From an uncultured bacterium (GTDB lineage Bacteria; Lernaellota; Lernaellaia; JACKCT01): a stretch of DNA of 64,000 nucleotides. The position numbers were made by a program, and so were the translations under genes. How positions within the stretch are numbered: position 1 is the first letter of the stretch; each line of letters starts with the position of its first letter. Location of the stretch: positions 464 to 64,463 of the forward strand of contig CAZPJD010000225.1 of assembly GCA_964586775.1 (NCBI GenBank). Reading direction: 5' to 3'. Below are positions 1 through 64,000 of the stretch, piece by piece. Under the pieces are notes generated by a model. It was not told the DNA's origin. It was given only the letters and a program-made list of their open reading frames with translations, and did not search any database.

Positions 1-16
1 CGGAAGGGATTTTACG

Positions 17-1492
17 TCAGGAGCGTGAACAAGATCTGGAGTCAGGTTTCTCCACCCGATACACCGCGAAGCGTCCGTCGCCCGAGCGGAAGACGCGCGT
101 GAACGCGAGGCCCAGTCGCTCGGCGGAGGGCGCGTCGGGCAGACCGAGCACCGGCGCAAAATCCACGGGGTTGTCGGGCTCGTAAGCGAGCCAGCGCGCG
201 CACGGATCGTCGAGCAGCTTTCGCAGGCCGGCCTCGTCGAACGCGCCGCCGGGCCCCGGCGCGGCCAGCACCGCGCGGCCATCGCGCAGATTCGCGTGAA
301 CGAGCAGCCACCCTTGCAGGCTCGTGCCGATCACCACGCGCTCGGGGGCTCGCGGCGTCTCGCGCAAGAACGCGGCCTGCTCCACCGCCCCGCCCGGCAC
401 GGCGAAGCGCGCGTTGTCGGCCAATGTGACGAGCGTCGAGAGCCCGATGAGGATCACCGACATCCCCGACGCGATGAACTTCTCGAACCACCGGCCGTCG
501 AGCCGCCTGGCGAGCTCCGCCGCCGCCTGCGGGATCATCATGACCACGAGCGGCATGACGTACTTGGTCTCGTTCGCGCCCATCGCGCCGCGCAGGGCCT
601 GCGTCTCGAAGACCGCGAAGGTCCACGCCGCGCTCGCCATCAGCGCCCACGCCCGGCGCGCGCGACGCAGCGTGATGAACGCGGCGAGGCCCAGCAACGC
701 CGTGGGCAGCGGCGCGTCATGCGCGAGCACCGCGGGCCACGCGATCGCCCGCTCAAAAAGCGATTTGTCCGCCATGTGGATCGCCGACACGCCCTGCGAG
801 ATGCGCAGGAAGTTCAGCGGATCGCCGGTCCGCGTCCATTGCCACGCGCACCACGTGGCGGGGAACGCCGCGCACGCGGCGACGAAGGCGAGCCCCTTGC
901 TGCGCCCGCGCCATAGCGCGAGCGCGCCGAGAATCGGCAGGGCGGCCCAGATCTCGAAGCGCGTGGCCGCCGCGACGGTGAACGCGAACCCGGCGATGGC
1001 CGCGGGCGCGACGCGCTCGGGATTCGTCCACCACGCGTCCCACGCCAAAAACGCGGCCATGACGATCGCGGCGTAGGGCATCATGTCGAGCCCGACGACC
1101 GAAAGGCGGATGCCGTGAGGGTGCGCCGTGAGCAGCACGAGGGCCAGCACGGCCTCGCGCACGCCGAAGATCCGCCGCGCGAGGAGGGCTACGATCCAAA
1201 ACAGCGCGAATGACGATATGAGCGAGAGCACGCGCGGAGCGAGGATTGGATCGGGAACGGCGGCCATGATCGCGGCGGTGAGGTAGTAGCCGACGGGGCC
1301 GTAGGCGGCGTCGGGCACCACCTCGAAATTCGCGAGCCAACGCTCGACGAAGAGGCCGCGGTCGTAAGCGTTGTGATGAAAGTCGATGCCGTTGTCCGAC
1401 GCGGCGAACACCGCGAGACGCACCGCAACGTAAACGGCGAAGACGACGAACGGCGCGACGCGCCAACCCCGCCAATTCTCGTCCGGCAGCAT
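17..1492 (-). CDS. Polytopic membrane protein, glycosyltransferase family 39/ArnT-like (dolichyl-phosphate-mannose-type sugar transferase fold)
   Basis: 491-aa ORF with many hydrophobic helices over the N-terminal two thirds and a soluble C-terminal domain. The architecture resembles PMT/ArnT-type membrane glycosyltransferases. No diagnostic motif was confirmed. Confidence 0.45.
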   Translation of the reverse strand: MLPDENWRGWRVAPFVVFAVYVAVRLAVFAASDNGIDFHHNAYDRGLFVERWLANFEVVPDAAYGPVGYYLTAAIMAAVPDPILAPRVLSLISSFALFWIVALLARRIFGVREAVLALVLLTAHPHGIRLSVVGLDMMPYAAIVMAAFLAWDAWWTNPERVAPAAIAGFAFTVAAATRFEIWAALPILGALALWRGRSKGLAFVAACAAFPATWCAWQWTRTGDPLNFLRISQGVSAIHMADKSLFERAIAWPAVLAHDAPLPTALLGLAAFITLRRARRAWALMASAAWTFAVFETQALRGAMGANETKYVMPLVVMMIPQAAAELARRLDGRWFEKFIASGMSVILIGLSTLVTLADNARFAVPGGAVEQAAFLRETPRAPERVVIGTSLQGWLLVHANLRDGRAVLAAPGPGGAFDEAGLRKLLDDPCARWLAYEPDNPVDFAPVLGLPDAPSAERLGLAFTRVFRSGDGRFAVYRVEKPDSRSCSRS

Positions 1493-1511
1493 TACGCCAT
1501 CCCGGCCCGGG

Positions 1512-2372
1512 TCATGCGGGCGATCCGGTGAGGTGATCGCGCAGCGCCTCGCGCCACGGGCGCATCGCGTATCCGGTCTCGCGCGTGAACCGCGAGCCGT
1601 CGAGCACCGAGTAGGCTGGGCGTTTCGCCTTGGTGGGATAGCGATCGCTCGAGCAGGCGACGACCTCGACGCCGTCGATGCCCGCGAATTCCACCACCGC
1701 GCACGCGAGGTCGTACCACGTCGCGAGCCCGGCGTTGACGATGTGGTAGATGCCCGACCCGTGGCCGTGCAGGACGCGCACGATCGCCTCGGCGAGATCC
1801 GCCGCGTAAGTGGGGCAGCCCGTTTGATCGTTCACCACCTCGAGCCGCGCCTGCTCGCGCGCCTTGCGCCGGATGGTGTCGACGAAGTTGCGTCCCAATC
1901 GCCCGTAGAGCCACGCCGTGCGGACGATGACCGCGTTTTGTGCGCCCGCGTCCATCACCGCGCGCTCGCCGTCGAGTTTCGATTGCGCGTAGATCGAAAT
2001 GGGATTCGGCAGGACGTCTTCCGTGATCGGCGCACTCGCCGTTCCGTCGAACACGTAGTCGGTGGAGATGTGCACCAAACGCCCGCTCTTTTTCGCGCAC
2101 GCGCGGGCGAGATGAGCCGGGATATCGACGTTGGCGCGCCTGGCGGCGTCGAGATTCGCCGGGTCTTCCGCGCCCTCGACGTCGGTGTATCCGGCGCAAT
2201 TGATGACCACGCCGGGCCGCAGGTCGTCCATCAACCAAGCGACGGTTTTCTCGTCGGCGAGGTCGCCGTCGGCGAGGTCCCATTCGACGGCGTTGTGACG
2301 ATAGTGTCGCAGCGCGAGAACCACCGCCCGCCCCAGCATGCCCCGCGATCCCGTGACCAGAACCCGCGTCAT
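1512..2372 (-). CDS. rmlD: dTDP-4-dehydrorhamnose reductase
   Basis: 286 aa. N-terminal Rossmann motif VLVTGSRGMLG. The length and conserved blocks (YxxxK region, STDYVFDG) are typical of RmlD/RfbD. Confidence 0.85.
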   Translation of the reverse strand: MTRVLVTGSRGMLGRAVVLALRHYRHNAVEWDLADGDLADEKTVAWLMDDLRPGVVINCAGYTDVEGAEDPANLDAARRANVDIPAHLARACAKKSGRLVHISTDYVFDGTASAPITEDVLPNPISIYAQSKLDGERAVMDAGAQNAVIVRTAWLYGRLGRNFVDTIRRKAREQARLEVVNDQTGCPTYAADLAEAIVRVLHGHGSGIYHIVNAGLATWYDLACAVVEFAGIDGVEVVACSSDRYPTKAKRPAYSVLDGSRFTRETGYAMRPWREALRDHLTGSPA

Positions 2373-2660
2373 GACCTCACCGCATCCCGCGTCATGGCCT
2401 CACCGCGCCGCGCTTCATCGCGCCCCCGCGCCCGTTCGTGTTTCGAATGCCCGAAAGTCGTCGCGATTATAGTTCATCGCGTGGATTTTGCACGGTGGTT
2501 TCGCGACGATCGATCCGCGCTCCAGGTGATCGATGACTTCCCGCGGGTCCGGCACATCGCCCCTATCGCCACGTACGTCCGTTATGCTAGTTTTGAACGC
2601 CTGTTCGACGACGCGAGTGATGAACCGGGTCGTCCCCCTGCGCGGATGGAGGATGTTGTC

Positions 2661-4712
2661 ATGTCCCGCAAAGCGGCGGCGCTGGCCGTCATGTTGACCG
2701 TTCTGGCCGTGTGCGCGGCCGTTTTCCTGGCGTCGCCCCGGGACGACCTCGCGGCGGCGGACGTTTTCGCCAACGGCGCGATCGGCCCGCACGCGATGGA
2801 CCCCGTCCACCCGGTCGTGTTGCCCGCTCCCCAGTGGCCGCCGCGCGTCGTGAGCGCGTTTCCCAACACGTCGTACTTCTACGCCTTCGACAAGATCTAC
2901 CTGTTCGGCTACATCGATGGCACGACCTACACGCTCTACAACGCGGGCGGATCGCCGATCCAGAGCGGCACGCTCAACGACGGCGAGCACGTCGAGTTCG
3001 CCATCCTCACGGGTGTGTATCGCCTCGACGCCTCTGACCTGATCGCCGTGCTCGTGGGCAACGCCGACAACAACATCGTCGGTTACTACGCCGTCAACGA
3101 ACACTCGCTCGCCGTGGGCAACAAGTTCTACAGCTACCAGTACGCCAGCGGCCCCGACATGAAGCAGATCGCGTTCGCCTATCAGAACGGCACGACGATC
3201 CAGGCGTTCAACATGAACACCGGCGCTTCGCTCGGCACCACCACGATCAACGCGGGCGAGCACTGGGTGCTCAACACCGTTGCGAGCCGAAACAAGTACA
3301 TCAAGACGATCGCCGACAAGCCGATCTCGATCCTGAATTTCAGCGACATCGGTTACGCCGTGCCCGCGTCGACGGGCCTGTTCTCGGGCAAGCTCTTCCT
3401 GGGATACGCGGGATCGACGAGCGGCGACGGCGACGTGGTCGTGTCGAGCTTTACCGACGGCAACACCGTGACCGTGACGAACTCCACCACGAACGCCGTC
3501 ATCTTCACCGGCACGCTCGATCGCGGCGAGATGTGGCGGCAGACCTTTGCCGACATGTACTTCAAGGTCGAGTCGTCGGCCAACGTGTCGGTGAGCGTCG
3601 TGCCCTACATCGGCGCGGCGGGCGATTACCACTACATGTCCATCGCGTCGGACGACGTGGGCACGCGCATCGGCATCGATTTCTACTTCACCACCGTGAA
3701 CGGCCAGATCGACGTCTTCGCGTACGAGGACGCGACCAACGTCACCGTCACGGATACGCGCGGCACGGTGGACCCCGGCGACGACCTCGTGGCGTGGTCG
3801 GGCGCGCTCGATCAGGGCGGCCACCAGATGGTGACGTCGTACATGACGCAGTGGCACGTCGCGGCCGACAAAGGCGTGTCGGTGTTCACGAGCTTCGGAA
3901 CGCAGGCGGGTTCGGAGTTCATCCCGCTCTACGGCATCATCCTCGAGTGCGACAACGACGGCGACGGCCACGACGGGCCGCAGTGCGACGGCGACGATTG
4001 CAACGACTGGGACGACACGATCTATCCCGGCGCCGAGGAGATCAACTGCGATCGCATCGATCAGGACTGCGACGGAGAGGACCAGTGCCTGTGCGAAGGT
4101 CCCGAAGACTGCGACGACGGCATCTTCTGCAACGGCGCGGAAGAGTGCGACACGCAGACCGGGCTTTGCGGGCCGGGCGATTTCCCGTGTCCCGACGACG
4201 GCCTGTATTGCACCGGCCGCGAGCAGTGCAACGAAACGACGGACACGTGCGAGCAAAAGCAGGTGCCGAACTGCCCGGACGACGGCGCGTACTGCAACGG
4301 CGACGAGCTGTGTGACGAAGACCTCGACATGTGCGGTCACACCGGCAATCCGTGCCCCGACGACGGAGTGTTCTGCAACGGCTACGAGGAGTGCAACGAG
4401 CTGTCCGACCTGTGCGAGACGAACGTCGTGTGTGAAGACGACGGCGCGTTCTGCAACGGCGCGGAGACGTGCAACGAAGAGGCCCAGACCTGCGACCACG
4501 AGGGCAATCCCTGCCCCTCGGGCGAAATCTGTCTGGAAGACACGGACGAGTGCCTCGCCGGGGACGATGACGACATCGAGCCGCCGGCCGACGATGACGA
4601 AGAAGATCCCGGTCCGACGCCCGCCGGCGAAAAGGAAGAGGATGCGGGCTGGCCCGAGGGTCAGGTGACCGGCGGCTGCTGCGGTTGCGGAGACAACGGC
4701 ACGGACGACTGA
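2661..4712 (+). CDS. Secreted protein with N-terminal signal peptide, central beta-rich domain and six C-terminal Myxococcus-type cysteine-rich repeats (CPDDGxxCNGxExC); acidic tail ending GGCCGCGDNGTDD
   Basis: Start fixed by back-counting 683 codons from the stop at 4710-4712. The N-terminus is hydrophobic (MSRKAAALAVMLTVLAVCAAVFLA). The repeated Cys spacing CxDDGxxCNGxExC occurs 6 times between aa 430 and 630. Confidence 0.7.
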   Translation: MSRKAAALAVMLTVLAVCAAVFLASPRDDLAAADVFANGAIGPHAMDPVHPVVLPAPQWPPRVVSAFPNTSYFYAFDKIYLFGYIDGTTYTLYNAGGSPIQSGTLNDGEHVEFAILTGVYRLDASDLIAVLVGNADNNIVGYYAVNEHSLAVGNKFYSYQYASGPDMKQIAFAYQNGTTIQAFNMNTGASLGTTTINAGEHWVLNTVASRNKYIKTIADKPISILNFSDIGYAVPASTGLFSGKLFLGYAGSTSGDGDVVVSSFTDGNTVTVTNSTTNAVIFTGTLDRGEMWRQTFADMYFKVESSANVSVSVVPYIGAAGDYHYMSIASDDVGTRIGIDFYFTTVNGQIDVFAYEDATNVTVTDTRGTVDPGDDLVAWSGALDQGGHQMVTSYMTQWHVAADKGVSVFTSFGTQAGSEFIPLYGIILECDNDGDGHDGPQCDGDDCNDWDDTIYPGAEEINCDRIDQDCDGEDQCLCEGPEDCDDGIFCNGAEECDTQTGLCGPGDFPCPDDGLYCTGREQCNETTDTCEQKQVPNCPDDGAYCNGDELCDEDLDMCGHTGNPCPDDGVFCNGYEECNELSDLCETNVVCEDDGAFCNGAETCNEEAQTCDHEGNPCPSGEICLEDTDECLAGDDDDIEPPADDDEEDPGPTPAGEKEEDAGWPEGQVTGGCCGCGDNGTDD

Positions 4713-4741
4713 ACGTCAGCCGAATTCGACTCGATCGAAGA

Positions 4742-4775
4742 GACGGCGTCCCCTTGGGGCCGCCGTTTCCTTTGA
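4742..4775. terminator. Putative bidirectional rho-independent terminator between convergent genes
   Basis: Imperfect GC-rich hairpin acggcgtcccc/ggggccgccgt followed by a T-rich stretch (ttcctttg). It lies between the + gene ending 4712 and the - gene ending 4785. Confidence 0.3.
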
Positions 4776-4784
4776 GAGCGGCGA

Positions 4785-5771
4785 CTACAAATCCAGCACC
4801 GTCTTAAAGTGCTCGTAGATCTTGCGGTTCGCGTACGATGGAAATCCGATCGAGGTGTAGTGCGTGAGCGGCATGAAGTGGACCGTGGGCTTGCCGTAGG
4901 TGTCGCGCGTTTTCAGCACGAGCTCGCGCGGGATGATGTCGTCGATCGCGCCGTTCACCATCACGAGCCGCGCGGGGTCGATGCGGTCGGCGTAGCGCGC
5001 GGGGTCAACGGGGCCAAAGGCCGGCTCCACCGCGGCGCGAAGCTGCGCGGGCGTGATGTTCTCGCGCTCCATCACCGCGTCGCGCAGCTTGTACACGCGT
5101 GAAAACCCGCTCTCGGCCACGATGTCGGACAGGTGCGCGCCGGTGACCAGAAACCCCGCCGCCTCGACACGCCCGTCGGATTCCATCGTCAGCGCGCCGA
5201 TGATGCCGCCGAGCGAAATGCCCATCACGGCCGTCTTGTTCTTGTCCACGTATGGCAGCGTGTCGAGGTAATCGATCGCCCGGCGCGCGTCGATCACCGC
5301 CTGCCGAATCTGCATGGCGCTGTATTCGAGCGGCTTGTCAGGCTTAAAAAACGTTTCGCGCCGACGCAGCGCGATGACCGTGAAACCGCGTTCGGCGAAA
5401 TACTCGGCGTAGGGTTTGACGATATCATAGGGACCGCCCGTCGGCGGCAGCAGCACCAGCGCGGGAGTCTGCTTGTTCTCGTCCTTGGGCGAATAGAAAA
5501 ACGCCTTCGCGTTCTTCTCCTTCATCTTCTCCATGTCGCGCGCGCGCCATTTGAGGCCGCGTTCGACGTATTTGCCGTGGTCCTTCGTCTTGCCATCGAT
5601 GACGGGCGCAATCGGGTTCGCGCGGTCGTAGGCGAACTCGGGAATCTCCTCGCGCGCGAGCGCCGGCGGCGACGCGGCCATCGTCCCCTCGAAGCGGTAC
5701 GTGGCGCATCCCGACGCGAGCGCGGCAACGGCGAGCGCGAAGACGAACGAAACTCCCGCAAGACGGCGCAT
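4785..5771 (-). CDS. Lipoprotein, alpha/beta hydrolase (dienelactone-hydrolase/esterase-like)
   Basis: Lipobox LASGC after the signal peptide. Nucleophile elbow GISLGG (GxSxG). 328 aa. Confidence 0.65.
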   Translation of the reverse strand: MRRLAGVSFVFALAVAALASGCATYRFEGTMAASPPALAREEIPEFAYDRANPIAPVIDGKTKDHGKYVERGLKWRARDMEKMKEKNAKAFFYSPKDENKQTPALVLLPPTGGPYDIVKPYAEYFAERGFTVIALRRRETFFKPDKPLEYSAMQIRQAVIDARRAIDYLDTLPYVDKNKTAVMGISLGGIIGALTMESDGRVEAAGFLVTGAHLSDIVAESGFSRVYKLRDAVMERENITPAQLRAAVEPAFGPVDPARYADRIDPARLVMVNGAIDDIIPRELVLKTRDTYGKPTVHFMPLTHYTSIGFPSYANRKIYEHFKTVLDL

Positions 5772-5855
5772 GGGTGATCCCCCGAATGTGCGCGCACGTT
5801 AGCAAAGGAACGCGCCCGGCGACAACCGACGCGCGGTCCGCCGTGTCGATTCGCG

Positions 5856-5885
5856 TTGACACCGAAAAAACGCGCGTGATATGAA
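5856..5885 (+). promoter_or_regulatory. Putative sigma70-type promoter for the parA-like operon (TTGACA-N18-TATGAA)
   Basis: TTGACA at about 5856-5861 and TATGAA at about 5880-5885, roughly 36 nt upstream of the 5922 start. The intergenic region is divergent. Confidence 0.3.
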
Positions 5886-5921
5886 TCGCCGTCTTTCCTC
5901 TCCGGCGGGATTTTCCAGAGC

Positions 5922-6725
5922 ATGGCGGTCATCTCGATCACCAATCAAAAGGGCGGTGTCGGCAAAACGACCACGGCGATCAACCTGGGCGCCGGGCTCG
6001 CCCGCAAGGGCCTGCGCGTGCTGATCGTCGATCTCGACGCCCAGTGCAACGCCACGCAGTTCCTGTACCGCCGACTCGAGGATGACGAGCCGGGCGTGTG
6101 CGAGGCGCTGCTCGAGGAACGCCCCCTCGCAAAGATCGTCGTGAAGACCAATGTGGAGGGCCTCGATCTCGCCCCCGCCGGCGAAAGTCTCGCCAACGCC
6201 GATCTCAACCTCGCGAGCCTGATGGGGCGCGAGCGCTACCTGGCGAATCTGCTGGAAGACAAGACCCTGCGCGCGTACGACCACATCCTCATCGACACCG
6301 GCCCCTATCTGGGGCTGCTCACCATCAACGCCTTCGTCGCCTCCGACGCGCTGATCGTGCCGGTGAGCTGCGAATATCTGCCGCTCCTCGGGCTCAAGTT
6401 CCTGCTCGAAACCGTGGACAAGGTGAAACGCAAGCTGCACCCCGATCTCGAGATCCTGGGATTCCTGCTGACCATGGTGGACCGGCGCGAAAAAATCACG
6501 GGCGAGGTCGAGCAGGTGATGGCGAGCCGGTTCGGGGATCGGTTGTTTCAGACCCGGATTCGGATTAATACCAAGCACAAGAGCGCGCCGCACGCCCGGG
6601 AGACGATCTTCCAGTATGAGGGTTCAGCCTCGGGGAAAGGGACGCAGGATTTTGCGGCCCTGACCGAAGAGGTGCTCGCGCGTCTCGATGGAGGCAAGAC
6701 CCGTCATGGCCAAAAAGCCCGGTAG
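5922..6725 (+). CDS. ParA/MinD-family ATPase (orphan ParA-like, no ParB adjacent)
   Basis: Deviant Walker A NQKGGVGKTT near the N-terminus. ParA/Soj-like length (267 aa). Confidence 0.85.
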   Translation: MAVISITNQKGGVGKTTTAINLGAGLARKGLRVLIVDLDAQCNATQFLYRRLEDDEPGVCEALLEERPLAKIVVKTNVEGLDLAPAGESLANADLNLASLMGRERYLANLLEDKTLRAYDHILIDTGPYLGLLTINAFVASDALIVPVSCEYLPLLGLKFLLETVDKVKRKLHPDLEILGFLLTMVDRREKITGEVEQVMASRFGDRLFQTRIRINTKHKSAPHARETIFQYEGSASGKGTQDFAALTEEVLARLDGGKTRHGQKAR

Positions 6726-7374
6726 CAAAGGCTTCGATTCCATCTTCGACGCGACCGACGCCAAGTCGGCCAAGTCGGCGCGCGCGCGCCGGACGACCGC
6801 CAAGTCGACCCCGCCGGCCGCGTCCGCCGCGTCTGCCGCCCACGCGGCCGAGGCCAAGCCCGCGAACGGCAACGGCAACGGCAACGGATTCGAGCCCTAC
6901 GAACTCGATCGCTTCTCGGTGGTGAAAACCCTGCTCAAGACGCACGAAGACGAGGTGATCTACCGCAAGACCAAGGAAGACCGCCTGCTCATCACGGGCA
7001 TCTCCCTCGTCGCGGGCGTCGCCATCGGCGCGTTCCTCATCCGCGCTTTGTGCGGTGGCTGCGCGGGAAGCTGGATCTATTCGTTCCTCTTCCGCGTCTT
7101 TTTCTCGCTCATGGTCGGCCTCACGGGCTTCACCATCGCGGCCATGATGGAACTCAACCGCACGCGCTTGCAGGACCTGCTCGCGATCGTCGTGAAGATC
7201 CACGAACAGTTCCGGCTCTTCGACGACGGCGTGTACGACAAGTCCGGCTCGGCGTTTCTGCCCAGCACCTACAAGTTCGTCGGCAGCATCAACGACGACG
7301 AGACCAACTACGCACTTCTCGTTTTGAAGGTCGCCTCGGTCATCACGGCCGTTTTCGTCCTCTTGTTCGTCTGA
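6706..7374 (+). CDS. Membrane protein with basic, Ala/Lys-rich disordered N-terminal tail and GNGNGNG tract; putative ParA partner
   Basis: The ATG lies 20 nt inside the parA 3' end, indicating translational coupling. The N-terminal 70 aa are basic and low-complexity. Three or four predicted TM helices follow. No known family recognised. Confidence 0.55.
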   Translation: MAKKPGSKGFDSIFDATDAKSAKSARARRTTAKSTPPAASAASAAHAAEAKPANGNGNGNGFEPYELDRFSVVKTLLKTHEDEVIYRKTKEDRLLITGISLVAGVAIGAFLIRALCGGCAGSWIYSFLFRVFFSLMVGLTGFTIAAMMELNRTRLQDLLAIVVKIHEQFRLFDDGVYDKSGSAFLPSTYKFVGSINDDETNYALLVLKVASVITAVFVLLFV

Positions 7375-7438
7375 TCGCAGCGCCGCCGCCAAGGACCGCC
7401 GGGCTCGATCGGGCACCGGCGGTTTTCATTGGGACGCC

Positions 7439-9781
7439 ATGACGGATCGCGAAGCGCATTCCGATTCCCCGGCCCGTCGCGCCCCGCGCGCGTTCGGGGT
7501 GTGGTGCGTCGCGACGGGCGTCCTCACCGCGGTACAGCTCGCGCTGCCACTCGTCGGCGTGCCCGGTTACGAGGCCGCCCAAATCCAGACGATCTGGTTC
7601 GCCGTCGCCGCGGGTCACATCGCCATCGCGTGGGCAAGGCATCGCTCGAACACGCCCCTGCTCGCGACCGCCGCGACCGCCGCGCTGGCGACCGCGCTCG
7701 TCTGGCTGGCGTGCGTCGCGGCGCTGTTCGGCGCGGGATTCGCGCGCGGCGCATGCGACGCATCGCGCGACGTGTGGTGGTTTCTCATTCTGCCCGGCCC
7801 GGCCATTGCGCTGGGCGCGGCGTGGGGCGCGTTTCTGGCATCGCTCGGGCTTTCCGGTCGCCGAACGCACCTCGCTTATGTCGCCGTCGTCGCCGTCCAT
7901 CTCGCGTGGGAGCTCGCCGGCATCCGCACGCAGCCGATGACCTTTTCCTACAACGCGCTCCTCGGCTACTTCCCGGGACCGGTGTACGACCGCGCGGTGC
8001 GCATCGGCGCGACGCTTGCCGCCTCACGCGCGCTCGGCCTTTCCGAGGCGACGGCGCTCTTCGCACTGGCGGCCCTCGTCGAAGGAAAGCGCGGGCGAAA
8101 AGCCCTCGCCGCCGCGCCGGTTGCGTCGTTCGCGGCAGGTTTCGTCGCGGCGGTCGCGCTCGCGATCGTCGGACCGACCCTCGACGCCTCGACCGATCGC
8201 GCGAAGATCGACGCCACCCTCGGCGCGATTGCCCGCGGGCCGAACGTGACGATGCACTTCCCCGAGGATACGCCGCCGGACGAGGCGCGGCTGTTGCTCA
8301 TCGACCTCGAGCACCGGTTTACGCGCCAGGCGCGGTGGCTCGGCCTCGCCGAGCCCGAGCCCGTCGATGCGTACTACTACCGCTCGGCCCGCGAAAAGAA
8401 GCGGCTGACCGGCGCGGGCGACACGCAGTGGGCGAGTTGCTGGAACCGCGAGATGCACATGACGATCGAGCGGCCGCCGCACTCGGTTCTCAAGCACGAG
8501 GTCGTGCACGTGCTGGCCGAGCCGTGGGGAATTCCGGGGCTGGGGTTCTCGCGCGTGCTCGGCCTCACCGAAGGGCTCGCCGTCGCGTCCGAGGTCTGGC
8601 GCGAGGACTGGACGATCCCGTATTGGGCCGCCGCGATGAAATCCGTCGGCCGTCTGCCCGATCTCGCCGACATCTCGGGGCCCACGGGCTTCTGGCGACT
8701 TTCCGGCACACGCAGCTACCTCGCGTGGGGCGGGTTCCTCACGTGGCTGCGCGAGCGTCATTCGAACGACGCCATTGCGCGCGTGTATCGCACGGGCGAC
8801 TTTCGCGAGGCGTTCGGCAAGAGCCTTCGCGAGCTGGTGGACGAGTGGGAATCGTCGCTCGATGCGATTCGGGTCCCGCCCGATCTCCTCCGCGTCGCGG
8901 CGTATCGATTCTTCCGACCGTCTCTCTTCGAGGGCCGCTGCGCGCGAACCGTCGGCACGCTGGAAGAAGACGGCGCACGGGCGCTCGACGCGGGGCGCGC
9001 GCAAAAGTCGGTGCGTCTTTTCGCCGATGCGCTCGAACTTTCCGGCGGCGATTCGCGCAACCGGCGCGACTTCATGGCGGCCCTCGTGTCGGCGCGGAGA
9101 CTCGACCAGGCCGAGCGCGAGGCCGCAGAAATCTTCGCCGCGGAGGGCGCGGAGTTTTTCGCGACGCCCGAGCCTGGCAAGCCCGTTCACGGCAATCTGC
9201 TCGCGGCGACGCAGGCCCGGCTCACGCAGGCCGCCCTCGCGTGGCGTCGCGGAGATCGCGAATCCGCGCGGCGGTTTTACGAAGACGTGCGCGCATTCGG
9301 TGTGGGCGACGCGAATCGACGCGAGGCAATCGTGGCGCTTGACGCGCTCGGTTCCGCCGCGATCGAGCCGATGATTCGCCGCTATCTGGTGGAGCCCGAT
9401 GCCGAGGGCGCGCGTTGGCACGATCTGCACGCGGCGCTGGATGCCCGGCCCGATGACGCGGTGGCGCGTTACCTGCTCGGGCGCAGGCTCTACGGCGCGC
9501 GACGGTTTGACGACGCGGTGACGCACCTCGATGCCGCGCTCACGCTCGGTTTGCCGGACGACGCGCTGACGCGCGAGGCGTGGCGCACGCTGGGCCGCGC
9601 ACACTACGAGGCCGGGCGATTCGAGGACGCGGCGGTGGTGTTCACCGAGCGCCGACCCGCGAGTCTGTCGGAGGGTGCGCGCAAAGACGCCGACGAGTGG
9701 ATCGACCGCTGCCTGTTCGCCGCGACGTTCCCCGAAACCGTTTCGATCGAAAACGTCGGTGGAATGGGCGACGACGACTGA
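7439..9781 (+). CDS. Polytopic membrane protein with HExxH (gluzincin-like) metallopeptidase-type motif and C-terminal TPR-like repeats
   Basis: The N-terminal 260 aa are multi-TM. The motif HEVVHVL appears at about aa 365. The C-terminal third is helical and repeat-like (TPR-type). 780 aa. Confidence 0.55.
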   Translation: MTDREAHSDSPARRAPRAFGVWCVATGVLTAVQLALPLVGVPGYEAAQIQTIWFAVAAGHIAIAWARHRSNTPLLATAATAALATALVWLACVAALFGAGFARGACDASRDVWWFLILPGPAIALGAAWGAFLASLGLSGRRTHLAYVAVVAVHLAWELAGIRTQPMTFSYNALLGYFPGPVYDRAVRIGATLAASRALGLSEATALFALAALVEGKRGRKALAAAPVASFAAGFVAAVALAIVGPTLDASTDRAKIDATLGAIARGPNVTMHFPEDTPPDEARLLLIDLEHRFTRQARWLGLAEPEPVDAYYYRSAREKKRLTGAGDTQWASCWNREMHMTIERPPHSVLKHEVVHVLAEPWGIPGLGFSRVLGLTEGLAVASEVWREDWTIPYWAAAMKSVGRLPDLADISGPTGFWRLSGTRSYLAWGGFLTWLRERHSNDAIARVYRTGDFREAFGKSLRELVDEWESSLDAIRVPPDLLRVAAYRFFRPSLFEGRCARTVGTLEEDGARALDAGRAQKSVRLFADALELSGGDSRNRRDFMAALVSARRLDQAEREAAEIFAAEGAEFFATPEPGKPVHGNLLAATQARLTQAALAWRRGDRESARRFYEDVRAFGVGDANRREAIVALDALGSAAIEPMIRRYLVEPDAEGARWHDLHAALDARPDDAVARYLLGRRLYGARRFDDAVTHLDAALTLGLPDDALTREAWRTLGRAHYEAGRFEDAAVVFTERRPASLSEGARKDADEWIDRCLFAATFPETVSIENVGGMGDDD

Positions 9782-9830
9782 CGGTTCGCCCCTTGCCGCC
9801 GCGCGGCCCGTTCGATAACGTCCGAGACGC

Positions 9831-11189
9831 ATGACGACCGAACTGTCGATCGCCCGCGCGCGTGCCCGCGCCATCTGGCTCATCGCGGCGAGCCTCGCGT
9901 TCTTCGCTTGGATCTCGCCCGCGTTCGCGTTGCTGTTCGCCTTTACGACGCTCGTCGATCGCGCCCTCGCCCGCGCCGCCGCGCGCGAACATTCGCGGTG
10001 GATCGCCGCGGGCGCGAGCGCCCTCATGAACCTCGGCGCGATCCTCGCCTTGCACAACCTGCACCGATTCGCCGACGCCCTCGCGGCATGGCCCTCGCTG
10101 ATGGGCTCGGCGCTCAATGAGGGCGGCACCATCGCGGTGCTGCCGATCGGCTGGTCGCTGCTCTTCGCGCAAAACCTCGCCCATGTTCTGGATGTGGCGC
10201 GCGGGCGCGGGCAACCGACCGAGTGCATCCTCGAGCACGCGCTCGCCGCCGTGTTCTTCCCGCGCATGTGGGCGGGGCCGATGGTCGAACCCGTCGCGTT
10301 TGCCGCGCGAATTCGTCGGCCCGAGCGCCTCACCGGCGAACGCCTCGGCCGCGCGATCTGGCACGGCGCGCTGGGCGCGATCAAGATCGTCGCCGTCGCC
10401 GACTACCTCGCGCTCAACATGGTGGACAAGGTCTTCGATCTGCCCACGCTTTTCTCCACAACCGAGGTGGTTTTCGCGCTGGTCGCGAACGCGCTCGTCA
10501 TCGCCGCGATGTGGTCGGGCGCGTGCGACATCGCCGTCGCCGCCGGACTCGTGCTCGGCTTCGACCTGCCGCAAAGTTTCGCGTCGCCCGCCACGGCGAC
10601 GGGTCCGCGCGACCACTGGCGTCGGTTCCTCGCGCCGCTCACGGCCGCGCTTCGCGAGCACGTTTTCCGCCCGCTCGCGGGCGGGCCGAATGCTTCGCGC
10701 CTGCGCCGTGCACTCGCCGCGTTTGCGCCGCCGCTGCTGGTCGGCTGCGTCGTGGGGCCGAGCGAAACCACGCTCGCCTTCGGCGCGTTTGTCGGCGCGA
10801 CGCTGTTCGTCGCGACGCTCTTCGGACGCAAGACCTCGAACGACAAGCCGGGCATCGGCGCGCGCGCGTTCGGATGGGTTCTCACTTTCCTCGCCATGAC
10901 GGTCGCGTGGACGCTCTGGCGTGCGCACGACCTGCAAACCGTTTCCGATCTCGCGTCGATCCTGCCGCTCGGCATCTACGAAACGCCGAACCTGACCGCA
11001 ACCGTGATCGGCGTTTTTTTCGCGTCCCAGGTGGTCGCGTTCGTGCCCGCGCCATGGGTCGCGAAAACCCGCGATGCATTCGCACGTGCGCCCTGGCCCG
11101 TACAGGTCGCGGCGGGGCTCGCGGTGGCGTGGGCGCTTTGGCGCGTGAACGCGGTGTCGGAAGTGCCCTTCGTCTACGAGCGGATGTGA
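9831..11189 (+). CDS. MBOAT-family membrane-bound O-acyltransferase (AlgI/DltB-like)
   Basis: Polytopic. Conserved MBOAT block FFPRMWAGPMVEP (compare FFPQLVAGPIVR in AlgI/DltB) and a downstream invariant His region. Confidence 0.75.
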   Translation: MTTELSIARARARAIWLIAASLAFFAWISPAFALLFAFTTLVDRALARAAAREHSRWIAAGASALMNLGAILALHNLHRFADALAAWPSLMGSALNEGGTIAVLPIGWSLLFAQNLAHVLDVARGRGQPTECILEHALAAVFFPRMWAGPMVEPVAFAARIRRPERLTGERLGRAIWHGALGAIKIVAVADYLALNMVDKVFDLPTLFSTTEVVFALVANALVIAAMWSGACDIAVAAGLVLGFDLPQSFASPATATGPRDHWRRFLAPLTAALREHVFRPLAGGPNASRLRRALAAFAPPLLVGCVVGPSETTLAFGAFVGATLFVATLFGRKTSNDKPGIGARAFGWVLTFLAMTVAWTLWRAHDLQTVSDLASILPLGIYETPNLTATVIGVFFASQVVAFVPAPWVAKTRDAFARAPWPVQVAAGLAVAWALWRVNAVSEVPFVYERM

Positions 11190-11195
11190 GGATCG

Positions 11196-11696
11196 ATGCC
11201 GTCGTTTTTCGCCGATCACACCGACCTGGGCATCGGACATGCGCTCGTGACGATGGGCGATGACGACGTGGCCGCCGTCGCCGACATCATGATGGCCTCG
11301 GAGCCCTGGGCAAACTACGGCTACGAACGACGAACCATCGAGGACTTTCTGCACGGCACGATCGAGGCGGGCATGGCGCGCGTGGTGACGCCGTCGGGCG
11401 GCGCGCGCGAGGTCGTCGGCGTGGCGACGGTGCAGCCGGGTTTTTTAGGCGGGCGCTATCTGGAGCTGCTCGCGCTGCGCGCCGACCGGCGCGGGCGCGG
11501 CCTTGGGCGGCGCGTGATCGAGGCGATCTGCTACGAAATGCCCGTCCACATGCGCGACCTGTTTGTGCTCGTCGCCGATTCCAACGCGAAGGCCGTCGCG
11601 TTCTATCGTCACCTGGGATTTCGCGACGTGGGCGAGCTTCCCGGCCTCATCCGCCTCGGAAAAACCGAGCGCCTGATCTGGCTGCGGTTTCGATGA
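11196..11696 (+). CDS. GNAT-family N-acetyltransferase
   Basis: Acetyl-CoA-binding motif RRGRGLGRRVIE. 166 aa. Lies 6 nt after the MBOAT gene. Confidence 0.7.
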   Translation: MPSFFADHTDLGIGHALVTMGDDDVAAVADIMMASEPWANYGYERRTIEDFLHGTIEAGMARVVTPSGGAREVVGVATVQPGFLGGRYLELLALRADRRGRGLGRRVIEAICYEMPVHMRDLFVLVADSNAKAVAFYRHLGFRDVGELPGLIRLGKTERLIWLRFR

Positions 11697-11826
11697 CGAT
11701 GCGAATCGCATCGCCATTGGTGCCCGAACTCACCGGATCGTGCTTTCGCGGGCGGTATTTTGACATGCGTCAAGGCGGCGCCCGGAGGGGAGCGGTACCG
11801 TGCGGGCGTGTTCAGGGAGTCCGGCG

Positions 11827-12225
11827 ATGAGCCACGCACAGCACGCACCCACAGATTCCGCAGCGAATTCTCCGAAGTCGCCCATCCTTGTTTCCTACCG
11901 AAAGACGCCGCTCACCGCCCGTGACGAACAAAAGCTCGCGACCGACATCGGTATTCTCAGGGCATTCACGCATGTGTATTGCCAAAAGCTCCACGGCGCG
12001 AAAAAGGACGACCTGTGCCCCGACTGCGCGGCGCTGCTCGAGTACTCGATCGAGCGGCGCACGCGCTGTCCTCTCGACCCCAAGCCCAAGTGCAAGGAAT
12101 GCCCGGTCCACTGCTACAAACCGGCGCTGCGCAAAAAGATGCAGGACGTTATGCGCGTCGCCGGGATGCACTTCGTCTTTCGCGGACGCGTGGACTGGCT
12201 CGTGAAGTACTTCCTCGCCTCGTAA
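11827..12225 (+). CDS. ygbA: Nitrous oxide-stimulated promoter family protein (YgbA-like), Cys-rich
   Basis: Characteristic pattern YCxKxHG...CPxCxxLLxY...RxxCPLxPKPKCKxCPVHCYKP...MRxxG. Start chosen at the internal Met; the alternative is 11800. Confidence 0.7.
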   Translation: MSHAQHAPTDSAANSPKSPILVSYRKTPLTARDEQKLATDIGILRAFTHVYCQKLHGAKKDDLCPDCAALLEYSIERRTRCPLDPKPKCKECPVHCYKPALRKKMQDVMRVAGMHFVFRGRVDWLVKYFLAS

Positions 12226-12323
12226 TCCCCGTCGCATCCCGCCTCCACGCCCCGCCGGTCCTTCTCCCGCCGATTGACGAACGCGGGAGGGGTCATCTAA
12301 TGTGTTACCTATCGGGGGGCGCA

Positions 12324-12599
12324 ATGCGGATCCGGGACTTCGAATGGGACGAAGGCAACGAACTGCATCTCGCTCTCGGGCACGGCATCGAGCCGGAGGA
12401 AGCCGAGGAGGTTCTCGCGTGCTCGCCGCTCGTCCGAAAAACGAAAAGGGGTCACTACGCCGCCTTCGGACGCACCGCCGCCGGTCGCCTGCTGGTGATC
12501 GTGTTCGAATTGCGTGATCGCGGCATCGCGCGGGTCATCACCGGCTGGGATATGACCCGGGCGGAACGACGCTGGTACCAAACCCGCGGAAAGGGCTGA
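12324..12599 (+). CDS. brnT: BrnT-family ribonuclease toxin (DUF497)
   Basis: N-terminal FEWDEGNxxH motif typical of BrnT. About 91 aa. Alternative upstream start at 12300. Followed 3 nt later by brnA. Confidence 0.75.
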   Translation: MRIRDFEWDEGNELHLALGHGIEPEEAEEVLACSPLVRKTKRGHYAAFGRTAAGRLLVIVFELRDRGIARVITGWDMTRAERRWYQTRGKG

Positions 12600-12602
12600 G
12601 CG

Positions 12603-12905
12603 ATGAAGAAATCGACGTCGACGCGCGTCGCCCAGGACGATGCCGCGGCCTACTACGACCGTCACGGCGTGCTCGGCGACGTGATCGATCGTCCCGTGGA
12701 ATTTGCGCTCGATGAGGAACTGCGGGACCAGATTCTCAAAGGCGAACGAAAGCGCCGCTTGAAGAACGTGTCGGTGAAACTCGATGAGGCCCAAATCGTC
12801 GCGCTGCGGAAAATCGCCACGCTCAAGTCGATTCCCTATCAGACGCTGATCCGACTGTGGCTGGCCGAAGGAATCGCGCGCGAACTGCGCATCTCGAGGA
12901 CGTAG
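12603..12905 (+). CDS. brnA: BrnA antitoxin (ribbon-helix-helix/CopG-like)
   Basis: 100 aa. The C-terminal RHH-like region (KRRLKNVSVKLDEAQIVALRKIA) and its position directly after brnT match the BrnT/BrnA type II TA arrangement. Confidence 0.7.
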   Translation: MKKSTSTRVAQDDAAAYYDRHGVLGDVIDRPVEFALDEELRDQILKGERKRRLKNVSVKLDEAQIVALRKIATLKSIPYQTLIRLWLAEGIARELRISRT

Positions 12906-12930
12906 ATCGAAAAGGCGTCGCCCGACCGCC

Positions 12931-14274
12931 CTACGCCGTCAACTCGGCTTTGCGCGCGAAGCGACGCAGCGCCCGGCGGACGAGTTTGTCGATCGAATAC
13001 GCGACGAAGAGCAGCGAATCGCGCAGATCGAAGACGGGATTCGGCAGTTTGAAATAGAACGGCAGCGTGAACATGAGCTGCTTCGCACCGATAGGGCAGC
13101 CGCCGACGCGCCGGATTTTTTTTGCGCGGATGGTCCCCTCGACGCGCGTGCACGTCCCGATCAGAAACGCCACGCCATCGCCCGCGTCCACGTCGCCCTT
13201 GAATACGCCGGTGACGATCGCGCCCTCGCGCGCCTTGGCCACCGAACCGGGTCGCCGCTTGTCGATGGTGCCCAGGCACCCCTTCACCGCGCCCAAACAC
13301 CCGCCGTGGCACAGCCGCCCGCGCACGGGATCGACGCCGGAGTAAAACCGGATCGGCGTGCGCAGCTTCTGGATGTCCTGATACTCGCTCTCGTGCCCGG
13401 CGGTCGCCGCGCGCAGCTCGTCGATCTCCACATCGCCCTCGACGCGAACATCCTCGATCTGCCGCGGCCCGTAGCCGCGCTCCATGGCCTGCATGAGATG
13501 AACGACTTGATGCGGCTCGCGATGCAACAGACGGCAGGCCACCAGATCCATCGCCACGGGATCGTCGGCCACGAGGATCGCGCCCATGGGAATCGGTCGC
13601 GGCGCGGACTCGAACCCCGTGCCGATCGTCACCGCGTCGACGATGATCGCGTCGGGGTAGCCCATCTCCAGCACGTCCACGACTTTTTCGTCCACGCGGT
13701 CGTCGTGATAGAGCATGCGCTCGTCGTGCGTGAGAATCCCGATGTTGAGTTTGAGCGAGCAGGTGACCTGGCAGAAGATGTGGTACTTCAGCTTCGGCAT
13801 CCAGATCATCGTGTCGGCCTCGGCCAATGAGCGCGCGACCTTCATCGACTTGTGATGCATCGCGCGGCGCAGCGGCACGGTGACGGTGGGCTCGGTGTTG
13901 AAGTCCACCACGCGCGCGCCGGCACGCGCGAGTTCGAAGTACCCCGCTTCGGCAAGAAAGAGCCGCGACGGCACTCCGAAACCGCTGGACTCGCCGACGG
14001 TCACGTCGTCCGCGCCGCCCGCGCGCGCCCAGCGAATCGCCTCGGCGACGATTTTGGGATCGGTGAACGAATCGTGGATGTACTTGCGATTCGCGGTGAC
14101 GACGTTGGGTTTGATGAGCACGCGCCCGCGCGGCCGGATGCCCAGATCCGCGAGGCTTTCGTTCACGATGGCGCGCACGCGGTCCGGCTCGGCGGTTTTG
14201 CAACGCCGCACGAGAACGCGGTAGGAGCGCGGTCGCGCCAGCCGTTCGTCGATCTTCGCGCGCAGATCGCTCAA
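12931..14274 (-). CDS. DUF362 domain-containing protein
   Basis: 447 aa. Conserved DUF362-like blocks (IKPNVV, GxxxxDxV). Function unknown. Confidence 0.5.
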   Translation of the reverse strand: MSDLRAKIDERLARPRSYRVLVRRCKTAEPDRVRAIVNESLADLGIRPRGRVLIKPNVVTANRKYIHDSFTDPKIVAEAIRWARAGGADDVTVGESSGFGVPSRLFLAEAGYFELARAGARVVDFNTEPTVTVPLRRAMHHKSMKVARSLAEADTMIWMPKLKYHIFCQVTCSLKLNIGILTHDERMLYHDDRVDEKVVDVLEMGYPDAIIVDAVTIGTGFESAPRPIPMGAILVADDPVAMDLVACRLLHREPHQVVHLMQAMERGYGPRQIEDVRVEGDVEIDELRAATAGHESEYQDIQKLRTPIRFYSGVDPVRGRLCHGGCLGAVKGCLGTIDKRRPGSVAKAREGAIVTGVFKGDVDAGDGVAFLIGTCTRVEGTIRAKKIRRVGGCPIGAKQLMFTLPFYFKLPNPVFDLRDSLLFVAYSIDKLVRRALRRFARKAELTA

Positions 14275-14359
14275 TCCCGACTCCGATGAACGCGATCAGG
14301 ATGCGCCGCCCGCCGCCGCGCGGTCAAGTCGCACGTTTCACAAGGGCGGCGAATGGGCG

Positions 14360-15538
14360 TCACAAATCCTCCGGCGCGGTGCACAGCGAGACGACCCCCG
14401 ATTCGGTGACGAGGCAGGTGTTCTCGATTCCCGCCGGGCCGATCGTGGGCGAGAGCGCCTTGGGCTCGATCGCGATCACCATCCCCGGTTCCACCACGCC
14501 GTCAAAGCCCGGCGCGATGACCGGCCATTCGTCGAGTTCCAGTCCCACGCCGTGGCCGAAGAAACGCACCCGGTTTTCGCCGAAGCCCATGAAGCCCTCG
14601 GGCTCGCCGCGTTCGGCGAAGATGCGCGCGCACGTATCGTAAATGTCGCGAAACGCCGCGCCGGGGACGAGTCGCGACGAGAGCTCGCGCATCGCCGCGC
14701 GGCACCACTCGTGCGCCATGCGAACCTGCGCGCCCGGTTCGCCGACAGCGAAGACGCGGGCGTCGTCGGCGTGATAGCCCAAGTGATTCGTCACCATATC
14801 GACCATCACCGTCTCGCCCTCGCGCAGCGCGCGCCGCCCCGCGCCCGAGGACCACGCGTGCAGCCCCGCCGAGCCCACGGGCCCGTCGAAGCTTGACGGC
14901 GTCGCGGCGGACTCGGCCGCGCTGACGTAAAGGATGTGCAGCCACGATCCCGGTTTGCGCAGTCGCACGTGGCCGTCATGACCAAGACGGCGCACGAGCG
15001 ACTCGACCTCGACCGAGAGGTCGATCTCCGTCACCCCCGGCGCGATCATTTCACGCACGTGCGCAAACGCCGCGTCGGCCTGCGCGGCGGCGGCGCGCAC
15101 GCACGCGATTTCCCATTCGCTTTTCACCGCGCGAAGCCGCTTCGCATCCGCCGAGATGTCGCCTGCCACCGATCCCGCGGGCAGCGCGTCCAGCACGCGC
15201 CGATACATCGCGGCGGGCCACACGTCGAGGCACGCGCCCACGCGCACCGCGCGCCCCGTGGGCGCGACGATCGCGACGATGTCGCGAATCGAGCGCAGCT
15301 CGCGCACGTCGGCGACGGGCGATTCGGCGCGCGCGCGCGAAAACGACTTGCGCGCGAGCAGCACGGCATCGCCCGAGGCGCGCACCACCAGTGTCGCGTC
15401 CTGCGTCGTGCCCGCGAAATATTGCAGGTCGGTCGGGTGCGAGATCAGCGCGGCGTCGAGCCGGCCGTCGATGCGCGCGGCCAGCGCGCGGATGCGCGAT
15501 GCGATCTCGCCGGGCGGCGGCGCGTTCGGAAAGTCCAT
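14360..15538 (-). CDS. M24-family metallopeptidase (Xaa-Pro aminopeptidase/creatinase-like)
   Basis: Pita-bread fold motifs. HGVGLELDE matches the HGxGxxxHE metal-ligand block. 392 aa. Confidence 0.75.
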   Translation of the reverse strand: MDFPNAPPPGEIASRIRALAARIDGRLDAALISHPTDLQYFAGTTQDATLVVRASGDAVLLARKSFSRARAESPVADVRELRSIRDIVAIVAPTGRAVRVGACLDVWPAAMYRRVLDALPAGSVAGDISADAKRLRAVKSEWEIACVRAAAAQADAAFAHVREMIAPGVTEIDLSVEVESLVRRLGHDGHVRLRKPGSWLHILYVSAAESAATPSSFDGPVGSAGLHAWSSGAGRRALREGETVMVDMVTNHLGYHADDARVFAVGEPGAQVRMAHEWCRAAMRELSSRLVPGAAFRDIYDTCARIFAERGEPEGFMGFGENRVRFFGHGVGLELDEWPVIAPGFDGVVEPGMVIAIEPKALSPTIGPAGIENTCLVTESGVVSLCTAPEDL

Positions 15539-15632
15539 GCTCGGCCCCGTTTCTGAATGGCGATTCAGCGACGCCTTGATCGGCGGCGCGCGCGGTGCTA
15601 TTCGAGGTTGTTATTTCGTGTTTGGGACATTC

Positions 15633-15662
15633 GATTCCTGACGGGATCACCTGATTCCTGAC
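15633..15662 (+). promoter_or_regulatory. Direct repeat GATTCCTGAC x2 (20-bp spacing) upstream of the thiolase/fadJ pair; candidate operator
   Basis: Two exact 10-mers at about 15633-15642 and 15653-15662, roughly 70 nt upstream of the 15728 start codon. Confidence 0.3.
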
Positions 15663-15727
15663 AATGCGTCCGTGGCGTTTGGGGAGCAAGGCCCCCGCGC
15701 GGCGGCATGCGTCGAGGAGGCACCATC

Positions 15728-17032
15728 ATGGCGAAAAAATCCGCTCCCGCGAACGGTCGGCGCGTCGCGGTCATCGACGGCGTACGCACGCCGTTTCTGC
15801 GCGCGGGCACCGAGTTCAACGACCTCATGGCCTACGATCTGGGCCGCTACGCGGTCTCGGGGCTGCTGGGCAAGAGCGGCCTCGACCCGAACACCGTCGA
15901 CATGGTGATGATGGGGTGCGTGATCGCCGATCCCGCGACGTCGAACGTCGCGCGCGAGATCGTGCTCGCCACCGATCTGCCCGACCGCGTGCCGGCGTAC
16001 ACGATCAGCGAGGCGTGCATCTCGGCGAATCAGGCGATCTGCAACGCGGTGGATCAGATCGCGCGCGGCTACGGCGACGTGGCGATCGCGGGCGGCACCG
16101 ACATCACGTCGGACGTGCCGATCCGCTACCAAAAGCGCATGCGCCAAAAATTCCTGCGCACGCAAAAGGCCAAGGGCCTGAAGGACTACTACGAGATCTT
16201 CCACGACGTGAAGCCCGCGGATCTCGTGCCCGACCCTCCGGGCATCGCGGACTTTTTCACGGGGCTGTCGATGGGCGGCGCGTGCGACCGCATCTGCGCG
16301 CGGCTCGGCGTCACCCGCGAGGAGCAGGACCAGTTCGCGGCGCGCTCGCACCAGCTCGCGCATCAGGCGGCGGAGTCGGGCCTCTTCGACGACGAGGTCC
16401 TGACCGTCGCGCCGCCGCCGCATTTCAAGCCGGTGACGCGCGACAACGGCGTGCGCGGCGACACCACCTACGAAAAGATGGCGAAGCTGCGGCCCGCCTT
16501 CGACAAGAACTACGGCACGGTGACCGCGGGCAACGCGTCGTTTCTGACCGACGGCGCGGCGGCGGTGCTGCTGATGAGCGAGGAGAAGGCGAAGGACCTG
16601 GGCTACAGGCCCAAGGCGTACATCATCGGCCACGCGTTTCGCGGCACCGATCCGCTCGAGGAGATGCTGCTCGGCCAGACCTACGCCACGCCCATGGCGC
16701 TCGAGCGCGCGGGGATCTCGTTCGAGGATCTGGGCGTGCTCGAGATCCACGAGGCATTCGCCGGGCAGATGGTGGCGACGGTCAAGCTGCTCGAGTCGAA
16801 AGAATTCGGCGAGAGCCTCGGCATGGGCCGCGCGATCGCGAAGAAGGTGAATCCGGACATCCTCAACATCCACGGCGGATCGCTGTCGATCGGGCATCCC
16901 TTCGGCGCGACGGGCGCGCGGCTGATCCACACGTGCGCGAACCGGCTGCAACGCGAAAACAAACGCTACGGGCTCGTGGCCGCGTGCGCCCTGTCGGGCC
17001 TCGGCAACGCCACCGTGCTCGAACGGGCCTGA
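15728..17032 (+). CDS. fadI: Acetyl-CoA C-acyltransferase (3-ketoacyl-CoA thiolase, FadI-like)
   Basis: Thiolase signature regions: active-site Cys region ISEACISANQAI and C-terminal GxxGAR...CxxxG. RBS gaggagg lies 8 nt upstream of the ATG. Confidence 0.85.
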   Translation: MAKKSAPANGRRVAVIDGVRTPFLRAGTEFNDLMAYDLGRYAVSGLLGKSGLDPNTVDMVMMGCVIADPATSNVAREIVLATDLPDRVPAYTISEACISANQAICNAVDQIARGYGDVAIAGGTDITSDVPIRYQKRMRQKFLRTQKAKGLKDYYEIFHDVKPADLVPDPPGIADFFTGLSMGGACDRICARLGVTREEQDQFAARSHQLAHQAAESGLFDDEVLTVAPPPHFKPVTRDNGVRGDTTYEKMAKLRPAFDKNYGTVTAGNASFLTDGAAAVLLMSEEKAKDLGYRPKAYIIGHAFRGTDPLEEMLLGQTYATPMALERAGISFEDLGVLEIHEAFAGQMVATVKLLESKEFGESLGMGRAIAKKVNPDILNIHGGSLSIGHPFGATGARLIHTCANRLQRENKRYGLVAACALSGLGNATVLERA

Positions 17033-17044
17033 GGGGGGACGACC

Positions 17045-19249
17045 ATGGTGTCGAAAAACGCGGTCGCTTCGGCGAAAAACGTGCTGAAGAACGTGCTCAC
17101 GATCGAGCGACGCGACGGCGGCGTCGCCCTCGTCTGGTTCGACGATCCCGACGACGTCGTCAACAAGCTCTCGACCAGGGTGCTTGGTGAGTTCAACGCC
17201 GTGATGGACGAGCTGGAGGCCGACGTGGCCGTCAAGGCCGTGGTGTGGATCTCGCGCAAACCCGACTGCTTCATCGCGGGGGCCGACATCGCGGAGATCC
17301 AGACGTTTTCCACCGCGGCCGACGCCGAGCGCATCAGCCGCACCGGCCATGCTGGTTTTGCGCGTATCGAAAAGAGCAAGAAGATTCACATCGCGTGCGT
17401 GTGCGGCGCGGCGCTGGGCGGCGGCACCGAGTTCGCCCTCGCCTGCCACTACCGCATCGCCGCCGATGCGCCGAAGACGATGTTCGGCCTGCCCGAGGTC
17501 AAGCTCGGTCTGTTGCCCGGCGGCGGCCGCACGCAGCGCCTTCCCCACGTGGTTGGCCTCGAGGCCGCGCTCGACCTGATGCTCACCGGCAAAAACGTCT
17601 TCGCGAAAAAGGCGCTCAAGATGCGCCTGGTGCACGAGGTCGTCTCGCCGTGGGGCCTGCCCGAGACGGCGGTCAAGGCTGCGGCGCGCCTCATCAAGGA
17701 CGGCATCCCGACGGGCAAGACCGACCCCGACTGGAAAGAGAAGATCAAGCAGGACGTCGGCCCCGCGCGCAACCTGATCCTCAAGACCGCGCTCGAAATG
17801 GTCGAACGAAAGACGTACGGCAACTACCCCGCGCCGGGGCACATCATCCGCGCGGTGCGCGCCGGGCTCGAAACGCCGGGCGAAAAGGGCTACGCGGCGG
17901 AGGCGAAGCTCTTTTCCGAGCTCGTCGTCACGCCGCAGTCCCGCCAGCTCGTGAACCTGTTCTTCGCGATGACCTCGAAAAAGAAGAGCGCGCTCGCGGC
18001 CAAGGCCGCGCCGGTGCGTCATCTGGGCGTGCTCGGCGCGGGGCTCATGGGCTCGGGCATCGCGCTCGTGTCGTCGGAGCAGGCCGAGACGCCGGTGTGC
18101 GTGAAGGACATCAGCCCCGACGCGCTCGCGGCAAGCCAGAAGTACGTGTTCCGCGCGATGGACGAAAAATTCCGCAAGCGCGCGATCAACCGCCGCGTGC
18201 GCGACCGGGTGGTCGCGCGGGTACACGGCGTGCTCGATTACGACGCCCTCGGCCGCTGCGATCTCGTCGTCGAAGCCGTCTTCGAGGACATCAAGATCAA
18301 GCACCAGGTGCTGCGCGAGGTCGAGGCCGTCACGCGCCGCGACTGCGTCTTCGCGTCGAACACGTCGGCGCTGCCCATCACGCAGATCGCCGCGGCCTCG
18401 AAGCGGCCCGAAAACGTGCTGGGCATGCACTACTTCTCGCCGGTCGAGAAGATGCCGCTGCTCGAGGTGATCCGCACCGAAAGAACGAGCGAGAGGGCGC
18501 TCGCCACCGCCGTCGCCTTCGGCATGAAACAGGGCAAGACGGTGATCGTCGTTCAGGACGGCCCGGGCTTTTACACCACACGCATCCTCGCGCCTTACAT
18601 GAACGAAACGTGCCTGCTGCTCGCCGAGGGCGCGACGATCCCCGATCTCGACCGCGCCATGCTCGCGTGGGGATTCCCCGTCGGGCCCGCGGCGCTCTTC
18701 GACGAGGTGGGCATCGACGTGGCGGCGCACGTGGCGGGGTTTTTGGGCGAGGCGCTGGCCAAAATCCACGGTCCCACGCCGACCAGCGACGGCATGATCA
18801 AGCTCGCCGCCGCCGGATACAAAGGACGCAAGAACAAGAAGGGCTTCTACCGCTACGACGCCGCGCCCGCGTCGCGCCTGCCGCTGGGGCTGGGCAAAAA
18901 GAAGGGCAAGCTGCCGAACGAGGCCGTGTACGCATTCTTCGGCGATCGGCCGCGCAAGACCGTGAGCGCCGCCGAGATTTCGGACCGGCTCGGCCTGGTG
19001 ATGGTGAACGAGGCGGCGTCGTGCCTGCAGGAAAAGGTGATCGAGACGCCGCAGGACGGCGACCTCGGCGCGATCCTGGGCCTCGGGTTCCCGCCGTTTC
19101 GCGGCGGGCCGTTCCGTTATGTTGACGAGCTCGGCGTGGCGAAGGTGGTGGAAAAACTCGAGCGCCTCGCCGACGCGCACGGTGCGCAGTTCGCGCCCGC
19201 GAAGATTCTGGTCGAATACGCCAAGAAGGGGCGGACGTTTTACAAATAA
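17045..19249 (+). CDS. fadJ: Fatty-acid oxidation complex alpha subunit (enoyl-CoA hydratase/3-hydroxyacyl-CoA dehydrogenase, FadJ-like)
   Basis: 734 aa. N-terminal crotonase fold. Central NAD-binding motif LGVLGAGLMGSGIA. 3-hydroxyacyl-CoA dehydrogenase C-terminus. Immediately downstream of the thiolase. Confidence 0.85.
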   Translation: MVSKNAVASAKNVLKNVLTIERRDGGVALVWFDDPDDVVNKLSTRVLGEFNAVMDELEADVAVKAVVWISRKPDCFIAGADIAEIQTFSTAADAERISRTGHAGFARIEKSKKIHIACVCGAALGGGTEFALACHYRIAADAPKTMFGLPEVKLGLLPGGGRTQRLPHVVGLEAALDLMLTGKNVFAKKALKMRLVHEVVSPWGLPETAVKAAARLIKDGIPTGKTDPDWKEKIKQDVGPARNLILKTALEMVERKTYGNYPAPGHIIRAVRAGLETPGEKGYAAEAKLFSELVVTPQSRQLVNLFFAMTSKKKSALAAKAAPVRHLGVLGAGLMGSGIALVSSEQAETPVCVKDISPDALAASQKYVFRAMDEKFRKRAINRRVRDRVVARVHGVLDYDALGRCDLVVEAVFEDIKIKHQVLREVEAVTRRDCVFASNTSALPITQIAAASKRPENVLGMHYFSPVEKMPLLEVIRTERTSERALATAVAFGMKQGKTVIVVQDGPGFYTTRILAPYMNETCLLLAEGATIPDLDRAMLAWGFPVGPAALFDEVGIDVAAHVAGFLGEALAKIHGPTPTSDGMIKLAAAGYKGRKNKKGFYRYDAAPASRLPLGLGKKKGKLPNEAVYAFFGDRPRKTVSAAEISDRLGLVMVNEAASCLQEKVIETPQDGDLGAILGLGFPPFRGGPFRYVDELGVAKVVEKLERLADAHGAQFAPAKILVEYAKKGRTFYK

Positions 19250-19353
19250 CGCGAACGCACCAGCAAACGCGCTTGCCAACGCGTCCCCGCGTGCGCACCA
19301 TCGGCCCGACGGGAAGCGGGAGCCGGGACTCCCCGCGGGCTGCAAACTCGCCG

Positions 19354-19380
19354 GGAACGCCGGGCAGGCGTTCCGTTCGG
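19354..19380 (+). terminator. Possible terminator hairpin after fadJ
   Basis: GGAACGCC-gggcag-GGCGTTCC stem-loop followed by gttcggttcg. Only moderately T-rich. Confidence 0.3.
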
Positions 19381-19398
19381 TTCGACTCCGAATCCCGT

Positions 19399-19576
19399 CT
19401 GTGCGGAACCCTCGCAGGTCATGTGGCACAGCCGCCCCCGGCGGTGCGGAACCTTTGCGGGTCATGTGGCACAGCCGCCCCCGCGGTGCGGAACCTTTGC
19501 GGGTCATGTGGCACAGCTGCCCCCCGGCTGTGCGGAACTCTTGCGGGTCATTTGGCACAGCCGCCCCCGGCTGTGT
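19399..19576 (+). repeat. Tandem array of four REP elements (about 42-bp units, each with an 8-bp-stem hairpin CACAGCCG-cccc-CGGCTGTG)
   Basis: Four near-identical units of the form ctgtgcggaacc(t/c)ttgcgggtcatgtggcacagccgcccccgg read directly. The array lies immediately 5' of the RAYT gene. Confidence 0.85.
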
Positions 19577-19588
19577 AAAACTCCGTTC

Positions 19589-20089
19589 ATGTCGCAACGT
19601 GAACCCAAAGCCCGATACCGGAGAAACCTTCCGCACATACAGGCTGCCGGAAAGACATTCTTCATCACGTTTCGAACGCGCCGGGATGTCGAATTGCCCG
19701 GGGACGCTCGCTCGCTGGTGCTTCAGCATTGTCTGTACGATCACGGGCGGCGCTACGAACTGATCGCCGCCGTGGTGATGCCGGATCACGTGCATCTCCT
19801 GCTCACGCCGAGACTCGAAGACGCGCTCGCCCCGTTCAGACTCGCCGCCCTCATGTCGGGAATCAAAGGATCGTCGGCACATTCCGTGAACAAAGCCATG
19901 GGACGACGCGGCCCATTGTGGCAGGACGAATCATTCGACCATGTCCTGCGTTCTGACGAAGATGCGCGTCAGGTCGGGGAATACATTTCGCTCAACCCGG
20001 TGCGCAAGGGGCTCGCCGAAACGCCCGAAGGGTATCCATGGCTTTGGCGGCGGTGGGTGGAGGGAGAAAGAGTCCAGCAGGGGCCATGA
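19589..20089 (+). mobile_element. REP-associated tyrosine transposase (RAYT; IS200/IS605 Y1 HuH family)
   Basis: HuH motif PDHVHLLL and catalytic Tyr in EYISLNPVRKG. 166 aa. Flanked by REP repeats in opposite orientations. Confidence 0.85.
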
Positions 20090-20095
20090 GGCAAG

Positions 20096-20201
20096 AGCAC
20101 AGCCGGGGGCGGCTGTGCCACATGTCCCGCTAGGGTCCTTGCCTTTGAATGTGGAACAGGCGCCCTCGCCTGTTCGGCACTCGCACAGCCGGGGGCGACT
20201 G
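20096..20201 (-). repeat. Inverted pair of REP elements 3' of the RAYT gene (reverse-complement of the upstream units)
   Basis: gcacagccgggggcggctgtgccacatg at about 20098 and gcacagccgggggcgactgtgccacatg at about 20172. Both are reverse complements of the upstream REP core. Confidence 0.8.
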
Positions 20202-20220
20202 TGCCACATGATCTTGTTCC

Positions 20221-22560
20221 TCAGATCTCGTACCAGCAGCCGTCGGCGGCGGTCATGAAGGCGTCGTCGTCGCTGTCGAGCTCGCCGGACTGATCGAGGT
20301 CCGCGCCATCGCACCAGCTATTGCCGGCGTCGCACGACGCACCCTCACCGAAGTTCGTCCACGCCGTGTCGAAGTCGGCCTGATCGTCGGCGTCCACATC
20401 GCCGTCGCCGTCGAGGTCGGGCCGCTCGCAACCCAGAACCGCCCACGAGCAGTCGAGCACGGTGGGTTCCATCGCGCAGTTGGGGATCTCGTTCAGATAG
20501 ATCGCCCCGCCGAAGCCCTGGTGCGTGATGTTGGGAATCTCCTCCCAGTCGCCGTCGACGTTGACGACCTCGTAATGATCGCCGTTGCGCTTGATCGGCT
20601 TGTCGGCCTCGGTGGGGAAGCGGTCCCAATAGCGGTCGTAGGTTTCCGGCCGATCGGCGTAGCCGTTCACCTCGGCGAGGATCTGGCTCCACAAATCCGC
20701 GTCGCTCCACAGCGCGCGCGGCGTGCTGTCGCCGCGATTCAGCACGTCCTCGAACACATCCTGATAGCGCTCGGCGCGCACCCAGCCCTGCGGGTCGTAA
20801 TCGGCGTTGCCCACGCCCGCGATGTGCGCGTACTGGGCGACCTTCTGGAGTTCCTCGATCGCCTCGTTCACGTAATTCGATGGCGGCACGGGCTGCGCCT
20901 GCGCCCAGTCGAGCGTGAGCTGCGCGCTGATGCGGTGCAGCTCGGTGATGTGGAAGAGCGCCTCGCGCGCCTCCTGCAGCAGATCGCCCTTGTTGGCGAG
21001 CTGCGCGTAATACACCAGCGCGAAGGCGGCCATCTCGGGCTGGTCGGTCGCGTCGGCGATCTGCATCAGGATGTCGGCCACGCTCGACCCGCCCAGGTTG
21101 ACGGCGATGCGCATGAGGTCTTCGAGCGACTGGCCGAGGATGTTGAGGTTGTAAATGTCGCCCCAGCCGAGGCCGATGTAGGCGTCATCCATGTTTTCGC
21201 AGGTCTTCGTCAGGTTGCCGGGAACCGGGATGCCCAGCGCCTCGAGCAGCATCTTGATCGCGATGATCTCATACGACCCCGGCGTCTCGACGGGCTCCGT
21301 GGGCGAGGTCAGGCCGTCCGCCGACATCGCCTTGGCCATGTACGACATCTGGCAGGAATTCATCGAGCCGAGCCACTCGGGGCCCTCATCCGCGCCGTCG
21401 GGGCGGATTTCGCCGGCGACGATCAGGTGGTCCTCGTCATAGGGCTCGAACTCGCCCACCGTCATCAGGTTGTAGCCCTCGCCGATGGTGCGATCGCCGA
21501 TGCGCTGCCCGGCGGCCCACGCGCGCTCGGCCGAGGCGCGCACGTCGGCGTCGGCGCCGGCGTCGTTCATCGCCTCGAGCGCGGCGAAGTAGCCCACGCC
21601 GAAATCGGGGAAGTTGTCGCGGCTGTTGTGATTGCCCCAGAAGTAGCCCTCGAAGGGCCCGAGCTGGCTGATCATGTACGACGAGCAGCAGTTCGAGATG
21701 CGCAGGTAGTAGGGCATCTCCTCGAAGACGAATGTCACGGCGTAGTCGCCGGGGCGCAGGATCGACTCGATGCGGAAGTAGTGGTCCGTCGGTTCGCCGT
21801 TGATGGCATACACACCATCGGAGAAGAACGCGTTGATGATCTCTTCTTCGAGCGTGGGCGAGTAGTCCTCGGCGGGGTCGATGGGCGCGCCGTCCAGCGT
21901 GCGCGTCACGGTGCCGCCGGGGCCGTCGATGGTGACGGTAAATCCGGTCTGCCACTCGCGGCAGGTGAGACCGTCGATGCCCTGGATTTCCTCGGCGTAG
22001 GCGAGGCCCTCGAACTGGCGGATCGCGGTGAGGGCCAGTTCGCGCGTGCGGAAGATCTTGTAGGCCTGATACGCGTTGAAGGCTGAGAAGCCGATCCAGT
22101 TGTTGTCCACCGGGTGGAGCTGGACTTCGTAGTCGCTGCCGTCCTTGGCGATGTTCGTGTGGCCCAGCGTGTGCGCGGGCACCACGTCGCCGACGAGCAT
22201 GAAGCGGTTGTACGCCTTGAGCGTGCGGCCGATGCGCTCCTTGTAATAGAGCTTGAAGGCGTCGGCCTTCGTGGTCGGATTCACCCACGGATCGAAGGGG
22301 ATGTCGTCGTCGGCGTCGTCGTCCGTCGTATCGTCGTCGGTCGTGTCGTCATCCGAGGTGTCGTCGTCGCCGGTGTCGTCATCCGGCAGCGGGGGGAACG
22401 TGTCGTCGTCGCCCGTGTCGTCGTCCGCGGCGTCGTCATCCGCCGCGTCGTCGTCCGGGGTGATCGTCGTCGGCCCGGAATCGTCGTCGTCATCGCCGCC
22501 GCACCCCGCGACAAACGCCAGAGCCATCACCACCGCCACCGCCCAACCCCACCTGTTCAT
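20221..22560 (-). CDS. Large lipoprotein with poly-Asp N-terminal linker (lipobox VAGCGG then DDDDD...); function unknown
   Basis: Start at MNRWGWAVAVVMALAFVAGC. An acidic tract DDDxxDDD of about 90 aa follows the lipidated Cys. A 650-aa globular domain with no recognised family follows. Confidence 0.6.
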   Translation of the reverse strand: MNRWGWAVAVVMALAFVAGCGGDDDDDSGPTTITPDDDAADDDAADDDTGDDDTFPPLPDDDTGDDDTSDDDTTDDDTTDDDADDDIPFDPWVNPTTKADAFKLYYKERIGRTLKAYNRFMLVGDVVPAHTLGHTNIAKDGSDYEVQLHPVDNNWIGFSAFNAYQAYKIFRTRELALTAIRQFEGLAYAEEIQGIDGLTCREWQTGFTVTIDGPGGTVTRTLDGAPIDPAEDYSPTLEEEIINAFFSDGVYAINGEPTDHYFRIESILRPGDYAVTFVFEEMPYYLRISNCCSSYMISQLGPFEGYFWGNHNSRDNFPDFGVGYFAALEAMNDAGADADVRASAERAWAAGQRIGDRTIGEGYNLMTVGEFEPYDEDHLIVAGEIRPDGADEGPEWLGSMNSCQMSYMAKAMSADGLTSPTEPVETPGSYEIIAIKMLLEALGIPVPGNLTKTCENMDDAYIGLGWGDIYNLNILGQSLEDLMRIAVNLGGSSVADILMQIADATDQPEMAAFALVYYAQLANKGDLLQEAREALFHITELHRISAQLTLDWAQAQPVPPSNYVNEAIEELQKVAQYAHIAGVGNADYDPQGWVRAERYQDVFEDVLNRGDSTPRALWSDADLWSQILAEVNGYADRPETYDRYWDRFPTEADKPIKRNGDHYEVVNVDGDWEEIPNITHQGFGGAIYLNEIPNCAMEPTVLDCSWAVLGCERPDLDGDGDVDADDQADFDTAWTNFGEGASCDAGNSWCDGADLDQSGELDSDDDAFMTAADGCWYEI

Positions 22561-22839
22561 CGCATGTCTCCCGGTACCGAGTCCTTGAGGGATCGACATG
22601 CTACCAGAGTCGCGTCCCGCGCCCAAGGGTCGGTCGGCACACGCCCCAATCCGCTCCTAATGTCCCGCACGCCACGAACAAACCGATCGGTTCTGGATAT
22701 TCTTGTCCGGATAGGGCTCAATGACATCCCTTAGTGATTTTCATTACACGTCGATTTGACCTCGGTCAAAGACGGATGAACCGCGATTCAGTGATAAGAG
22801 GCCGAACGCCGGGCGAACCGGCGCGCGACGGGGGACGCA

Positions 22840-23343
22840 ATGACGCAAGGCGCGGGCACGGCGGACTCGGGAACGGCAAGAGCGGGACGGGTCACTCCGC
22901 TGATGATCGCCGCGATCGCCGCGGCGCTGACCGTGGGCATGGCGGCGGGGCTCGGCGCGTACACGTTTGTTTATGCCAAGGGCTATTCTTACATGGGCAA
23001 TGATCCGGCGTCGTGCGTGAACTGCCACATCATGAAAGACCAGTACGAGGCATGGGCGCGCAGCAGCCATCACGCGGTCGCGACCTGCAACGATTGCCAC
23101 GCGCCGCACGACCTCGTCGGCAAGTATCGTGTCAAGGCGACGAACGGCTATCACCACTCGCTCGCGTTCACGACCGGCGAATTCGCCGATCCGATCCACA
23201 TCAAGCCCGGCAACCGCGCCGTCACCGAGGCGCAGTGCCGTCACTGCCACGCCGACATCGTCCACGGCATCGACACCACGCCCGAGCCCGGCGAGGAGAT
23301 GTCGTGCGTGCGGTGCCACGCGTCGGTGGGGCATCTGCATTAG
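22840..23343 (+). CDS. nrfH: Cytochrome c nitrite reductase small subunit NrfH (NapC/NirT tetrahaem family)
   Basis: N-terminal TM helix. Four CxxCH motifs (CVNCH, CNDCH, CRHCH, CVRCH). 167 aa. Directly upstream of nrfA. Confidence 0.85.
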   Translation: MTQGAGTADSGTARAGRVTPLMIAAIAAALTVGMAAGLGAYTFVYAKGYSYMGNDPASCVNCHIMKDQYEAWARSSHHAVATCNDCHAPHDLVGKYRVKATNGYHHSLAFTTGEFADPIHIKPGNRAVTEAQCRHCHADIVHGIDTTPEPGEEMSCVRCHASVGHLH

Positions 23344-23425
23344 GAATTTCGCGCGGCCGTCGTGCGGTCGCGCCGGGTCTTTCGAGATTGGGTCCTGTAC
23401 GGCTAACCGTCCCGGGGAGGTCCTC

Positions 23426-24940
23426 ATGAGTCCGGAAACCACGAAGAGACGCTGGCTCTCGCTGTTCCTGATGTTCGCCGTCGTCGCGGCGGTCGCCGCT
23501 GGCCTGTCGGCTTACGTGCTCACGAGCGTGATGGAGCACAAGCAGGAGGCGAAAAATCCGTTCTTCCGCGTCGTCGAGATCACCGACGACACGGGAGATC
23601 CGGCGATCTGGGGAAAGAACTTCCCGCTGCACTACGATCGCTATCTGCGCACGGCGGACATGGTGCGTACGCGTCGGGGAGGCAGCGAGGCGTTGCCGCA
23701 CACGCCGACCGACGCCGACCCGCGCAGCGTCGTGACGGTGTCGAAGATCGAGGATGACACGCGCCTGAAGCGGATGTGGGCGGGCTACGCGTTTTCCAAG
23801 GACTTTCGCGAAGAGCGCGGCCACGCCTACATGCTCGAAGACCAGATCTACACCGAGCGCCAGAAAGTCGGCCAGCCGGGCACGTGTCTGAACTGCCACG
23901 CGTCGACGTACCTGATCTACAAAGAGCTGGGCAACGGCGACATCATGGCCGGCTTCGACAAGATGAACTCGATGAAATACGACGAGGCCAAGACCTACGC
24001 CAAGCACCCGGTGGCGTGCATCGATTGCCACGACGCGCAGACCATGCAGCTTCGCATCACGCGCCCGGCGTTTATCGAGGGTATCAAGGCGCTCAAGGCG
24101 TCGCAGGGCGTGGCCGACTACGACGTGAACAAGATGGCGACGCGCCAGGAGATGCGGTCGTTCGTGTGCGGCCAGTGCCACGTCGAGTATTACTTCAAGG
24201 GCACCGAGAAGCGCCTGACCTTCCCGTGGCACGAGGGCGTGGGCGGCGAGGACATCCTCGACTACTACAACGAGCAGGGCTTCAAGGACTGGGTGCATGC
24301 CGACACGGGTGCGCCGATGCTCAAGGCGCAGCACCCCGAGTTCGAGATGTGGAACAAGGGCATTCACTCCAAGGCGGGAGTCACGTGCGCCGACTGCCAC
24401 ATGCCCTACATGCGTGAAGGCGCGATGAAGATCAGTGACCACCACGTGCGCAGCCCGCTGCTCAACATCAACAAGTCGTGCGGCACCTGCCACCGCGCCT
24501 CGGAAGAGGAACTCAAGGCGCGCGCCGAGAACATCCAGGAGACATTCTTTGGCCTGCGCAATCAGGCGATGGACGCGCTGATGGATCTGATCGACGACCT
24601 GAAGGCCGCGAAGGACGCGGGGCGGCCCGACGCCGAACTCGCCGCCGCGCGCGAATTGCAGCGCCGCGCGAGCTTCCTGATCGACTTCTGCGAGGCCGAG
24701 AACTCGACGGGCTTCCACGCGCCGCAGGAATCGACGCGCCTGCTCGGCGTGGCGATCAACTACGCCCGCGACGGCCAGCTCTCCGTGCGCGACCCGAATT
24801 ACAAGCCGAAGACCATCGCGGCGCACGAGGCCGCGATGGCGGCGAAGGCCGCGGCGACGCCCGCCGCCGCTCCAGCCGAGAAAAAGGCCGAGGGCCAGAC
24901 GGCCGCCAACGAGAAATCCCCCGGCGCAAGCGCGCTGTAA
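23426..24940 (+). CDS. nrfA: Cytochrome c nitrite reductase pentahaem catalytic subunit NrfA (CxxCH active-site variant)
   Basis: Five CxxCH motifs (CLNCH, CIDCH, CGQCH, CADCH, CGTCH). No CxxCK motif. N-terminal TM/signal. Conserved NrfA blocks YAFSKDF and HVEYYF. RBS ggggagg upstream. Confidence 0.85.
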   Translation: MSPETTKRRWLSLFLMFAVVAAVAAGLSAYVLTSVMEHKQEAKNPFFRVVEITDDTGDPAIWGKNFPLHYDRYLRTADMVRTRRGGSEALPHTPTDADPRSVVTVSKIEDDTRLKRMWAGYAFSKDFREERGHAYMLEDQIYTERQKVGQPGTCLNCHASTYLIYKELGNGDIMAGFDKMNSMKYDEAKTYAKHPVACIDCHDAQTMQLRITRPAFIEGIKALKASQGVADYDVNKMATRQEMRSFVCGQCHVEYYFKGTEKRLTFPWHEGVGGEDILDYYNEQGFKDWVHADTGAPMLKAQHPEFEMWNKGIHSKAGVTCADCHMPYMREGAMKISDHHVRSPLLNINKSCGTCHRASEEELKARAENIQETFFGLRNQAMDALMDLIDDLKAAKDAGRPDAELAAARELQRRASFLIDFCEAENSTGFHAPQESTRLLGVAINYARDGQLSVRDPNYKPKTIAAHEAAMAAKAAATPAAAPAEKKAEGQTAANEKSPGASAL

Positions 24941-24963
24941 CGAAAGGGACCTCTCCACTGCTG

Positions 24964-25000
24964 CGCGGCGATCGGGAACCCGGTCGCCGCGATTTTTTTT
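24964..25000 (+). terminator. Rho-independent terminator after nrfA (also placed at the 3' end of the convergent protease gene)
   Basis: Stem gcggcgatcggg / ccggtcgccgc with a 3-nt loop, followed by T8 (gatttttttt). Confidence 0.6.
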
Positions 25001-25012
25001 ATGGGCGGGGAC

Positions 25013-27874
25013 TCAACAGCCGCAGCCGTCGTCGTCGTCATCGCCGCCGCCGTCCGCCGCCGACGCGTCGTCGTCCGACGTATCGTCGTCCATCGAATCG
25101 TCGTCGGTGATGTCGTCGTCCGCCGTGTCATCGTCGACCGTGTCGTCGTCGTCGGTGTCGTCGTCCAACGTATCGTCATCCGTCGTGTCGTCATCGACGG
25201 TGTCGTCGTCGACGTCGTCATCCGCGTCGTCGTCGGTATCGTCGTCGCCGGGGATCGTGGTCGTCGTGGTCGATGTCGTGGACGTGGTGGTTGCAGTCGT
25301 GGACGTGGTGGTCGTTGTCGGCGTGCCGGTGCTCGGCCATCCCACGACCTCGATGTTGTCGAGGCCCCAGTACTGCGCGTCGAGCCCCGCGTTCTTGTAA
25401 TAGAAACGCACGAAGACCTGCGGATACAGATCGGCTTCGGGCAGGTCGAAGGTCACCGCGCCCTCCTGATCCGCACCCCAGTTCACCAGATTCGTCCACG
25501 TCACCCCGTCGTAGGACCACGCCACCTGCGCGCGGTCGAGCAGGCCGTGCCGATACTCGTGCCGGAAACGCAGTTCGATGCCCTCGTGGTGCGAGCAGTC
25601 GAGCGCGGGCGTGATGAGCTGTTCGTCGAGACGCTGGAACTCGCCCGTCGTCTCCTTATCCGCGGCGACGAAGCGGTCCATCCAATGCGGCGAGCTGCGC
25701 GATCCCGCGTTGTCGCTGTTCCACGTCACGGTGTTCGATCCGCCGTCCACGATCTGCCAGGGACGCGGCTCGAGATCGAAGTTGTCGAAGAAGATGCGGT
25801 CGGGCCCGGTGGGCGACGCGGTCACCTCCACCGTGTTGCCGTCGCAGTTGCCGAAGGGATCGCACGCGCGCACCACGTAGTACCAATCCGCGCCGTTGGG
25901 CGCCCATTGATCGAGCCAGGGCGACTCGGTCGCGGTGTCGATGGGGTCGTCGAAATCCTGAGCCCCGGACGCGTCCGCGCGGTAGATGCTGTAGACCACC
26001 ACGCCCGTGTCGGCCGCGGGATCCCACGTGATCTCGGCCTCGTTGTCGAGGCCCGTCGCGCCGGTCGCGCCCGCGAATGTCGGCGCGGCGCAGTCGGCGC
26101 TTGCGATTTTCGTCTCGACGACGTTGATGCCGCCCTCGCCGTCGTTGGCGTCGGTGTAGGTGACCGTGATCGTGTCGCCGTTCGCGAGTTGCAGCACGCC
26201 GTCGGCCGCGGGCGCGCCGGTCGCGGTGGCGATCTGGCCGCGGAAGAGGCCGTCCACTTCCGCGTCCTCGGTCAGGGCGAGCGTCTCGCCGCCAGGCTCG
26301 GTCGTGCTCTTCACGTTCACGTTCAGCGTGCCCGACAGATCGCCCTCGGTCACGGTGACGCGCACGACGTCGTCGCACGAGTACAGCGCACGGTCGATGG
26401 AGAGCGTCGCGTTCGACGTGACCATCTCGGCGAGCAGCCACCAGTACGCCTCGACCACGTCGATGCGCCCGCGCCCGTAGACGTTGTCCTCGCCGGCCGC
26501 GCCCAGATCGACGGCGGTCTCGTAGAGCGCCATCTTCACCTGCTCCACCGTCGCCTCGGGAAAAGCGCCGCGCAGCAGGATCGCCGCGCCGGTCACCGCG
26601 GGCGTGGCCATCGAGGTGCCGCTCATGGTGCTGTAGTTGTTGCCCGGCACCGACGACATGACGTTGTCGCCGATCGCCGAAACCTCGGGCTTGAGCGTCA
26701 GATTGTCGCAGCGCGACGGCCCGCGCGACGAAAAACTCGTGATCGTCGTGTTGTCCTGCTTGAGCGCGCCCACCGCAAAGGTGTTGAGCGACGTCGTGAT
26801 GCGATTCCCCGGCGAACGCAGCGATTTCGCCGTGGGTCCCTCGTTGCCCGCCGCGAAGAGCACCACCACGCCCGCGGCCTCGGCCGCGTCGATCGCCGCG
26901 TAAAAGTCGTTCGCGCACGACGGATTCGGGATGCCCCACGAGTTGTTCACCGCGTCGGGCACGTCGTCCACCGTGCCGGGGTTGCCGTCGGGATCCGCCA
27001 TCCACTCGAACGCGCCGATCGCGTCGCTGTAGATGTTGCCGCCGGGTACGTCGATCGTCTTCGCGCCGATCCACTTCGCGCCCGGGGCCATGCCGATCTG
27101 GTGCCCCGCGCCGTCGTCGCCCAGGATCGTGCCGAGGGTGTGCGTGCCGTGCGAGCCGGAGTCCGTCGGGAAGGTCTCGCTGCCGACGGGATCGAACCAC
27201 GCGTGCTCGGGCAGCACGCCGCCGTCGAGCCCGCGCCACCGATCGGCGAACGCGGGGTGCGTGGCATCCGCGCCCGTGTCCTGATCGCAGGCCAGCGCGC
27301 CCGTGCCGTCGTAGCCCATCGCCCACAGCTCCGGCGCGCGCGACGCCGTGATGCTGCCCAATATGCCCGTGGCCACGTCATCGGCGGCGATCGCGTCGCC
27401 CACGGCGACCGGTTCGATCAGCTCCAGCGGCGGATCGAGATAGACATTCGCGATGTCGCGCCGCGCGCGCAGCGTTTCGATGTACGCCGCGTCGGCCTCG
27501 ATCGCGACCGCGTTGGCGATCCAGAATGGACGCACCCGGCGCACCGCCGCCCCCGCGCCCGCGAGCGTGCCCAACAGCGCGCCCTGCGTGGACGCGGCCA
27601 TGTCCTGCAATTCCTCGATGACGAGCGCGTGGCGCTGCGCCCGGGTCAGGCGCGCGTCGTCCATGAACGCGGTGAGCGCGGCCAGATCCACCGATTCGGC
27701 CATCGTGAGGTAGATGTTCAGCGTTTCGCCGGGCGCGGCGGCGGCCAGCACGTCCTCGAGCGCGTCGTCGAAACGCGCGGCGTTCGCGACGGAGGGCGAA
27801 ATCGCGAGAAGAATCAGCAGAGCGACAAAGGAAACATGGCGGGAAAAACGCAACGTGGACATGGCAACTCCCAT
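25013..27874 (-). CDS. Secreted subtilisin-like serine protease (peptidase S8) with C-terminal domains, Thr-rich linker, poly-Asp linker and terminal GCGC
   Basis: Signal peptide. S8 catalytic residues in DxG, HGTHT and GTSMATP contexts. The C-terminus reads TTTTTSTTATTTS...DDDTDDDADDD...DGGGDDDDDGCGC-stop. Confidence 0.8.
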   Translation of the reverse strand: MGVAMSTLRFSRHVSFVALLILLAISPSVANAARFDDALEDVLAAAAPGETLNIYLTMAESVDLAALTAFMDDARLTRAQRHALVIEELQDMAASTQGALLGTLAGAGAAVRRVRPFWIANAVAIEADAAYIETLRARRDIANVYLDPPLELIEPVAVGDAIAADDVATGILGSITASRAPELWAMGYDGTGALACDQDTGADATHPAFADRWRGLDGGVLPEHAWFDPVGSETFPTDSGSHGTHTLGTILGDDGAGHQIGMAPGAKWIGAKTIDVPGGNIYSDAIGAFEWMADPDGNPGTVDDVPDAVNNSWGIPNPSCANDFYAAIDAAEAAGVVVLFAAGNEGPTAKSLRSPGNRITTSLNTFAVGALKQDNTTITSFSSRGPSRCDNLTLKPEVSAIGDNVMSSVPGNNYSTMSGTSMATPAVTGAAILLRGAFPEATVEQVKMALYETAVDLGAAGEDNVYGRGRIDVVEAYWWLLAEMVTSNATLSIDRALYSCDDVVRVTVTEGDLSGTLNVNVKSTTEPGGETLALTEDAEVDGLFRGQIATATGAPAADGVLQLANGDTITVTYTDANDGEGGINVVETKIASADCAAPTFAGATGATGLDNEAEITWDPAADTGVVVYSIYRADASGAQDFDDPIDTATESPWLDQWAPNGADWYYVVRACDPFGNCDGNTVEVTASPTGPDRIFFDNFDLEPRPWQIVDGGSNTVTWNSDNAGSRSSPHWMDRFVAADKETTGEFQRLDEQLITPALDCSHHEGIELRFRHEYRHGLLDRAQVAWSYDGVTWTNLVNWGADQEGAVTFDLPEADLYPQVFVRFYYKNAGLDAQYWGLDNIEVVGWPSTGTPTTTTTSTTATTTSTTSTTTTTIPGDDDTDDDADDDVDDDTVDDDTTDDDTLDDDTDDDDTVDDDTADDDITDDDSMDDDTSDDDASAADGGGDDDDDGCGC

Positions 27875-27967
27875 CGGGACCGGACCCGGCGGGATTCTAG
27901 CGCAATTCGCGGCGGAATTGCAGGGAGGTTGAGGGCGATTTGGTAGCGTGTCAGCGCAGTTCGACGC

Positions 27968-28231
27968 TCACGCGCTTGTCCGCGGCCGTAGCGGAATGAA
28001 GACGACCTCGGACTGCGCGCCGACTTCGGGCTTTTTGGAATGCGGAGGCGGAGCGAGCCCGCGCTCAAACTCGACGATCAGGGTCTCGTTGAGCGCGTCT
28101 TCGGCCATCTCCACGGCGTGCTCGCGCGTTTCGCCGAACGTGTTGATGTGCGGATGGTCGGGAAAAGAGACGATCACCGTTCCGCTTCGCCGGTCTTTCT
28201 TCAGGATCGCGAAGTATCCATCGTTGTCCAT
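27968..28231 (-). CDS. HicB-family antitoxin-like protein (HicB_lk_antitox type), no adjacent HicA
   Basis: 87 aa. N-terminal YFAILKKDRRSGTVIVSFPDHP and helical EHAVEMAEDALNETL match the short HicB-like fold pattern. Flanking intergenic gaps are too small for a hicA. Confidence 0.5.
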   Translation of the reverse strand: MDNDGYFAILKKDRRSGTVIVSFPDHPHINTFGETREHAVEMAEDALNETLIVEFERGLAPPPHSKKPEVGAQSEVVFIPLRPRTSA

Positions 28232-28244
28232 CGCTCACTGATTC

Positions 28245-29915
28245 CTACATCGCCTCGGGCGCGGCGATGCCGAGAATGGCGAGCGCGTTCGCCGTCGCCT
28301 GTTTCACCGCGGCGCATAGCGCCAGGCGCGCGGCGGTGAGGGCCGCGTCGTCGGTCAGGATGCGGTGCTGGAAGTAGTAGGGGTGGAAGAGCCCGGCGAG
28401 CTCGGACAGGTAAACGGTGAGCCGGTGCGGCTCGCGCCCCTGCGCCGACTGCGTGACGATGTTCGGCAGCTCGGCGAGGCGCTGCGCGATCTCGAGTTCC
28501 TGGGGCGCGGCGAGTTTCGCGAAGTCCACGTCCGCCGCGCGGGGAATCGCCACGCCGGCCTCGGCGGCCTTGGCGAAGATGGAGCAGATGCGCGCATGCA
28601 TATACTGCACGTAAAAGACCGGGTTCTTGTTCGACTGTTCCTTGGCGAGATCGACATCGAAGTCGAGCTGCGCGTCGTAGCGGCGCATGAGGAAGAACCA
28701 GCGCGTGGCGTCGCGGCCGACCTCTTCGCGCAATTCCTGCAACGTGTAGAACTCGCCCGCCCGGGTGGACATGCTCACGCGCTCGCCGCCGCGCATCAGG
28801 CTCACCATCTGGATCAGCAGCACCGACAGCGCGTTCGGATCGAGGCCGAGCGACGCGATCGCCGCCTTCATCCGCGCCACGTAGCCGTGGTGATCGGCGC
28901 CCCAGATGTCGATCAGCTCGTCGAAGCCGCGCGCGATCTTGTCGGCGTGATACGCCACGTCGCCCGCGAGATAGGTCTTTTCGCCGTTGCTCTTGACGAG
29001 CACGCGGTTTTTCTCGTCGCCGAAACGCATGGTGTCGAGCCATAGCGCGCCGTCGTCGTCGAACGCGAATCCGCCCTCGCGCAGCGTGCGCAGCGTGGCA
29101 TCCACCGTGCCCGCGTCGTAGAGCGTCTTCTCCGAAAAACAGCGGTCGAAACGCACCCCGAGGGCTTCGAGGTCGTCGAGAATTTCGCGCAGGATGCGCC
29201 CGCCGGTCCACAGCGAGATCTCGGGGATGTCGGCCTCGGTCACGCCGTCGCCGCGCTCGGCGCGCAGGGCGCGGGCGTGGTCGATCATGTAATCGCCCTG
29301 ATAGAGCCCCTGCTCCAGCGGCCCGGTCTTTCCCTCGATGAGCTGCCGGTAACGCAGAACCGTCGAACGCCCGAGGGTCTGGATCTGCAGGCCAGCGTCG
29401 TTGACGTAGTACTCGCGTTCGACCGCGAATCCCGCCGCGGCGATCAGGTTGGCGAGCGCGTCGCCCACCACCGCCCCGCGCCCGTGGCCGATGTGCAGAG
29501 GGCCCGTGGGATTGGCCGAGACGAACTCCACCAGCACGCGCTTCCCCGCGCCCGCCGTCGTGCGGCCGAAGTTCGCGCCCTCGGCCTCGATGCGACGCAC
29601 CACCTCGAAGACGCTCGCGGTGTTGACGAAGAGATTGATGAAGCCCGGCCCGGCGATCTCGCAGCGGCGCACCAGCCCGTCGGCGTCGCCGAGTTCTTCG
29701 ACGAGGGCGGTCGCGATTTCGCGGGGATTTTTCCCGACGGCTTTGGCGAACATCATCGCCACGTTGGTGGCATAGTCGCCGTGGTCGGCGTGCTTGGGGA
29801 TGGTGAGCTGCACGTCGGGGACGCGCGCGTCCGTGCCCCACTTCGTCGCCGCGCGCCCGAGCGCCTCGCCGATCCTCGCCGCCAGTTGCTCCTTCATCGT
29901 TCGTTCTCGCTCCAA
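28245..29915 (-). CDS. argS: Arginine--tRNA ligase
   Basis: 556 aa. Class I aaRS HIGH-type motif PTGPLHIGHGR. ArgS anticodon-binding C-terminus. An alternative start a few codons downstream (MKEQL) is possible. Confidence 0.9.
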   Translation of the reverse strand: MERERTMKEQLAARIGEALGRAATKWGTDARVPDVQLTIPKHADHGDYATNVAMMFAKAVGKNPREIATALVEELGDADGLVRRCEIAGPGFINLFVNTASVFEVVRRIEAEGANFGRTTAGAGKRVLVEFVSANPTGPLHIGHGRGAVVGDALANLIAAAGFAVEREYYVNDAGLQIQTLGRSTVLRYRQLIEGKTGPLEQGLYQGDYMIDHARALRAERGDGVTEADIPEISLWTGGRILREILDDLEALGVRFDRCFSEKTLYDAGTVDATLRTLREGGFAFDDDGALWLDTMRFGDEKNRVLVKSNGEKTYLAGDVAYHADKIARGFDELIDIWGADHHGYVARMKAAIASLGLDPNALSVLLIQMVSLMRGGERVSMSTRAGEFYTLQELREEVGRDATRWFFLMRRYDAQLDFDVDLAKEQSNKNPVFYVQYMHARICSIFAKAAEAGVAIPRAADVDFAKLAAPQELEIAQRLAELPNIVTQSAQGREPHRLTVYLSELAGLFHPYYFQHRILTDDAALTAARLALCAAVKQATANALAILGIAAPEAM

Positions 29916-29978
29916 ATATTGTTTCTCGACCGCGCGATCGTCGCGGCCCTCATAACACGGTGTTCGAGACCAGACCCG

Positions 29979-31547
29979 CTAGCACCCGCATCCGTCGTCG
30001 TCGTCATCGTCGTCGTCGTCGCCGTACGCGGGGATGTCGGTGGACGTGTCGTCGTCACCGGAATCGTCATCCGCCGTATCGTCATCCGCGGTGTCGTCGT
30101 CGGAATCGTCGTCCGCCGTATCGTCGTCGCTATCGTCGTCGCTGTCGTCATCGGTGTCGTCATCGTCGGGTTCGATCAGATCGTCGTCGCCGAAGGGTCC
30201 GCCGCCGGGCAGGATGCCGTAGTACACGCCCATCCAGTAGCCGACGAGGTAGTCCATACCCGGGCCCACATAGCGCTGGTCCTCGCCGTGGTTGCAGCCC
30301 GTCTCGAAGGGCGTCGACTGCCAATACATGTCGGTCCAGTGCCGGTCGTCCAGCTCGCGCGCCTCGGCGGTGATCGGGTCGATGTTGATGAGATCGTTCA
30401 GCCACGGGTACTGGTTGCCCAGCTCGTCGAGCAGCACCGACAGCGGATCGAGCGGCATGTCCGAGCACGTGCGCGCGCGGCGGTAGCTCGGCGCGTCCCA
30501 ATATCGGCCCAACGTGTTGAAGTGGTCGTCCTCGATCCAGTCGTAATCGTCTTCCACGCAATTGCCGAGACGCAGGCAGCCGGTCACGTGCGTCGAATCG
30601 AACCAGGGGTTGTGCGTTCGTTCCACATAGGGGCGGTTGTAGGTCATCCACAGATCGTAGAGTTCCTCGAGCCGCTCGCGATCCGGCCACAGGCGAAACA
30701 CCGCCTGAAAATCCAAATGACGCAGGTTGTTGCCGTAGTACTCGGTGTACTTGTTGTATCCGGCCCAGATGTCCACCGCGAGCACGGGCCGCCACAGGTT
30801 GTACTGCTGGTCGAGCAGTTCCCAAATCTCGGGTGTGTCGATCACGTACGCGGCCTGCACGAGCCACGCGATGCGCTTCATCGGGCCGATCCACGCCGCG
30901 CCGTTGCCCGTGTATTCGCCGTTCTGGTCGGTGATGTTCCAGTCGTTCGTCGTGAGCATCTCGATCACGTCGATGATGTCGTCGCGGATGCCCGCGCGCA
31001 CGTCCTCGTGCTCGGCGAGTCCTTCGAGCGCCTGATACGAGAGCACCATGCCCCACCACCAGCCGCTGTATTGGTCGCGGCTCGTGTGATCGACCCAGTA
31101 GAGCCCCGCGAACTCGCCCTCGCCGTGATTTTTCCAGTCGTTGTCATCGCCCTGGCCGCAGTTCCACGGGGCGATGTCCTCGCCCGCGAAGCGAGCGATG
31201 TAGCCCAGCGTCTGCGTGATCGCCATGGCGGTGCGCATGTATTCGACCACGCGCAGCACCTCGTCGAGCGCGCCCTCGTCGCCCGTGGCCATGTAGCGCA
31301 GCGCCTCGGCGCCCAGGTACATGCCCGTCCAGATCATGCTGTCGCCCTGATGGTGCAGGCAGCCGATCTCGGTACGCGTCTCGTCGGTGAACTCGACCGC
31401 GCCGGTGAGCGCACCGAGGCTTCCGTTGTGCCAGGTCTCGATCCACTCCTGATACGCCTCGGCTTTGGCGTGCAGATCGGGATCGAAATCGGCCCACGCG
31501 GGGGAAACCGCGAGACAAATCGTCAGAATCAACAGCGCGCGTCGCAT
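29979..31547 (-). CDS. Secreted hypothetical protein (Trp/Tyr-rich globular domain) with C-terminal poly-Asp linker ending DDDDDDDDDGCGC
   Basis: Signal peptide MRRALLILTICLAVSPAWA. A 440-aa domain with no recognised family. The C-terminal 80 aa are almost exclusively Asp/Thr/Ser, then GCGC-stop. Confidence 0.65.
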   Translation of the reverse strand: MRRALLILTICLAVSPAWADFDPDLHAKAEAYQEWIETWHNGSLGALTGAVEFTDETRTEIGCLHHQGDSMIWTGMYLGAEALRYMATGDEGALDEVLRVVEYMRTAMAITQTLGYIARFAGEDIAPWNCGQGDDNDWKNHGEGEFAGLYWVDHTSRDQYSGWWWGMVLSYQALEGLAEHEDVRAGIRDDIIDVIEMLTTNDWNITDQNGEYTGNGAAWIGPMKRIAWLVQAAYVIDTPEIWELLDQQYNLWRPVLAVDIWAGYNKYTEYYGNNLRHLDFQAVFRLWPDRERLEELYDLWMTYNRPYVERTHNPWFDSTHVTGCLRLGNCVEDDYDWIEDDHFNTLGRYWDAPSYRRARTCSDMPLDPLSVLLDELGNQYPWLNDLINIDPITAEARELDDRHWTDMYWQSTPFETGCNHGEDQRYVGPGMDYLVGYWMGVYYGILPGGGPFGDDDLIEPDDDDTDDDSDDDSDDDTADDDSDDDTADDDTADDDSGDDDTSTDIPAYGDDDDDDDDDGCGC

Positions 31548-31578
31548 CGTTCACCTCGCGAAAAGGGGTCTCGCCATG

Positions 31579-31917
31579 TCACGGCAGGCCCGGAAAGTTC
31601 TCGACGAACTGGATCTTGAGATCGGGGAAGGAATCGACGTACTGCACCTTCAGGTCCGGGAAGTTTTCGACGAACTGCCACTTGCCGCACGCATCGGGGA
31701 AGTGCTCGACGTGCTTGACCTTCAGGTCGGGGAACGACTGCACCGTCTGGATCTTGATGTCGGGGAAATTCGAGACGATCTTGACCTTGCCGTAGAGCTT
31801 GAAGCCCTTGAACGTGCAGTCGGGTCCGACCTTCTTGTCCGACGAACCCGCCGACGACGCGACCAGCGACAGCGCAATCGCGACGATCACCAGACGAACG
31901 AAAGACGGGGTGCGCAT
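31579..31917 (-). CDS. Small secreted protein with six tandem FPD(L/I)K(V/I)-type 11-residue repeats
   Basis: Only the C-terminal 112 aa of the 359-aa track ORF look real. They comprise a signal peptide and repeats NFPDIKIQTVQSFPDLKVKHVEHFPD...NFPDLKVQYVDSFPDLKIQFVENFPG. The upstream part is Arg-rich antisense noise. Confidence 0.5.
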   Translation of the reverse strand: MRTPSFVRLVIVAIALSLVASSAGSSDKKVGPDCTFKGFKLYGKVKIVSNFPDIKIQTVQSFPDLKVKHVEHFPDACGKWQFVENFPDLKVQYVDSFPDLKIQFVENFPGLP

Positions 31918-32006
31918 GCTCCTCCCTCCCAAGGCGAGCGGGAGTTTTCCAGAACGCGAAGCGAATGTCCATGCAAAGCGCGTGAAAAGAGCGAAGGAAG
32001 AGGGAA

Positions 32007-33020
32007 TCAGATCTCGCCGCGGCCCTTCGCCGAATCGGTCAGATCGATCAACTCCGCGGGATACGGACGCAGCAGGCTCTGGCGGCGCAGGTAGTCGTAG
32101 CCTTCGCGCTCGGACCACGACGCCAGCAGGGCGATCGGCGCGGCGAGCGGCGCGCGGCGTTCGCGGTATCGCCGCACGAGCTGAAGGTAGTGGCTCTTCT
32201 CGGCGTGCGATAGCGACTTCTTGAAAAACCCGAACGCGTGCTCCAGCGCGTTGATGACCGCGCCGCGCCGCCACGGCGCGTCGAAGACCCCGGCCAGCGT
32301 TTCGGCGTAGGCGGCGAACACGTCGTCGGGCGCAAGGGCGTCGCGATTCGCCACGACGTTGCCAAGCGCTCGCATCGCCGATTCGCGTGCGGCCATGAGC
32401 AGGAACTTGTGGCGGGCGTGAAAGTCGACGAGCGCGCTGATGCGGCCGGTCGCCCTTGCGGCGCGCAGCTCGGCAAACGTGAAGATGCGAATCAGAAAGC
32501 GCTCGCGGATCACGAAGTTCGACAACCGCCCTTCGTCCTCGACCGCGCCCTCGCCGAACCGTTGCAGCACCTCGGCGGCGAACAGCCCCGCGCCCTTGCC
32601 CGACGCCATCGCATCGGCGCCGGCGTGCGCGTAGTGCTTCACGTCGCGCGGGCCGCACGAGGGCGAGCGCGACTTGAGGAGAAAGCCGTCGATCGGCCCG
32701 AGTGCGTCAAGCGTCGTCCTCGTCCACGCGCGCATGTCGTCGGTGACGTCGCGGCCCGATTCGGGCTGCACCAGTCGCGGCTCGTCGCCGCGCAGGGTGA
32801 TGCGCACCGGCGGGCGTGGCGTGCCCAGACCGATCTCGGCTTCGGGGCAGTGCGTCACGAGGTCCGCGTGCGCCGCGAGTCGCTCGACAAAGTCGTCGCG
32901 CAGAATCGCCCCGTCCCAACGGCACGCCTCGAAACCCAAACACCGGCTGACAAAGACACGGGGCCGCGCGAATGTGAGTTCGTCGGGATCGACGGTGGTG
33001 GTGCGAGGGGTCATGCGCAC
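32007..33020 (-). CDS. DUF523 (TudS-like) plus DUF1722 (YbgA-like) fusion protein
   Basis: N-terminal CLGFEACRWDG Cys cluster typical of DUF523. C-terminal helical DUF1722-like region. 337 aa. Confidence 0.6.
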   Translation of the reverse strand: MRMTPRTTTVDPDELTFARPRVFVSRCLGFEACRWDGAILRDDFVERLAAHADLVTHCPEAEIGLGTPRPPVRITLRGDEPRLVQPESGRDVTDDMRAWTRTTLDALGPIDGFLLKSRSPSCGPRDVKHYAHAGADAMASGKGAGLFAAEVLQRFGEGAVEDEGRLSNFVIRERFLIRIFTFAELRAARATGRISALVDFHARHKFLLMAARESAMRALGNVVANRDALAPDDVFAAYAETLAGVFDAPWRRGAVINALEHAFGFFKKSLSHAEKSHYLQLVRRYRERRAPLAAPIALLASWSEREGYDYLRRQSLLRPYPAELIDLTDSAKGRGEI

Positions 33021-33103
33021 GTTTTAGCGCGAACGCGATGCGGTGACCAGAAAGAGGGTTGGAGTATCAGGATCAGACCTCGGCGCCCGACAGCACACGA
33101 AGC

Positions 33104-33319
33104 CTAGCCAACGGCGATCTCGAGCTGCGTGACGAAGACATCGCGGCGAAGTCGTCGGCTCACCTCTTCCGCGGGCGCCGCCTCGAAAAACAACTCCAAC
33201 GCTTCGCGAAGGTTGTCGCGCGCTTCCTCGATCGTGTCGCCCTGACTGGCGATGTCCAATTCCGGACACAACGCGACGTATCCCTCTTCGTCCTGCTCGA
33301 TCACCGCGGTCATGCGCAT
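33104..33319 (-). CDS. HicB-family antitoxin-like protein (UPF0150 type), no adjacent HicA
   Basis: 71 aa. AVIEQDEEGYVALCPELDIASQGDTIEEARDNLREALELFFE is the canonical UPF0150/HicB N-domain pattern. Confidence 0.6.
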   Translation of the reverse strand: MRMTAVIEQDEEGYVALCPELDIASQGDTIEEARDNLREALELFFEAAPAEEVSRRLRRDVFVTQLEIAVG

Positions 33320-33471
33320 GGCGGACTCTCCTTGGATCTGTTGAATAGACTCCGGCGCTCGCGCGGCGTTGTCAATTGTTCGGGCTCGCCGTCGTCTTCG
33401 TGTTCCCCGTCTTCATTGACAGTGCCCCGCGCGCCGCTAACATCGGCGCCACGGGGAGGGCGCGCTCGCCC

Positions 33472-33894
33472 ATGTTCGACGTCGGCGGCTCCGAAATCCT
33501 GCTCATTCTCTTCCTCACGCTGCTCGTGATGGGGCCGAAGAATATCCCCAAGATCGCGCGCACGCTGGGCAAGACCATGCAGCAGGTCCGGCGCATCACC
33601 AACGAATTCAAGCATGCGATGGAAGACGAGATCCGAGTGCTGGAACTCGAGGAACTCAAGACGGAGCGCGCCAAAACTTCGGCAAATCGCCCCGCCGAGC
33701 CCGTCGCCGCGCGGTCGAATTCCGCCGATGCCGAGGGTCCCGCCACACCCGCCACGCCGGCGGGGGAGCCGGTCGTCGAGACCGTCAATCCGGCGGCGGA
33801 GATCCCGGTCGAGCGCGAGCGAACGGGAGCGCATCCCACCACGCCGTCCACCGAGACGGCGGCGCGTGGCGCGAACGACGGGGGCGCGGCGTGA
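33472..33894 (+). CDS. tatA: Twin-arginine translocase TatA/TatB-family protein
   Basis: The N-terminus MFDVGGSEILLILFLTLLVMGPKNIPKIAR is the TatA/B TM-hinge-amphipathic signature. The long acidic/Pro-rich tail suggests TatB-like. Confidence 0.8.
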   Translation: MFDVGGSEILLILFLTLLVMGPKNIPKIARTLGKTMQQVRRITNEFKHAMEDEIRVLELEELKTERAKTSANRPAEPVAARSNSADAEGPATPATPAGEPVVETVNPAAEIPVERERTGAHPTTPSTETAARGANDGGAA

Positions 33895-34673
33895 AGGAGC
33901 GCGACGCCGAGCTCGCCGGCCACATGACGCTGACGGAGCACCTGACCGAGCTGCGCAAGCGGCTGCTGTGGTGCGTGGGCGCGATCGGCGTGTGCTTTTT
34001 CGCCGCGTGGAATTTTGCGCCGCGCATCTTCGCCCTGTTCATGGAGCCGCTCACGCGCGTGCTGGGCGAGGGCCGGCAGGTGGTGTTCACGTCGCCCGCC
34101 GAGGCGTTCATCACCTACATGAAGGTCGCCGTGACGGTGGGCGTATTCGCGTCGGCGCCGGTGATCTTCTGGCAGATTTGGCGCTTCGTCGCGCCGGGGC
34201 TGTACCGCCGCGAGCGCGCGTATTTCGGCGCGGTGGTGATCGTCGGATCGTTCTTCTTCGTGGGCGGCGCGCTCTTCGGCTACTTCAGCGTCTTCCCCAT
34301 CGGATTCGCCTACTTCATCAAGACCTTCGAGACCGAAACCATCCGCGCGATGATCAGCGTGAAAGAATACTGGAGTTTCGCGCTCACGATGCTCGTGTGC
34401 TTCGGCGTCGCGTTCGAGCTTCCCGTCTTCGTGTTCTTTCTCGCGAGGGTCGGTATCGTCACGCCGCAGTGGCTCTGGAAAAACTTCCGCTACGCCGTGC
34501 TCGTCATCTTCATCGCGGCGGCGATCTTTACGCCGCCCGACATCATCTCGCAGATCACCCTCGGCGTGCCGCTCGTCATCCTCTACCTGCTCGCCACCGG
34601 CGCGGCGTATCTGTTCGGCTCGAGAAAAAAGCCGGTCGAATCCGCGGCCGACGCCGCATCCGCCGACGAGTAG
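33891..34673 (+). CDS. tatC: Twin-arginine translocase subunit TatC
   Basis: 260 aa, six TM. Conserved TatC N-terminal motif MTLTEHLTELRKRL. Overlaps the tatA/B stop by 4 nt. Confidence 0.85.
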   Translation: MKERDAELAGHMTLTEHLTELRKRLLWCVGAIGVCFFAAWNFAPRIFALFMEPLTRVLGEGRQVVFTSPAEAFITYMKVAVTVGVFASAPVIFWQIWRFVAPGLYRRERAYFGAVVIVGSFFFVGGALFGYFSVFPIGFAYFIKTFETETIRAMISVKEYWSFALTMLVCFGVAFELPVFVFFLARVGIVTPQWLWKNFRYAVLVIFIAAAIFTPPDIISQITLGVPLVILYLLATGAAYLFGSRKKPVESAADAASADE

Positions 34674-34680
34674 GCCCCCT

Positions 34681-35346
34681 TCACCGCTTTCGCACGCGGC
34701 CCGTGCTCACGGCCCACCAGCCGTAGGCGAATCCGCCGATGTGCGCCCACCACGCCACACCCGGCGCGCCGGGGTCGCTCATGATCGATCCGAGGATTTG
34801 CATGCCGAGCCAAAGACCGATGAAGATGCGCGCACGCCAGATGAAAAAGATCGGGTAGATGACAATGAGAAAAAATCCCTTGATGCGCGCGGCGGGAAAC
34901 AGATGCAGGTATGCGCCCAGCACCGCCGCCACCGCGCCCGACGCCCCGACCATCGGCACGCGCGATCCCCGCTGCACCACCGCGTGCGCGAGGCACGCGA
35001 CCATCGCGGCGACGAGATAGAAACGCACGAACGCGCCGCGCCCCAGCCGGTCCTCGACGTTGTCGCCGAAGACCCACAGGAACAGCATGTTTCCCGCCAG
35101 ATGCGCGATGCCGCCATGCAGGAACGCGCTGGTGATCGCCGTGACCGGTGTGAGGACCGAATCCCATGCCCACGGATGCAGCAGCTGATAGGGCACCGCC
35201 GCGAAACGCAACCCCGCATCCCGCGCGCCGAGCTGCCACACGAATGCGGCGACATTCGCCGCGATGAGCAGCGTCGTCATCACCGGCGCGCGGCGCGTGG
35301 GGTTGAGGTCGCGATAGGGAATCATGCCCGGGCAGGAATAGCACAA
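34681..35346 (-). CDS. Rhomboid-family intramembrane serine protease
   Basis: GASGAVAAVLGAY (GxSG) in TM4 and HIGGFAYG His in TM6. 221 aa. Confidence 0.8.
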   Translation of the reverse strand: MCYSCPGMIPYRDLNPTRRAPVMTTLLIAANVAAFVWQLGARDAGLRFAAVPYQLLHPWAWDSVLTPVTAITSAFLHGGIAHLAGNMLFLWVFGDNVEDRLGRGAFVRFYLVAAMVACLAHAVVQRGSRVPMVGASGAVAAVLGAYLHLFPAARIKGFFLIVIYPIFFIWRARIFIGLWLGMQILGSIMSDPGAPGVAWWAHIGGFAYGWWAVSTGRVRKR

Positions 35347-35432
35347 CGGTCGCGCGGGCGCGACGTGTCGCGCCGATCTTGTTGACGCCGACGCGGCGCG
35401 CGAGAATGATGTGGCGCGACTTTGGGGGTCGA

Positions 35433-36485
35433 ATGTCCATCGCCGCGACGACCGTGACCGAGATGTACGAACGCATGCGCGAGCGCTTGGCGCGCCTCGT
35501 GCCCGAGGCCGAGCTGCGCCTGAAGGCCGAGATCGCGTTCGAGGTCAATCGCCTCAAGGCCGAGCGCGGCGCGATCGTCCTCGGCCACAACTACATGGAG
35601 CCCGCGCTCTTCCACTCGGTCTGCGACGTGGTGGGCGATTCGCTGGAACTCTCGCGGCGCGCCGCGGCGGCGAGCGCGGACCCGATTGTGTTTTGCGGCG
35701 TGCGTTTCATGGCCGAAACGGCGAAGATCCTGAATCCCGAACGCACCGTTTTGCTGCCCGCGAAAAAAGCGGGGTGTTCGCTCGCCGACGGCATCACCGC
35801 CGAAGACGTGCGCCGACTGCGCGAGGCGTATCCCGGCGTGCCGATCGTCACCTACATCAACACCTACGCCGACGTGAAGGCCGAGGTGGACGTGGTGTGC
35901 ACGTCGGGCAACGCGGTGCGCGTGGTGAGGGCGCTCGATTCCGACCTCGTGATTTTCCTGCCCGACGAATACCTGGCGCGCAACGTCGCCGCCGAGACGG
36001 GCAAGACGATTCTCGTGCCGACGGGCGATCTGGATTCGCTCGGGGACGTGCGCGCGCGCGGCATCGGCATGATCGGCTGGCGCGCCCGCTGCGAGGTCCA
36101 CGAAAAATACACGGTGGACGACATCGCGAATGTGCGGCGGCAGTTCCCCGACGTGTACGTGCTCGCGCATCCCGAGTGCCGCCCCGAGGTCGTCGAGGCC
36201 GCGGACTATTCCGGCAGCACGACGCAGATGGTACACCAGGTGAAACAGCACGACGCGGCGCACTATCTGCTGCTCACCGAATGCAGCATGGGCGACAACA
36301 TCATCGCCGAGAACCCCGAGCGCGACATTTTGCGGATGTGCTCGGTGCGCTGCCCGCACATGAACGAGATCACGCTCGAAAACGTGCTCGATTCGCTGCG
36401 CCACGACGCGGAGACGATCGAGGTCGAGGAATCGGTGCGTGTGCGCGCGCGCAAATCGCTCGACCGGATGCTGGCGATCGGGTGA
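35433..36485 (+). CDS. nadA: Quinolinate synthase
   Basis: Three-fold repeat architecture with conserved Cys (CVRFMAET, CEVHEKY, CSMGD contexts). About 350 aa. Confidence 0.85.
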   Translation: MSIAATTVTEMYERMRERLARLVPEAELRLKAEIAFEVNRLKAERGAIVLGHNYMEPALFHSVCDVVGDSLELSRRAAAASADPIVFCGVRFMAETAKILNPERTVLLPAKKAGCSLADGITAEDVRRLREAYPGVPIVTYINTYADVKAEVDVVCTSGNAVRVVRALDSDLVIFLPDEYLARNVAAETGKTILVPTGDLDSLGDVRARGIGMIGWRARCEVHEKYTVDDIANVRRQFPDVYVLAHPECRPEVVEAADYSGSTTQMVHQVKQHDAAHYLLLTECSMGDNIIAENPERDILRMCSVRCPHMNEITLENVLDSLRHDAETIEVEESVRVRARKSLDRMLAIG

Positions 36486-36507
36486 GGGCCGAAGGAGAAT
36501 CACGAAG

Positions 36508-37902
36508 ATGCGGACCTACTGCCGGAAGGTTTTGTTCCTTCCCCTCTTGGCCGTATTGCTTCTCACCGGCTGCACAGGAGACGACGATTCGCCTTCGTCG
36601 GACTCCGGCGTAACAAGCGATGACGACTCGGCGTCGGACGACGACACGACCGCCGATGACGACGCGGCGGACGACGATCTCGCGGACGATGACGACGACG
36701 GGCCGAGTTATCGCCCGATCCTGTTCGTGCATGGATTCCTCGAAGACGGCGACGCCTTTCACGCGCAGTCGCAGCGCTTCGCCACGAACGACTACGACCT
36801 CGATCGCGTCTTCGCCGTCGATTACAACACGCTCTGGGCGACGCCGGACGCCGTCGATCTGATCGGCGGGGCGATCGACGAGATCCGCGCGCTCACCGGC
36901 GCCGACGACGTCGACCTGATCGGCCACTCGATGGGCGGGTCGATGGGCGCGGATTATCTGCAGGGCGCCCCCGCGCCGAACCACGTCGCCCACTACGCCC
37001 ACGTGGCGTCCTTCGATTTCGAAACGGCGGGCATCGACGCGCCGATCCTCAATCTGTCGTCCGAGGCCGATGCGGTGGTCGGTGCGCGAGAGATCGACGG
37101 CGCGACCAACGTGGTGCTGCCCGGCCTCGACCACCTGCAACTCGCGACGTCGCCCGAGACCTTCGAGCAGCTCTTCACCTTCTTCAACGGCGAGCCGCCC
37201 GCGACGCTCGAGGTCGAGCCCGCCTCGCCCATCACGCTCTCGGGACGCACACTCGTCTTCGGCACGAACGAGCCCGCGCCCGCGCAGATCGTGCGCATCT
37301 TCGCGGTCGATCCCGCGACGGGGGAGCGCGACGCCGCCGAGCCCGACGCGGTTTTCACGTCCGACGCGACCGGCGCGTGGGGCCCATTCGATGCTGAGCC
37401 GGACACGCACTACGAGTTCGAGATCCGCGACGAGGCCGGGCGCTGGCCGGCGGTGCGTTATTACCGCGAGCCGTTTATGCGTTCGAGCCGCCTCGTGCAC
37501 TTTCGCGTGTTGCCCGATTTCGATTCGGCGTTCGCGGTGCCGTTCAAGCTGCTACCGCTGCTGGGTGATCGCGTCGCCTTTGCCTCGCTCAACCTCAACC
37601 GCGCGGCGATCGCCGGGCGCGACACCTTCACCGTGGACGGAATCGACCTGGCGACCGAAGACGTTACGCCCGCCGACCAGAGCGTTCTCGCGGCGGTGTT
37701 CGCCGATCTCAACTTCAACGGCGCCACCGACGGACCGATCCTGCCCGGCATCGTCGGCCTCTTTCCGTTCTTCACGATCTACGATCTTTTCGCCGATCCC
37801 GGCGTCGGCGATCCCATCCCGATCGAATTCAACGGACGCACTCTGACGATCCGAGGGGACGAGGGCCCCGCCGAGTCGCTCTCCATCGCTCAATTCGACT
37901 GA
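36508..37902 (+). CDS. Lipoprotein alpha/beta-hydrolase (lipase/esterase class) with poly-Asp N-terminal linker
   Basis: Lipobox LLTGC, then TGDDDSPSSDSGVTSDDDSASDDDTTADDDAADDDLADDDDDG. Lipase motif GHSMGG and an HG oxyanion region. Confidence 0.7.
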   Translation: MRTYCRKVLFLPLLAVLLLTGCTGDDDSPSSDSGVTSDDDSASDDDTTADDDAADDDLADDDDDGPSYRPILFVHGFLEDGDAFHAQSQRFATNDYDLDRVFAVDYNTLWATPDAVDLIGGAIDEIRALTGADDVDLIGHSMGGSMGADYLQGAPAPNHVAHYAHVASFDFETAGIDAPILNLSSEADAVVGAREIDGATNVVLPGLDHLQLATSPETFEQLFTFFNGEPPATLEVEPASPITLSGRTLVFGTNEPAPAQIVRIFAVDPATGERDAAEPDAVFTSDATGAWGPFDAEPDTHYEFEIRDEAGRWPAVRYYREPFMRSSRLVHFRVLPDFDSAFAVPFKLLPLLGDRVAFASLNLNRAAIAGRDTFTVDGIDLATEDVTPADQSVLAAVFADLNFNGATDGPILPGIVGLFPFFTIYDLFADPGVGDPIPIEFNGRTLTIRGDEGPAESLSIAQFD

Positions 37903-37962
37903 GCGCCGCGTCGCGCGATCCACGCGGTTGCGCGCCGTGCGCGGTTTCCCGATCATGACGCG

Positions 37963-39978
37963 GTGGGCAAGATGAACATCACGGAGCGCCGCGCGTGGAC
38001 GATCTACGGTGCGGCGTGGTGCGTCTGGCATCTGCTCGTTTTTCTCTCGACGCCCGACACCGGCCTGCACATCGGGAATCACGAAGAGGCGATGAGCGGC
38101 AACCTCGCGCGGGCGCTCGTCGAGGGCCTCGCCCTGCCCGCGTGGCATTATCAATACGCCCATCACACGCACGGCACGTTCCTTTACGGCCTGCTGCTCG
38201 CGCCGATCTACGCGATTGGCGGATCATCGATTCTGTGGGTCAAGGCGCTGGGGCTCGCGTTCGCCGCGGCAGGAACGGCGCTGTGGATCGCCCTGGTGCG
38301 CCGCGCCTTCGGGCCGCGAACGGCGGCGATCTTCGCGGCGTGGTGGCTCGTCGCCCCGCCCGCGCTGATGCGGATGCAGCACCTCGCGTGGGCGAATCAC
38401 ATGGAGAGCATCGCGTGGATCGGTGCGATGCTGCTCGTCTTCGCGGGTGCGGACGACTCCGAACCTTCTCCGAAACGCTTCGCGTGGCTCGGCGCGCTCG
38501 CGGGATTCGCGAGTTTCTTCTGCCTGCAGAGCCTGCTCGTCGCCGTGCCGCTCGCGGTCCTGACACTCTGGCGTTGGCGTCGCGCGGCAATTCGGCCCCT
38601 CGCCGCCGCCGTGCCCGCGTTCGTCGCCGCCTACAGCCCCCACTGGCTTTACCAACACGCGATGTATCGCTCCCTCAACCTCGAAGCGAAGCACCCCGAT
38701 CTCGTCGCCCGCGCACGCGCATTCGCCGAGGTCGTCCCCGAGGCGCTCGCCTACGCGTGGCCGATCGTGACATGGCTCGCGGTCGCCGCGGTCGCGGTCG
38801 CGCTCATCTTCGCCATTCGCGAATTCGCGCGCCCGGCTCGCCGCTACACCGATCGCTCCGGGCCGTGGGTGCTGCGCGCGCTCGTGCTCCACATCGCCGC
38901 GTTTTTTGCCGCCAATGTGCTGTCGACCTTTGCCGTCGAGCCCTACGCGCTCGACGTCTATCGATTCCGGTACGTCACGCCGCTCTTTCCCACGGCCATG
39001 GCGATCGCCGCGTGGGCGCTCGCGGCGTGGCCGCGATTCGCCGCCATCGTACTCGCGCCGCTGATCGTCGCCGGTGCGTTCGACGCCCGCGTGCCGCAGA
39101 CGATCGCGTCGGTGGCGGCGCAGGCGCGCGACGGGATTCCCGGCGCGTGGATGTGGGAACTGCGCGGCGACAACCTGCGCCCGATCGTCGAGCAGAACGC
39201 GCCGTTTGCGTGGGGCAACGCGCTGGAGATTCGCGGCGACCGCGACGAGACGTGGCGCGAGATCGCCGACCAGATCGGTCGTTTGCCGACCGAGTGGCGC
39301 GCGCTCGCCTGCGAGACCCTCGCGCTCGATCGCGGCGAGACCGCGCCCGATTTCGTGCGCGCGTCGTGCGGGCCGACCGCCGACGCCTCGTGGCGGCGCG
39401 GACTCGGCCGCCGACAATTACGAATCGTGTTCAACGGCATGTTCCAGGACCCGAGCCCCGAAGCCATCGGCCGCGCGTTTGGGGGCGTTTGCGCGAAGGC
39501 CGACGCCGATCTCGCGCGCGGATTCGCCTACGAATTTCTCGCGCAATACGAGGTGCGCACACACGCGCGTTTTCGCATCGAGGACGCCGCGCAGACGCGC
39601 GCGGCGGTCTCGTCGGTGCTCGCGAGCACGGACGCCGAGGCGTGCGCGGGCGCGGCGATCGCGAACGGGATGGGGCGCTTCGTCGCCGAGCTGGAGATCG
39701 ACCGCGCGCCGTTCACGACACTGTCGCGCTTCACGCCGCTCGATCCCACGCCGGAACGAATGGCGGAGTTCGAGAGCGGTTACGCCTCGGGCATGGCTCT
39801 CGCGTTCATCGCGAAGTGGCGCTGCGCGCCCGGCGATCTGCCACTGCTGCGCACGCCGCAACTCGCCCCGCGCCTTGCCGACATGAGCCTTCGTCTCGAA
39901 GCGCGCGGCGAACGCATGTGCCTCGCGCGGATGCCGGCCGACTGGACAGCGCCGGGCGCGGCCCCGACAATGCCGTGA
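37963..39978 (+). CDS. Polytopic membrane protein (GT39/GT83-like glycosyltransferase fold candidate) with large C-terminal soluble domain
   Basis: About 11 TM helices in the first 380 aa. No signature motif confirmed. The stop overlaps the next start (TGATG). Confidence 0.45.
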   Translation: MGKMNITERRAWTIYGAAWCVWHLLVFLSTPDTGLHIGNHEEAMSGNLARALVEGLALPAWHYQYAHHTHGTFLYGLLLAPIYAIGGSSILWVKALGLAFAAAGTALWIALVRRAFGPRTAAIFAAWWLVAPPALMRMQHLAWANHMESIAWIGAMLLVFAGADDSEPSPKRFAWLGALAGFASFFCLQSLLVAVPLAVLTLWRWRRAAIRPLAAAVPAFVAAYSPHWLYQHAMYRSLNLEAKHPDLVARARAFAEVVPEALAYAWPIVTWLAVAAVAVALIFAIREFARPARRYTDRSGPWVLRALVLHIAAFFAANVLSTFAVEPYALDVYRFRYVTPLFPTAMAIAAWALAAWPRFAAIVLAPLIVAGAFDARVPQTIASVAAQARDGIPGAWMWELRGDNLRPIVEQNAPFAWGNALEIRGDRDETWREIADQIGRLPTEWRALACETLALDRGETAPDFVRASCGPTADASWRRGLGRRQLRIVFNGMFQDPSPEAIGRAFGGVCAKADADLARGFAYEFLAQYEVRTHARFRIEDAAQTRAAVSSVLASTDAEACAGAAIANGMGRFVAELEIDRAPFTTLSRFTPLDPTPERMAEFESGYASGMALAFIAKWRCAPGDLPLLRTPQLAPRLADMSLRLEARGERMCLARMPADWTAPGAAPTMP

Positions 39979-40967
39979 TGTCATTAGTCGATCCATTGAG
40001 CGATTCGGTTTCGCGCGCTCTCTCGGACGCGTTCGCGGGCGTATCGGGCCCGTTCTTTTTCGTGGGGTCCGGCAAGAACGCGGGCAAGACGACCGCGATG
40101 AACGCGGCGAACCGCGTGTTGGCGACGCGCGGCGCCGACGTGGGCGTGACGACGATCGGCCACGACGGCGAGGGGCGCGACGCGATCCTGGGCACCGAAA
40201 AGCCGCCGGTCGAGGTCTTCGCCGGCAACCTCGTGTGCCTCACGCGCCGGATGATGGACGACGCGGGCGACGCGCTCGCCCCCGTGGCGTCCACCGGATT
40301 TGTCACGCCGATGGGCGCGCTCGAGATCGCCCGCGCGCTTTACCCGGCGAACGTCGAGATCCTCGGACCCGAGACCAACGCGCGCTGTGCGGCGGTGTGC
40401 GACCAGATGCGGAGGCTGGGCGCGCGCATCGTGCTGGTCGACGGTGCGTTTTCGCGGCGCACGCAGATCGCGATGCACGACGAATCGCCGCTCGCCCTGA
40501 TTGCGTCGGGCGATTTGGGGGCGACGACCGGCGAGGTGAGGGCGACGATCCGCTATTGGGTGGAGTTGCTCGATCTGCCGCGCGCGGGCGAACCCGACGA
40601 CGAAGCGGCGGGTATCGAAACGCCGGGGGGCGTAACGGGGGCGTCGATCCTGTTCACTGACGCATGCGTGCGCGTGCGCGGTCCGCTGCTGGGCGAGACG
40701 GCGGCGAAGCTCGCGCGAATGGCGCGCAGGCGGCGGGTCGTGCTCGACGATGCCACCAAGGTGTTTTGCGAGGAGCGCGAATGGCGGGCGCTTCGCGACG
40801 CGTGCGCGTCGGTCAATGTCGTCCGCTCGTTCGATTTGCGGTTCGTCGCCGCGAACCCGACCGCGCGTTTCAAGGGGGCGTTCGACGCGGATGAGTTCGC
40901 ACGCGCGCTCAAAGACGCCGCGCCGAACAAGCCGGTGATCGATGTCGTTGCCCGAATCGTTCTTTGA
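39978..40967 (+). CDS. P-loop NTPase-domain protein (Walker A GSGKNAGKTT), function unknown
   Basis: 329 aa. Start fixed by back-counting from the stop. The ATG shares its A with the upstream TGA. Family not recognised from sequence alone. Confidence 0.5.
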   Translation: MSLVDPLSDSVSRALSDAFAGVSGPFFFVGSGKNAGKTTAMNAANRVLATRGADVGVTTIGHDGEGRDAILGTEKPPVEVFAGNLVCLTRRMMDDAGDALAPVASTGFVTPMGALEIARALYPANVEILGPETNARCAAVCDQMRRLGARIVLVDGAFSRRTQIAMHDESPLALIASGDLGATTGEVRATIRYWVELLDLPRAGEPDDEAAGIETPGGVTGASILFTDACVRVRGPLLGETAAKLARMARRRRVVLDDATKVFCEEREWRALRDACASVNVVRSFDLRFVAANPTARFKGAFDADEFARALKDAAPNKPVIDVVARIVL

Positions 40968-40985
40968 CGCGTCGACGATTCCCGC

Positions 40986-41996
40986 TTACGGGAACAGCGG
41001 ATACGGCTTGCCGAGCTTGTAGCTGAGATTCGCGAAGAATCGCGTTTCGTCGTCCATATCCCGCGCCTCGAGGTAGACCTGCTCCGCGCCCGCGGTCACG
41101 TTGATGTGGTGCGTCGTGAAACGCAGCGCACCGACGATGCCGTTGCGATCTTCCTCGTTCGTGGTGCCGCGCATGAGCACGCCGTCGTATTCGACGATGA
41201 GCGTGACGAAGTTGCGCGGGTGCAGCGGGAACACCATGCCCAGATGCACCTCGCCGCTCTTTTCCTCGTAATCGCGCCCGCTCACGCCCAGGTCGCGCAG
41301 CACGAGCTGGCCGTCGGCCATGATGGCGAACGCGTACTCGGTGAAAAACAGGTCGTTGATCTCGACGCCGGTGGCGACCAGCAGCCGCGCGCCCCACGAT
41401 TTCACGTCGGATACGCCGTCCTCGTATTCGATGCCGGGCGCGATGCCGCCGAGCCCGATGGCGAGCGGCGGGAGAAAGAGCGAGGGGTGCGCATAGCCCC
41501 ACTTGAACATGCCCTCGACGCTGCCGATGCCCGCGTGGCTGGTCTGGCCGAACACGCGCTCGCGACGACCGAACTCGTCGATGCGCTCGCCGACGGCCAG
41601 GTCGGATTCGACGTAGGGGATGTGAAGTCCGAACTCGAATCCGGCGGGAATCCCCACGCCCGCATTGAAGACGTATTCGGTGCGCGTGTAATCGGGGTCG
41701 GGGTTCGTCTGCTGCAGATACGCGGTGCCGACCTCCACGGTGCCGGGATCCAGCGTGCGCGACGACGTGGTGAAGAACAGGCCCGACATGCCTTTGTAGT
41801 TTTGCGGCAGGTTGTTGACCTTGGGCTTCGCGTCCTGCACCTGCGGGCCCGACGGCGCGGCGGGTTCGACATCGGTCGTCGCCGGAGCCGCACCCTCGTC
41901 CTCATCCTCGTCCTGCGCCCACGCCGGCGCGGCGATCGTCATGATCGCGAATACGGCGACCGCGCCCCACGCCCCCATGCGCATTCCCGATTTCAT
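40986..41996 (-). CDS. Outer-membrane beta-barrel protein (signal peptide, C-terminal aromatic residue)
   Basis: Signal peptide MKSGMRMGAWGAVAVFAIMTIAAPAWA. Alternating amphipathic beta strands. Ends ...KPYPLFP. Only the C-terminal 336 aa of the 915-aa track ORF are real. Confidence 0.55.
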   Translation of the reverse strand: MKSGMRMGAWGAVAVFAIMTIAAPAWAQDEDEDEGAAPATTDVEPAAPSGPQVQDAKPKVNNLPQNYKGMSGLFFTTSSRTLDPGTVEVGTAYLQQTNPDPDYTRTEYVFNAGVGIPAGFEFGLHIPYVESDLAVGERIDEFGRRERVFGQTSHAGIGSVEGMFKWGYAHPSLFLPPLAIGLGGIAPGIEYEDGVSDVKSWGARLLVATGVEINDLFFTEYAFAIMADGQLVLRDLGVSGRDYEEKSGEVHLGMVFPLHPRNFVTLIVEYDGVLMRGTTNEEDRNGIVGALRFTTHHINVTAGAEQVYLEARDMDDETRFFANLSYKLGKPYPLFP

Positions 41997-43930
41997 CCAT
42001 CTCTCCGCGGCGTATGCAGAACCGCCGGGGGATGCTCGTCCGTCGCCGTTTCGGCCATCCCCTGGCGCGTCAATTCTCGCATCAAAACAACCGTCTCGTC
42101 CACGCGTTCCTCGCCGGACAGCTCGATCAGCCGCCGGACCCGCTGGTCGAAATCGCGCGTGACGCCGAGCTGCGCCGCGGGTTCGGCGTAGATCTTGTCG
42201 TGCGCCGTGCGCTCCATCTTCTCCTTGCCCGTGAACAGCTCTTCGGAGAGCTTTTCGCCGGGGCGAAGGCCCACGAACTTGATCTCGATATCCTTGTCGG
42301 CGTCGAGCCCGGACAGGCGGATCAAATTGCGCGCGAGTTCCAGAATGTTGATCTGCTCGCCCATCTCCAGCACGAAGATCTCGCCACCCTGGCCCATCGC
42401 CGCCGCTTGCATCACGAGCTGCGTCGCCTCGGTGACGGTCATGAAGTAGCGCTGCGCCTTGGGGTGCGTCACCGTCACCGGCCCGCCCTCGGAAATCTGC
42501 CGGTGGAAGAGCGGAATCACCGAGCCCGACGAGCCCATCACGTTGCCGAAACGCACCGCGATGAATTTCGTCTTCGGCTGCTTTTGAGCGAGCGATTGCA
42601 GGATCATCTCGCCGATGCGCTTGGTCATGCCCATGACGTTGGTCGGGCGCACGGCCTTGTCGGTGGAGATGAAGACGAAGCGTTCGACATCGCGCTCGAT
42701 CGCGGCCATCGCCACGTTGAGCGTTCCCTCGACGTTGTTGCGCAGCGCCTCGATGGGGTGCAGCTCCATCATGGGCACATGCTTGTATGCGGCGGCGTGA
42801 AAGACCACCTGCGGCTTGTGCTCCGCCATCACCGCCAGCAGCTTCTGGCGGTCGAGAATGTCGCCGATGATGGGCAGCGTGCGGACGTGCGGGAAGTGTT
42901 GAACGAGTTCCCACTGGATCATGAACAGCGCGTTTTCGTTGCGCTCGAACAGCACGATCGTGTCGGGGTCGACGGCCGCGATCTGGCGGCACAGCTCGCT
43001 GCCGATCGAACCGCCCGCGCCGGTGATCAGAATCGTGCGTCCTTCGAGCTGCGAGCGGATCAGATCCTGATCGAGGCGCACGGTTTTGCGCCCCAGCAGG
43101 TCCTCGACCGACACCTCGCGAAGCTGCTTGACCGATACGCGCTCGTTGAGGATGTCCGCCATCGGCGGCACGATCTTGAAGCGCACGTTCGTTTCGCGGA
43201 AGCGGCTGATGAGGTCCTTGAGTTCCTTGGGCTTGAGCGACGGCGACGTGATGATGATCTCGTCGACCTTGTGGCGTTCCAGAATGCGCGGGATCTCTTC
43301 GCGACCGCCGAGGATCGACACACCGTGGATCTTGAAGCCCTTCTTCGGCGCGAAGTCGTCGATGAAACCGATCACGTTCAGGCGCAGCGCCTCGTTGTTG
43401 CGGATCTCCTTGAGCAGCTCCACGCCGATCTGACGGCTGCCGTAGATCAGCACGTTCGACCCGGCGGGGGTGCGTTCGTTGAGGAGCTTTTCGCGAAACG
43501 CGCGAAGCGAGAAACGGATGCCGCCGATGAACGTGATCGTGATGAACCAGTCGATCATGAAGATCGAGCGGGGGAAGCCCGGGAAGAAGAAGACCGCGAC
43601 GACGATGAAGGCGAGCGTCGAAACCGTGCTGGCGCGGATGATGTCCGACAGGTCGTCCATGCCGACGTACCGCCACCAGCCGCGGTACAGATCGAAGTAG
43701 TAGAACACCGCGATCTTGATCAGGATGATCCACGGTGCACTGCGCCAGAACAGACGGCCCGCCCAGCCGGAGAGATCCGAATCGAAACGCAGTGAAAACG
43801 CGAGAAAATAGCCGAAAACGATCAGGACGATCTGGCTGGAGACGATAAACACGCGCCGAAATCGCAGCACGCTGTGCCCGAACGGCGTATCCAGAAAATT
43901 TCGTCCGCGTAAATCTTCGCGAAGACCCAT
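41993..43930 (-). CDS. Polysaccharide biosynthesis protein, membrane-anchored NDP-sugar 4,6-dehydratase (WbpM/PglF/CapD family)
   Basis: Four N-terminal TM helices. Two Rossmann motifs including ILITGAGGSIGSEL. 645 aa. Confidence 0.8.
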   Translation of the reverse strand: MGLREDLRGRNFLDTPFGHSVLRFRRVFIVSSQIVLIVFGYFLAFSLRFDSDLSGWAGRLFWRSAPWIILIKIAVFYYFDLYRGWWRYVGMDDLSDIIRASTVSTLAFIVVAVFFFPGFPRSIFMIDWFITITFIGGIRFSLRAFREKLLNERTPAGSNVLIYGSRQIGVELLKEIRNNEALRLNVIGFIDDFAPKKGFKIHGVSILGGREEIPRILERHKVDEIIITSPSLKPKELKDLISRFRETNVRFKIVPPMADILNERVSVKQLREVSVEDLLGRKTVRLDQDLIRSQLEGRTILITGAGGSIGSELCRQIAAVDPDTIVLFERNENALFMIQWELVQHFPHVRTLPIIGDILDRQKLLAVMAEHKPQVVFHAAAYKHVPMMELHPIEALRNNVEGTLNVAMAAIERDVERFVFISTDKAVRPTNVMGMTKRIGEMILQSLAQKQPKTKFIAVRFGNVMGSSGSVIPLFHRQISEGGPVTVTHPKAQRYFMTVTEATQLVMQAAAMGQGGEIFVLEMGEQINILELARNLIRLSGLDADKDIEIKFVGLRPGEKLSEELFTGKEKMERTAHDKIYAEPAAQLGVTRDFDQRVRRLIELSGEERVDETVVLMRELTRQGMAETATDEHPPAVLHTPRRDG

Positions 43931-44066
43931 GGCGGGTGGTCGTCCCTTTCCGGCCCCGATCCCATCACATATCGAATCAAAATCGAGGGAAGTTTAGCGG
44001 GAGCCGCACGGAAGGGCAACACCCGAGCCAAGAAAAGTGACCGACTGGACGAATCGGTCAGACCGT

Positions 44067-44804
44067 TCAGCCCATCTTTTCGATCAGGTCCTCGGACTCG
44101 ACGACCCGGCTCACCGGCGATGGATCGATCGCGATGCGCAGAAGCGCCAGGCCGAGCTGCGCTCCAGTGATCGTCCGCCAGCGGCGACCGAAGCGCGCGA
44201 GCCCCACCGCGCCCGCCGCGCCCGAGAACGCGTCGAAAAACGTTGCGGCCGCGCGCTCGGCGGGCCGGGCGTCGTCGCGATCCGCGCCGCTGATGAACGC
44301 GGGGCGCACGATGGAGTACGGCAACCCCGAGCCGCGCACGGCCTCTTCGGCCATCCAGCGTGCCCGGCCATAGGGCGAGGTCGAGCTGGCGTTCGTGCCA
44401 ATCGCCGAGAGATACACGATGCGCGGCGAGAGTCCCGACGCCTTCGCCGCGTCGACGGTCATTTTCGTCAGCCCGAAATCCACCGCCATGTAGCTCTGCG
44501 CGCTCGCGTCGCCCCCCGCGCGGGCCACGTGCTTCGCCCGGTCGCGCGTGGTGCCGATGGCGATGACGATCGCGGCGGGTCGCTCCCGGCGAAACGTCGC
44601 CGCCAGCGATTCGGTTTCCCAAGGGGTCGCATCGACCCGAGCGCCGATGCCCTCGAACCGGCTCGACCACTCGCCGAGGCGCGGCGAATCGGGGCGAACG
44701 TGCGCGATCGTGTCGATTTCGGCGTCGCGCGCCGCGCGCACCACCTCGCGCCCGGTGTAGCCGGTCGCCCCAAGAACGAAGAGGGCGTTCGAAAAATTGG
44801 TCAT
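44067..44804 (-). CDS. NAD(P)H-binding epimerase/dehydratase-family protein (atypical SDR)
   Basis: N-terminal LFVLGATGYTGREV Rossmann motif. 245 aa. Confidence 0.6.
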   Translation of the reverse strand: MTNFSNALFVLGATGYTGREVVRAARDAEIDTIAHVRPDSPRLGEWSSRFEGIGARVDATPWETESLAATFRRERPAAIVIAIGTTRDRAKHVARAGGDASAQSYMAVDFGLTKMTVDAAKASGLSPRIVYLSAIGTNASSTSPYGRARWMAEEAVRGSGLPYSIVRPAFISGADRDDARPAERAAATFFDAFSGAAGAVGLARFGRRWRTITGAQLGLALLRIAIDPSPVSRVVESEDLIEKMG

Positions 44805-45080
44805 GATCTCGCGAGTTTACCACGCGTTTCGGCCCGATGTCGTGGTTATTTGGCCGTTTGCGGAATTTTCGGGCGAATCTACGGATAGAGCTTATAGAAC
44901 TTTTCATTCAGGACTTCGCGGGCGCTTCCGACAACCCAAGGGAGCAAACGTCCCGATCGAAAAACTTCGAGCCCGCCAAAACGAGACCACACGCGCTGCG
45001 CGTGGTCCGTTTATCGATTCCGAGGGTTGTCTTTGTGCGTTTTTCGGTCGGCTCAGGGATTGAGCCGTGAGGGAGGTATC

Positions 45081-47390
45081 ATGTCCCGTCTGCGTTTCCG
45101 GTCCATCAGGTCCAAGCTGCTCGCCATGGGCGTCGCGCTCGTCGCCATGCCGGTCTTCGCCCTCACCGCGATCGCCCTTTACCTGGGCGGCGGCATGCAG
45201 GGAGAGGTCGGCGAACAGATGAGTGGCATGACGAACGCGAGCCTCGGCGCGGTGCTGCAGGGCGTCAATCACATGATCGACGCGCATGTGGCGACCGTGA
45301 AACAAGAGCTGCTGTCCGGATTCAACGTCGCCAAGCGCGTGCTGGCCGATGGCGGCGGCGCCGGTCTTTCCGCCGACCAGGTCGTCGAATGGCATGCCGA
45401 GAACCAGTTCACCAAACAGGCGCAGGCGCTGAAACTGCCCCGACTGACGCTCGGGGCCGCGGCGGTCGAGCCGCTCGCGGATTTCGCGAAACGCGCGCCC
45501 GTGGTGGACGACGTGCGCGACCTGATCGGCGCGTCTTGCACCATCTTCCAGAAGATGAACGACCAGGGCGATCTTCTGCGCGTGGCGACGAACGTGAAAA
45601 AGGCCGACGGCAAACGCGCGGTGGGCACTTACATCCCCGCCGTGAACCCCGACGGCAAGCCGAACCCCGTCGCGGCGGCGATCGCGCGCGGCGAGCGCTA
45701 CGAGGGCCGTGCGAAGGTCGTCGACACGTGGATGTCCACGGTGTACGAACCGCTCAAGGACGGCGCGGGCAAGACGATCGGCGCGCTCTTCATCGGCGTA
45801 CCCATCGAGGGAAGCGGCGCGCTGCGCAAGGCGATCTACGAAACGGTTGTGGGCAAGTCGGGCTACGTGTTCGTGATCGGCGGCTCGGGCGACGAGATGG
45901 GCCACTACGTCGTCTCGAAAAACGGCGAGCGCGACGGCGAGAACATCTGGGACGCGAAGGACGCCGACGGCAAGACGTTCATTCAGGAGATGGTGAACGA
46001 AGGCAAGAAGAAAAAGCCGGGCGAGTTCGGCATCATCCGCTACGCGTGGAAGAACAAAGACGAAACCAAGGCGCGCATGAAGATCAGCGCTTACACCTAC
46101 TACGAGCCGTGGGACTGGGTCATCGGCGCCGGCGCGTATGAGGACGACTTCCACGACGTGAACCAGCGCCTCGCGGCGGGCTTCGGGCGCATGCGCAACG
46201 GCTTCATCGTCGCGGGCGTGCTGACGACGCTGCTGGGCGTGGTGTTCACCCTGATCGTCGGCAACGCCATCGCCAAGCCGGTTCGCGTGACGAACACGGT
46301 GCTCAAAGACATCGCCGAGGGCGAGGGCGATCTGACGCGCCGCCTCGACGTGACGACCGCGGACGAAGTGGGCGAGCTCGCGCGCAATTTCAATGTCTTC
46401 GCCGAAAAACTCCAGAAGTCGGTGCGCAGCGTGCTCGAAAACACCGGCGCGCTTCGCCAAACGGTGTCGAAGCTCTCCACGGTGTCGTCGGGCCTCGCGA
46501 GCGGCGCGGAAGAAACCAACACGCAGACCAACGCGGTGGCCGCGGCGACCGAGCAGATCACGGCCAACGTTTCGCACGTCAACGGCGTCACGCAGAACAT
46601 GACGACGGGCGTGAACACCATCGCATCGTCGTCGGAAGAGGTGGCGTCGAGCGTCAACTCGGTGGTGGCGTCGATCGAGGAAATGTCGGGGAGCCTGAAC
46701 GAGGTCGCGCGCAACTGCGCGAACGCGTCGACGATCGCGGGCAAGGCGGCGACCATCGCGCGGGACGCGACGGACGTGATCCAGCGCCTGGCCGAAGCCT
46801 CGAAGCGCATCGACGTTGTGGTGGAGACGATCAGCGATATCGCGGACCAGACGAACCTGCTGGCGCTCAACGCGACGATCGAGGCGGCGAGCGCGGGCGA
46901 CGCGGGCAAGGGTTTCGCGGTGGTGGCCAACGAGGTGAAGGAACTGGCGAAACAGACCGCGACGGCGACGGGCGAGATCGCGGAGCAGATCCGCGAGATG
47001 CAGGAACGCACGGGCAAGGCGGTCGAGAGCATCACGGCGGTGGTCGGCGTGGTCGGCGAGATCGACGAGATCACGCACACGATCGCCGCGACGGTGGAGG
47101 AGCAGACCGCGGCGACGAACGAGATCGCGCGGGCGATGTCGTCGGCAGCGGGCGGCGTGGCGGGCATGTCGCGCAGCGTGCAGGAACTGCGCGATCACAT
47201 CCGCAACGACGTGGCGCGGGGCATCGAGGACGTGGCGACGACTGTGACCAGCGTGTCGCGCAACATTCAGAACGTGCACCTCGCGGCGCAGGAAACGGCG
47301 CGCGGCGCGGCGGTGACGAACGAGGTTTCGGAACAGATGACCATGCTCGCCGACGAGCTCGGCCGCGTCGTCGATCAGTTCCGCGTTTAG
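45081..47390 (+). CDS. Methyl-accepting chemotaxis protein with periplasmic Cache-type sensor and HAMP domain
   Basis: Two TM helices flank a 340-aa periplasmic domain. HAMP domain. The highly conserved MCP signalling hairpin ...[34 protein letters not shown] gagggagg upstream. Confidence 0.85.
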
Positions 47391-47438
47391 GCTTCCGATA
47401 GATTCGCGATTCGGGGACGGGCTCGCCCGTCCCCATCT

Positions 47439-48674
47439 TCATTGGCGCGCGATGCGGCGCACCACGAGCCCCGAACGCAATTTGGGCTCGAACCACGTGG
47501 ACTTGGGCGGCATGACCTCGCCCGCGTCGGCGACGGCGAGCAGGTCGTCCATCGAGGTGGCGAAACACGCGATCGCGAGGCCCGACGGCGACGCGGCGAC
47601 GCGCTGTTCCAGCTCGGCGAGCGGCCGTGCGCCGCCGACGAACTCGATGCGCGGATTCGTGCGTGGGTTGTCGATGCCCAGGATCGGCCCGAGCAACTCG
47701 TCCTGCAAAACGGCCACGTCGAGCCGCGACGCGACGGACGTGCCGTTCGGTTTTTTCTTGGGCGCGATGCGAACCCACGAACCGTCGATGAAAAGGCCGA
47801 ATTCGCCCGGGCGCTCCGGCGCGGGCGTCGCCGCGCGTTTCACGTCGAACACCCATTCGACGCGCGCCATGACGTCGGCGACCGTTCGCGACTCGAGATC
47901 CGTGACGACCCGGTGATACGGTAGGATGCGAAGCTGGTTGTGCGGAAAGATCGTGGCCATCACGCGGGCGGCGGGCGATTCGGGTGAACCGTCGCCGACG
48001 CGCCCCTCGCGCCACACACGGGTCGAAGCGGCGATGCGGTGGTGGCCGTCGGCCACATAGAGCGATTCCACGTCGGCGAAGGCCGCGAGCAGGTTCTTCA
48101 CGTCGTCGTCGCGATCCACCACCCACAGCCGGTGGCGCACGCCGTCGGCCGCGCGAAACGCGATCGTGGGTTCGGTGCGCGCATGGCCGAGGATCGCGGC
48201 ATCCACGGAAGGGTCGGAGCGGTACGCCAGATAGACCTGCCCGGTATTGGCACCCGTCGTCGCGATGTGCCGCGTGCGGTCGAGCTCCTTGTCGGGGCGC
48301 GTGAATTCGTGGCGCTTGATGACGCCCGCCTCGTATTCGGCGAGGCTCACCTCGGCGATGAGGCCGGTCTGCGTGCGCCCCTCGCGTTCGAGCTCGTACA
48401 CGTAAAACTCGGGGCGCTCGCTTTCGCGAAGAGTTCCCGCCGAGACGAGGCGGTCGAGTTCGGCGCGTGCGCGCGCGTACACGGCGTCGCCGTAGGGGTC
48501 CTCGCTCTCGGCCATGGCGGCCTCGGAACGGACCACGCGCATGAAGCTGTCGGGGTGCGTCGCCGCGATTTGCCGCGCCTCGGCGGCGTTCACGACGTCA
48601 TAGGGCGGGCACGACACATTGGCCGCGCAATCGGCCCGAACCACATCGCCTCGAAAAGGCGCGACGAACACCAT
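47439..48674 (-). CDS. DUF1015 domain-containing protein
   Basis: Conserved ADGHHR block. Overall length matches DUF1015. Start trimmed to MVFVAPFRG. The upstream 25 codons are an uncertain extension. Confidence 0.55.
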   Translation of the reverse strand: MVFVAPFRGDVVRADCAANVSCPPYDVVNAAEARQIAATHPDSFMRVVRSEAAMAESEDPYGDAVYARARAELDRLVSAGTLRESERPEFYVYELEREGRTQTGLIAEVSLAEYEAGVIKRHEFTRPDKELDRTRHIATTGANTGQVYLAYRSDPSVDAAILGHARTEPTIAFRAADGVRHRLWVVDRDDDVKNLLAAFADVESLYVADGHHRIAASTRVWREGRVGDGSPESPAARVMATIFPHNQLRILPYHRVVTDLESRTVADVMARVEWVFDVKRAATPAPERPGEFGLFIDGSWVRIAPKKKPNGTSVASRLDVAVLQDELLGPILGIDNPRTNPRIEFVGGARPLAELEQRVAASPSGLAIACFATSMDDLLAVADAGEVMPPKSTWFEPKLRSGLVVRRIARQ

Positions 48675-48788
48675 GACGACTCCGGCGGCAAAACACCCAG
48701 GAACGGGGACGAGAAAGGGGCGAAAAAGCCGCCGGATTATAAGGAGCAAGGCCCGCGGCGCAAGGGCGCGGCAACGCCATGCCCGGAA

Positions 48789-50033
48789 TCAGGCGCAGCC
48801 GCCTCCGCCGTCCGACCCGCCGCCGTCGTCGTCGCCGCCCCCGTTTCCGCCGCCGACGCCTCCGAGACCCGTGTCGCTGTCGTCGTCATCATCGTCGTCG
48901 TCACCGGGGAACCAGCCGTCGTCGTCATCGTCGTCGGACGGCTGCGTGGTGGTGGTGGTCGAGGTCGGGATCGAGGTTGTCGTCGGGCTCGTCGTCGTGG
49001 TCGTGCCCGGGTTCGTCGTGGTCGTCGTCGCGTGCGTGGTTGTCGTCGTGTGCGTCGTGGTGGTCACGTGCGTCGTGGTGGTGGTCGTCGTCGTGGTGAC
49101 GACAACCGTGTACTTCTCCATCACATCCGACGGAAAACCCAGAGGGCCGATCGGATCGCCGCCTGCCACCCACAGTGCGTTCTGCGACACCGCCCAGCCC
49201 ACGCGGTAGCGGTTTTGCACGACGTTCGTCGTCTGCGTCCACGATCCCCCGGGGGTCGCGGTGTAACCCTTGTTCACCCAACCGCCGCTGCCGTTTTCGC
49301 CGTGCGAAAAGATCAGCTTGCCGTTCGCCGTTCCCGACGCGCCGCCCCACCAGATCGTCGGCAGGTTCGGGCACGTGTCCCACGAGTCCGTCCCCGGCGT
49401 GTACACGTCGCAGGTGTTGAGCTCCGTGTCCGTCTCATCGACGCCGCCGAACACATAGAGCTTGCCGCCCGCGACGCCGCTTCCGTGGAACCGCCGCGAG
49501 GTGGGCATGGGCGTGAGCGCTAGCCATTCGTCGTTGTCGGGATCGTAGGACCAGCACTCGGGGTGCGACAAATCATTCTGATCGCCACCGCCGCACAGGT
49601 AGAGCAATGTGCCGATCTTGTCGAAGGTGTAGGCGTAGCGCGGCCCCGGCACCGTCGCCGTCATCGTCTCGAAAAGATTCCACGTGGTCTGGTATCGATA
49701 CACCGTGCCGACCACGTTCGTGCCATCGAAACCGCCCGGGATGTAGATCCAGCCGCCCAGCTCCGTGCCGTGGCCGAGCGCCAGGGCCGCCGGAAGGTTC
49801 GCCGCGTTCGACCATGTCAGTGTCGAGATCTTGTATTTATCCGACGAACGCAGGTAGCTGCCCAGCCAGTCCATTCCGCCGAACACATAGATGTTCTGGG
49901 CATCCGCAGCCATGATCGGATCAAAGCGCTGGGTGTCCATGCCCGACATCTGCGTCCATTGGGCAGCCGCGGGCGATGCCGCGACGATTGCGAACGCGAA
50001 CGCAACAAACCACAGAAAAGCGCGAGAGCGCAT
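48789..50033 (-). CDS. Secreted Kelch-repeat beta-propeller protein with Thr-rich and poly-Asp/Gly C-terminal tail ending GGGGCA
   Basis: Signal peptide MRSRAFLWFVAFAFAIVAASPAAA. Repeated Kelch-like GG/W motifs (WIYIPGG, LYVFGG, LYLCGG). The C-terminus reads TTTTTTTTT...DDDDDDGWFPGDDDDDDDD...GGGSDGGGGCA-stop. Confidence 0.65.
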   Translation of the reverse strand: MRSRAFLWFVAFAFAIVAASPAAAQWTQMSGMDTQRFDPIMAADAQNIYVFGGMDWLGSYLRSSDKYKISTLTWSNAANLPAALALGHGTELGGWIYIPGGFDGTNVVGTVYRYQTTWNLFETMTATVPGPRYAYTFDKIGTLLYLCGGGDQNDLSHPECWSYDPDNDEWLALTPMPTSRRFHGSGVAGGKLYVFGGVDETDTELNTCDVYTPGTDSWDTCPNLPTIWWGGASGTANGKLIFSHGENGSGGWVNKGYTATPGGSWTQTTNVVQNRYRVGWAVSQNALWVAGGDPIGPLGFPSDVMEKYTVVVTTTTTTTTTHVTTTTHTTTTTHATTTTTNPGTTTTTSPTTTSIPTSTTTTTQPSDDDDDDGWFPGDDDDDDDDSDTGLGGVGGGNGGGDDDGGGSDGGGGCA

Positions 50034-50280
50034 TGTTCCGTCTCCCCAAAGCGGAATCACGCGTTGCCGACCACGGCCTGTGTAACACAACTGACCGGCG
50101 GTTCTCAACGGGGACGCGTGGGGGCCGCCTCCTCGCCGCCCACGGTCTGGGCAGGTGTGGGTCGTGAAGAATTCCGCCACTTGGCTTGATATCGATGTCA
50201 TCTATACTGAGTGCGATCATTGTCCATTTTCCGGGCGAGCCCCTACGCGTCCGCGCCGGCTCGTCCACGGAAGGGACCCC

Positions 50281-51987
50281 ATGACCGACGAACAAGAAGC
50301 TTTGGTCGAATCGATCGCGAAATCCACGAAGCGAACCATATCGCTCCTCTACGTTCAGCTCAGTCTGTGCCTTTATGTGTGCGTGATGCTCGCGGGCAAC
50401 GGGGCGCGAGGATATCTCGGCGCGGGCAAGGAAGTGCGGCTGCCCATTATCGATTTTCCAATCCATTATCGGGCGTTTTCCGTCATCGGGCCGTGGATGG
50501 TCGTCTCGACCTCGATGTGCCTGTATTTCGAACTGCGTCGACTGTATCGCTGGTATCAAGAACTTGCGGCGACGCGGTGCGACACCCCTCGCGATTGGAG
50601 CATCGTCGTCGAGCCGTCGATATTCGGGTCGCTGGTCCTCGATCGAGGAATGAAGAGCACCGACCGGCTGGTGCTGTCGGTGCTAGTGGGCGCGGCGATG
50701 TGGCTCGTCCCGGTCTTCACGGTATGGCTCTTCGCATGGGAGTTTTCAGCGCTCCACGGTTTCTGGTCGTCGACCTACCACGCACTGGTCGTGTTGGTGA
50801 TGACCGGGGCCGCCTTCGTCTCGGGTTTGCGTTGCGACGTTTGGGTCGATACGCAGAAGCGACGAACGCGGGCTCTCGTTTACGCCCTCCGGATCGTGCT
50901 CGCGTTCGTGCCGGTCGGCCTTGCGGCAAACTACGCGGTTGCCGCCGCGCGGGGCGAGTTCCCTCCGTTCGCCGAAGGTCGGTTCGAGTCGTTCGTTGCG
51001 CGGGCAAGCTTGCCGCTGAATCTGTCGGCGGAGCGCGCGGCGTTCGAAACCCTCGATCGCGCCGCGGAGCGACCGTCCCCCTCCGCCGAAAGGGAAATGG
51101 GCTTCGCGGAAGGGGAACGCGACGCGGGGGCCGGTGCGCCGCAATTCATCGGGGTCGAGTTGTCAGCGATGCCACTGCAATCCGCGGATCTGCGCGGGGC
51201 GGATCTGCGCGGTGTGGACTTCCGGGGTTCGGATCTCAGCGGAGCGATGCTCGAGGGTGCCGATCTGCGCGATGCGAACTTCACGAGGAGGCGCGTGGAA
51301 TATTCGGGCGATCCGCTTTCGCGGCTCGGCGTCTGGATGAGTCCCGCACATCGGCACATGGAAAAGCGGTCGGCCGCCATTGCCACCCGATGCGCTGATG
51401 AGGATGCAGACGAAGCGACCGAACCGGACGTTTGGGTCCGCTCGATCCGGGTGCCCGCGACACTGGAGCATGCACGAATGGAGAATGTGTTGGCGTCGAA
51501 CGCCCGCTTCGGTTGCGCACAGATGTCCCAAGCCCGAATGCGTCGCATCGACCTGACCCGCGCGAGCCTCAACCGCGCGGATCTGACCGGAGTGAAATTG
51601 AATGAAGCCATGATGCGAAACTCCAACCTTCGCCGGGTCGATTTGACCTGCGCGGCGCTCGACAACGCCGATCTCGGCGGCGCGGACATTTTCGGCGCCC
51701 GTCTCGATCGAACATCCCTGTGCAATGCCATCCTCGCCGTACGCGTGGTAGAGTCCGTGCAATCCGACTGCACCCCCGCATTTTCTTCCGAAGCGGACGC
51801 GGCCTTGACGCGGACACTTGGTCGGGCAGGCGTCGTACGCGATGCCCTCGTCGACGACCGGGCGATCGCGAGCATCACGAAGTCGTGGAATGCGTTGGCC
51901 AACCGCAAATGGCGCGTCACAAGGTCGAATGGATGCTGGACCGCGCGGCAGGTTCGGCCCGACGATCCCGATCCCTGCGCCGACTAA
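50281..51987 (+). CDS. Membrane protein with C-terminal pentapeptide-repeat domain
   Basis: Five or six TM helices in the N-terminal 260 aa. The C-terminal region carries ADLRGADLRGVDFRGSDLSGAMLEGADLRDANF and later RADLTGVKLNEAMMRNSNLRRVDLTCAALDNADLGGADIFGARL (A(D/N)LxG pentapeptides). Confidence 0.6.
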   Translation: MTDEQEALVESIAKSTKRTISLLYVQLSLCLYVCVMLAGNGARGYLGAGKEVRLPIIDFPIHYRAFSVIGPWMVVSTSMCLYFELRRLYRWYQELAATRCDTPRDWSIVVEPSIFGSLVLDRGMKSTDRLVLSVLVGAAMWLVPVFTVWLFAWEFSALHGFWSSTYHALVVLVMTGAAFVSGLRCDVWVDTQKRRTRALVYALRIVLAFVPVGLAANYAVAAARGEFPPFAEGRFESFVARASLPLNLSAERAAFETLDRAAERPSPSAEREMGFAEGERDAGAGAPQFIGVELSAMPLQSADLRGADLRGVDFRGSDLSGAMLEGADLRDANFTRRRVEYSGDPLSRLGVWMSPAHRHMEKRSAAIATRCADEDADEATEPDVWVRSIRVPATLEHARMENVLASNARFGCAQMSQARMRRIDLTRASLNRADLTGVKLNEAMMRNSNLRRVDLTCAALDNADLGGADIFGARLDRTSLCNAILAVRVVESVQSDCTPAFSSEADAALTRTLGRAGVVRDALVDDRAIASITKSWNALANRKWRVTRSNGCWTARQVRPDDPDPCAD

Positions 51988-52053
51988 GGAGGCGGGACGA
52001 ATCCCTGGTCGCGCGGAAATCGCGCCGCTGCGCGCGAGCCCCGAACCACATCG

Positions 52054-52728
52054 ATGTCCGACCCGTTTGACAACGTCTCCCGGCGGCGCAATCTTTTTGC
52101 GACAGGATCGCCAATGGACGAAAGCCCGCACGACATCCTGCGCTTTCGGCACGCCATCGACCGCATCGACGCGGCGAACGACGACGATCCGCGTCGCGTG
52201 CACGACGAACGCACCGGGCGACCGATCGCCCGCGAGCGGCTGTATTCGCGGCGCATGACCGAAGCCTTGGGACGCCTCGATCGCGATGCGTCGGTCGCGC
52301 AACGGCTCGCGGTGCGCGCGCAGCACATCCGGCGCTGGATGATCGGACGCGACGAATACCCCTTGGACCGCTCCGGGTATCTGCGCTGGCGCGAAGCCCT
52401 CAAGCGTTTCCACGCTGAAACAGTGGCGGCGATCCTGCGCGATGTGGGCTATGACGAAGCGACGATCGCGCGCGTTTCGTCGCTGCTCAAAAAGGAGCGC
52501 CTTCGCACCGATCCCGAGACGCAGACCCTCGAAGACGCGGCGTGCCTCGTTTTTCTGGAGTACGAGTTTGCCGAATTCGCGCCGCGCCACGACGATGCGA
52601 AGATCGTCGAGATCGTGCGCAAGACCTGGGGCAAGATGAGTGAACGAGGCCGCGCCGCCGCGCATCAGATTGTGCCGCGGCTCGACGACTCCCTGCGATT
52701 TCTCGTCGAACGCGCGCTCGCCGAATAG
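52054..52728 (+). CDS. DUF4202-like hypothetical protein
   Basis: Helical, about 200 aa, conserved RRMTEALGRLD / LEDAACLVFLEYEF blocks. Family assignment from memory only. An alternative start at MDESPH (about 52114) is possible. Confidence 0.4.
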   Translation: MSDPFDNVSRRRNLFATGSPMDESPHDILRFRHAIDRIDAANDDDPRRVHDERTGRPIARERLYSRRMTEALGRLDRDASVAQRLAVRAQHIRRWMIGRDEYPLDRSGYLRWREALKRFHAETVAAILRDVGYDEATIARVSSLLKKERLRTDPETQTLEDAACLVFLEYEFAEFAPRHDDAKIVEIVRKTWGKMSERGRAAAHQIVPRLDDSLRFLVERALAE

Positions 52729-52731
52729 ATC

Positions 52732-54009
52732 TTACTTCCCGATCGCCGCCGTCAGCACGCGCGGGCCATCCGCCGTGACGAGGATGTCGTCCTCGATGCG
52801 CACACCGCCCACATCACGCCACGCGCCCAGGGCGTCCCAATTCACGCGGTCGCGGTGCGTTTCGCGGCGAACCGGGTCGTCCAGAATCGCGGGCACGAAA
52901 TAGATCCCCGGTTCGACGGTCATCAGAAAGTTCTCGGCAAGCGGCAGATCGACGCGCACGCGCGCGCCGCAGCACATTCGCCCCTCGGGCCGGCCCGACG
53001 CGCGGCCGCCCACGTCGCGCACGCTGAGGCCCACCATGTGGCCGACGCCGTGCGGGAAAAACAGCGCGATCGCACCCGACTCGAGCAGCTCGTCGTCGCC
53101 ACCGCGCACGAGGCCCGCGTCGCGCAGCCCCGTCGCCATCACGCGCGCGGCGGCGCGGTGCACGTCGTGCCATTCGACGCCGACGCGGCAGCCCTCGATG
53201 GCCGCGAGCTGCGCCGCAAGCACGATGTCGAAGATCGCCTGTTGTCGCCCGTTGAACGCGCCGGCGGCCGCGAATGTGCGCGTCACGTCGGCGGTGTAGC
53301 CGTCGATCTCGCCGCCCGCGTCCACGAGCACCACGTCGTTCTCGCCGATGACGCGCGCGCCGGGCTCGAAGTGCAGCACCGCCGCGTTCGAACCCGCGCC
53401 GACGATCGTGCCGTAGCCAACGCCGGTCGCGCCGCTGCGAAAGAACTCGGCCTCGATCTCGATCGCGACCTCGCGTTCCGTGCGCCCCGGGCGAATCATT
53501 TCGCGCGCTTTCGCGTAACCCGCCGCGGTCGCGGCGACGGCGCGTTCGACGAGCGCGATCTCGGCCGCGTCCTTGGGCCGGCGTGCCGCATCGAATCGAT
53601 CCTGAACGCTCGCCGAGATTTCGGCCTCGAACGCGATGCCGGGTACGGGCGCGCCGAGCGACGCGATGCGCCGTCCCGCCCGCGCACGCAGCCACGCGTC
53701 GAGGTGGGCGATGTCCTCACCCGGGGGCACGTCGGGCTCGCCCTCCCACAGACGTTCGTCGGCCGACGCGGGGCGTACGAAGTGCGTCCATCCGCCCATC
53801 GCGTCCCACGCCATCACGCCGCCGGGCCGACGCGAACCCGTGAGCCAGTAGTATTCGGGGTACGGGATGAAGGGATAGGTTTGATCGAGCCCACCGGGCT
53901 TGCCGATCGGCTCGCCCGCGCCGACGCACACCACGTCCGCCGCGCCGCCCATCGCGTCCGCAGCGCGCCGTTTTCTCGCTTTCAGAACGTCATCCGAAAA
54001 AACTGCCAT
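52732..54009 (-). CDS. pepP: Xaa-Pro aminopeptidase (M24B, PepP/prolidase-like)
   Basis: HGVGHMVGLSVRDVGG matches the HGxGHxxGLxVHD metal-ligand block. N-terminal creatinase-like domain. 425 aa. Confidence 0.8.
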   Translation of the reverse strand: MAVFSDDVLKARKRRAADAMGGAADVVCVGAGEPIGKPGGLDQTYPFIPYPEYYWLTGSRRPGGVMAWDAMGGWTHFVRPASADERLWEGEPDVPPGEDIAHLDAWLRARAGRRIASLGAPVPGIAFEAEISASVQDRFDAARRPKDAAEIALVERAVAATAAGYAKAREMIRPGRTEREVAIEIEAEFFRSGATGVGYGTIVGAGSNAAVLHFEPGARVIGENDVVLVDAGGEIDGYTADVTRTFAAAGAFNGRQQAIFDIVLAAQLAAIEGCRVGVEWHDVHRAAARVMATGLRDAGLVRGGDDELLESGAIALFFPHGVGHMVGLSVRDVGGRASGRPEGRMCCGARVRVDLPLAENFLMTVEPGIYFVPAILDDPVRRETHRDRVNWDALGAWRDVGGVRIEDDILVTADGPRVLTAAIGK

Positions 54010-54128
54010 GTGGCCTCCCGTGCGCGCGCATCATACGCCGAACGACGCGAGGTGCGAACATCGAGACGGGTTCGCGGTGGCATCATCGACGCAAATGGGT
54101 GGGAGCGGTTGCGGAAAGCGCCACGGCG

Positions 54129-55397
54129 CTAGGAGAGTATCCTTTTCGGGCGCGGGCGACTTTTGGCGGTCGCGACACCTCGCCGCTCGATCAACGCGCG
54201 CGTACGCTCCACTTCCGCGGCCAGTAACTTTTCGTCGGGCAGCGCGAGACGGTACTGCGCGGCCACGACCTTGTTCGGCAAGCCCTCGAGGGCATAGCGA
54301 GCGAGCGCCGCACCCCTGCTCGTACATAGGATCAGGCCCACGGGCGGGTTCTCGTCGTCGGCCATCCAATGCTCCCGCGCGTAGTTCAGATACATATGCA
54401 TCTGCCCGGCGTCGGCGTGCGTGAACTTGCCGACCTTGAGATCGATCACGACCAGACAGCGCAGGCGGCGGTGGAAGAACAACAGATCGACGCGATACCA
54501 CTCGTCGTCGATGCGCAGACGGCGCTGGCGGCCGACGAACGCGAAGTCGCCGCCCAGTTCGAGCAGGAAGCGCTCGAGTTGTTCGATGAGCGCGCCTTCG
54601 AGTTCGCTCTCGGAATATTCGTCGCGCAGCCCCAGGAATTCGAGCACCAGCGGGTCCTTGATCTCCTCCTCGGGCGTGACGGCATCGCCGGGTCTCGGCT
54701 TCGCCCCCTTGCGGAGCATCGCCGCCTTGTTGCGCGACATCAGGGTGCGTTCGTAGAACAGGCTCGAGATCTGGCGGTCGAGCTGGCGCACGGTCCATCC
54801 GCCGCGCAGCGCCTCGGTCTCGTAGAAACGGCGCGCGTCTTCGGACACGACGGAGAGCAGGCGAACGTAGTGCGACCAAGGGAGCGGGAACGCTTGCGCC
54901 AATTCGTGTAGGCCAAGTTTCCGCGAGGAGGTCACAGGCCCAAAGGTCGAGCGGTCGCTCGCGGCGGATTTTCCAGACAGTGTCTGGCGATTCGAGGTCC
55001 CCACGCTTTTCGAAGATTTGCCAGACAGTGTCTGGCAAATGTTCTCCGGCGGATACGACTCGAAAAATGACCTCATGTTCTGAAGATTCTGACGCGAGAA
55101 TCCCCGACCGATTTTTTTCGTCAAATCACCGGCAAGCATTTCCAGCAGCCGCTTGCCGTAAGTCGCCCTCGTCTCGCCGCCCTGCTCGGTCTCGACGATC
55201 CTCCGCCCGATTTCCCAGTAGGTCGCGGTCATGACCGCATTGACGGCTCTGGCCGACGCACGCCGGGCGGACTCCAGCAGCGCCACGACATCGGAGAGGA
55301 CGCGGTCGTAGCCGCCGACCGGATTGCCGCTCGACGCGCCCGGCACCGCCGCCCGTTTTCGCGCGGGCGGAGTCCGCTTTCGCTCAGTAGCTGCCAT
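54129..55397 (-). CDS. YhcG-family PDDEXK nuclease (DUF1016) with internal low-complexity insert
   Basis: N-terminal DUF1016 helical domain (ATYWEIGRRIVETEQ). C-terminal PD-(D/E)xK core (VIDLKVGKF...Q). Carries an in-frame insert QTLSGKSSKSVGTSNRQTLSGKS encoded by a duplicated palindrome. Confidence 0.7.
   Translation of the reverse strand: MAATERKRTPPARKRAAVPGASSGNPVGGYDRVLSDVVALLESARRASARAVNAVMTATYWEIGRRIVETEQGGETRATYGKRLLEMLAGDLTKKIGRGFSRQNLQNMRSFFESYPPENICQTLSGKSSKSVGTSNRQTLSGKSAASDRSTFGPVTSSRKLGLHELAQAFPLPWSHYVRLLSVVSEDARRFYETEALRGGWTVRQLDRQISSLFYERTLMSRNKAAMLRKGAKPRPGDAVTPEEEIKDPLVLEFLGLRDEYSESELEGALIEQLERFLLELGGDFAFVGRQRRLRIDDEWYRVDLLFFHRRLRCLVVIDLKVGKFTHADAGQMHMYLNYAREHWMADDENPPVGLILCTSRGAALARYALEGLPNKVVAAQYRLALPDEKLLAAEVERTRALIERRGVATAKSRPRPKRILS
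54973..55040. repeat. Duplicated perfect palindrome CCAGACAGTGTCTGG (two copies about 45 bp apart) embedded in-frame in the yhcG-like gene
   Basis: ttttccagacagtgtctggcga at about 54971-54992 and ttgccagacagtgtctggcaaat at about 55018-55040. Confidence 0.7.
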
Positions 55398-57606
55398 ACG
55401 CCGCGTTGAGTTCGCCGAAGTCGTAGAACAGGTCCCCGACGCCGTCGGGCGTCCACAGACTCCAGGCGAGTTCCTCGGTCGCGGGCAGCCACAGCCAGTT
55501 CGGATCGGCGAAGTCGTCGCTCGTGCCCGGCGTCGGTTTGCCGATGAAGCCCGAGCCGCCGAAGTCGCTCGCGTTCTTCATCCACATGAAGCTCTGGCTC
55601 ACGTTGTCGCCGCCGGGGCCGCCCACGTAGGACGCGATGCCCGCCGCCGAGAATTCCGTGAACGTCGAAAACGCGTAGACGTAGTTGAGGATCGCCGAGC
55701 CGTTGGCAAGCCACGCGCACCAGGTGATGCCGTCGTCTTTGGGAATCAGGCCGTAGACGCTCGGCGGCTCGGGCGGATTCTCGCCCGGCGCGGGCGCGGC
55801 GAGGCGCGAGCCGTTCTGCATCGACGCGATCATGTCGGCCCACACGAAGACGTGCGTGCCCGGCATCTGCGAACGCACCCGGCGCACGACCTCGCTCACC
55901 GAATAGCCGAACAGCTCGGCGGGGGATTTTGCCGCCGACGCGCAGACGGGGTTTTCGTTGAAGCGCGCGATGTCGGTGTGGCCGATGTGGATCGCAGTGG
56001 GTGCGAGCACATCGCGGATGTTCGCGAGCATCGGCTCTAAAATGTCCGTGTACATTCCTTCGACGAGCGGGCAGGTGTCGTCGCTATCGCCTTCGGCGCA
56101 GTCGTATCCGCGCAGCGCGCACTCGGCGATCACGCGATCGGCGTGGCCGTACCACGAAAATGCGGGCACGGGTTCCATGCCGTGGGCGCGCACGAATTCG
56201 AACAGTTCGGAGCCGTCCTCGCGCACGAACTCGTTATCGAGATCGAAGTACCAGTCGCCGGGGATGACGAGGTGCGTGAGCTTGAGCTCGCCGAGGTAGC
56301 GGATGCGGCGCTTGGCCTCGTCGGTGAGCGGCAACAGGTTTTCAACGACCGTGCCGCGGATCGGGAAATCGGGCCGATCGGCGACGGTGATCGCGGGGAT
56401 CGCTTCGGCGCTTTCGTGCTGGTTGACGACGCGCAACAGGCTGCCCGTGCCGTAGATGGCGCCGGCGAAATCCGCGCCCGCCACGGCGATGCCGCTCGCC
56501 GAGACCTCGAGCAAGTACGAACCGGGCACGGTGCCCGCGGGCAGAAAGCGCGCGTCGTTCATGGCGCGCAGCACGCCGTTGTCGTCGAGGGTGCCGATGG
56601 CGATGACGTTATCCGCGCCGGTCACATCGACCGATGGCGCGAGCGCGGGCCGCGAGCCGGTCATGCGCTCGATGGCGTCCTGCAGAAACGACGCGACATC
56701 GGCGTAGCGCGACATCTGGTCGGGCGGCAGGGCGATCACGGTTTCGGCGTTCGGGGTAAAGCCCGCCTCGGGGCGGAAGCCCGCGGGGTGCGGCTCGGGC
56801 ACGATCGCCAGCTTGTAGGGACTTTGCACATCGGCGCGGAAGCCGCGGTCGTAAATTTCGGCCTCGCTCATCGCGCGATTCCACACACGCAGGTCGTCGA
56901 CCAGCGCGTCGGGCGCGGAGCCGGTTTGCAGGCCGCCCAACAGGATCGGCACGTCGGCGTCGAAGCCGGAGACGGGGCCGCGCATCTCGGCGACGAGCGA
57001 TCCGTCGAGATACAGGCGACGCACGGCGTCGTGATCGCGGTCGCCCACGCCCTTCCACGTGACGGCGAAGTGCGTCCATCCGCTGCGCCAGATCCACGGC
57101 TTGCGGATCGAGAAGCCATAGTAGTCGAGCACGGGGCGGTCGTCGGTGGGCGTCACGCCCGCGCCGCCGATGGCGAAGACGGGCTTGTTCTTCAGGCCGT
57201 CCTTGAACATCGAAAAATTCGTCTCGTCGCCGATGGCGAGCAGGTGGCGCTTGATGCCGTCGTGCCAGACGGTCTTGGGCAGCACCCACATCTCGAGCGT
57301 GCCGTCGGTCGAGGGCACGCGGCCGATGGCCGGGGCGACGAGCTGCACGCCCTCGCCCAGCGCGATCGCGTTGCCGGTCAAACCCGGCACAAACGCCGCG
57401 TCGGCGTCGCCCGCGACCAGCGTCGCGCCCTTGGCGGCCAAGTCGTCGGCGCTCTCGAAGTCGAGCGACCACACGAGCTCGCCGCCATCGTCGTCATCGT
57501 CGTCGTCATCGCCGCCGGAGCAAGCCGACGCAATCAGCGCGACGCACGCCGCCACGCACCAAATCCCCAGCGCGCCGAATCGCGCGTCGCGAAGTTTTCG
57601 CGTCAT
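55384..57606 (-). CDS. Lipoprotein with poly-Asp linker, LamG/concanavalin-like domain and a C-terminal putative glycoside-hydrolase-like domain
   Basis: Lipobox IASAC then SGGDDDDDDDDGG. The LamG-like block (TLEMWVLPKT...LYLDGSLVAEM...DDLRVWNRAMSEAEI) was read directly. The C-terminal domain is unassigned. Confidence 0.55.
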   Translation of the reverse strand: MTRKLRDARFGALGIWCVAACVALIASACSGGDDDDDDDDGGELVWSLDFESADDLAAKGATLVAGDADAAFVPGLTGNAIALGEGVQLVAPAIGRVPSTDGTLEMWVLPKTVWHDGIKRHLLAIGDETNFSMFKDGLKNKPVFAIGGAGVTPTDDRPVLDYYGFSIRKPWIWRSGWTHFAVTWKGVGDRDHDAVRRLYLDGSLVAEMRGPVSGFDADVPILLGGLQTGSAPDALVDDLRVWNRAMSEAEIYDRGFRADVQSPYKLAIVPEPHPAGFRPEAGFTPNAETVIALPPDQMSRYADVASFLQDAIERMTGSRPALAPSVDVTGADNVIAIGTLDDNGVLRAMNDARFLPAGTVPGSYLLEVSASGIAVAGADFAGAIYGTGSLLRVVNQHESAEAIPAITVADRPDFPIRGTVVENLLPLTDEAKRRIRYLGELKLTHLVIPGDWYFDLDNEFVREDGSELFEFVRAHGMEPVPAFSWYGHADRVIAECALRGYDCAEGDSDDTCPLVEGMYTDILEPMLANIRDVLAPTAIHIGHTDIARFNENPVCASAAKSPAELFGYSVSEVVRRVRSQMPGTHVFVWADMIASMQNGSRLAAPAPGENPPEPPSVYGLIPKDDGITWCAWLANGSAILNYVYAFSTFTEFSAAGIASYVGGPGGDNVSQSFMWMKNASDFGGSGFIGKPTPGTSDDFADPNWLWLPATEELAWSLWTPDGVGDLFYDFGELNAAYGSY

Positions 57607-57610
57607 GGAT

Positions 57611-60400
57611 CTACTCCTCCAACACGTCTGGATCGAGCGGGTCGGCCAGCCATTCGGGATCGACCAGCATGTAGAGGTTGTCCTCAATGATCTGGCCTTG
57701 GCTCTTGAGGAACAACGCGGCCTGACGGCGCGCGGCGATGGAATACATGATGGAGTAGGGGTCGAAGCGCGGGGCGAGCATGTACTCGTGGTTGTATCCC
57801 GGGTGCACGCGCCACGCCTGATGCGCCACGCTCTGCAACGGCAGGTTGCCGTTGGCGAACGACACGCGGATCTCGTTGAGCGCGCCGCGGTCGAGCAGAT
57901 TGTCCATGTGCCAATCGTCGATGACGCCCGCCGCGCGGATGATCGCCGTGCCCGCCTGCAGAGGAATCGCCGAGTCGGGCGAGCACACCTGCATGATGAA
58001 GTTCTTCGGGCCCGCCTCGGTCACCGGATCGAGGAACAGGTGCGGCGCGAAGCTGATGGGGTCGGACAGGCCGACGGCCCACTGCGCGTTGTCGATGAAC
58101 GAGCGCGCCTCGGGCGTGTTGCGATCGACGCCCAGGCCCCGGTACTCGGTGGCGAACTCGAACTTGCCGATGGGCTTCTCGGTCGCCGGATCGGTCACCG
58201 TCAGCCGCAGCCAGTCGCCCTTGTCCGCGCCCACCGCGATGGCGAAATTCCCCGTCGCGTCCACCGTCTTGTGCTTGATGACGCCGGTCTTGGTGTTTTC
58301 CATGCTGATGCGCTTGCCCGCCGCGAGGGGCACGTCGCCGATGAAGGTGTTGAACACCTCGCTGCCGAATTCGAGATCGAGCGCCTCGGCGTGATAGTTG
58401 AGGTGCGTCACGCCCTTGGCCGCGTCGGGCGTGCCGATGATCATGGGACCGAGCAGGTCGGCGCGCACGCCGTAGTTGACGTTGGGGATCGTCGTGCGCT
58501 GCAAAATGTCGGTGAGACCGCCGCCGGGCACGTTGAACACGGCGGACTTGATCTCGGGCTCCAGCGACACGAAGGGAATGCCGATCAGCGAGCCGAGGCT
58601 CATGCCGACGAACGAGATTTCACCGTCCGGCCCGGCCACGTCGAGCACGCCGTCGAGGTTGAAATCGCCCTCCTCCAGATCCAGCTTGCCGTTGCCGTTC
58701 CAATCCGTGCCCATGTTGCGCAGCACGCGCACGGCCTGGAAAAGATCGAACACGGTTTGGTGCGAGATCGCCACCGTGCGGAAGATGTCGGCCGAATAAA
58801 AGCTCTGGCCCGAGATGATGAGCCCGTCGCCGTCGAAGTCCGGCGTGCGCCCGTGCAGCATCGCGCCCAGGAACGTCTTGTCCTTCAGCACCTGCACCAG
58901 CTCTTTCGAATCGAGGCCGCTGATGTCGATGTTGGGGTAGAAGATCCCCATGATGATCTTGACAAGCAGGCTCGCCGGCACGTCGCCCAGCGGGCCGATC
59001 TCAAGGTCGTTGAAGCTGTCGAGCGCGTAGTAGATGGCGCTCACGTAAGTCTCGGGGCCGTGCTCCGCCGCGTCGATACCGATCGTCGCGATGCCCTGCT
59101 CGGCCATGTGGTTCGCCAGCGCCAGCATGTCGAGCCGGTTGCGGATGTTGGCGTGCTGGTGGAACGTGATCGGGTACGGCGGCTGCGCATAGTTGTTCTT
59201 GGCGCACGGCTTGGGCACCGCGATGTAGAACGGCACCTCCTCGGGCGCCCACTCGGCCTCGCCGGTTTCGTAGTTCACGTGAAAGACGCGGTCGTGCGTT
59301 TCGAGGAAGCTCGCGGTCGTGAACGATCCCGAGACGATGTAGTCCACGCTGTCGGTGCCGAACATGACGTCGAGCGGCACGTTCTGGCCGCCCTCGATGA
59401 ATCCGCCGATCAGATCCATGAAGCTGCCGAAGGCCCGCGCGTCCATGACGTAGTCGTTGCCGTCGGTCTCGGTGCCCATCGAGAACGGATCGAGCTGCGT
59501 GATCTTGGGGACGAGATCGTCGGCGAGGTAGTCGAATGGGCCCTCGCCGTGAAGTCCGCGCCGCAGCTCCTGCAAATGATCGGTGATCGTCGCCGTCGTG
59601 AATTCCCAACCAAACGCGATGTCCTCGGGATTCACGCCTTTTTTCGTCGCCAGAATCTCGGCGGCGTCGGTGAGCGAATCGAACTGCTCGGGGAACGTGA
59701 CCTTTTCAAAATAATCCGGCGGGCGCACCGGGAAACCGTTCTCGCCCTTCAGGCCGGTCGTCAGCACCACGGCGTATTTGCTGGCCTGCTTGAGCGGCAC
59801 GAGCGGGCGGATCAGCAGCGTGTTCGTCGCGTCCTCATACCACTCCACGCGGTTGTCCGCGGCGAAGATGACCGTGGGGTTGTCGGCGTTTTCGTCGTTC
59901 GGGAAAAACGCCTCGGGGTCCACCATGTTCTTGGGGTAGTAGCCCTTGCCCAGGTCGAGCTCGACGATGTCGCCGTAGTACTTGGAGTCGCGCTGCACGT
60001 TGACGAGGTAGATGTTCTCGTCGCGGATCGTGAACAGGTTGATCGGCATCGAGAACGACACGGCGACGTGCGAGAAGTTCGCGAAACCGTCGAGCTGACG
60101 AAGCCTCGAGCGCAGGTCGCGCCCGAGCTGCGTCTCGGCCTCCTGCGGAATGTTGACGCGAAGGCCGGTGCGCGTCGTCGGGTCGTCTTTGGCGAGGATG
60201 TTGTTGGGCTGCGGGATCAGCGAAATCGGTTTCGCGCCCGGCTCGAAGAGCACCTCGGGGCCGTCGCCGCCGGGGTTCTCGAAGTCGTAGCCCTCGGGCC
60301 GCTCATCGTCCGATTCGCCGCGGGTGCATCCCCCCGCCGTCACGAGCGCGAGCGCCAGCACCGCCAAACCTACCCACGACCAATTCGCTTTCACCACCAT
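57611..60400 (-). CDS. Large lipoprotein (about 929 aa) with alpha/beta-hydrolase-type nucleophile elbow (GMSLGS)
   Basis: Signal peptide and lipobox LVTAGGC. Start fixed at MVVKANWSW. FVGMSLGSLIG is a GxSxG context. Otherwise no family recognised. Confidence 0.5.
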   Translation of the reverse strand: MVVKANWSWVGLAVLALALVTAGGCTRGESDDERPEGYDFENPGGDGPEVLFEPGAKPISLIPQPNNILAKDDPTTRTGLRVNIPQEAETQLGRDLRSRLRQLDGFANFSHVAVSFSMPINLFTIRDENIYLVNVQRDSKYYGDIVELDLGKGYYPKNMVDPEAFFPNDENADNPTVIFAADNRVEWYEDATNTLLIRPLVPLKQASKYAVVLTTGLKGENGFPVRPPDYFEKVTFPEQFDSLTDAAEILATKKGVNPEDIAFGWEFTTATITDHLQELRRGLHGEGPFDYLADDLVPKITQLDPFSMGTETDGNDYVMDARAFGSFMDLIGGFIEGGQNVPLDVMFGTDSVDYIVSGSFTTASFLETHDRVFHVNYETGEAEWAPEEVPFYIAVPKPCAKNNYAQPPYPITFHQHANIRNRLDMLALANHMAEQGIATIGIDAAEHGPETYVSAIYYALDSFNDLEIGPLGDVPASLLVKIIMGIFYPNIDISGLDSKELVQVLKDKTFLGAMLHGRTPDFDGDGLIISGQSFYSADIFRTVAISHQTVFDLFQAVRVLRNMGTDWNGNGKLDLEEGDFNLDGVLDVAGPDGEISFVGMSLGSLIGIPFVSLEPEIKSAVFNVPGGGLTDILQRTTIPNVNYGVRADLLGPMIIGTPDAAKGVTHLNYHAEALDLEFGSEVFNTFIGDVPLAAGKRISMENTKTGVIKHKTVDATGNFAIAVGADKGDWLRLTVTDPATEKPIGKFEFATEYRGLGVDRNTPEARSFIDNAQWAVGLSDPISFAPHLFLDPVTEAGPKNFIMQVCSPDSAIPLQAGTAIIRAAGVIDDWHMDNLLDRGALNEIRVSFANGNLPLQSVAHQAWRVHPGYNHEYMLAPRFDPYSIMYSIAARRQAALFLKSQGQIIEDNLYMLVDPEWLADPLDPDVLEE

Positions 60401-60627
60401 CCCCCAAGCCGAAGCGCGCCCCACGCACGCGCGCATCGCGACCGATGCCCTTCGCGCGGGGGTCGTCACAGGGGCGAAAGTGTACCGCTCGCGCCAAGTG
60501 CTCGCAAGCCGTTTTGAAAGGTTATTCAAATGGACGGTGTGGCGCGGCCGAGCTCGGGGACATGCAGCGCGAAGCGATGCGTGTCCCCGACCGATCAAGC
60601 CAAGCGAAGCGAGACGGGGCGCGGGCC

Positions 60628-61368
60628 TCAGCCCGGCGTGCCCCCGTTCACGATCACGGGCAGCTTCGATTTCCAGTTGTTCCAAACATCATCGTTTGTG
60701 GCGAGATCGCACATGAAGTGCGCCACATTCGCCATGTTGGTGCTGCCGGGCGCGAAGAGGCTGTTCACGAGGCCCTCGTGCGTCGCGTAGGGCGTCACGT
60801 CGCCATCCAGCAGCGAGTCGGGCCGGAGGGCCACCCACTCGACGCACGGGTTCGCCTCGCCGATGCGCTGTATCAAGAAATCCGCCGCGCGCTGGTTGTC
60901 CTTTGCCGGCGGAACCAAGGCTCGGATCAGGCCGACCACCGCCCTCTCGAACGCGCCCCGGCGCGTGTCGAGCCCGCCCGGGCGATTGACCGAGACGCTG
61001 CTCATCAGGATGAACCGCACGGGCCGCGCGGGACGCGTCGCCTCGATCGCGCGGCACAGGCGCTCGGTCGCCCGCGCCACCAGATCGCGCGGCGGGCCGA
61101 AGACGCCCCTGAAGCTGAGGACGTGGCCGAGGCACGAGATCACCGCGACGCACCCGCTCGTGTGGCGCGAAAGCTCGTCGTCCGAAAGCGAGAGCAAATC
61201 GGCGACGATCACGTCGAGGTCGGCGTGCCCCGCCACGCCCGGCGGGAGCCGATCGGCGGAACGCACGATGGCGCGCACGCGAACGCCCCGGGCGAGGAGC
61301 TGCGTCAACACGCGCCCGCCCGTGCGCCCGGTGCCGCCGACGAGAAGAACGGGTTGTGGTGTGGTCAT
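60628..61368 (-). CDS. NAD(P)-binding oxidoreductase (NmrA/atypical SDR-like)
   Basis: N-terminal VLLVGGTGRTGGRVL Rossmann motif. 246 aa. Confidence 0.6.
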   Translation of the reverse strand: MTTPQPVLLVGGTGRTGGRVLTQLLARGVRVRAIVRSADRLPPGVAGHADLDVIVADLLSLSDDELSRHTSGCVAVISCLGHVLSFRGVFGPPRDLVARATERLCRAIEATRPARPVRFILMSSVSVNRPGGLDTRRGAFERAVVGLIRALVPPAKDNQRAADFLIQRIGEANPCVEWVALRPDSLLDGDVTPYATHEGLVNSLFAPGSTNMANVAHFMCDLATNDDVWNNWKSKLPVIVNGGTPG

Positions 61369-61530
61369 TTATCGAACCCCTCCGACCGTCTTGTAAGGCT
61401 CAATACACAAGTGCCGCAAGAGGTGGACCGGGGCGAGGCGCACGGATCACGCGCGATGTCGGCCTGACGCAACGTTTTTCGCGCGAATACCGCGGCGAAC
61501 CGGCTCGCGCTGGACGCCCCTCGTCGGCCT

Positions 61531-63096
61531 TCAGCGCGCGGAGGCCGGCGCCGGCGTTTTGGCCGGCGGCGCGTCGGCGCGTTCGCGCAGCCGCTCGAAC
61601 GCGCGTTCCACCTGCACCTGAACGTCGCGATACGACGCGAGGGGGTGGAAACCGACGGAAATGCGCGAGCCCTTTTCCACGATGGCGCTTTCGGCGCGGC
61701 GGGCCAGCTTGATCGCCTGAAGGTAGTAGCGGTTTTCGCGCAGCCAATTTCGGCCCACGCGCTTGGCATAGGATTGAATCGCCGCGCGGTAGAAGTCCAG
61801 CCGGAAGACCGACTTGATGCGTTCGCGCCACGAATAGTAGCAGCGGTGCGCGCGGATCTGGCTCCACTGCAATTCGGTCGGGCTGAGGCGTTGCGGCCGG
61901 AACACGACATGATGCCCGTCGTAAAAACTCCAGTCGCGCACGACGAGTCGATCCTCGCGCTCCAACTCGCGAAAGGTCTCGGTGCCGGGCATCGGCGTGA
62001 GGATCATGAACTGCGCGGTACGCAGCCGCTGTTTCATGGCGTATCGCCACGTGCGCCTCAGATCCGCTCCCGTGTCGGTGTCGAAGCCGAACACGAACAT
62101 GCCGTGGATGCCGATTTTGTGGCGGTGAATCGCCGCGATCGCGTTCGTGGCCTGCTCGCTCGTCTGGGCTTTTTTCATCAGGCCGAGCGTTTCGTCGGAA
62201 ATCGATTCGAACCCGATGTAGACGTGACGGCACCCGGCGGCGCTCATCAGGCGAAGGAATTCCTCGTCGCGGGCGAAGTCGATGCGCACCTGCGCGGACC
62301 ATCGCAGACCGGGGCACCGCTCGATCATCCCTTCCAGAATCCGCCGGGTACGCGGGATGTTCACGCAGAAGTTGTCGTCATAAAAGAACGCGAAATCGCG
62401 CTTGGGATCGCATTGCGCGACCTCGTTCAGCACGTCGTCGACGTCGCGATAGCGCATGCCGCGGCCGAACATGCGCGTGACGGAACAGAACGAACACGCG
62501 AACGGACAGCCGCGCGACGTCTGGATCGGTACGATACGCCAGCGCGTAACGCCGCGGCGCGCCTGGTAACCCTCAACGAGACCCATGTCGGGGATCGGAT
62601 TCGCGCGAAGGTCCACCGGCGTGAAATCCAGCGGGTTGTGGACGACTTCGCCGTCGCGCCGATATGAAAGCCCGGGCACGCCGTCGAACGGGCCGCCCGC
62701 TTCCCACGCGGTCATGAACGCCAACATCGAGCGTTCGGCTTCGCCCCGCAGGACGAAGTCGCAGTGCCGCAGAGCTTCCTCGGGCAGAAAAGTGACATGC
62801 GGCCCGCCCATGATGACGGGCACTCCGCGGGCGCGGATCTGCCGCGCCATTTCATAACCGCGCGGCGCGGTGGGGGTCAGGACCGAGATGGCCGCGAGAT
62901 CGGCGGACAGCACGGACTCGAAATCGATGTCGAGAATGTCCTCGACGTAAACGCGCGTGCGATGGCCGTGCCCGCGCAGGATCGTCGCCAACAGCACGGG
63001 ACCCAGGCGCGGAATCCCGAAGCCGGAGAAGATGTGCGAGTTCGGTGACCGGGGCTCGAGAAAAACGACGTTCGCCATGCGGGTACTTCCTGACAT
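61531..63096 (-). CDS. B12-binding domain-containing radical SAM protein
   Basis: N-terminal B12-binding-like domain. Radical SAM CxxxCxxC in TSRGCPFACSFCS. 521 aa. Start may be at MANVVF (63078). Confidence 0.75.
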   Translation of the reverse strand: MSGSTRMANVVFLEPRSPNSHIFSGFGIPRLGPVLLATILRGHGHRTRVYVEDILDIDFESVLSADLAAISVLTPTAPRGYEMARQIRARGVPVIMGGPHVTFLPEEALRHCDFVLRGEAERSMLAFMTAWEAGGPFDGVPGLSYRRDGEVVHNPLDFTPVDLRANPIPDMGLVEGYQARRGVTRWRIVPIQTSRGCPFACSFCSVTRMFGRGMRYRDVDDVLNEVAQCDPKRDFAFFYDDNFCVNIPRTRRILEGMIERCPGLRWSAQVRIDFARDEEFLRLMSAAGCRHVYIGFESISDETLGLMKKAQTSEQATNAIAAIHRHKIGIHGMFVFGFDTDTGADLRRTWRYAMKQRLRTAQFMILTPMPGTETFRELEREDRLVVRDWSFYDGHHVVFRPQRLSPTELQWSQIRAHRCYYSWRERIKSVFRLDFYRAAIQSYAKRVGRNWLRENRYYLQAIKLARRAESAIVEKGSRISVGFHPLASYRDVQVQVERAFERLRERADAPPAKTPAPASAR

Positions 63097-63246
63097 CGAC
63101 GGCGCCAGCGGGCCGGATATGCCGCCAGGTGGAAAACGCCCGTGGCATGCGGCCCGCTCAAGATGACGCGTTCTCCGATCGCCACCATTGTACGCGCATT
63201 TCGCCTCTTCGGCGCAAGTCTTGTTGCCCCGAGACCGCGCGCCCCG

Positions 63247-64000
63247 TTATCTCGACGGCGACCGACGCCGTTCGAATCGCTTGGGCGCGCCGGAGAAGCG
63301 CGACGGCGCGGACGGGCGGCGCGATTTGAGCGACACGTCCGGTTCGCCGCCGATCGCGCGGGTCTGCGCCACAGCCAGCGCCACGGCGTCCGGCTCGGGC
63401 GGGGCCATGCGCGCCTGGGGCAGATGCGCCGCGTTTTCGAGCGGCAGGCGCTTTTGAATCAGCTTCTCGATGGAGCGCAGCGTGGTGCGTTCGTCGGAGC
63501 CGCAAAACGACAGCGCAATGCCCGACGCCCCCGCGCGCGCGGTGCGCCCGATGCGGTGCACGTAGGATTCGGCGTCCATGGGCAGGTCATAGTTGACGAC
63601 GTGGCTGACCTCGTCGATGTCGAGGCCCCGGGCGGCGATGTCGGTGGCCACGAGCACGCGGGCCGCGCCGCTCTTGAAGGCGCGCAGGGCGTTTTCGCGC
63701 TGGCTCTGCGACTTGTTGCCGTGAATCGCGCCCGCGGCGATGGCGTAGCGCGACAGGTGCTTCACCACCTTGTCGGCGCCGTGCTTGGTCTTGGTGAAGA
63801 CGAGCGCCCGCGTCACGTCCTTCGTGTCCAGCACGCGCAGCAGCAGGCGGATCTTTTCGGGTTTTTCCACCAGATAGACCGACTGGCGAATGCGCTCGAC
63901 CGTCGTGGCCGGGGGTGTGACGGCGACGCACTCGGGCCGGTCGAGCAGGGTGTTCGCCAGCTCGCGGATGGCCGGCGGCATGGTGGCCGAAAACATCAAC
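63247..64000 (-). CDS. DEAD-box ATP-dependent RNA helicase, C-terminal portion (gene continues beyond window end)
   Basis: Motif III SAT (MMFSATMP). Helicase C-domain motifs (ALVFTKTKHGADK, HRIGRTARAG). Basic Arg/Ser-rich C-terminal tail. The N-terminus is off-window. Confidence 0.8.
   Translation of the reverse strand, partial: LMFSATMPPAIRELANTLLDRPECVAVTPPATTVERIRQSVYLVEKPEKIRLLLRVLDTKDVTRALVFTKTKHGADKVVKHLSRYAIAAGAIHGNKSQSQRENALRAFKSGAARVLVATDIAARGLDIDEVSHVVNYDLPMDAESYVHRIGRTARAGASGIALSFCGSDERTTLRSIEKLIQKRLPLENAAHLPQARMAPPEPDAVALAVAQTRAIGGEPDVSLKSRRPSAPSRFSGAPKRFERRRSPSR

Follow-up and report, generated by a model that had tools for sequence, protein, structure and literature searches.

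ATPases of the ParA/MinD superfamily position chromosomes, plasmids, carboxysomes, chemoreceptor arrays, flagella and the divisome, and to our knowledge there are many orphan ParAs whose partner and cargo are unknown. Landmark proteins that are anchored in the membrane and interact with ParA are established for Caulobacter and Vibrio, where TipN and HubP, respectively, contact ParA-family ATPases, as is proposed below for a small membrane protein; as far as we know, both are large polar scaffolds that are not encoded with parA, and no N-terminal activating peptide is known in either. In the reviews and papers that we searched, the partners described for ParA/MinD ATPases are soluble or part of cytoplasmic bodies. 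A ParA that lacks ParB and is paired with a lineage-specific partner is found in four protein-cargo systems, McdA-McdB, PpfA-TlpT, ParC-ParP and PomZ-PomX (PMC11407121, PMC10241942, PMC13170346), in which the basic, disordered N-terminus of the partner is the expected activator and the remainder of the partner binds the cargo. The locus described here shares this arrangement, and it differs in that the four partners are soluble or reside in cytoplasmic assemblies whereas the partner proposed here is predicted to be integral to the membrane; its sequence showed no similarity to McdB, TlpT, ParP or PomX.

The ATPase is encoded at 5922..6725 on the + strand of the 64,000-nucleotide stretch of DNA that was analysed (the window). 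Pfam matches, comparison with solved structures and residue mapping all describe it as a 267-aa Soj/ParA-type protein with a deviant Walker A motif, NQKGGVGKTT, that contains the signature Lys10 and the P-loop Lys15; Asp39 is also present. Both lysines are invariant among 14 orthologues and the ParA proteins of M. xanthus and T. thermophilus, and the sequence alignment shows conservation of the catalytic Asp39 and of the Walker B region. Since AAA_31 matches at 7e-52 (176 bits, cutoff 27) and CbiA at 1e-23 (84 bits, cutoff 25), the protein, judged from its sequence, belongs to the ParA/MinD (deviant Walker A) superfamily. Among solved structures, M. xanthus ParA (8RAY, 3.5e-46) and T. thermophilus Soj (1WCV) are closest to it, and it resembles the ParA of the M. 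xanthus ParA-ParB system (PMC12462528) in being a Soj-type ATPase of equal size with about 45-50% identity, in having hydrophobic residues at five of the six positions that map to the ParB-peptide pocket (L95, L130, L132, I135 and L172), and in having a basic residue at the DNA-binding position, where K218 aligns with R238 of M. xanthus ParA. K218 lies within a conserved basic stretch, RIRINTKHK (212-220). The sixth pocket position (167) is Lys or Arg in this clade of ParA proteins and not Leu, and K/R167 is accompanied by RIRINTKHK and by DLDAQC replacing DLDPQG as substitutions of the clade. Because identities in the homologue search run continuously from 95% to 52% with no clean gap, this clade cannot be delimited by identity alone.

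The comparison with MinD-MinE is instructive on a different point. There, as is proposed here, an ATPase and a small activating partner organise something at the membrane; here, however, it is the partner and not the ATPase that bears the membrane anchor, and the ATPase has a ParA-type basic surface. No C-terminal amphipathic membrane-targeting helix was found in the ATPase, whose C-terminus ends …EVLARLDGG(K…). By its basic surface and the absence of this helix, the protein is assigned to the ParA type, for which the nucleoid is the matrix, and not to the MinD type, for which the matrix is the membrane.

Immediately downstream, as in ParA-ParB systems, lies the gene of the proposed partner (6706..7374, + strand), a member of an unnamed family that reads MAKKPGSKGFDSIFDAT… from its ATG. 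The original prediction had the positions of both open reading frames right and the 20-nt overlap with parA exactly so, and erred in the length of the small protein, which is 222 aa and not 223. An alternative in-frame ATG exists upstream, at 6688, and we place the start at 6706 because all homologues begin with MAKK or MPKK and because a GGAGG stands 11 nt before it. This Shine-Dalgarno sequence (6690..6694, + strand) falls inside the last codons of parA and has equivalents in all related loci, such that a purine-rich GGAGG, AGGAG, GGGAG or GGGGGA occurs within 20 nt before the small-gene start in 16 of 16. In every one of the 16 distinct loci, the start of the small gene lies between -20 and +3 nt relative to the parA stop codon, and the arrangement indicates that the two genes are tightly coupled for translation. 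Both reading frames have coding-type GC3 (0.84 for parA and 0.89 for the small gene), and the small gene is taken to be real and not a chance reading frame because its homologues form 19 clusters with E values from 1e-35 to 1e-139. About 35 nt 5′ of the parA ATG, a promoter-like element can be read in the sequence (5856..5885, + strand), consisting of TTGACA, an 18-nt spacer ending TGa (extended -10 type) and TATGAA; it may be a promoter, a reading made by eye and with low confidence, and a promoter scan did not report it because the final base of its -10 hexamer is A. An Rfam scan of the window found no RNA.

The small protein had been described as a basic disordered N-terminal tail followed by transmembrane helices, and this description stands: residues 1-66 have an AlphaFold pLDDT below 50, residues 18-66 are rich in A/S/K/R/P/N-G, and three hydrophobic segments are seen by hydropathy (94-112, 124-142 and 204-222). 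The alignments divide the tail into two parts. Residues 1-17 (MAKKPGSKGFDSIFDAT; 6706..6756, + strand) form a conserved peptide with the family motif M-x-K-K…Φ-D-S/T-I-F-x-x-T, in which M1, D11, I13, F14 and T17 are invariant across 19 sequences, and its mean pairwise identity is 0.56 versus 0.17 for the adjacent linker, which is not alignable. The linker (aa 18-66; 6757..6903, + strand) is disordered, of low complexity and net basic, and its counterparts in homologues are 31-85 aa long with a net charge that is always positive (+1 to +23). Beyond the tail, the AlphaFold model and the alignment define a juxtamembrane helix (HE.E.LYRK.KEDR) that runs into TM1 (aa 69-115; 6910..7050, + strand) and has invariant H80, E83, Y86, R87, K88, K90, E91 and D92. 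TM2 likewise runs into a conserved helix, predicted to be cytoplasmic (ELNRTRLQDLL…KIHE), together spanning aa 123-168 (7072..7209, + strand; alignment, AlphaFold and hydropathy), and the identity of segment 143-170 is 0.73. The most conserved segment, LPxTYKF(I/V)GSxNDDETNY (aa 186-202; 7261..7311, + strand), is also predicted to be cytoplasmic; its identity is 0.88, and P186, Y189, K190, F191, G193, S194, N196, D197, D198, E199, N201 and Y202 are invariant. A C-terminal hydrophobic helix, TM3 (aa 204-222; 7315..7371, + strand), with an invariant Lys208, completes the protein according to alignment, AlphaFold and hydropathy. The external loop predicted from hydropathy has only 11 residues.

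The module was originally called previously undescribed, and this holds within the reach of the database and literature searches. No Pfam, NCBIfam or PADLOC model matches the small protein, so that no recognised unrelated family, which would have spoken against the prediction, was found for it in these collections. An exhaustive HMM search of 1.84 billion representative proteins returned 14 family representatives, all from uncultured MAGs and part of them from Candidatus Lernaellota (FEN-1099), and it revealed no distant family apart from a borderline protein (P0031) that lacks the tail. Searching plasmid and phage collections by tblastn gave no match, and the AlphaFold model, which is of low confidence (pLDDT 60), retrieved merely meaningless coiled-coil matches from the PDB with Foldseek.

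Conservation of the gene pair across genomes, proposed at the outset as a check, is complete in the loci available: parA and the small gene are syntenic in 16 of 16 related loci, with a ParA orthologue of 64-95% identity directly upstream of the small gene in each, and the other flanking genes differ between loci while the pair stays together. The ATPase had also been called an orphan, and the expected partners are indeed missing from its surroundings, given that no ParB, MinE or other known partner is encoded by the 10 flanking open reading frames or by 20 further ones in the window, and that a scan of these 30 reading frames found no ParB domain. Nor are there parS-like sites, as had been stated; the best matches, at a distance of more than 40 kb, contain 2-3 mismatches and are no better than chance. 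With no adjacent ParB, no credible parS and no meaningful repeats around the pair, a ParABS partition system at this position was rejected. A defence system was rejected as well, the sole PADLOC match being to the P-loop, as was a mobile element, since the pair sits in a neighbourhood of housekeeping chromosome. Three long antisense reading frames in the window (2415-4499, 8024-10384 and 15647-19882) are discounted as by-products of high G+C, each of them overlapping a reading frame on the opposite strand with coding-type GC3.

The small protein has two of the features by which an activating partner is judged: it is encoded beside its ATPase and conserved with it, and it carries a short N-terminal peptide that contains basic residues and lies in disorder. 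The original prediction saw in the N-terminal peptide the element that contacts ParA, and this fits an island of conservation at residues 1-17 (0.56) ahead of a linker that cannot be aligned (0.17). In ParB, too, a short N-terminal partner motif lies in disorder and consists of a basic residue followed by Φ-x-x-Φ-Φ; K8-G-F10-D-S-I13-F14 of the small protein has a spacing equal to that of R13, L15, L18 and I19 in the motif with which M. xanthus ParB binds ParA (PMC12462528). The differences are equally clear. The motif of the small protein has an invariant Asp and Thr and a variable basic position, and it faces a ParA with K/R167; the ParB-like spacing of the basic residue occurs in only about half of the homologues, several of which have Arg at the first hydrophobic position or Glu at the basic position. 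No ParB/Srx, HTH or CTPase domain is present in the remainder of the small protein, which has no parS to go with it and has three transmembrane helices instead. Because a phmmer search of PDB sequences with the 24-residue N-terminal peptide found no significant match to any solved ParB, the resemblance is one of pattern and not of demonstrable homology.

The explanation that we favour, with moderate confidence, is that the two genes form a positioning module of the ParA/MinD type whose partner protein is integral to the inner membrane and activates the ATPase. ATP-bound ParA dimers would bind the nucleoid by way of a basic surface to which K218 and RIRINTKHK belong, and the partner, embedded in the membrane with a cytoplasmic N-terminus, would reach ParA with the K-rich Φ-D-S-I-F peptide at the tip of a flexible linker of 30-85 residues. 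As the N-terminal peptide of ParB does, this peptide would enter the hydrophobic cleft at the interface of the ParA dimer, and it would trigger ATP hydrolysis and release of ParA; repeated cycles could then place or spread the membrane protein and its bound cargo relative to the nucleoid. The most likely cargo would be a neighbouring 7-TM protein whose HExxH metallopeptidase and TPR domains are predicted to be periplasmic, and in one clade a REC-like/PATAN protein may give regulatory input.

This neighbour is a 780-aa protein (7439..9781, + strand) for which the AlphaFold model (pLDDT 92) suggests seven transmembrane helices at aa 17-248, followed by an HExxH…E metallopeptidase-like domain at aa 254-480 and by TPR repeats at aa 481-765. 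Its predicted zinc-binding motif, HEVVH (8495..8509, + strand; read from sequence and alignment), is part of an MA-clan (gluzincin) signature of HExxH and a downstream Glu, the third zinc ligand by position, and H353, E354, H357 and E378 are invariant in 38 sequences. Scores of the Pfam model Peptidase_MA_2 are below threshold, and no sequence relation to M48 peptidases was found. The protein resembles BepA in having an MA-clan HExxH domain followed by TPR repeats and in being predicted to face the periplasm, and it differs in being anchored by seven transmembrane helices with conserved periplasmic loops. The 7-TM HExxH-TPR family occurs widely among Myxococcota-like MAGs.

A homologue of the 780-aa protein is encoded in the operon downstream of the pair in 13 of 16 loci, and in 3 of 16 the pair stands without it; the pair lacks it as a neighbour in L001 and L009-L011, and for L001 an orthologue of 47% identity was found on a different contig from that sample, one whose tetranucleotide signature matches (r = 0.978). 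Conversely, the 780-aa family also occurs in Myxococcota-like MAGs that lack the pair. A PATAN gene is present in 10 of 16 loci, in some of them between the small gene and the 780-aa gene, and in L027 the PATAN protein is fused to the 780-aa protein. The 780-aa protein is probably a cargo or co-factor of the module, an assignment made from gene neighbourhood only, since each of the two families also occurs without the other. Its conserved surface is predicted to be almost entirely periplasmic, so contact with the small protein would have to take place within the membrane. The complex to be positioned had at first been sought in MBOAT machinery further downstream (9831-11189), and this suggestion fails: no homologue of that gene was found in any of 21 related loci. 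Nor is its identity as an MBOAT protein supported, the DltB model scoring 28.5 bits against a cutoff of 375 and no Pfam MBOAT model matching. The GNAT gene of this locus was likewise found in no other one.

Several other explanations can be envisioned for an ATPase and a membrane protein so closely linked. The ATPase might be a chromosome-segregation ParA with its ParB and parS elsewhere, and the small protein a membrane landmark or sink like TipN, HubP or PopZ and not a cargo adaptor; this would suit a protein that is so Soj-like (3.5e-46 to M. xanthus ParA) and in which the ParB-peptide pocket is largely retained, as is the basic residue for DNA binding, and the landmarks of Caulobacter and Vibrio provide an established precedent. 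We consider it unlikely, however, because a landmark that carried a ParB-like activating motif would be in competition with ParB, because the ATPase has the substitutions of its own clade (DLDAQC, K/R167 and RIRINTKHK), and because ATPases and their partners typically show translational coupling and 1:1 synteny; moreover, the flanking genes are those of ordinary chromosome and give no hint of an origin region. Less likely still is that the pair is a transient tether between nucleoid and membrane, with the membrane protein as its end point and with a role in nucleoid organisation or at the division site that involves no separate cargo. Its appeal lies in the Lys/Ala-rich linker, which could also touch DNA and is histone-H1-like in some homologues (up to +23, with a weak Pfam HC2 match in homologue P0018), and in the loci where the pair lacks its 780-aa neighbour (L001 and L009-L011). 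Yet many linkers have a net charge of just +1 to +3, so DNA binding by the linker is not a conserved property of the family, and it is the membrane-adjacent cytoplasmic segments that are most conserved (0.73-0.88), which suggests a conserved protein partner.

The small protein might instead serve the 7-TM peptidase complex as a subunit or assembly factor and never contact ParA, with ParA acting, for example, through the PATAN protein or merely sharing the operon. Regulators with a PATAN domain are known to make contact with other NTPases (bioRxiv 10.1101/2021.06.11.447907), and the gene fusion joins the PATAN protein to the 780-aa protein. Against this, the sole invariant pair is parA and the small gene, PATAN being found in 10 and the 780-aa gene in 13 of the 16 loci, and a disordered tail with a conserved peptide at its N-terminus has no evident role in an intramembrane complex; we regard this explanation as less probable than either of the two before it. 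Finally, functions other than positioning are conceivable, namely a split tyrosine kinase and adaptor of the CapA/CapB type or an insertion pair like Get3/Get2, and these are disfavoured as highly improbable. Get2 combines an N-terminal capture motif, a long linker and three transmembrane helices, a layout that the small protein resembles, and the ATPase gives weak matches to the NCBIfam BY-kinase models eps_fam (59 bits, cutoff 108) and Wzc (35 bits, cutoff 1068) and a Pfam ArsA_ATPase match to the P-loop. These matches are, however, far below cutoffs or limited to residues 9-40, and the ATPase has the KGG signature lysine typical of ParA/MinD. A BY-kinase/adaptor pair was rejected for the lack of a C-terminal Tyr cluster on the ATPase and of a Wzz domain or large external loop in the partner, and a Get3/Get2 pair because the 267-aa protein has no client-binding helical insert of the Get3 kind.

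Returning to the module with a membrane-embedded partner, its fuller form is one that we put forward only tentatively: it may be the first ParA/MinD system with an integral-membrane activating partner, in which a nucleoid-bound ParA reads a peptide that a flexible basic tether extends from the inner membrane, and the chromosome serves as a ruler for placing an envelope-spanning machine, the 7-TM periplasmic metallopeptidase-TPR protein with PATAN-type signalling input, in the uncultured phylum Lernaellota and its relatives. If true, a membrane protein in the role of partner would reveal a way in which a gradient based on the nucleoid can arrange proteins of the envelope, and the recognisable N-terminal tag on a tether of variable length would make the two genes a compact module with which membrane proteins could be positioned synthetically. 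For the organisms themselves, this reading provides a first working hypothesis for two unannotated families that occur in this phylum, the small 3-TM protein and the 7-TM HExxH-TPR protein.

The parA gene of the window, read identically in the ORF listing, in translation and directly, encodes 267 aa on the forward strand (5922-6725), and its product is a ParA/Soj-type ATPase (Pfam AAA_31, 7e-52; CbiA, 1e-23) with the deviant Walker A motif NQKGGVGKTT. The best NCBIfam matches are to ParA, RepA, BcsQ, MinD and BY-kinase models, and since all of them fall far under their cutoffs, the protein belongs to no named equivalog. The small gene follows on the same strand in a different frame, with in-frame ATGs at 6688 and 6706. 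Because all homologues begin with MAKK or MPKK and a GGAGG lies 11 nt 5′ of the second ATG, the start is placed at 6706, giving a product of 222 aa (6706-7374) and upholding the 20-nt overlap with parA, which ends at 6725, that the original prediction had described. Third-position G+C is of coding type in both genes (0.84 in parA, 0.89 in the small gene). Upstream of parA, at 5856-5885, a TTGACA-N18-TATGAA element with a TGn extended -10 resembles a promoter; the consensus scan missed it.

It had been proposed that synteny in other genomes would be the test of this pairing, and such synteny is indeed found: the gene immediately ahead of the small gene encodes a ParA orthologue in 16 of 16 distinct loci (the window, L001, L002, L004, L006, L009, L011, L013-L018, L020, L021, L027 and L029; certain others duplicate these). 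ParA identity is 64-74% in these loci and reaches 95% in the protein search. Genes farther out vary from locus to locus, and what stays invariant is parA together with the small membrane protein. In every locus the start of the small gene falls within -20 to +3 nt of the parA stop codon, and an SD-like purine-rich stretch is embedded within the last parA codons, as would be expected if the two proteins were produced jointly at a fixed ratio.

None of the 10 flanking and 20 further ORFs of the window encodes ParB, MinE or another known partner, as had been claimed. The parS-like matches in the window carry 2-3 mismatches, lie >40 kb from the pair and are at chance level, the best being TGTTCGACGTGAAACG (47836-47851, 2 mismatches) within a DUF1015 gene. 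There are no repeats of note around the pair, and an Rfam search of the window returned no RNA. Ordinary genes of the chromosome surround the pair (arginyl-tRNA synthetase, TatBC, NadA, thiolase, FadB-like proteins and cytochrome c552). Elsewhere in the window, three large ORFs with coding-type GC3 have no Pfam match (1533-4712, +, 1059 aa; 20221-22626, -, 801 aa; 29979-31547, -, 522 aa), and long antisense ORFs at 2415-4499, 8024-10384 and 15647-19882, which overlap opposite-strand coding-type ORFs, look like by-products of high G+C.

Searches with the small protein against Pfam, NCBIfam and PADLOC models and against plasmid and phage collections gave no match. Among 5.8 billion proteins searched by word index there were 19 clusters; a profile search run exhaustively over 1.84 billion representatives gave only 14 matches and no distant family beyond them. 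Every source is a metagenome-assembled genome carrying the label “Deltaproteobacteria bacterium” or “bacterium”; several bear FEN-1099 names, and one locus comes from Candidatus Alcyoniella australis of the phylum Candidatus Lernaellota (= FEN-1099), whose naming paper covers metabolism only (PMC9324843). One representative library match, P0031 (170 aa), is a borderline relative (E 3.6e-4) that resembles the membrane core and has neither the N-terminal peptide nor the basic tail, a difference that hints at the tail being a later addition to an older membrane module.

An AlphaFold model of the small protein, run with a 19-sequence alignment, has pLDDT <50 over residues 1-66 and predicts helices at 69-115, 123-168, 188-197 and 199-221; hydropathy marks three membrane-length segments (94-112, 124-142 and 204-222). 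With 17 Lys/Arg among the 93 residues ahead of TM1 and a TM1-TM2 loop of only 11 residues, the topology is likely to be a cytoplasmic N-terminus, a short external loop, a cytoplasmic segment of ~60 residues and a C-terminus outside. Conservation is very uneven, with mean pairwise identities of 0.56 for the N-terminal motif (aa 1-17; M1, D11, I13, F14 and T17 invariant), 0.17 for the linker (aa 18-66), 0.65 for the juxtamembrane helix HE.E.LYRK.KEDR (aa 67-93), 0.73 for the helix after TM2, ELNRTRLQDLL… (aa 143-170), and 0.88 for LPxTYKFxGSxNDDETNY (aa 185-202); a wider alignment of 27 sequences gives the same picture. Across homologues the linker has 31-85 residues and a net charge that is always positive, +1 to +23. 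Taken together, the tail consists of a conserved short linear motif carried on a variable basic tether. At the linker end, a tandem (AAC GGC)4 repeat (6870-6893) encodes NGNGNGNG; confined to the closest relatives, it looks slippage-prone and may contribute to variation in tether length.

Could such a peptide engage this ParA? The nearest solved structures are Myxococcus xanthus ParA (8RAY, 3.5e-46) and Thermus thermophilus Soj. In M. xanthus, an N-terminal ParB motif (L11, R13, L15, L18, I19) binds a hydrophobic ParA pocket (V116, L150, L152, L155, L187, L192), and the R238E variant has been used to abolish DNA binding (PMC12462528). With residue numbering checked by way of D60A, a mutation carried by the crystallised 8RAY chain, the pocket positions of the window ParA are taken by L95, L130, L132, I135, K167 and L172 and the R238 position by K218, all conserved across 14 ParA orthologues. 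Hydrophobic residues thus fill five of the six pocket positions, and the sixth is K/R throughout this ParA clade. Compared with canonical Soj, this clade has DLDAQCNAT in place of DLDPQGNA, APAGESLANADLNLA and an extra-basic RIRINTK(H/Q)(K/R) stretch. In ParA-like members a basic surface serves non-specific DNA binding (PMC11407121, PMC10241942, PMC13170346), and from the absence of a C-terminal amphipathic helix in the window ParA we infer that it would bind the nucleoid rather than the membrane. On the partner side, K8-G9-F10-D11-S12-I13-F14 matches the spacing of R13-x-L15-x-x-L18-I19 in M. xanthus ParB; a basic residue stands at that exact position in only about half of the homologues, and a phmmer search with the 24-residue N-terminal peptide returned no ParB. 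The likeness lies in pattern and architecture and falls short of demonstrable homology.

The gene after the pair (7439-9781, +) encodes a 780-aa protein and is conserved downstream in 13 of 16 loci, at 51% (L004) and 47% (L013) identity and about 30% in a more distant clade. In its confident AlphaFold model (pLDDT 92), seven TM helices (17-248) are followed by an α/β domain (254-480) and by TPR repeats. All 38 homologues share H353, E354, H357 and E378, which make up the HExxH…E signature that marks MA-clan metallopeptidases, and C106 and C501 are invariant or nearly so. The peptidase assignment comes from this motif, since fold searches gave TPR proteins only and Pfam Peptidase_MA_2 was reached sub-threshold, in 5 of the 38; by the positive-inside rule the peptidase-TPR part would lie in the periplasm. 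In the more distant clade a DUF4388/PATAN protein of 420-590 aa, most copies with a weak receiver-like N-terminus, sits between the small gene and the 780-aa homologue; in L027 (3618-6782) a DUF4388/PATAN-type N-terminal part and the 7-TM HExxH-TPR protein, elsewhere products of adjacent genes, form one 1054-aa product, a fusion that links the two functionally. In three loci the 780-aa gene is not beside the pair. For one of these, L001, a 47%-identical orthologue occurs on another long contig (L026) of the same sample, ERZ21869602, and given nearly identical tetranucleotide usage (r = 0.978, with L026 closer to L001 than any other locus is) the two are probably from one genome. The family reaches well beyond parA-small loci: more distant members occur without the pair (L022-L025), two adjoin a divergently transcribed PilZ gene, and one, from a Polyangiaceae MAG, has its start 4 nt before lon ends. 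The 780-aa protein is the likely cargo, although its occurrence without the pair makes the assignment only suggestive.

The original prediction had named the downstream MBOAT machinery as a possible cargo. Its observation is confirmed and its interpretation partly borne out, since the idea of an adaptor stands and that of an MBOAT cargo does not: the MBOAT-like gene, with a weak DltB-model match over most of the model, and the GNAT acetyltransferase gene 6 nt from it (together 9831-11696) occur in none of the related loci and so look like a lineage-specific addition.

The best-supported mechanism for the pair is a ParA/partner cycle. The observations establish the gene pair with its conservation and coupling, the architecture of motif and tether, and the retained pocket and basic residues; binding, stimulation of the ATPase, attachment to the nucleoid, the topology and the identity of the cargo are inferences. 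Less likely readings are that the small protein serves a chromosome-segregating ParA as a landmark or sink, that the pair tethers the nucleoid directly to the membrane, or that the genes share an operon and their products do not touch. A BY-kinase-like or Get3-like pair was considered and fails on defining features.

Nowhere in the literature searched is the activating partner of a ParA-type ATPase described as an integral membrane protein, and the families of the small protein and of the 7-TM HExxH-TPR protein both lack annotation. In vivo tests are limited by the pair's residence in an uncultured phylum. In the ParA/partner cycle, ATP-bound ParA dimers would occupy the nucleoid, while the partner, fixed in the inner membrane, would reach them with its N-terminal peptide through a flexible tether of 30-85 residues. 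Binding of the peptide in the cleft of the ParA dimer would stimulate hydrolysis and release ParA, and the partner, together with any proteins held on its conserved cytoplasmic and intramembrane surfaces, would thereby be positioned relative to the chromosome.

Follow-up and report, generated by a model that had tools for sequence, protein, structure and literature searches.

The poly-aspartate tract that follows the predicted lipidated cysteine of three lipoproteins in the window, i.e. the whole 64-kb stretch of DNA analysed here, is probably the standard extracytoplasmic spacer of its lineage, a disordered polyanionic tether placed next to the anchor, and it may act as a surface-sorting cue as well. 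Tether length ranges from 13 to 66 residues in the window, with net charges of −8 to −35, and reaches ~113 residues in relatives.

Lipoproteins with and without a poly-aspartate linker

The longest of the three linkers was found in the lipoprotein encoded at 20221..22560 on the minus strand. Its signal peptide (residues 1–19, MNRWGWAVAVVMALAFVAG; 22504..22560), read from the translation and with a predicted helix at residues 4–19, leads into the lipobox VAGC, in which Cys20 (22501..22503) is the predicted lipidation site and an invariant column in an alignment of 58 sequences. By direct translation the N-terminus reads MNRWGWAVAVVMALAFVAGC followed by GGDDDDD, and ~12 more DDD blocks, separated by one or two small residues, continue up to DDDADDD-IPFDPW. 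The linker thus spans residues 21–86 (22303..22500) and comprises 66 aa with 53% Asp and a net charge of −35; at the DNA level it is an imperfect 15-nt tandem repeat, the repeats matching by 72–82% only. The interval 22380..22560, to which the first-pass annotation had assigned this feature, overlaps the linker and covers only part of it. The folded domain (20221..22302, minus strand) opens with the family start IPFDPWxNPxAKADAFRLYYKER, was modelled by AF2 with a mean pLDDT of 90.5 and resembled no PDB fold at E≤0.001. At its C-terminus the protein carries two DxDxDG-like loops and conserved Cys residues; neither the protein nor this dockerin-like C-terminus was assigned to a family in Pfam and NCBIfam searches.

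The second protein, a lipase-family lipoprotein (36508..37902, plus strand; Pfam Lipase_C, Lipase_2 and Abhydrolase_1), has its signal peptide and lipobox LTGC at 36508..36573, with the codon of Cys22 at 36571..36573. Direct translation gives LLLTGC, then TGDDDSPSS...DDDDDG, and the linker (36574..36702) counts 43 aa with 49% Asp and a net charge of −21. In the third, a LamG/GH20b-domain lipoprotein (55384..57606, minus strand), signal peptide and lipobox ASAC lie at 57520..57606, and the N-terminus was translated directly as LIASAC followed by SGGDDDDDDDDGG, Cys29 being encoded at 57520..57522. Its linker is short, SGG-D8-GG (57481..57519; 13 aa, net charge −8), and a C-x-G-(G)-D3-8 start recurs in 6/6 of the homologues found.

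A fourth lipoprotein had been counted with these three. The protein at 57611..60400 (minus strand) is VolA/Pla-1-like, matching TIGR03502 at 4e-13, below the curated cutoff, and carries no aspartate linker behind its lipobox, which reads AGGC followed by TRGESDDE. The related locus L125 has a matching gene pair, and the counterpart there (7024..9762; 912 residues) reads SC followed by ERGQYDDETTTRDFENPGGDG; because the DFENPGGDG stretch is common to this counterpart, we regard the N-terminus of the 57611 protein as ordinary conserved family sequence. Poly-Asp directly behind the cysteine is consequently confirmed by translation for the proteins at 20221, 36508 and 55384 and not for that at 57611, whose domain is nevertheless acidic and poor in Lys and Arg (pI 4.5, K+R 7.3%). 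The window encodes a fifth lipoprotein, an alpha/beta-hydrolase at 4785..5771 (minus strand), in which the lipobox ASGC is followed by ATYRFEG. It serves as a control without aspartate linker, and its mature domain is basic (pI 8.8, K+R 14%).

All lipobox and signal-peptide calls are heuristic, being based on pattern and conservation. VAGC, LTGC, ASAC, AGGC and ASGC all satisfy the pattern [LVI/A][ASTVI][GAS]-C, and a basic n-region and a hydrophobic h-region are present in the translated N-termini of the 20221, 36508, 55384 and 57611 proteins. Position +2 is G in 20221, T in 36508, S in 55384 and T in 57611, and Asp starts at +4 in 20221 and 36508 and at +5 in 55384. The earlier placement of Asp at +2 was therefore mistaken.

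Restriction of the tracts to exported proteins

Taking a 20-aa window with at least nine Asp as the definition of a D-tract, we found such tracts in 7/10 of the window's signal-peptide proteins and in 0/29 of its cytoplasmic or membrane proteins (Fisher p = 7.8e-6). Equal occurrence in cytoplasmic proteins, which the first-pass annotation had named as the outcome that would speak against it, is thus not what the window contains. In seven related loci D-tracts occur in 16/24 lipoproteins, 2/28 other signal-peptide proteins and 1/48 proteins without a signal peptide. One of the two non-lipoprotein cases ends in GGCGC, the other (L128, 20710..21510) in a hydrophobic stretch and RRRER, while the start of the lone protein without a signal peptide, which ends in SGCGCG, was probably miscalled. 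The sampled DNA of the lineage amounts to ~220 kb. Leaving out the lipoproteins that had been used to fetch the related loci, 12/22 lipoproteins carry the linker (3/5 in the window, 9/17 in the related loci).

Aspartate codons are used alike inside and outside the tracts: GAT accounts for 22% of them inside and 27% outside (p = 0.18), and GAC slippage as their simple source was rejected on this basis. Judged from the repeats themselves, which are degenerate (72–82%) and free of codon bias, the tracts are not a recent slippage artefact. A broader form of this idea, in which a neutral, functionless GAC/GAT-rich expansion accumulates in tolerated disordered sequence, was already disfavoured, and we consider it highly improbable. 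It would account for the 15-nt periodicity, for the widely differing tract lengths of homologues and for the shift of linker composition towards Asn that is seen in relatives of lower GC content. However, it does not agree with the absence of tracts from 29 non-secreted proteins of the window and 47 of the related loci, with their invariable position adjoining an anchor, with the retention of 39–43 aa among close orthologues whose linker sequence diverges, with the degeneracy of the repeats and their lack of codon bias, or with the occurrence of the feature across MAG loci of 48–68% GC.

The domains of all linker-bearing lipoproteins examined are acidic and poor in basic residues (pI 4.0–4.6, K+R 2–8%), whereas the linker-free lipoproteins 4785 of the window, L125 6181 and L128 12441 contain 11–16% K+R, two of them being basic, and look periplasmic. 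A linker-free TPR protein (L123 3635) combines 13% K+R with an acidic pI of 5.6, and acidic, exoenzyme-like lipoproteins without a linker also exist in the lineage (L124 12484 and L125 7024). A halophile-style acidic proteome was rejected, as the cytoplasmic proteins of the window span pI 5–10 with 10–19% K+R.

Disorder, length and divergence of the linker

In the structure model of the 20221 protein, residues 21–76 fall below a pLDDT of 50 and form no secondary structure, the first helix residue being residue 97; outside this stretch the mean pLDDT exceeds 90. Trafficking of lipoproteins depends on disordered N-terminal linkers, for which length is important and sequence is not (bioRxiv 10.1101/2021.01.05.425367). 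With 66 and 43 aa, two of the linkers exceed the 22-residue criterion for such disordered segments, and the 13-aa linker of the 55384 protein is of 'intermediate' length.

Among lipase orthologues whose domains are 87–88% identical, linkers measure 39–43 aa, with 39–41 aa in the counterparts of the 36508 protein, and are 53–63% identical overall, yet only 7–9 of 25–28 columns are identical once those with Asp in both sequences are set aside. On these alignments, linker length and composition are conserved among close orthologues and sequence is not, which, together with the predicted disorder, supports the tether behaviour that had been proposed from the single window. The 20221 family spreads more widely: the distance between Cys and domain runs from 2 to 113 residues, D-rich linkers occur in 26/86 scorable members, and some orthologues at ~60% identity have merely 2–4 residues between Cys and domain. 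A long spacer is therefore not required for the 20221 enzyme as such.

The very high density of negative charge could also be read as a cation- or mineral-binding module, which would chelate Ca2+, Mg2+ or metals, or would cation-bridge the enzyme to a mineral, a polymer or an anionic capsule. Poly-Asp proteins of eukaryotes bind calcium minerals. Poly-gamma-glutamate synthesis genes (CapB/CapC-type Pfam matches) lie near a homologue in L124 and are reported for one Lernaellota MAG, in keeping with such a module. Against it, the tract is missing from close orthologues of the same enzyme, and we consider this function unlikely as the main one. A cation- or mineral-related role is compatible with a spacer role rather than opposed to it.

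The unit of DDD plus one or two small residues is common to the N-terminal linkers and to C-terminal tails, and from its occurrence both beside the lipobox and beside a C-terminal Cys motif we infer a spacer next to the anchor at either end of the protein.

Distribution and comparison with known lipoprotein signals

When genomic sequences were searched with the DNA pattern for C-G-G-D5, 116/127 matches were immediately preceded by a signal peptide and lipobox. This start is common in lipoproteins of Chloroflexota and Actinomycetota, whose first eight mature residues are the same as here; there, however, the D-run passes into a mixed Ala/Thr/Pro/Gly/Glu/Gln linker instead of (DDDxx)n. The long (DDDxx)n form was found in our sample only on contigs of the MAGs HK-STAS-FEN-2, FR-FEN-1099-1 and three further MAGs. 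As far as the sampled sequences indicate, only MAGs related to FEN-1099/Lernaellota appear to have it, and there about every second lipoprotein sampled is so equipped. Homologues with the aspartate linker come from FEN-1099/Lernaellota-type and 'Deltaproteobacteria' MAGs, and since the ones that could be assigned come from MAGs with FEN-1099 or Lernaellota in their names, the label 'Myxococcota' given earlier to this DNA was not upheld, a kinship with FEN-1099/Lernaellota being the more probable. A literature search found no paper describing poly-aspartate or Asp-rich lipoprotein linkers, and the words 'lipoprotein' and 'acidic' are absent from the text of the paper naming Ca. Lernaellota.

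The tract had originally been interpreted as an expanded E. coli-type '+2 Asp' signal that avoids the Lol system and would keep the enzymes on the inner membrane. An Asp-rich sequence near the lipidated Cys is indeed present, and acidic residues near +2/+3 lower Lol release in enterobacteria (PMC3222651, PMC12802150). Position +2, however, is G, T or S in the 20221, 36508 and 55384 proteins, the rules differ by phylum (Lys at +2 in Myxococcus, +3/+4 in Pseudomonas), and the recognisable cargo, of lipase and LamG/GH20b type, is expected to act on external substrates. C-G-G-D5 alone is moreover a widespread lipoprotein start, including in single-membrane phyla without Lol such as Chloroflexota and Actinomycetota, so that an enlarged form of the E. 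coli Lol-avoidance signal is not what it represents. Retention at the inner membrane is accordingly a quite improbable function of the tract, and the E. coli '+2 Asp' rule should not be transferred to distant phyla.

A tract acting mainly as a signal for surface export or Lol bypass deserves more weight. Here, Gly/Asp after the Cys would direct the protein onto the outside of the outer membrane, into vesicles or into type II secretion, the long repeat being secondary. The lipoprotein export signal (LES) of Bacteroides is C-S-(D/E)2, with Asp at +3/+4 essential, and B. fragilis has C-SDDDD (PMC6222051, PMC5080379). The Bacteroidota LES (C-S-(D/E)2, C-SDDDD or C-X-K-(D/E)2) resembles the linkers described here in having acidic residues immediately behind a small polar residue next to the Cys, on hydrolytic enzymes; that signal, however, comprises 3–5 residues and is validated only in Bacteroidota, whereas Asp in the window starts at +4/+5 and runs for tens of residues. 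Surface lipoproteins dependent on T2SS/GspN have GGG, ND(N/D) or mixed Gly/Asp at P2'–P4', and in Pseudomonas both GGG and GDD serve as signals for avoiding Lol (PMC12802150). The GGD, TGD and SGG of the window fit this GspN motif, and the neighbouring VolA/Pla-1-like lipoprotein adds a further likeness; the motif was, however, defined in Acinetobacter, Burkholderia and Shewanella and does not include a long repeat. T2SS genes were not found within the 64-kb window.

The window starts C-GGD, C-TGD and C-SGGD, together with C-GDDDD, which is common in relatives and brings Asp to +3, favour this sorting role. So does the division of cargo, since the linker-bearing proteins are of lipase, LamG/GH20b and FGE-sulfatase type, all acidic and Lys/Arg-poor, while the linker-free 4785, L125 6181 and L128 12441 proteins are Lys/Arg-rich and periplasmic-looking and L123 3635 is likewise Lys/Arg-rich. 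On the other hand, C-G-G-D5 is just as common in lipoproteins of Chloroflexota and Actinomycetota, which lack outer-membrane sorting, the lineage does not belong to Bacteroidota, and 2–4 residues suffice for sorting, leaving tracts of 40–110 residues unexplained. The module is moreover found at C-termini, where it cannot be a lipoprotein sorting signal. A purely spacer-based reading in turn leaves the choice of Asp unexplained, as it does the onset of the run no more than 3–4 residues from the Cys in nearly every case. Since the placement of the acidic run matches known sorting signals, sorting could be the primary role, which we regard as possible though rather unlikely.

For the spacer, the closest parallel is provided by the linkers of E. 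coli RcsF, Pal and NlpD (bioRxiv 10.1101/2021.01.05.425367), which are likewise unstructured and longer than 22 residues, and which join the globular domain to the lipidated Cys and its sorting residues. Those linkers are of mixed composition, whereas the tracts described here contain ~50–65% Asp in a DDDxx rhythm and extend to ~113 residues. A further difference from E. coli is that about one in two of the lipoproteins sampled from the lineage relies on a single linker type, which turns up again at C-termini. The N-terminal linker is a spacer of a known kind, in an unusual form spread through the lineage.

Aspartate-rich tails at the C-terminus

Four secreted proteins of the window carry comparable acidic sequence at the opposite end. 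The subtilase at 25013..27874 and the protein at 29979..31547, both with type I signal peptides, have C-terminal (DDDxx)n tails at 25016..25249 and 29982..30188 (minus strand), ending with DDDDDGCGC and D9GCGC directly before the stop codon. A Kelch-repeat protein (48789..50033) finishes with poly-Thr, D6 and D8 runs and GGGGCA before the stop (48792..48935, minus strand), and a Cys-rich secreted protein (2661..4712) with the acidic tail GDDDDIEPPADDDEEDP...GGCCGCGDNGTDD before the stop (4563..4709, plus strand). In metagenomic sequences, the GCGC-type motif in a D-tract context is followed directly by a stop codon in 36/47 occurrences, and GCCG, ACCG, SCCG and GCGG occur as variants besides GCGC.

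Among the 150 homologues of the 29979 protein listed, 14 carry the C-terminal tail, of which 0/14 have a lipobox, and 4 carry a lipobox with aspartate linker, of which 0/4 have the tail. Within these listed homologues the N- and C-terminal versions are, by their sequences, mutually exclusive. The mirror relation between linkers and GCGC tails noticed in the first-pass annotation therefore gains support: the same DDD unit is used at both ends, and one enzyme family carries one version or the other.

The tails resemble PEP-CTERM, MYXO-CTERM and GlyGly-CTERM in that secreted enzymes end in a low-complexity spacer and a short C-terminal signature, and the subtilase matches a 'choice-of-anchor J' domain, the usual companion of C-terminal sorting signals. 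In PEP-CTERM-type domains, however, a transmembrane helix and a basic cluster follow the motif, while the tails described here stop at GCGC, GCCG or GGGGCA. They matched no curated NCBIfam sorting-domain model, and Pfam searches gave no family. The C-terminal Cys tail may be new. That (DDDxx)n marks a two-ended display system, with D(n)-G-C-G-C-COOH as an undescribed Cys-based anchor whose terminus an unknown enzyme would lipidate or attach covalently, functionally equivalent to the lipobox, is a speculative extension that we hold to be doubtful. It would be compatible with the either-or distribution of the two versions among homologous enzymes, with the stop codon that mostly follows the motif and with the lack of a matching curated model.

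Proposed model and implications

In the model that we favour, signal peptide and lipobox would bring about Sec export and lipidation of the Cys, as the motif leads one to expect. Next, the G/S/T-G-(D)n start and the subsequent (DDDxx)n would keep the domain at a distance from the membrane, the tract representing this lineage's own version of the disordered linker on which the trafficking of lipoproteins depends. In such a role length and disorder would count and sequence would not. The cargo would consist of acidic, Lys/Arg-poor domains, some with hydrolase-type family matches (lipase, LamG/GH20b, FGE-sulfatase-type), and the module would also be placed before the C-terminal Cys motif, GCGC and its variants, on proteins with type I signal peptides. 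The polyanionic character could also cause charge repulsion from anionic envelope surfaces and protect against proteases that the organism itself secretes, and the first few residues might in addition serve as a cue for surface sorting or Lol bypass.

Lipoprotein linkers and short acidic sorting motifs have been established almost entirely from Proteobacteria and Bacteroidota. Here, a candidate phylum appears to equip about half of its sampled lipoproteins with a single type of polyanionic linker, which is extreme and easy to recognise. A natural test of spacer versus signal is offered by the fact that these enzymes exist in versions with 0, 13, 40 or 110 linker residues. The C-terminal Cys tail points to a possible new mechanism of C-terminal anchoring, and the aspartate linker provides a simple sequence marker for proteins that are likely anchored to the envelope in this uncultured group of polymer degraders.

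Results and discussion

The window (G+C 64–70%) is an ordinary chromosomal stretch, in which genes for secreted enzymes are interspersed among housekeeping genes (ArgRS, NadA, FadB, thiolase, two M24 peptidases, NrfA, a chemoreceptor and sugar-nucleotide enzymes). Translation and composition place an Asp-rich linker behind the lipobox Cys (/) of three lipoproteins, with signal peptides and lipoboxes assigned heuristically: the protein at 20221..22560(-) (VAGC/GGDDDDD..., 66 aa, 53% Asp, net charge -35), the lipase at 36508..37902(+) (LTGC/TGDDD..., 43 aa, net charge -21) and the LamG/GH20b protein at 55384..57606(-) (ASAC/SGG-D8-GG, 13 aa, net charge -8). The repeat unit is DDD plus one or two small residues (T, A, S, G, V), encoded by an imperfect 15-nt repeat with 72–82% matches. 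The first-pass annotation had listed four such lipoproteins with an acidic linker at +2/+3; these three stand, while the one at 57611..60400 (AGGC/TRGESDDE) drops out, its counterpart in the related locus L125 reading SC/ERGQYDDETTTRDFENPGGDG, and since a DFENPGGDG stretch is common to both, this start is conserved family sequence. Moreover, Asp begins only at +4/+5, with G, T or S at +2, so that the tract lacks the defining feature of the E. coli +2 Asp retention signal and is not a Lol-avoidance signal of that kind. A fifth lipoprotein, 4785..5771 (ASGC/ATYRFEG), carries no tract.

Some neighbouring features should be noted. Immediately before an IS200-like Y1 transposase gene (19421..20089(+), Pfam Y1_Tnp), and running across its annotated start, 4.2 copies of a 43-nt sequence are repeated in tandem (19394..19575, 89% matches); the arrangement looks like a REP-element/RAYT-type pair. 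The lipase lipobox and D/S-rich start (36508..36700(+)) match DUF7537 weakly (E = 0.006, below the curated cutoff), probably by low-complexity similarity and not homology, since the match is limited to residues 10–57, i.e. signal peptide and linker.

Within the window, tracts occur in 7 of 10 signal-peptide proteins vs 0 of 29 others (Fisher p = 7.8e-6); every cytoplasmic or membrane protein stays at 6 or fewer Asp per 20-residue window, tract-bearing proteins reach 9–15, and Asp codon choice within tracts equals the background (p = 0.18). An acidic cytoplasmic proteome was looked for among the window proteins and not found. Equal occurrence in cytoplasmic proteins, which the first-pass annotation had raised against its own reading, is thus not what we observe, and the tract is a real, compartment-specific feature. 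Seven independently fetched related loci (100 called genes; tract defined as at least 9 Asp per 20-residue window) had tracts in 16/24 lipoproteins (9/17 without the seven genes used to fetch the loci), 2/28 other signal-peptide proteins and 1/48 proteins without signal peptide. The last ends in SGCGCG and its start is probably miscalled; of the two before it, one has a ...GGCGC tail and the other (L128 20710..21510) a terminal hydrophobic stretch followed by RRRER. Combining window (3/5) and related loci (9/17), the linker is present in 12/22 lipoproteins, about half, in only ~220 kb of sampled lineage DNA. The RRRER-ended protein has a paralogue (L128 19845..20585), likewise small, secreted and RRRER-ended; such ends resemble PEP-CTERM-like or other sortase-type signals, and since one of the pair also bears a tract, the lineage may combine the Asp-rich module with a third kind of anchor.

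Every linker-bearing lipoprotein examined has a domain pI of 4.0–4.6 and only 2–8% Lys+Arg, whereas several linker-less ones are Lys/Arg-rich (11–16%) and three of these (window 4785, L125 6181, L128 12441) are neutral to basic and look periplasm-like. This hints that the linker goes together with an exoprotein class. More generally, folded domains of tract proteins are strongly acidic among the window's secreted genes and in L121–L128 (Lys+Arg 2–8% vs 10–19% in cytoplasmic proteins), and periplasmic NrfA and several tract-less lipoproteins are basic or Lys/Arg-rich. Together with published acidic signals, namely Bacteroides C-S-(D/E)2 (PMC6222051, PMC5080379) and the Gly/Asp motifs of T2SS-dependent lipoproteins with GGG/GDD Lol avoidance (PMC12802150), which the opening residues of the tract resemble, the hint makes it a real, if rather doubtful, possibility that the first residues after Cys also act as a surface-sorting cue, a role compatible with that of a spacer. 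Membership in the Bacteroidota lipoprotein export signal family is not supported, since the phylum differs and the Asp position in the window is offset.

A spacer role is addressed by variation within protein families. Homology search with the mature domain of 20221 turned up over 120 relatives, exclusively in uncultured genomes; almost every one has a lipobox, whose Cys is an invariant alignment column. Between Cys and the domain start (IPFDPWxNPxAKADAFRLYYKER) lie 2 to 113 residues; among 86 scorable members, 26 have D-rich linkers, 19 have linkers of at most 6 residues, including orthologues ~60% identical to the window protein, and the remainder have ordinary mixed disordered linkers. The AlphaFold2 model built from this alignment is confident (mean pLDDT 90.5, pTM 0.88) except for residues 21–76, which stay below pLDDT 50 without secondary structure. 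The mature domain (20221..22302(-)) matches no Pfam or NCBIfam model, and Foldseek found no PDB match to the model at E<=0.001; near its C-terminus are conserved Cys residues and two DxDxDG-like loops, dockerin- or EF-hand-like by eye, with no Pfam match. In lipase orthologues with 87–88% identical domains, linker length is kept at 39–43 residues at 53–63% overall identity, and only 7–9 of 25–28 columns are identical where not Asp in both; in the GH20b family, C-x-G-(G)-D3-8 is present in 6/6 members found. Taken together, these family, model and alignment data give the tract the predicted properties of a disordered spacer selected for length and charge, not sequence. The catalytic fold does not depend on the tract. 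The VolA/Pla-1-like and LamG/GH20b lipoproteins, possibly a conserved operon, are direct neighbours with unchanged order in the window (55384..60400(-)) and in the distant relative L125 (7024..12226; GH20b proteins 45% identical); near the pair in L125, and ~36 kb from it in the window, are FadB and thiolase genes.

Scanning DNA of one genome per species for C-G-G-D5 gave at least 127 matches at at least 120 loci, proportions being those of a sample. Among the matches listed, 116/127 follow immediately, in frame, on a hydrophobic signal sequence with lipobox (heuristic classification); Chloroflexota and Actinomycetota account for about two-thirds (hand count of record titles), and others come from Achromobacter, Massilia, Sphingomonas, Polyangiaceae, Kofleriaceae and Bacteroidota. 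This spread points to the short Gly-Gly-poly-Asp start being a widespread lipoprotein N-terminus, phyla without Lol pathway included. Among the matches listed, continuation into a long (DDDxx)n run occurred only in HK-STAS-FEN-2 (8 matches, one genome; one of its contigs encodes the linker homologue P0037), FR-FEN-1099-1 and three further MAGs. One lipase homologue is annotated as Ca. Alcyoniella australis (Lernaellota) and the closest lipase relatives (87–88% identity) are labelled 'Deltaproteobacteria bacterium'. On these homologues, the window most likely stems from a relative of FEN-1099/Lernaellota. Lernaellota have been described as protein and polysaccharide degraders and are depicted with an outer membrane (PMC9324843).

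The module also occurs at C-termini. Four type I signal-peptide proteins of the window end in it: the subtilase 25013..27874 (tail 25016..25249(-), ...DDDDDGCGC-stop), protein 29979..31547 (29982..30188(-), ...D9GCGC-stop), the Kelch protein 48789..50033 (48792..48935(-), ...GGGGCA-stop) and the Cys-rich protein 2661..4712 (4563..4709(+), ...GGCCGCGDNGTDD-stop). Relatives (L070 2004..3920, L125 15986..17323, L128 8639..9973) carry the module with terminal Gly/Cys, with tails such as ...D7NGGCCG-stop and ...D7GGCGC-stop, so that GCGC, GGCCG, GGCGC, SGCGCG and GGGGCA all follow (DDDxx)n in type I signal-peptide proteins. A homologue covering the entire domain of the 29979 protein (33% identity, E = 1e-65) is a lipoprotein of locus L068, which has lipobox and N-terminal linker and no tail. 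An exhaustive search with the 29979 protein over 1.84 billion cluster representatives extended this split: among 150 listed homologues, 14 have an acidic tail with Cys motif (GCGC, GCCG, ACCG, SCCG, GCGG and others), 0/14 with lipobox, and four have lipobox and N-terminal linker, 0/4 with tail. In a metagenome scan for D4-GCGC (at least 122 matches, proportions being those of a sample), a stop codon follows immediately in 36/47 listed matches in D-tract context and within three codons in 6 more, vs 5/75 outside it (binomial p ~1e-38 against 3/64, matches listed). Tails, homologue split and stop-codon context therefore point to the module being a spacer adjoining a terminal Cys-containing element at either protein end. 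The 'mirror' idea of the first-pass annotation is thereby borne out, and its 'tether' idea gains support from predicted disorder, conserved length and charge, and this position at either end.

The tails match none of the curated sorting-domain models and, unlike PEP-CTERM-type signals, have no transmembrane helix; (DDDxx)n plus terminal Gly/Cys may represent a new signal for C-terminal anchoring or attachment. Poly-Thr runs, probably O-glycosylation sites, immediately precede the D-tails at 25250..25320(-), 48936..49100(-) and in L070 2004..3920, giving the order domain, poly-Thr, poly-Asp, Cys motif.

Conclusions

We propose a model in which the protein would be exported by Sec and lipidated at the lipobox Cys, whereupon the polyanionic chain would reach out from the membrane and hold the enzyme at a distance from it. 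The tract, conserved in charge and length and used lineage-wide, would lie outside the cytoplasm next to the anchor, a localisation which we infer, with disorder predicted. It would thereby work like the disordered N-terminal linker required for lipoprotein trafficking (bioRxiv 10.1101/2021.01.05.425367) and meet that requirement, and could resist proteases needing basic or hydrophobic residues, which is relevant as the organism secretes subtilases. Poly-gamma-glutamate synthesis genes (CapB-like Mur_ligase_M, CapC; L124 469..2123) lie ~8 kb from a linker-bearing lipoprotein in a relative, and divalent cations could mediate contact between an anionic capsule and the anionic tethers.

Our literature search found no paper describing the extreme Asp composition or DDDxx rhythm, nor lineage-wide linker use or reuse of the module before a C-terminal Cys motif; these features appear unreported. 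The most novel element is the C-terminal GCGC tail, which would carry greater weight should it prove, as we consider unlikely, to be a new anchoring chemistry.

Follow-up and report, generated by a model that had tools for sequence, protein, structure and literature searches.

The window, a 64-kb stretch of DNA from an uncultured bacterium of the candidate phylum Lernaellota, contains about 45 genes, three or four of which encode proteins ending in the same kind of tail, a low-complexity linker closed by a terminus rich in Gly and Cys. One of them, at 25013..27874 on the minus strand, is an open reading frame of 953 aa encoding an S8 serine protease (PF00082, E 7.7e-45). As read from the sequence, its first 32 residues (27779..27874) form a Sec signal peptide of the signal peptidase I type, which has no lipobox and ends at an AxA-type site (...SPSVANA/ARFDD, the slash marking the cut). 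A choice-of-anchor J domain (aa 697-843; 25346..25786), which passed the HMM scan with NF038128 only narrowly (30.7 bits against a cutoff of 30), adjoins the linker of the tail on its upstream side. The tail consists of a Thr/Ser-rich linker of 28 aa (25250..25333), an acidic (DDDx)n linker of 73 aa with 63% Asp (25028..25246), whose DNA has an imperfect 15/45-nt periodicity, and a terminal Gly-Cys-Gly-Cys (25016..25027) matching the signature motif of MYXO-CTERM, followed directly by the stop codon TGA (25013..25015); the C-terminus reads ...STGTPTTTTTSTTATTTSTTSTTTTTIPG-(DDDx)n-GGGDDDDD-GCGC-TGA. Both linkers had been recognised in the earlier note, but the lengths given there, about 40 and about 90 aa, are too high, since the whole span 25013..25330 holds only 105 codons and the stop.

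The second tagged gene (29979..31547, minus strand) encodes a protein of 522 aa, here called P522, composed of a signal peptide (31491..31547; ...SPAWA/D, AxA-type, no lipobox), an (alpha/alpha)6-barrel-like domain, an acidic linker (29994..30188) and GCGC (29982..29993) followed by the stop codon TAG; its C-terminus is DDDDDDDDDGCGC-TAG. No Pfam or NCBIfam family was matched by P522 in profile scans, and its AlphaFold model (pLDDT 87.9) gave a weak GH9/GH76/epimerase-like fold match. The claim that unrelated signal-peptide proteins share one C-terminal tag is borne out, both proteins ending in acidic linker, GCGC and stop, and the related termini noticed elsewhere are real in the sequence. 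In the third gene (48789..50033, minus strand), a Kelch beta-propeller with a signal peptide, a Thr-rich linker (48936..49106) and an Asp/Gly-rich linker (48804..48935) lead to the ending ...GGGGCA, with a single Cys at position -2; endings in ...GGCA or ...GGGCA are also found in the loci L018, L039, L017 and L076 of other metagenome-assembled genomes (MAGs). A fourth and looser case on the plus strand (2661..4712) has a signal or anchor N-terminus, Cys-rich repeats, an acidic linker (4560..4670) and GGCCGCG (4671..4691), followed by the six-residue extension DNGTDD, and its ORF, ending at 4712, terminates ...GGCCGCGDNGTDD.

The two GCGC termini of the window are independently encoded. Their codons and stops are GGC TGC GGC TGT TGA in the S8 gene and GGA TGC GGG TGC TAG in the P522 gene, differing in three of four codons and in the stop, and a recent nucleotide duplication, which the earlier note had named as a possible refutation, was thus rejected. 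Across 67 terminal cases, 30 different codon quartets spell GCGC and all three stops (TGA, TAA and TAG) are used; because codon spellings and stops differ, the tail is neither a chance feature nor a recent duplication, and these data support the view that selection on it acts at the protein level. The tail persists between genera whose proteins are 50-60% identical, with synonymous variation, and its geometry is constrained: the first Cys lies at -3 in 41 of 46 unbiased members of the P522 family, Gly precedes it in 125 of 154 tails, and just two small residues follow it in 127 of the 154, most of which have Cys as the last residue, with single-Cys endings (GGCA, GGCS) tolerated. A C-terminal acidic linker lacking the terminal Cys is nearly absent, the two exceptions being a 'partial' record and a fragment, and the spacer, too, is missing from homologs that lack the Cys motif. 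The expected association with signal peptides was confirmed, a signal-like N-terminus being found by a heuristic in 49 of the 50 tail proteins whose N-terminus is intact. Likewise, as had been noted for the S8 protease, no hydrophobic segment is encoded in any frame downstream of GCGC in the tails of the window.

The tag had been taken as unrelated to known signals, and this view could not be maintained, since the published signature of MYXO-CTERM is just this GCGC behind an acidic or low-complexity linker (Haft preprint 10.1101/2023.06.07.544157; PMC11980579) and full-length forms turn up both in these MAGs and within the same orthologous families. Standard MYXO-CTERM signals comprise a flexible linker, a signature near the C-terminus that has an invariant Cys and often reads G-C-G-C, a transmembrane (TM) helix and an Arg cluster; they have been published from Myxococcota and Bradymonadales. 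The helix is thought to keep the substrate at the inner membrane for modification, and the signal is cut by an enzyme homologous to the CAAX protease Rce1 (PMC11980579), whereas lipidation of the Cys is a working model without experimental demonstration (PMC11980579). In the MAGs of Myxococcota, DDDD-GCGC runs on as [R/S/T]xxG...hydrophobic...RRRR-stop, and these long forms match TIGR03901.2 with 22.9-38.4 bits (cutoff 20), the alignment starting at D-G-C-G-C; for long forms overall, the range is 20.7 to 38.4 bits. The tails studied here share with MYXO-CTERM (TIGR03901; myxosortases MrtX/MrtC/MrtP of the CPBP/Rce1 family) the Sec signal peptide, the disordered or acidic linker and G-C-G-C, as well as dozens of substrates per genome with hydrolase and adhesin cargo, and they end at the predicted cleavage site. 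Unlike it, they have a stop codon after the second Cys and no Arg cluster, leaving nothing for an intramembrane protease to remove, and they are found in Lernaellota-like MAGs. Because TM helix and Arg cluster are missing, TIGR03901.2 matched neither the full proteins (E <= 0.1) nor the isolated tails (E <= 10) nor a truncated matrixin tail, and the earlier note was right that this is not the MYXO-CTERM domain as defined, its TM segment being absent. Homology of the tail to MYXO-CTERM is well supported by these sequence comparisons.

A scan for DDDDGCGC was run over 185,579 species genomes. Among the matches listed, 65 of the 67 from six Lernaellota-like MAGs, four of them classified as 'bacterium' only, have a stop directly behind the motif, against 0 of 54 elsewhere; among these matches, the GCGC-stop tag is lineage-wide and restricted to Lernaellota-like MAGs. 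Where homologs are named, they belong to Ca. Lernaella and Ca. Alcyoniella, two members of Ca. Lernaellota, or to a MAG labelled FR-FEN-1099-1. Absence of the motif from other secreted proteins would have spoken against a sorting tag; in fact, dozens more carry it in the sampled loci. Hydrolases and adhesins of 37 Pfam families make up the cargo, with degradative enzymes prevailing. Full and truncated forms occur side by side: the MAG DAIMDW has at least 20 stop-terminated forms and one full form (L047; TIGR03901.2, 30.1 bits), and the MAG DAINPV encodes at L090:753-1922 a Cys+TM+RRKK tail, recognised by sequence and matched by no NCBIfam model. Orthologs of these two full-length forms were absent from the sampled MAG loci, and the question was settled by a database search instead; an exact-sequence look-up of the window protein in public assemblies returned no record.

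Within orthologous families the tail alternates with other ways of ending the protein. Among matrixin homologs, 16 have a Cys+TM+basic tail by sequence; four of these were scanned against TIGR03901.2, and three reached the cutoff (25.3, 23.2 and 20.7 bits) while one fell below it (17.2 bits). In the homologs P0220 and P0223, within the same operon, a stop (TAG and TGA, respectively) directly follows GGCGC, and full and truncated forms hence interconvert within one orthologous, syntenic family. S8 proteases of the same architecture end in poly-Asp and terminal Cys (40 members), in Cys+TM+Arg (5), in a T9SS domain or in nothing, the orthologs P0111, P0113, P0114 and P0121 being tailless and ending right after the choice-of-anchor J domain. 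The closest homolog of the S8 protease of the window, P0097, is 92% identical and ends ...NNDGGCGC; others end in CSFI, CSFL, CGSF, CSCF, GCGCWF or GCGCGF.

In the P522 family, the tail is present on 45-46 of 90 homologs and takes turns with an N-terminal lipoprotein anchor, identified by a lipobox ([LVI][ASTVI][GAS]-C) ending the signal peptide, which neither the S8 protease nor P522 has. All 46 tails belong to members with ordinary signal peptides, with none in the 26 members having a lipobox and a poly-Asp linker and none in the five with a lipobox alone; tail and lipoprotein anchor are mutually exclusive (Fisher p = 3.5e-11, ignoring kinship and resting on few paralogous clades rather than many independent events). 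Apparently 'double-anchored' members, with lipobox and tail, were dismissed as false positives because the Cys sits within the hydrophobic core of the signal peptide. The mirror-image architecture is also present in the window: a tailless gene at 20221..22560 (minus strand) has a lipoprotein signal ...AFVAG-C (22501..22560) followed by a GG-DDDDD/(DDDx)n linker (22303..22500), and lipobox and poly-Asp occur together in the genes at 36439..37902 (plus strand; LLLTGC-TGDDD) and 55384..57687 (minus strand; ALIASAC-SGGDDDDDDDD).

The search for curated models and for a dedicated enzyme gave mainly negative results. Neither NCBIfam (E <= 10) nor Pfam has a curated model for the tail, and the PEP-CTERM, GlyGly-CTERM, LPXTG and T9SS CTD models had no match on the tails at E <= 10. 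NF058595 ('lipo-invert') was set aside, as it touches just the N-terminal lipoprotein signal of the 20221..22560 protein with 13.8-15.3 bits against a cutoff of 37; the term is absent from the searchable literature. The searchable literature on Lernaellota, FEN-1099, choice-of-anchor domains and MYXO-CTERM, including the text of the Haft preprint, yielded no account of TM-less forms. Neither the 64-kb window nor the sampled MAG loci, about 0.5 Mb in all, yielded a CPBP/myxosortase (NF040914-type), an additional Lgt or any other enzyme candidate, a CPBP motif screen of 326 genes yielded no true candidate, and the conserved matrixin operon contains no CPBP gene. Near the tagged genes no sorting or modifying enzyme was found: the window has just a generic rhomboid at 34681..35346 and, at 9831..11189, a membrane protein with a weak likeness to DltB/MBOAT.

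We propose that the tail is a naturally truncated, TM-less and cleavage-independent variant of the Cys-type tripartite C-terminal sorting signal represented by MYXO-CTERM, a reading to which we give even chances. Carrying the signature yet stopping at the predicted myxosortase cut, the tagged enzymes seem 'pre-cut', and their anchoring may do without the usual sorting protease. A tagged protein would be exported by Sec and would lose its N-terminal signal peptide; the globular enzyme would be followed by a long disordered Thr/Asp spacer, and a covalent modification, most likely the lipidation proposed for MYXO-CTERM, would be placed on Cys in the free C-terminal [G]-C-x-C-COOH. The C-terminus would thereby tether the enzyme at the membrane surface without an intramembrane sorting protease being required, and the tail would act as a functional mirror of the N-terminal lipoprotein Cys and poly-Asp linker in paralogs of the same genomes. 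Against anchoring, a highly acidic soluble tail without TM helix has no obvious route to a membrane-embedded transferase. The more specific idea, a sortase-independent C-terminal anchoring pathway of Lernaellota in which a periplasm-facing enzyme would recognise free ...G-C-x-C-COOH on Sec-exported proteins and add a lipid or envelope moiety, is tentative, and we consider it possible though on balance doubtful.

The main rival is that truncation frees surface proteins and that the terminal Cys-x-Cys serves outside the cell in some other way, for instance for intermolecular disulfides to a partner, for oligomerisation or for matrix attachment. A CXC dithiol may be redox-active. The tails have no TM helix for membrane retention, the cargo consists mainly of degradative enzymes able to act at a distance, and TraA of M. 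xanthus without its whole MYXO-CTERM is released into the medium via the T2SS (PMC11980579). On a free enzyme, however, one would hardly expect a spacer of 50-100 residues that always ends in a Cys motif of constrained position, particularly as spacer and motif are missing together in homologs and the tail alternates with a lipoprotein anchor bearing the same spacer; release further requires a hypothetical partner, and we regard it as unlikely. A further proposal, which takes up the metal anchoring suggested in the earlier note, is that poly-Asp binds Ca2+, Fe or mineral surfaces while the dithiol chelates a soft metal, fixing the enzyme to particles or to a cation-bridged envelope. The 63% Asp and the two terminal thiols are what such a tail would offer, but the linker behind the lipidated Cys of N-terminal lipoproteins is the same and a mere spacer there, GCGC is a processing signature in MYXO-CTERM, and the tolerated single-Cys endings weaken a dithiol chelate; we regard metal binding as highly improbable.

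It is also conceivable, though improbable, that the tail is still processed by a resident machinery of the myxosortase type, free C-x-C-COOH or a short extension being a CAAX-like substrate of a CPBP/Rce1-family enzyme; the tail would in that case be a substrate with a short signal rather than one independent of a protease. This would accommodate the extensions GCGC-WF, C-SFL and GGCCGCG-DNGTDD and the S8 endings listed above, the presence of tripartite full-length forms in these MAGs implies such machinery, and members of the CPBP superfamily handle long signals as well as short CAAX signals (Haft). In most tails, however, the two small residues past the first Cys leave little to cleave, and the sampled DNA showed no CPBP gene. 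As for an artefact or a neutral remnant, that is, a mis-called stop, a frameshift or recoding event hiding the TM helix, or a decaying former MYXO-CTERM, GC-rich low-complexity DNA is indeed prone to assembly and frame errors; yet the 67 terminal cases use all three stops and have no TM and basic segment downstream in any frame, so that readthrough or frameshifting was rejected, the stops of the tagged genes in the window are directly followed by a convergent or the next gene, and the motif is conserved across genera. This explanation is effectively refuted and hardly credible.

The proposed truncated signal can be set beside several known systems. In bacterial lipoproteins (Lgt/LspA), a lipidated N-terminal Cys followed by G/GG and poly-Asp mirrors the poly-Asp-G-C-G-C C-terminus, and the two architectures replace each other in paralogs; the tail Cys, however, is C-terminal, with no adjoining hydrophobic signal or lipobox, and the tagged proteins have signal peptidase I-type signals. 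The comparison with Rab CXC and CAAX motifs made in the earlier note is a fitting one, since MYXO-CTERM is cut by a homolog of Rce1, the CAAX protease (PMC11980579): a long form cleaved by Rce1 stands beside an uncleaved short form on Cys-x-Cys, with Cys at a fixed distance from the C-terminus. The terminal C-G-C pattern makes this an analogy only, in that prenylation is cytosolic whereas the tagged proteins are Sec-exported; no prenyltransferase is implied, and eukaryote-style prenylation of such proteins is implausible. JDVT-CTERM, Synerg-CTERM, CGP-CTERM, GlyGly-CTERM/rhombosortase, PEP-CTERM/exosortase, LPXTG/sortase and the T9SS CTD are likewise C-terminal surface-anchoring tags, interchangeable on homologous cargo, but they have a hydrophobic segment and a basic cluster, or a folded domain, and no model of theirs hit the tails, even at E <= 10.

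By definition, prokaryotic C-terminal sorting signals are tripartite, and a membrane protease of its own is believed to be required for each; in the lineage described here, dozens of unrelated secreted hydrolases bear just the motif of such a signal, ending at the would-be cut. If the tails are anchored, helix and myxosortase would be dispensable for the modification step, and the tails would be a minimal, cleavage-free substrate for studying the Cys-modifying enzyme of MYXO-CTERM, an open question in PMC11980579; if they are not, a single stop codon turns anchored proteins into released ones. The finding extends MYXO-CTERM-type signals to a candidate phylum outside Myxococcota and offers a rule by which much of the Lernaellota secretome can be annotated, namely an acidic linker with G-C-x-C at the C-terminus. 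Should the sortase-independent pathway prove true, it would be a prokaryotic counterpart of the uncleaved Rab CXC as against the Rce1-cleaved CAAX, would mean that canonical MYXO-CTERM proteins, once mature, have the last Cys as their C-terminus, and would have perhaps hundreds of client proteins per genome.

The S8 protease gene (25013..27874, -) encodes a protein of 953 aa that begins with a signal peptide of the Sec type. Its Peptidase_S8 domain was recognised in the Pfam scan (PF00082, E 7.7e-45), and aa 697-843 form a choice-of-anchor J domain, which at 30.7 bits narrowly passes the NF038128 cutoff of 30. Directly C-terminal of the latter lies a Thr/Ser-rich stretch of 28 aa (25250..25333, -), followed by an acidic (DDDx)n linker of 73 aa, 63% Asp (25028..25246, -), and a final Gly-Cys-Gly-Cys (25016..25027, -) before the TGA stop, 3' of which no hydrophobic segment occurs in any frame. 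The earlier note had described the tail in these terms, correctly except for the lengths, given as ~40 and ~90 aa and thus too high. Converging on the S8 gene are two genes for multi-haem c-type cytochromes (22840..23343, +, and ~23420..24940, +), which contain several CxxCH motifs and by sequence resemble a putative NrfH/NrfA nitrite-reductase pair; the nearer finishes ~70 nt from its end, with a GC-rich hairpin and a T-run in between (~24975..25000).

The further Gly/Cys termini named in the same note (at 29979, 48789 and 4712) are real when read from the sequence. The 522-aa protein P522 (29979..31547, -) ends DDDDDDDDDGCGC-TAG, a Kelch propeller (48789..50033, -) ends in GGGGCA preceded by Thr-rich and then Asp/Gly-rich linkers, and a fourth tagged ORF (2661..4712, +) ends in GGCCGCG plus six residues, so that such tails occur on 3-4 of the ~45 genes of the 64-kb window, a sample unbiased by pattern. 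A recent duplication had been named as what would refute the motif; the codons of the two GCGC ends differ (GGC TGC GGC TGT TGA and GGA TGC GGG TGC TAG), and the ends are therefore independently encoded. In the product of the fourth ORF, the acidic linker is preceded by a series of repeats of ~30 aa that are rich in Cys (C..DDG.FCNG.E.C...), and many S8 homologs carry similar repeats (PF11617 in precomputed Pfam lists) just N-terminal of their tails.

P522 belongs to no Pfam family; its predicted structure is an (alpha/alpha)6-barrel-like domain (pLDDT 87.9, the tail being of low confidence), distantly like GH9, GH76 and epimerase barrels (Foldseek E ~4e-4, TM ~0.4). More generally, 46 full-length tail proteins represent 37 Pfam families, including S8, C25, M14 and M28 peptidases, purple acid phosphatases, GH43, BNR, Kelch and PKD, and a signal-like N-terminus was called heuristically on 49 of 50 with an intact N-terminus. 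This diversity, the near-universal signal peptides and the P522 fold indicate a tag common to unrelated secreted cargo. The uncharacterised P522 family (P0001-P0090) has neither a Pfam nor an NCBIfam model and several paralogs per genome. It appears confined to Lernaellota-like lineages, its homologs occurring in Candidatus Lernaella and Candidatus Alcyoniella, both in Candidatus Lernaellota (earlier FEN-1099), and in unclassified 'Deltaproteobacteria bacterium' or 'bacterium' MAGs.

A scan with back-translated DDDDGCGC, a pattern holding no stop codon, covered one genome per species in 185,579 species and yielded at least 121 matches at at least 116 loci. Among the matches listed, a stop follows immediately in 65 of 67 from six MAGs (DAIMDW, DAIPLW, DAINPV, JAOSJX 'FR-FEN-1099-1', CAYSHR and CAXXWT) and in 0 of 54 elsewhere. 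The 67 terminal cases, the window's two included, use TGA 43, TAA 15 and TAG 9 times and spell GCGC by 30 different codon quartets, and no TM-plus-basic segment lies 3' of them in any frame. The flanks of the scan loci, not selected by pattern, hold more tails, ending GGCA, GGGCA, NACGC, GGCS, GGCGA and GCGGC.

MYXO-CTERM comprises an invariant-Cys signature ('generic GCGC motif'), a transmembrane helix and an Arg cluster; in the proposed pathway an unidentified enzyme lipidates the Cys, the myxosortase MrtX, a CPBP/Rce1-family intramembrane protease, cleaves, and the T2SS delivers the protein to the surface (PMC11980579). The scan matches from MAGs of the Myxococcota, among them Polyangiaceae, Kofleriaceae and Nannocystaceae, are not terminal but run on as DDDD-GCGC-[R/S/T]xxG...hydrophobic...RRRR-stop, and they score 22.9-38.4 bits with TIGR03901.2 against a cutoff of 20, the alignment starting at D-G-C-G-C. 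The tails have no helix, no Arg cluster and no HMM match, and their host phylum differs, but they share with MYXO-CTERM the signature motif, signal peptide, cargo type and demonstrable homology. The tail is very probably a truncated homolog of MYXO-CTERM; the window tails stop exactly at the predicted myxosortase cleavage point, as the signature minus the removed part. Purely by analogy, the window proteins being exported, tail and MYXO-CTERM may be likened to Rab CXC and CAAX. No description of transmembrane-less forms was found in the searchable literature, part of the relevant papers being outside reach.

Full and truncated forms coexist. MAG DAIMDW carries a full tripartite form (L047, 30.1 bits) alongside truncated tails, and DAINPV a Cys+TM+RRKK tail recognised from its sequence (L090:753-1922; no NCBIfam model matched). 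When the L047 matrixin without its tail was used as query, 16 homologs were judged from sequence to have a Cys+TM+basic tail; of four scanned with TIGR03901.2, three gave 25.3, 23.2 and 20.7 bits, at or above cutoff, and one 17.2, below it. The orthologs P0220 and P0223 end directly after ...GGCGC, at confirmed real TAG and TGA stops. Both lie in the same arrangement of genes, namely two unknowns, the matrixin and carbamate kinase, and 50-90 nt separate the stop from the gene that follows. The family mostly keeps the full MYXO-CTERM-type transmembrane signal; in the matrixin block (L117:8122-12138, L119, L120, L122, L123) the first unknown has 416-452 aa and a weak ZigA/HypB-like GTPase match, and the second, secreted, 186-192 aa.

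With the window S8 protease minus linker and tail as query, 40 homologs of the same architecture have poly-Asp and a terminal Cys motif, the nearest (92% identity) ending ...GGCGC. Five have a Cys+TM+Arg signal, four of which, scanned, gave 10.7-19.8 bits, under the MYXO-CTERM cutoff; the remainder have a T9SS domain or nothing beyond choice-of-anchor J. Odd intermediate endings also occur (L052:3583-5025, -, in JAOSJX, FEN-1099; the L060 match; P0131): one acidic linker ends ...DDDASGRRR, an Arg cluster without Cys or helix, and two endings add 5-12 non-hydrophobic residues to GCGC (GCGC-GSVNL; GGCG-RNRDSYSN). Such endings may be what deletions have left of tripartite signals.

The linker and the Cys are closely coupled. 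A C-terminal acidic linker practically never lacks a terminal Cys, the two exceptions being a 'partial' record and a fragment, and homologs without the Cys motif lack the linker too. In 41 of the 46 family members free of pattern bias, the first Cys occupies position -3; of 154 distinct tails, a partly pattern-biased set, 125 have a Gly just before this Cys and 127 exactly two small residues after it. In the P522 family the tail occurs in 46 members whose signal peptide is of the ordinary kind, in none of 26 with a lipobox Cys, G/GG and poly-Asp linker and in none of five that have just the lipobox (Fisher p = 3.5e-11, uncorrected for phylogeny, the types being paralogous clades of the same genomes). 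In three window lipoproteins (20221..22560, -; 36439..37902, +; 55384..57687, -) the lipobox Cys leads through G/GG into a (DDDx)n linker of some length. Their N-terminal ...[AG]-C-G-(G)-DDDD mirrors the C-terminal DDDD-G-C-G-C, the tail perhaps working as a mirror image of the lipoprotein anchor, and poly-Asp appears to be a general spacer adjoining the anchor Cys in this lineage. The signal of 20221..22560 gives a weak match, of 13.8-15.3 bits where the cutoff is 37, to NF058595 'lipo-invert putative C-terminal anchoring domain', a model with no description in the searchable literature.

A spacer always capped by Cys, constrained in position and swappable with a lipoprotein anchor or full signals is best explained as an attached tether. 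The protein would be exported by Sec and cleaved by signal peptidase I, its Thr/Asp spacer would be disordered, and the free C-terminal C-x-C would be covalently modified, most likely lipidated, tethering it by the C-terminus with no intramembrane protease needed. We hold anchoring by Cys modification to be an even proposition, lipidation being only proposed even for MYXO-CTERM. Against it, loss of the helix takes away what presumably brings the Cys to a membrane enzyme, and TraA without its tag is released (PMC11980579). Release of the tagged enzymes, their thiols forming disulfides or matrix links, is possible though doubtful, and binding of metal or mineral by the tail is quite improbable.

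It is also improbable that the tails are short CAAX-like substrates still processed by a CPBP enzyme, a reading hinted at by S8-homolog endings such as CSFL, CSFI and GCGCWF; no CPBP gene adjoining tail substrates was found at the loci examined. CAAX-looking or short aromatic ends (also CGSF, CSCF, GCGCGF and CSGCGF), in place of a final Cys, occur on acidic tails of the S8 homologs P0133, P0135, P0125, P0122, P0142, P0150, P0162 and P0177, and these tails could be short substrates of a CPBP/Rce1-type protease. An artefact or neutral remnant is extremely improbable, being contradicted by the window frames without a TM segment, the 67 terminal cases and the confirmed P0220 and P0223 stops.

The window offers no candidate for the modifying or sorting enzyme, just a generic rhomboid protease (34681..35346, -; PF01694, E 3e-31), adjoined by a putative TatC-like gene (33891..34673, +), and, at 9831..11189 (+), a multi-pass membrane protein whose DltB/MBOAT-like match is weak (28.5 bits, the cutoff being 375); these are envelope-processing genes in the neighbourhood, and no evidence ties any of them to the tail. 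The tails are of interest to the protein-sorting field as a variant of the MYXO-CTERM-type signal, with the anchoring chemistry as a proposal.
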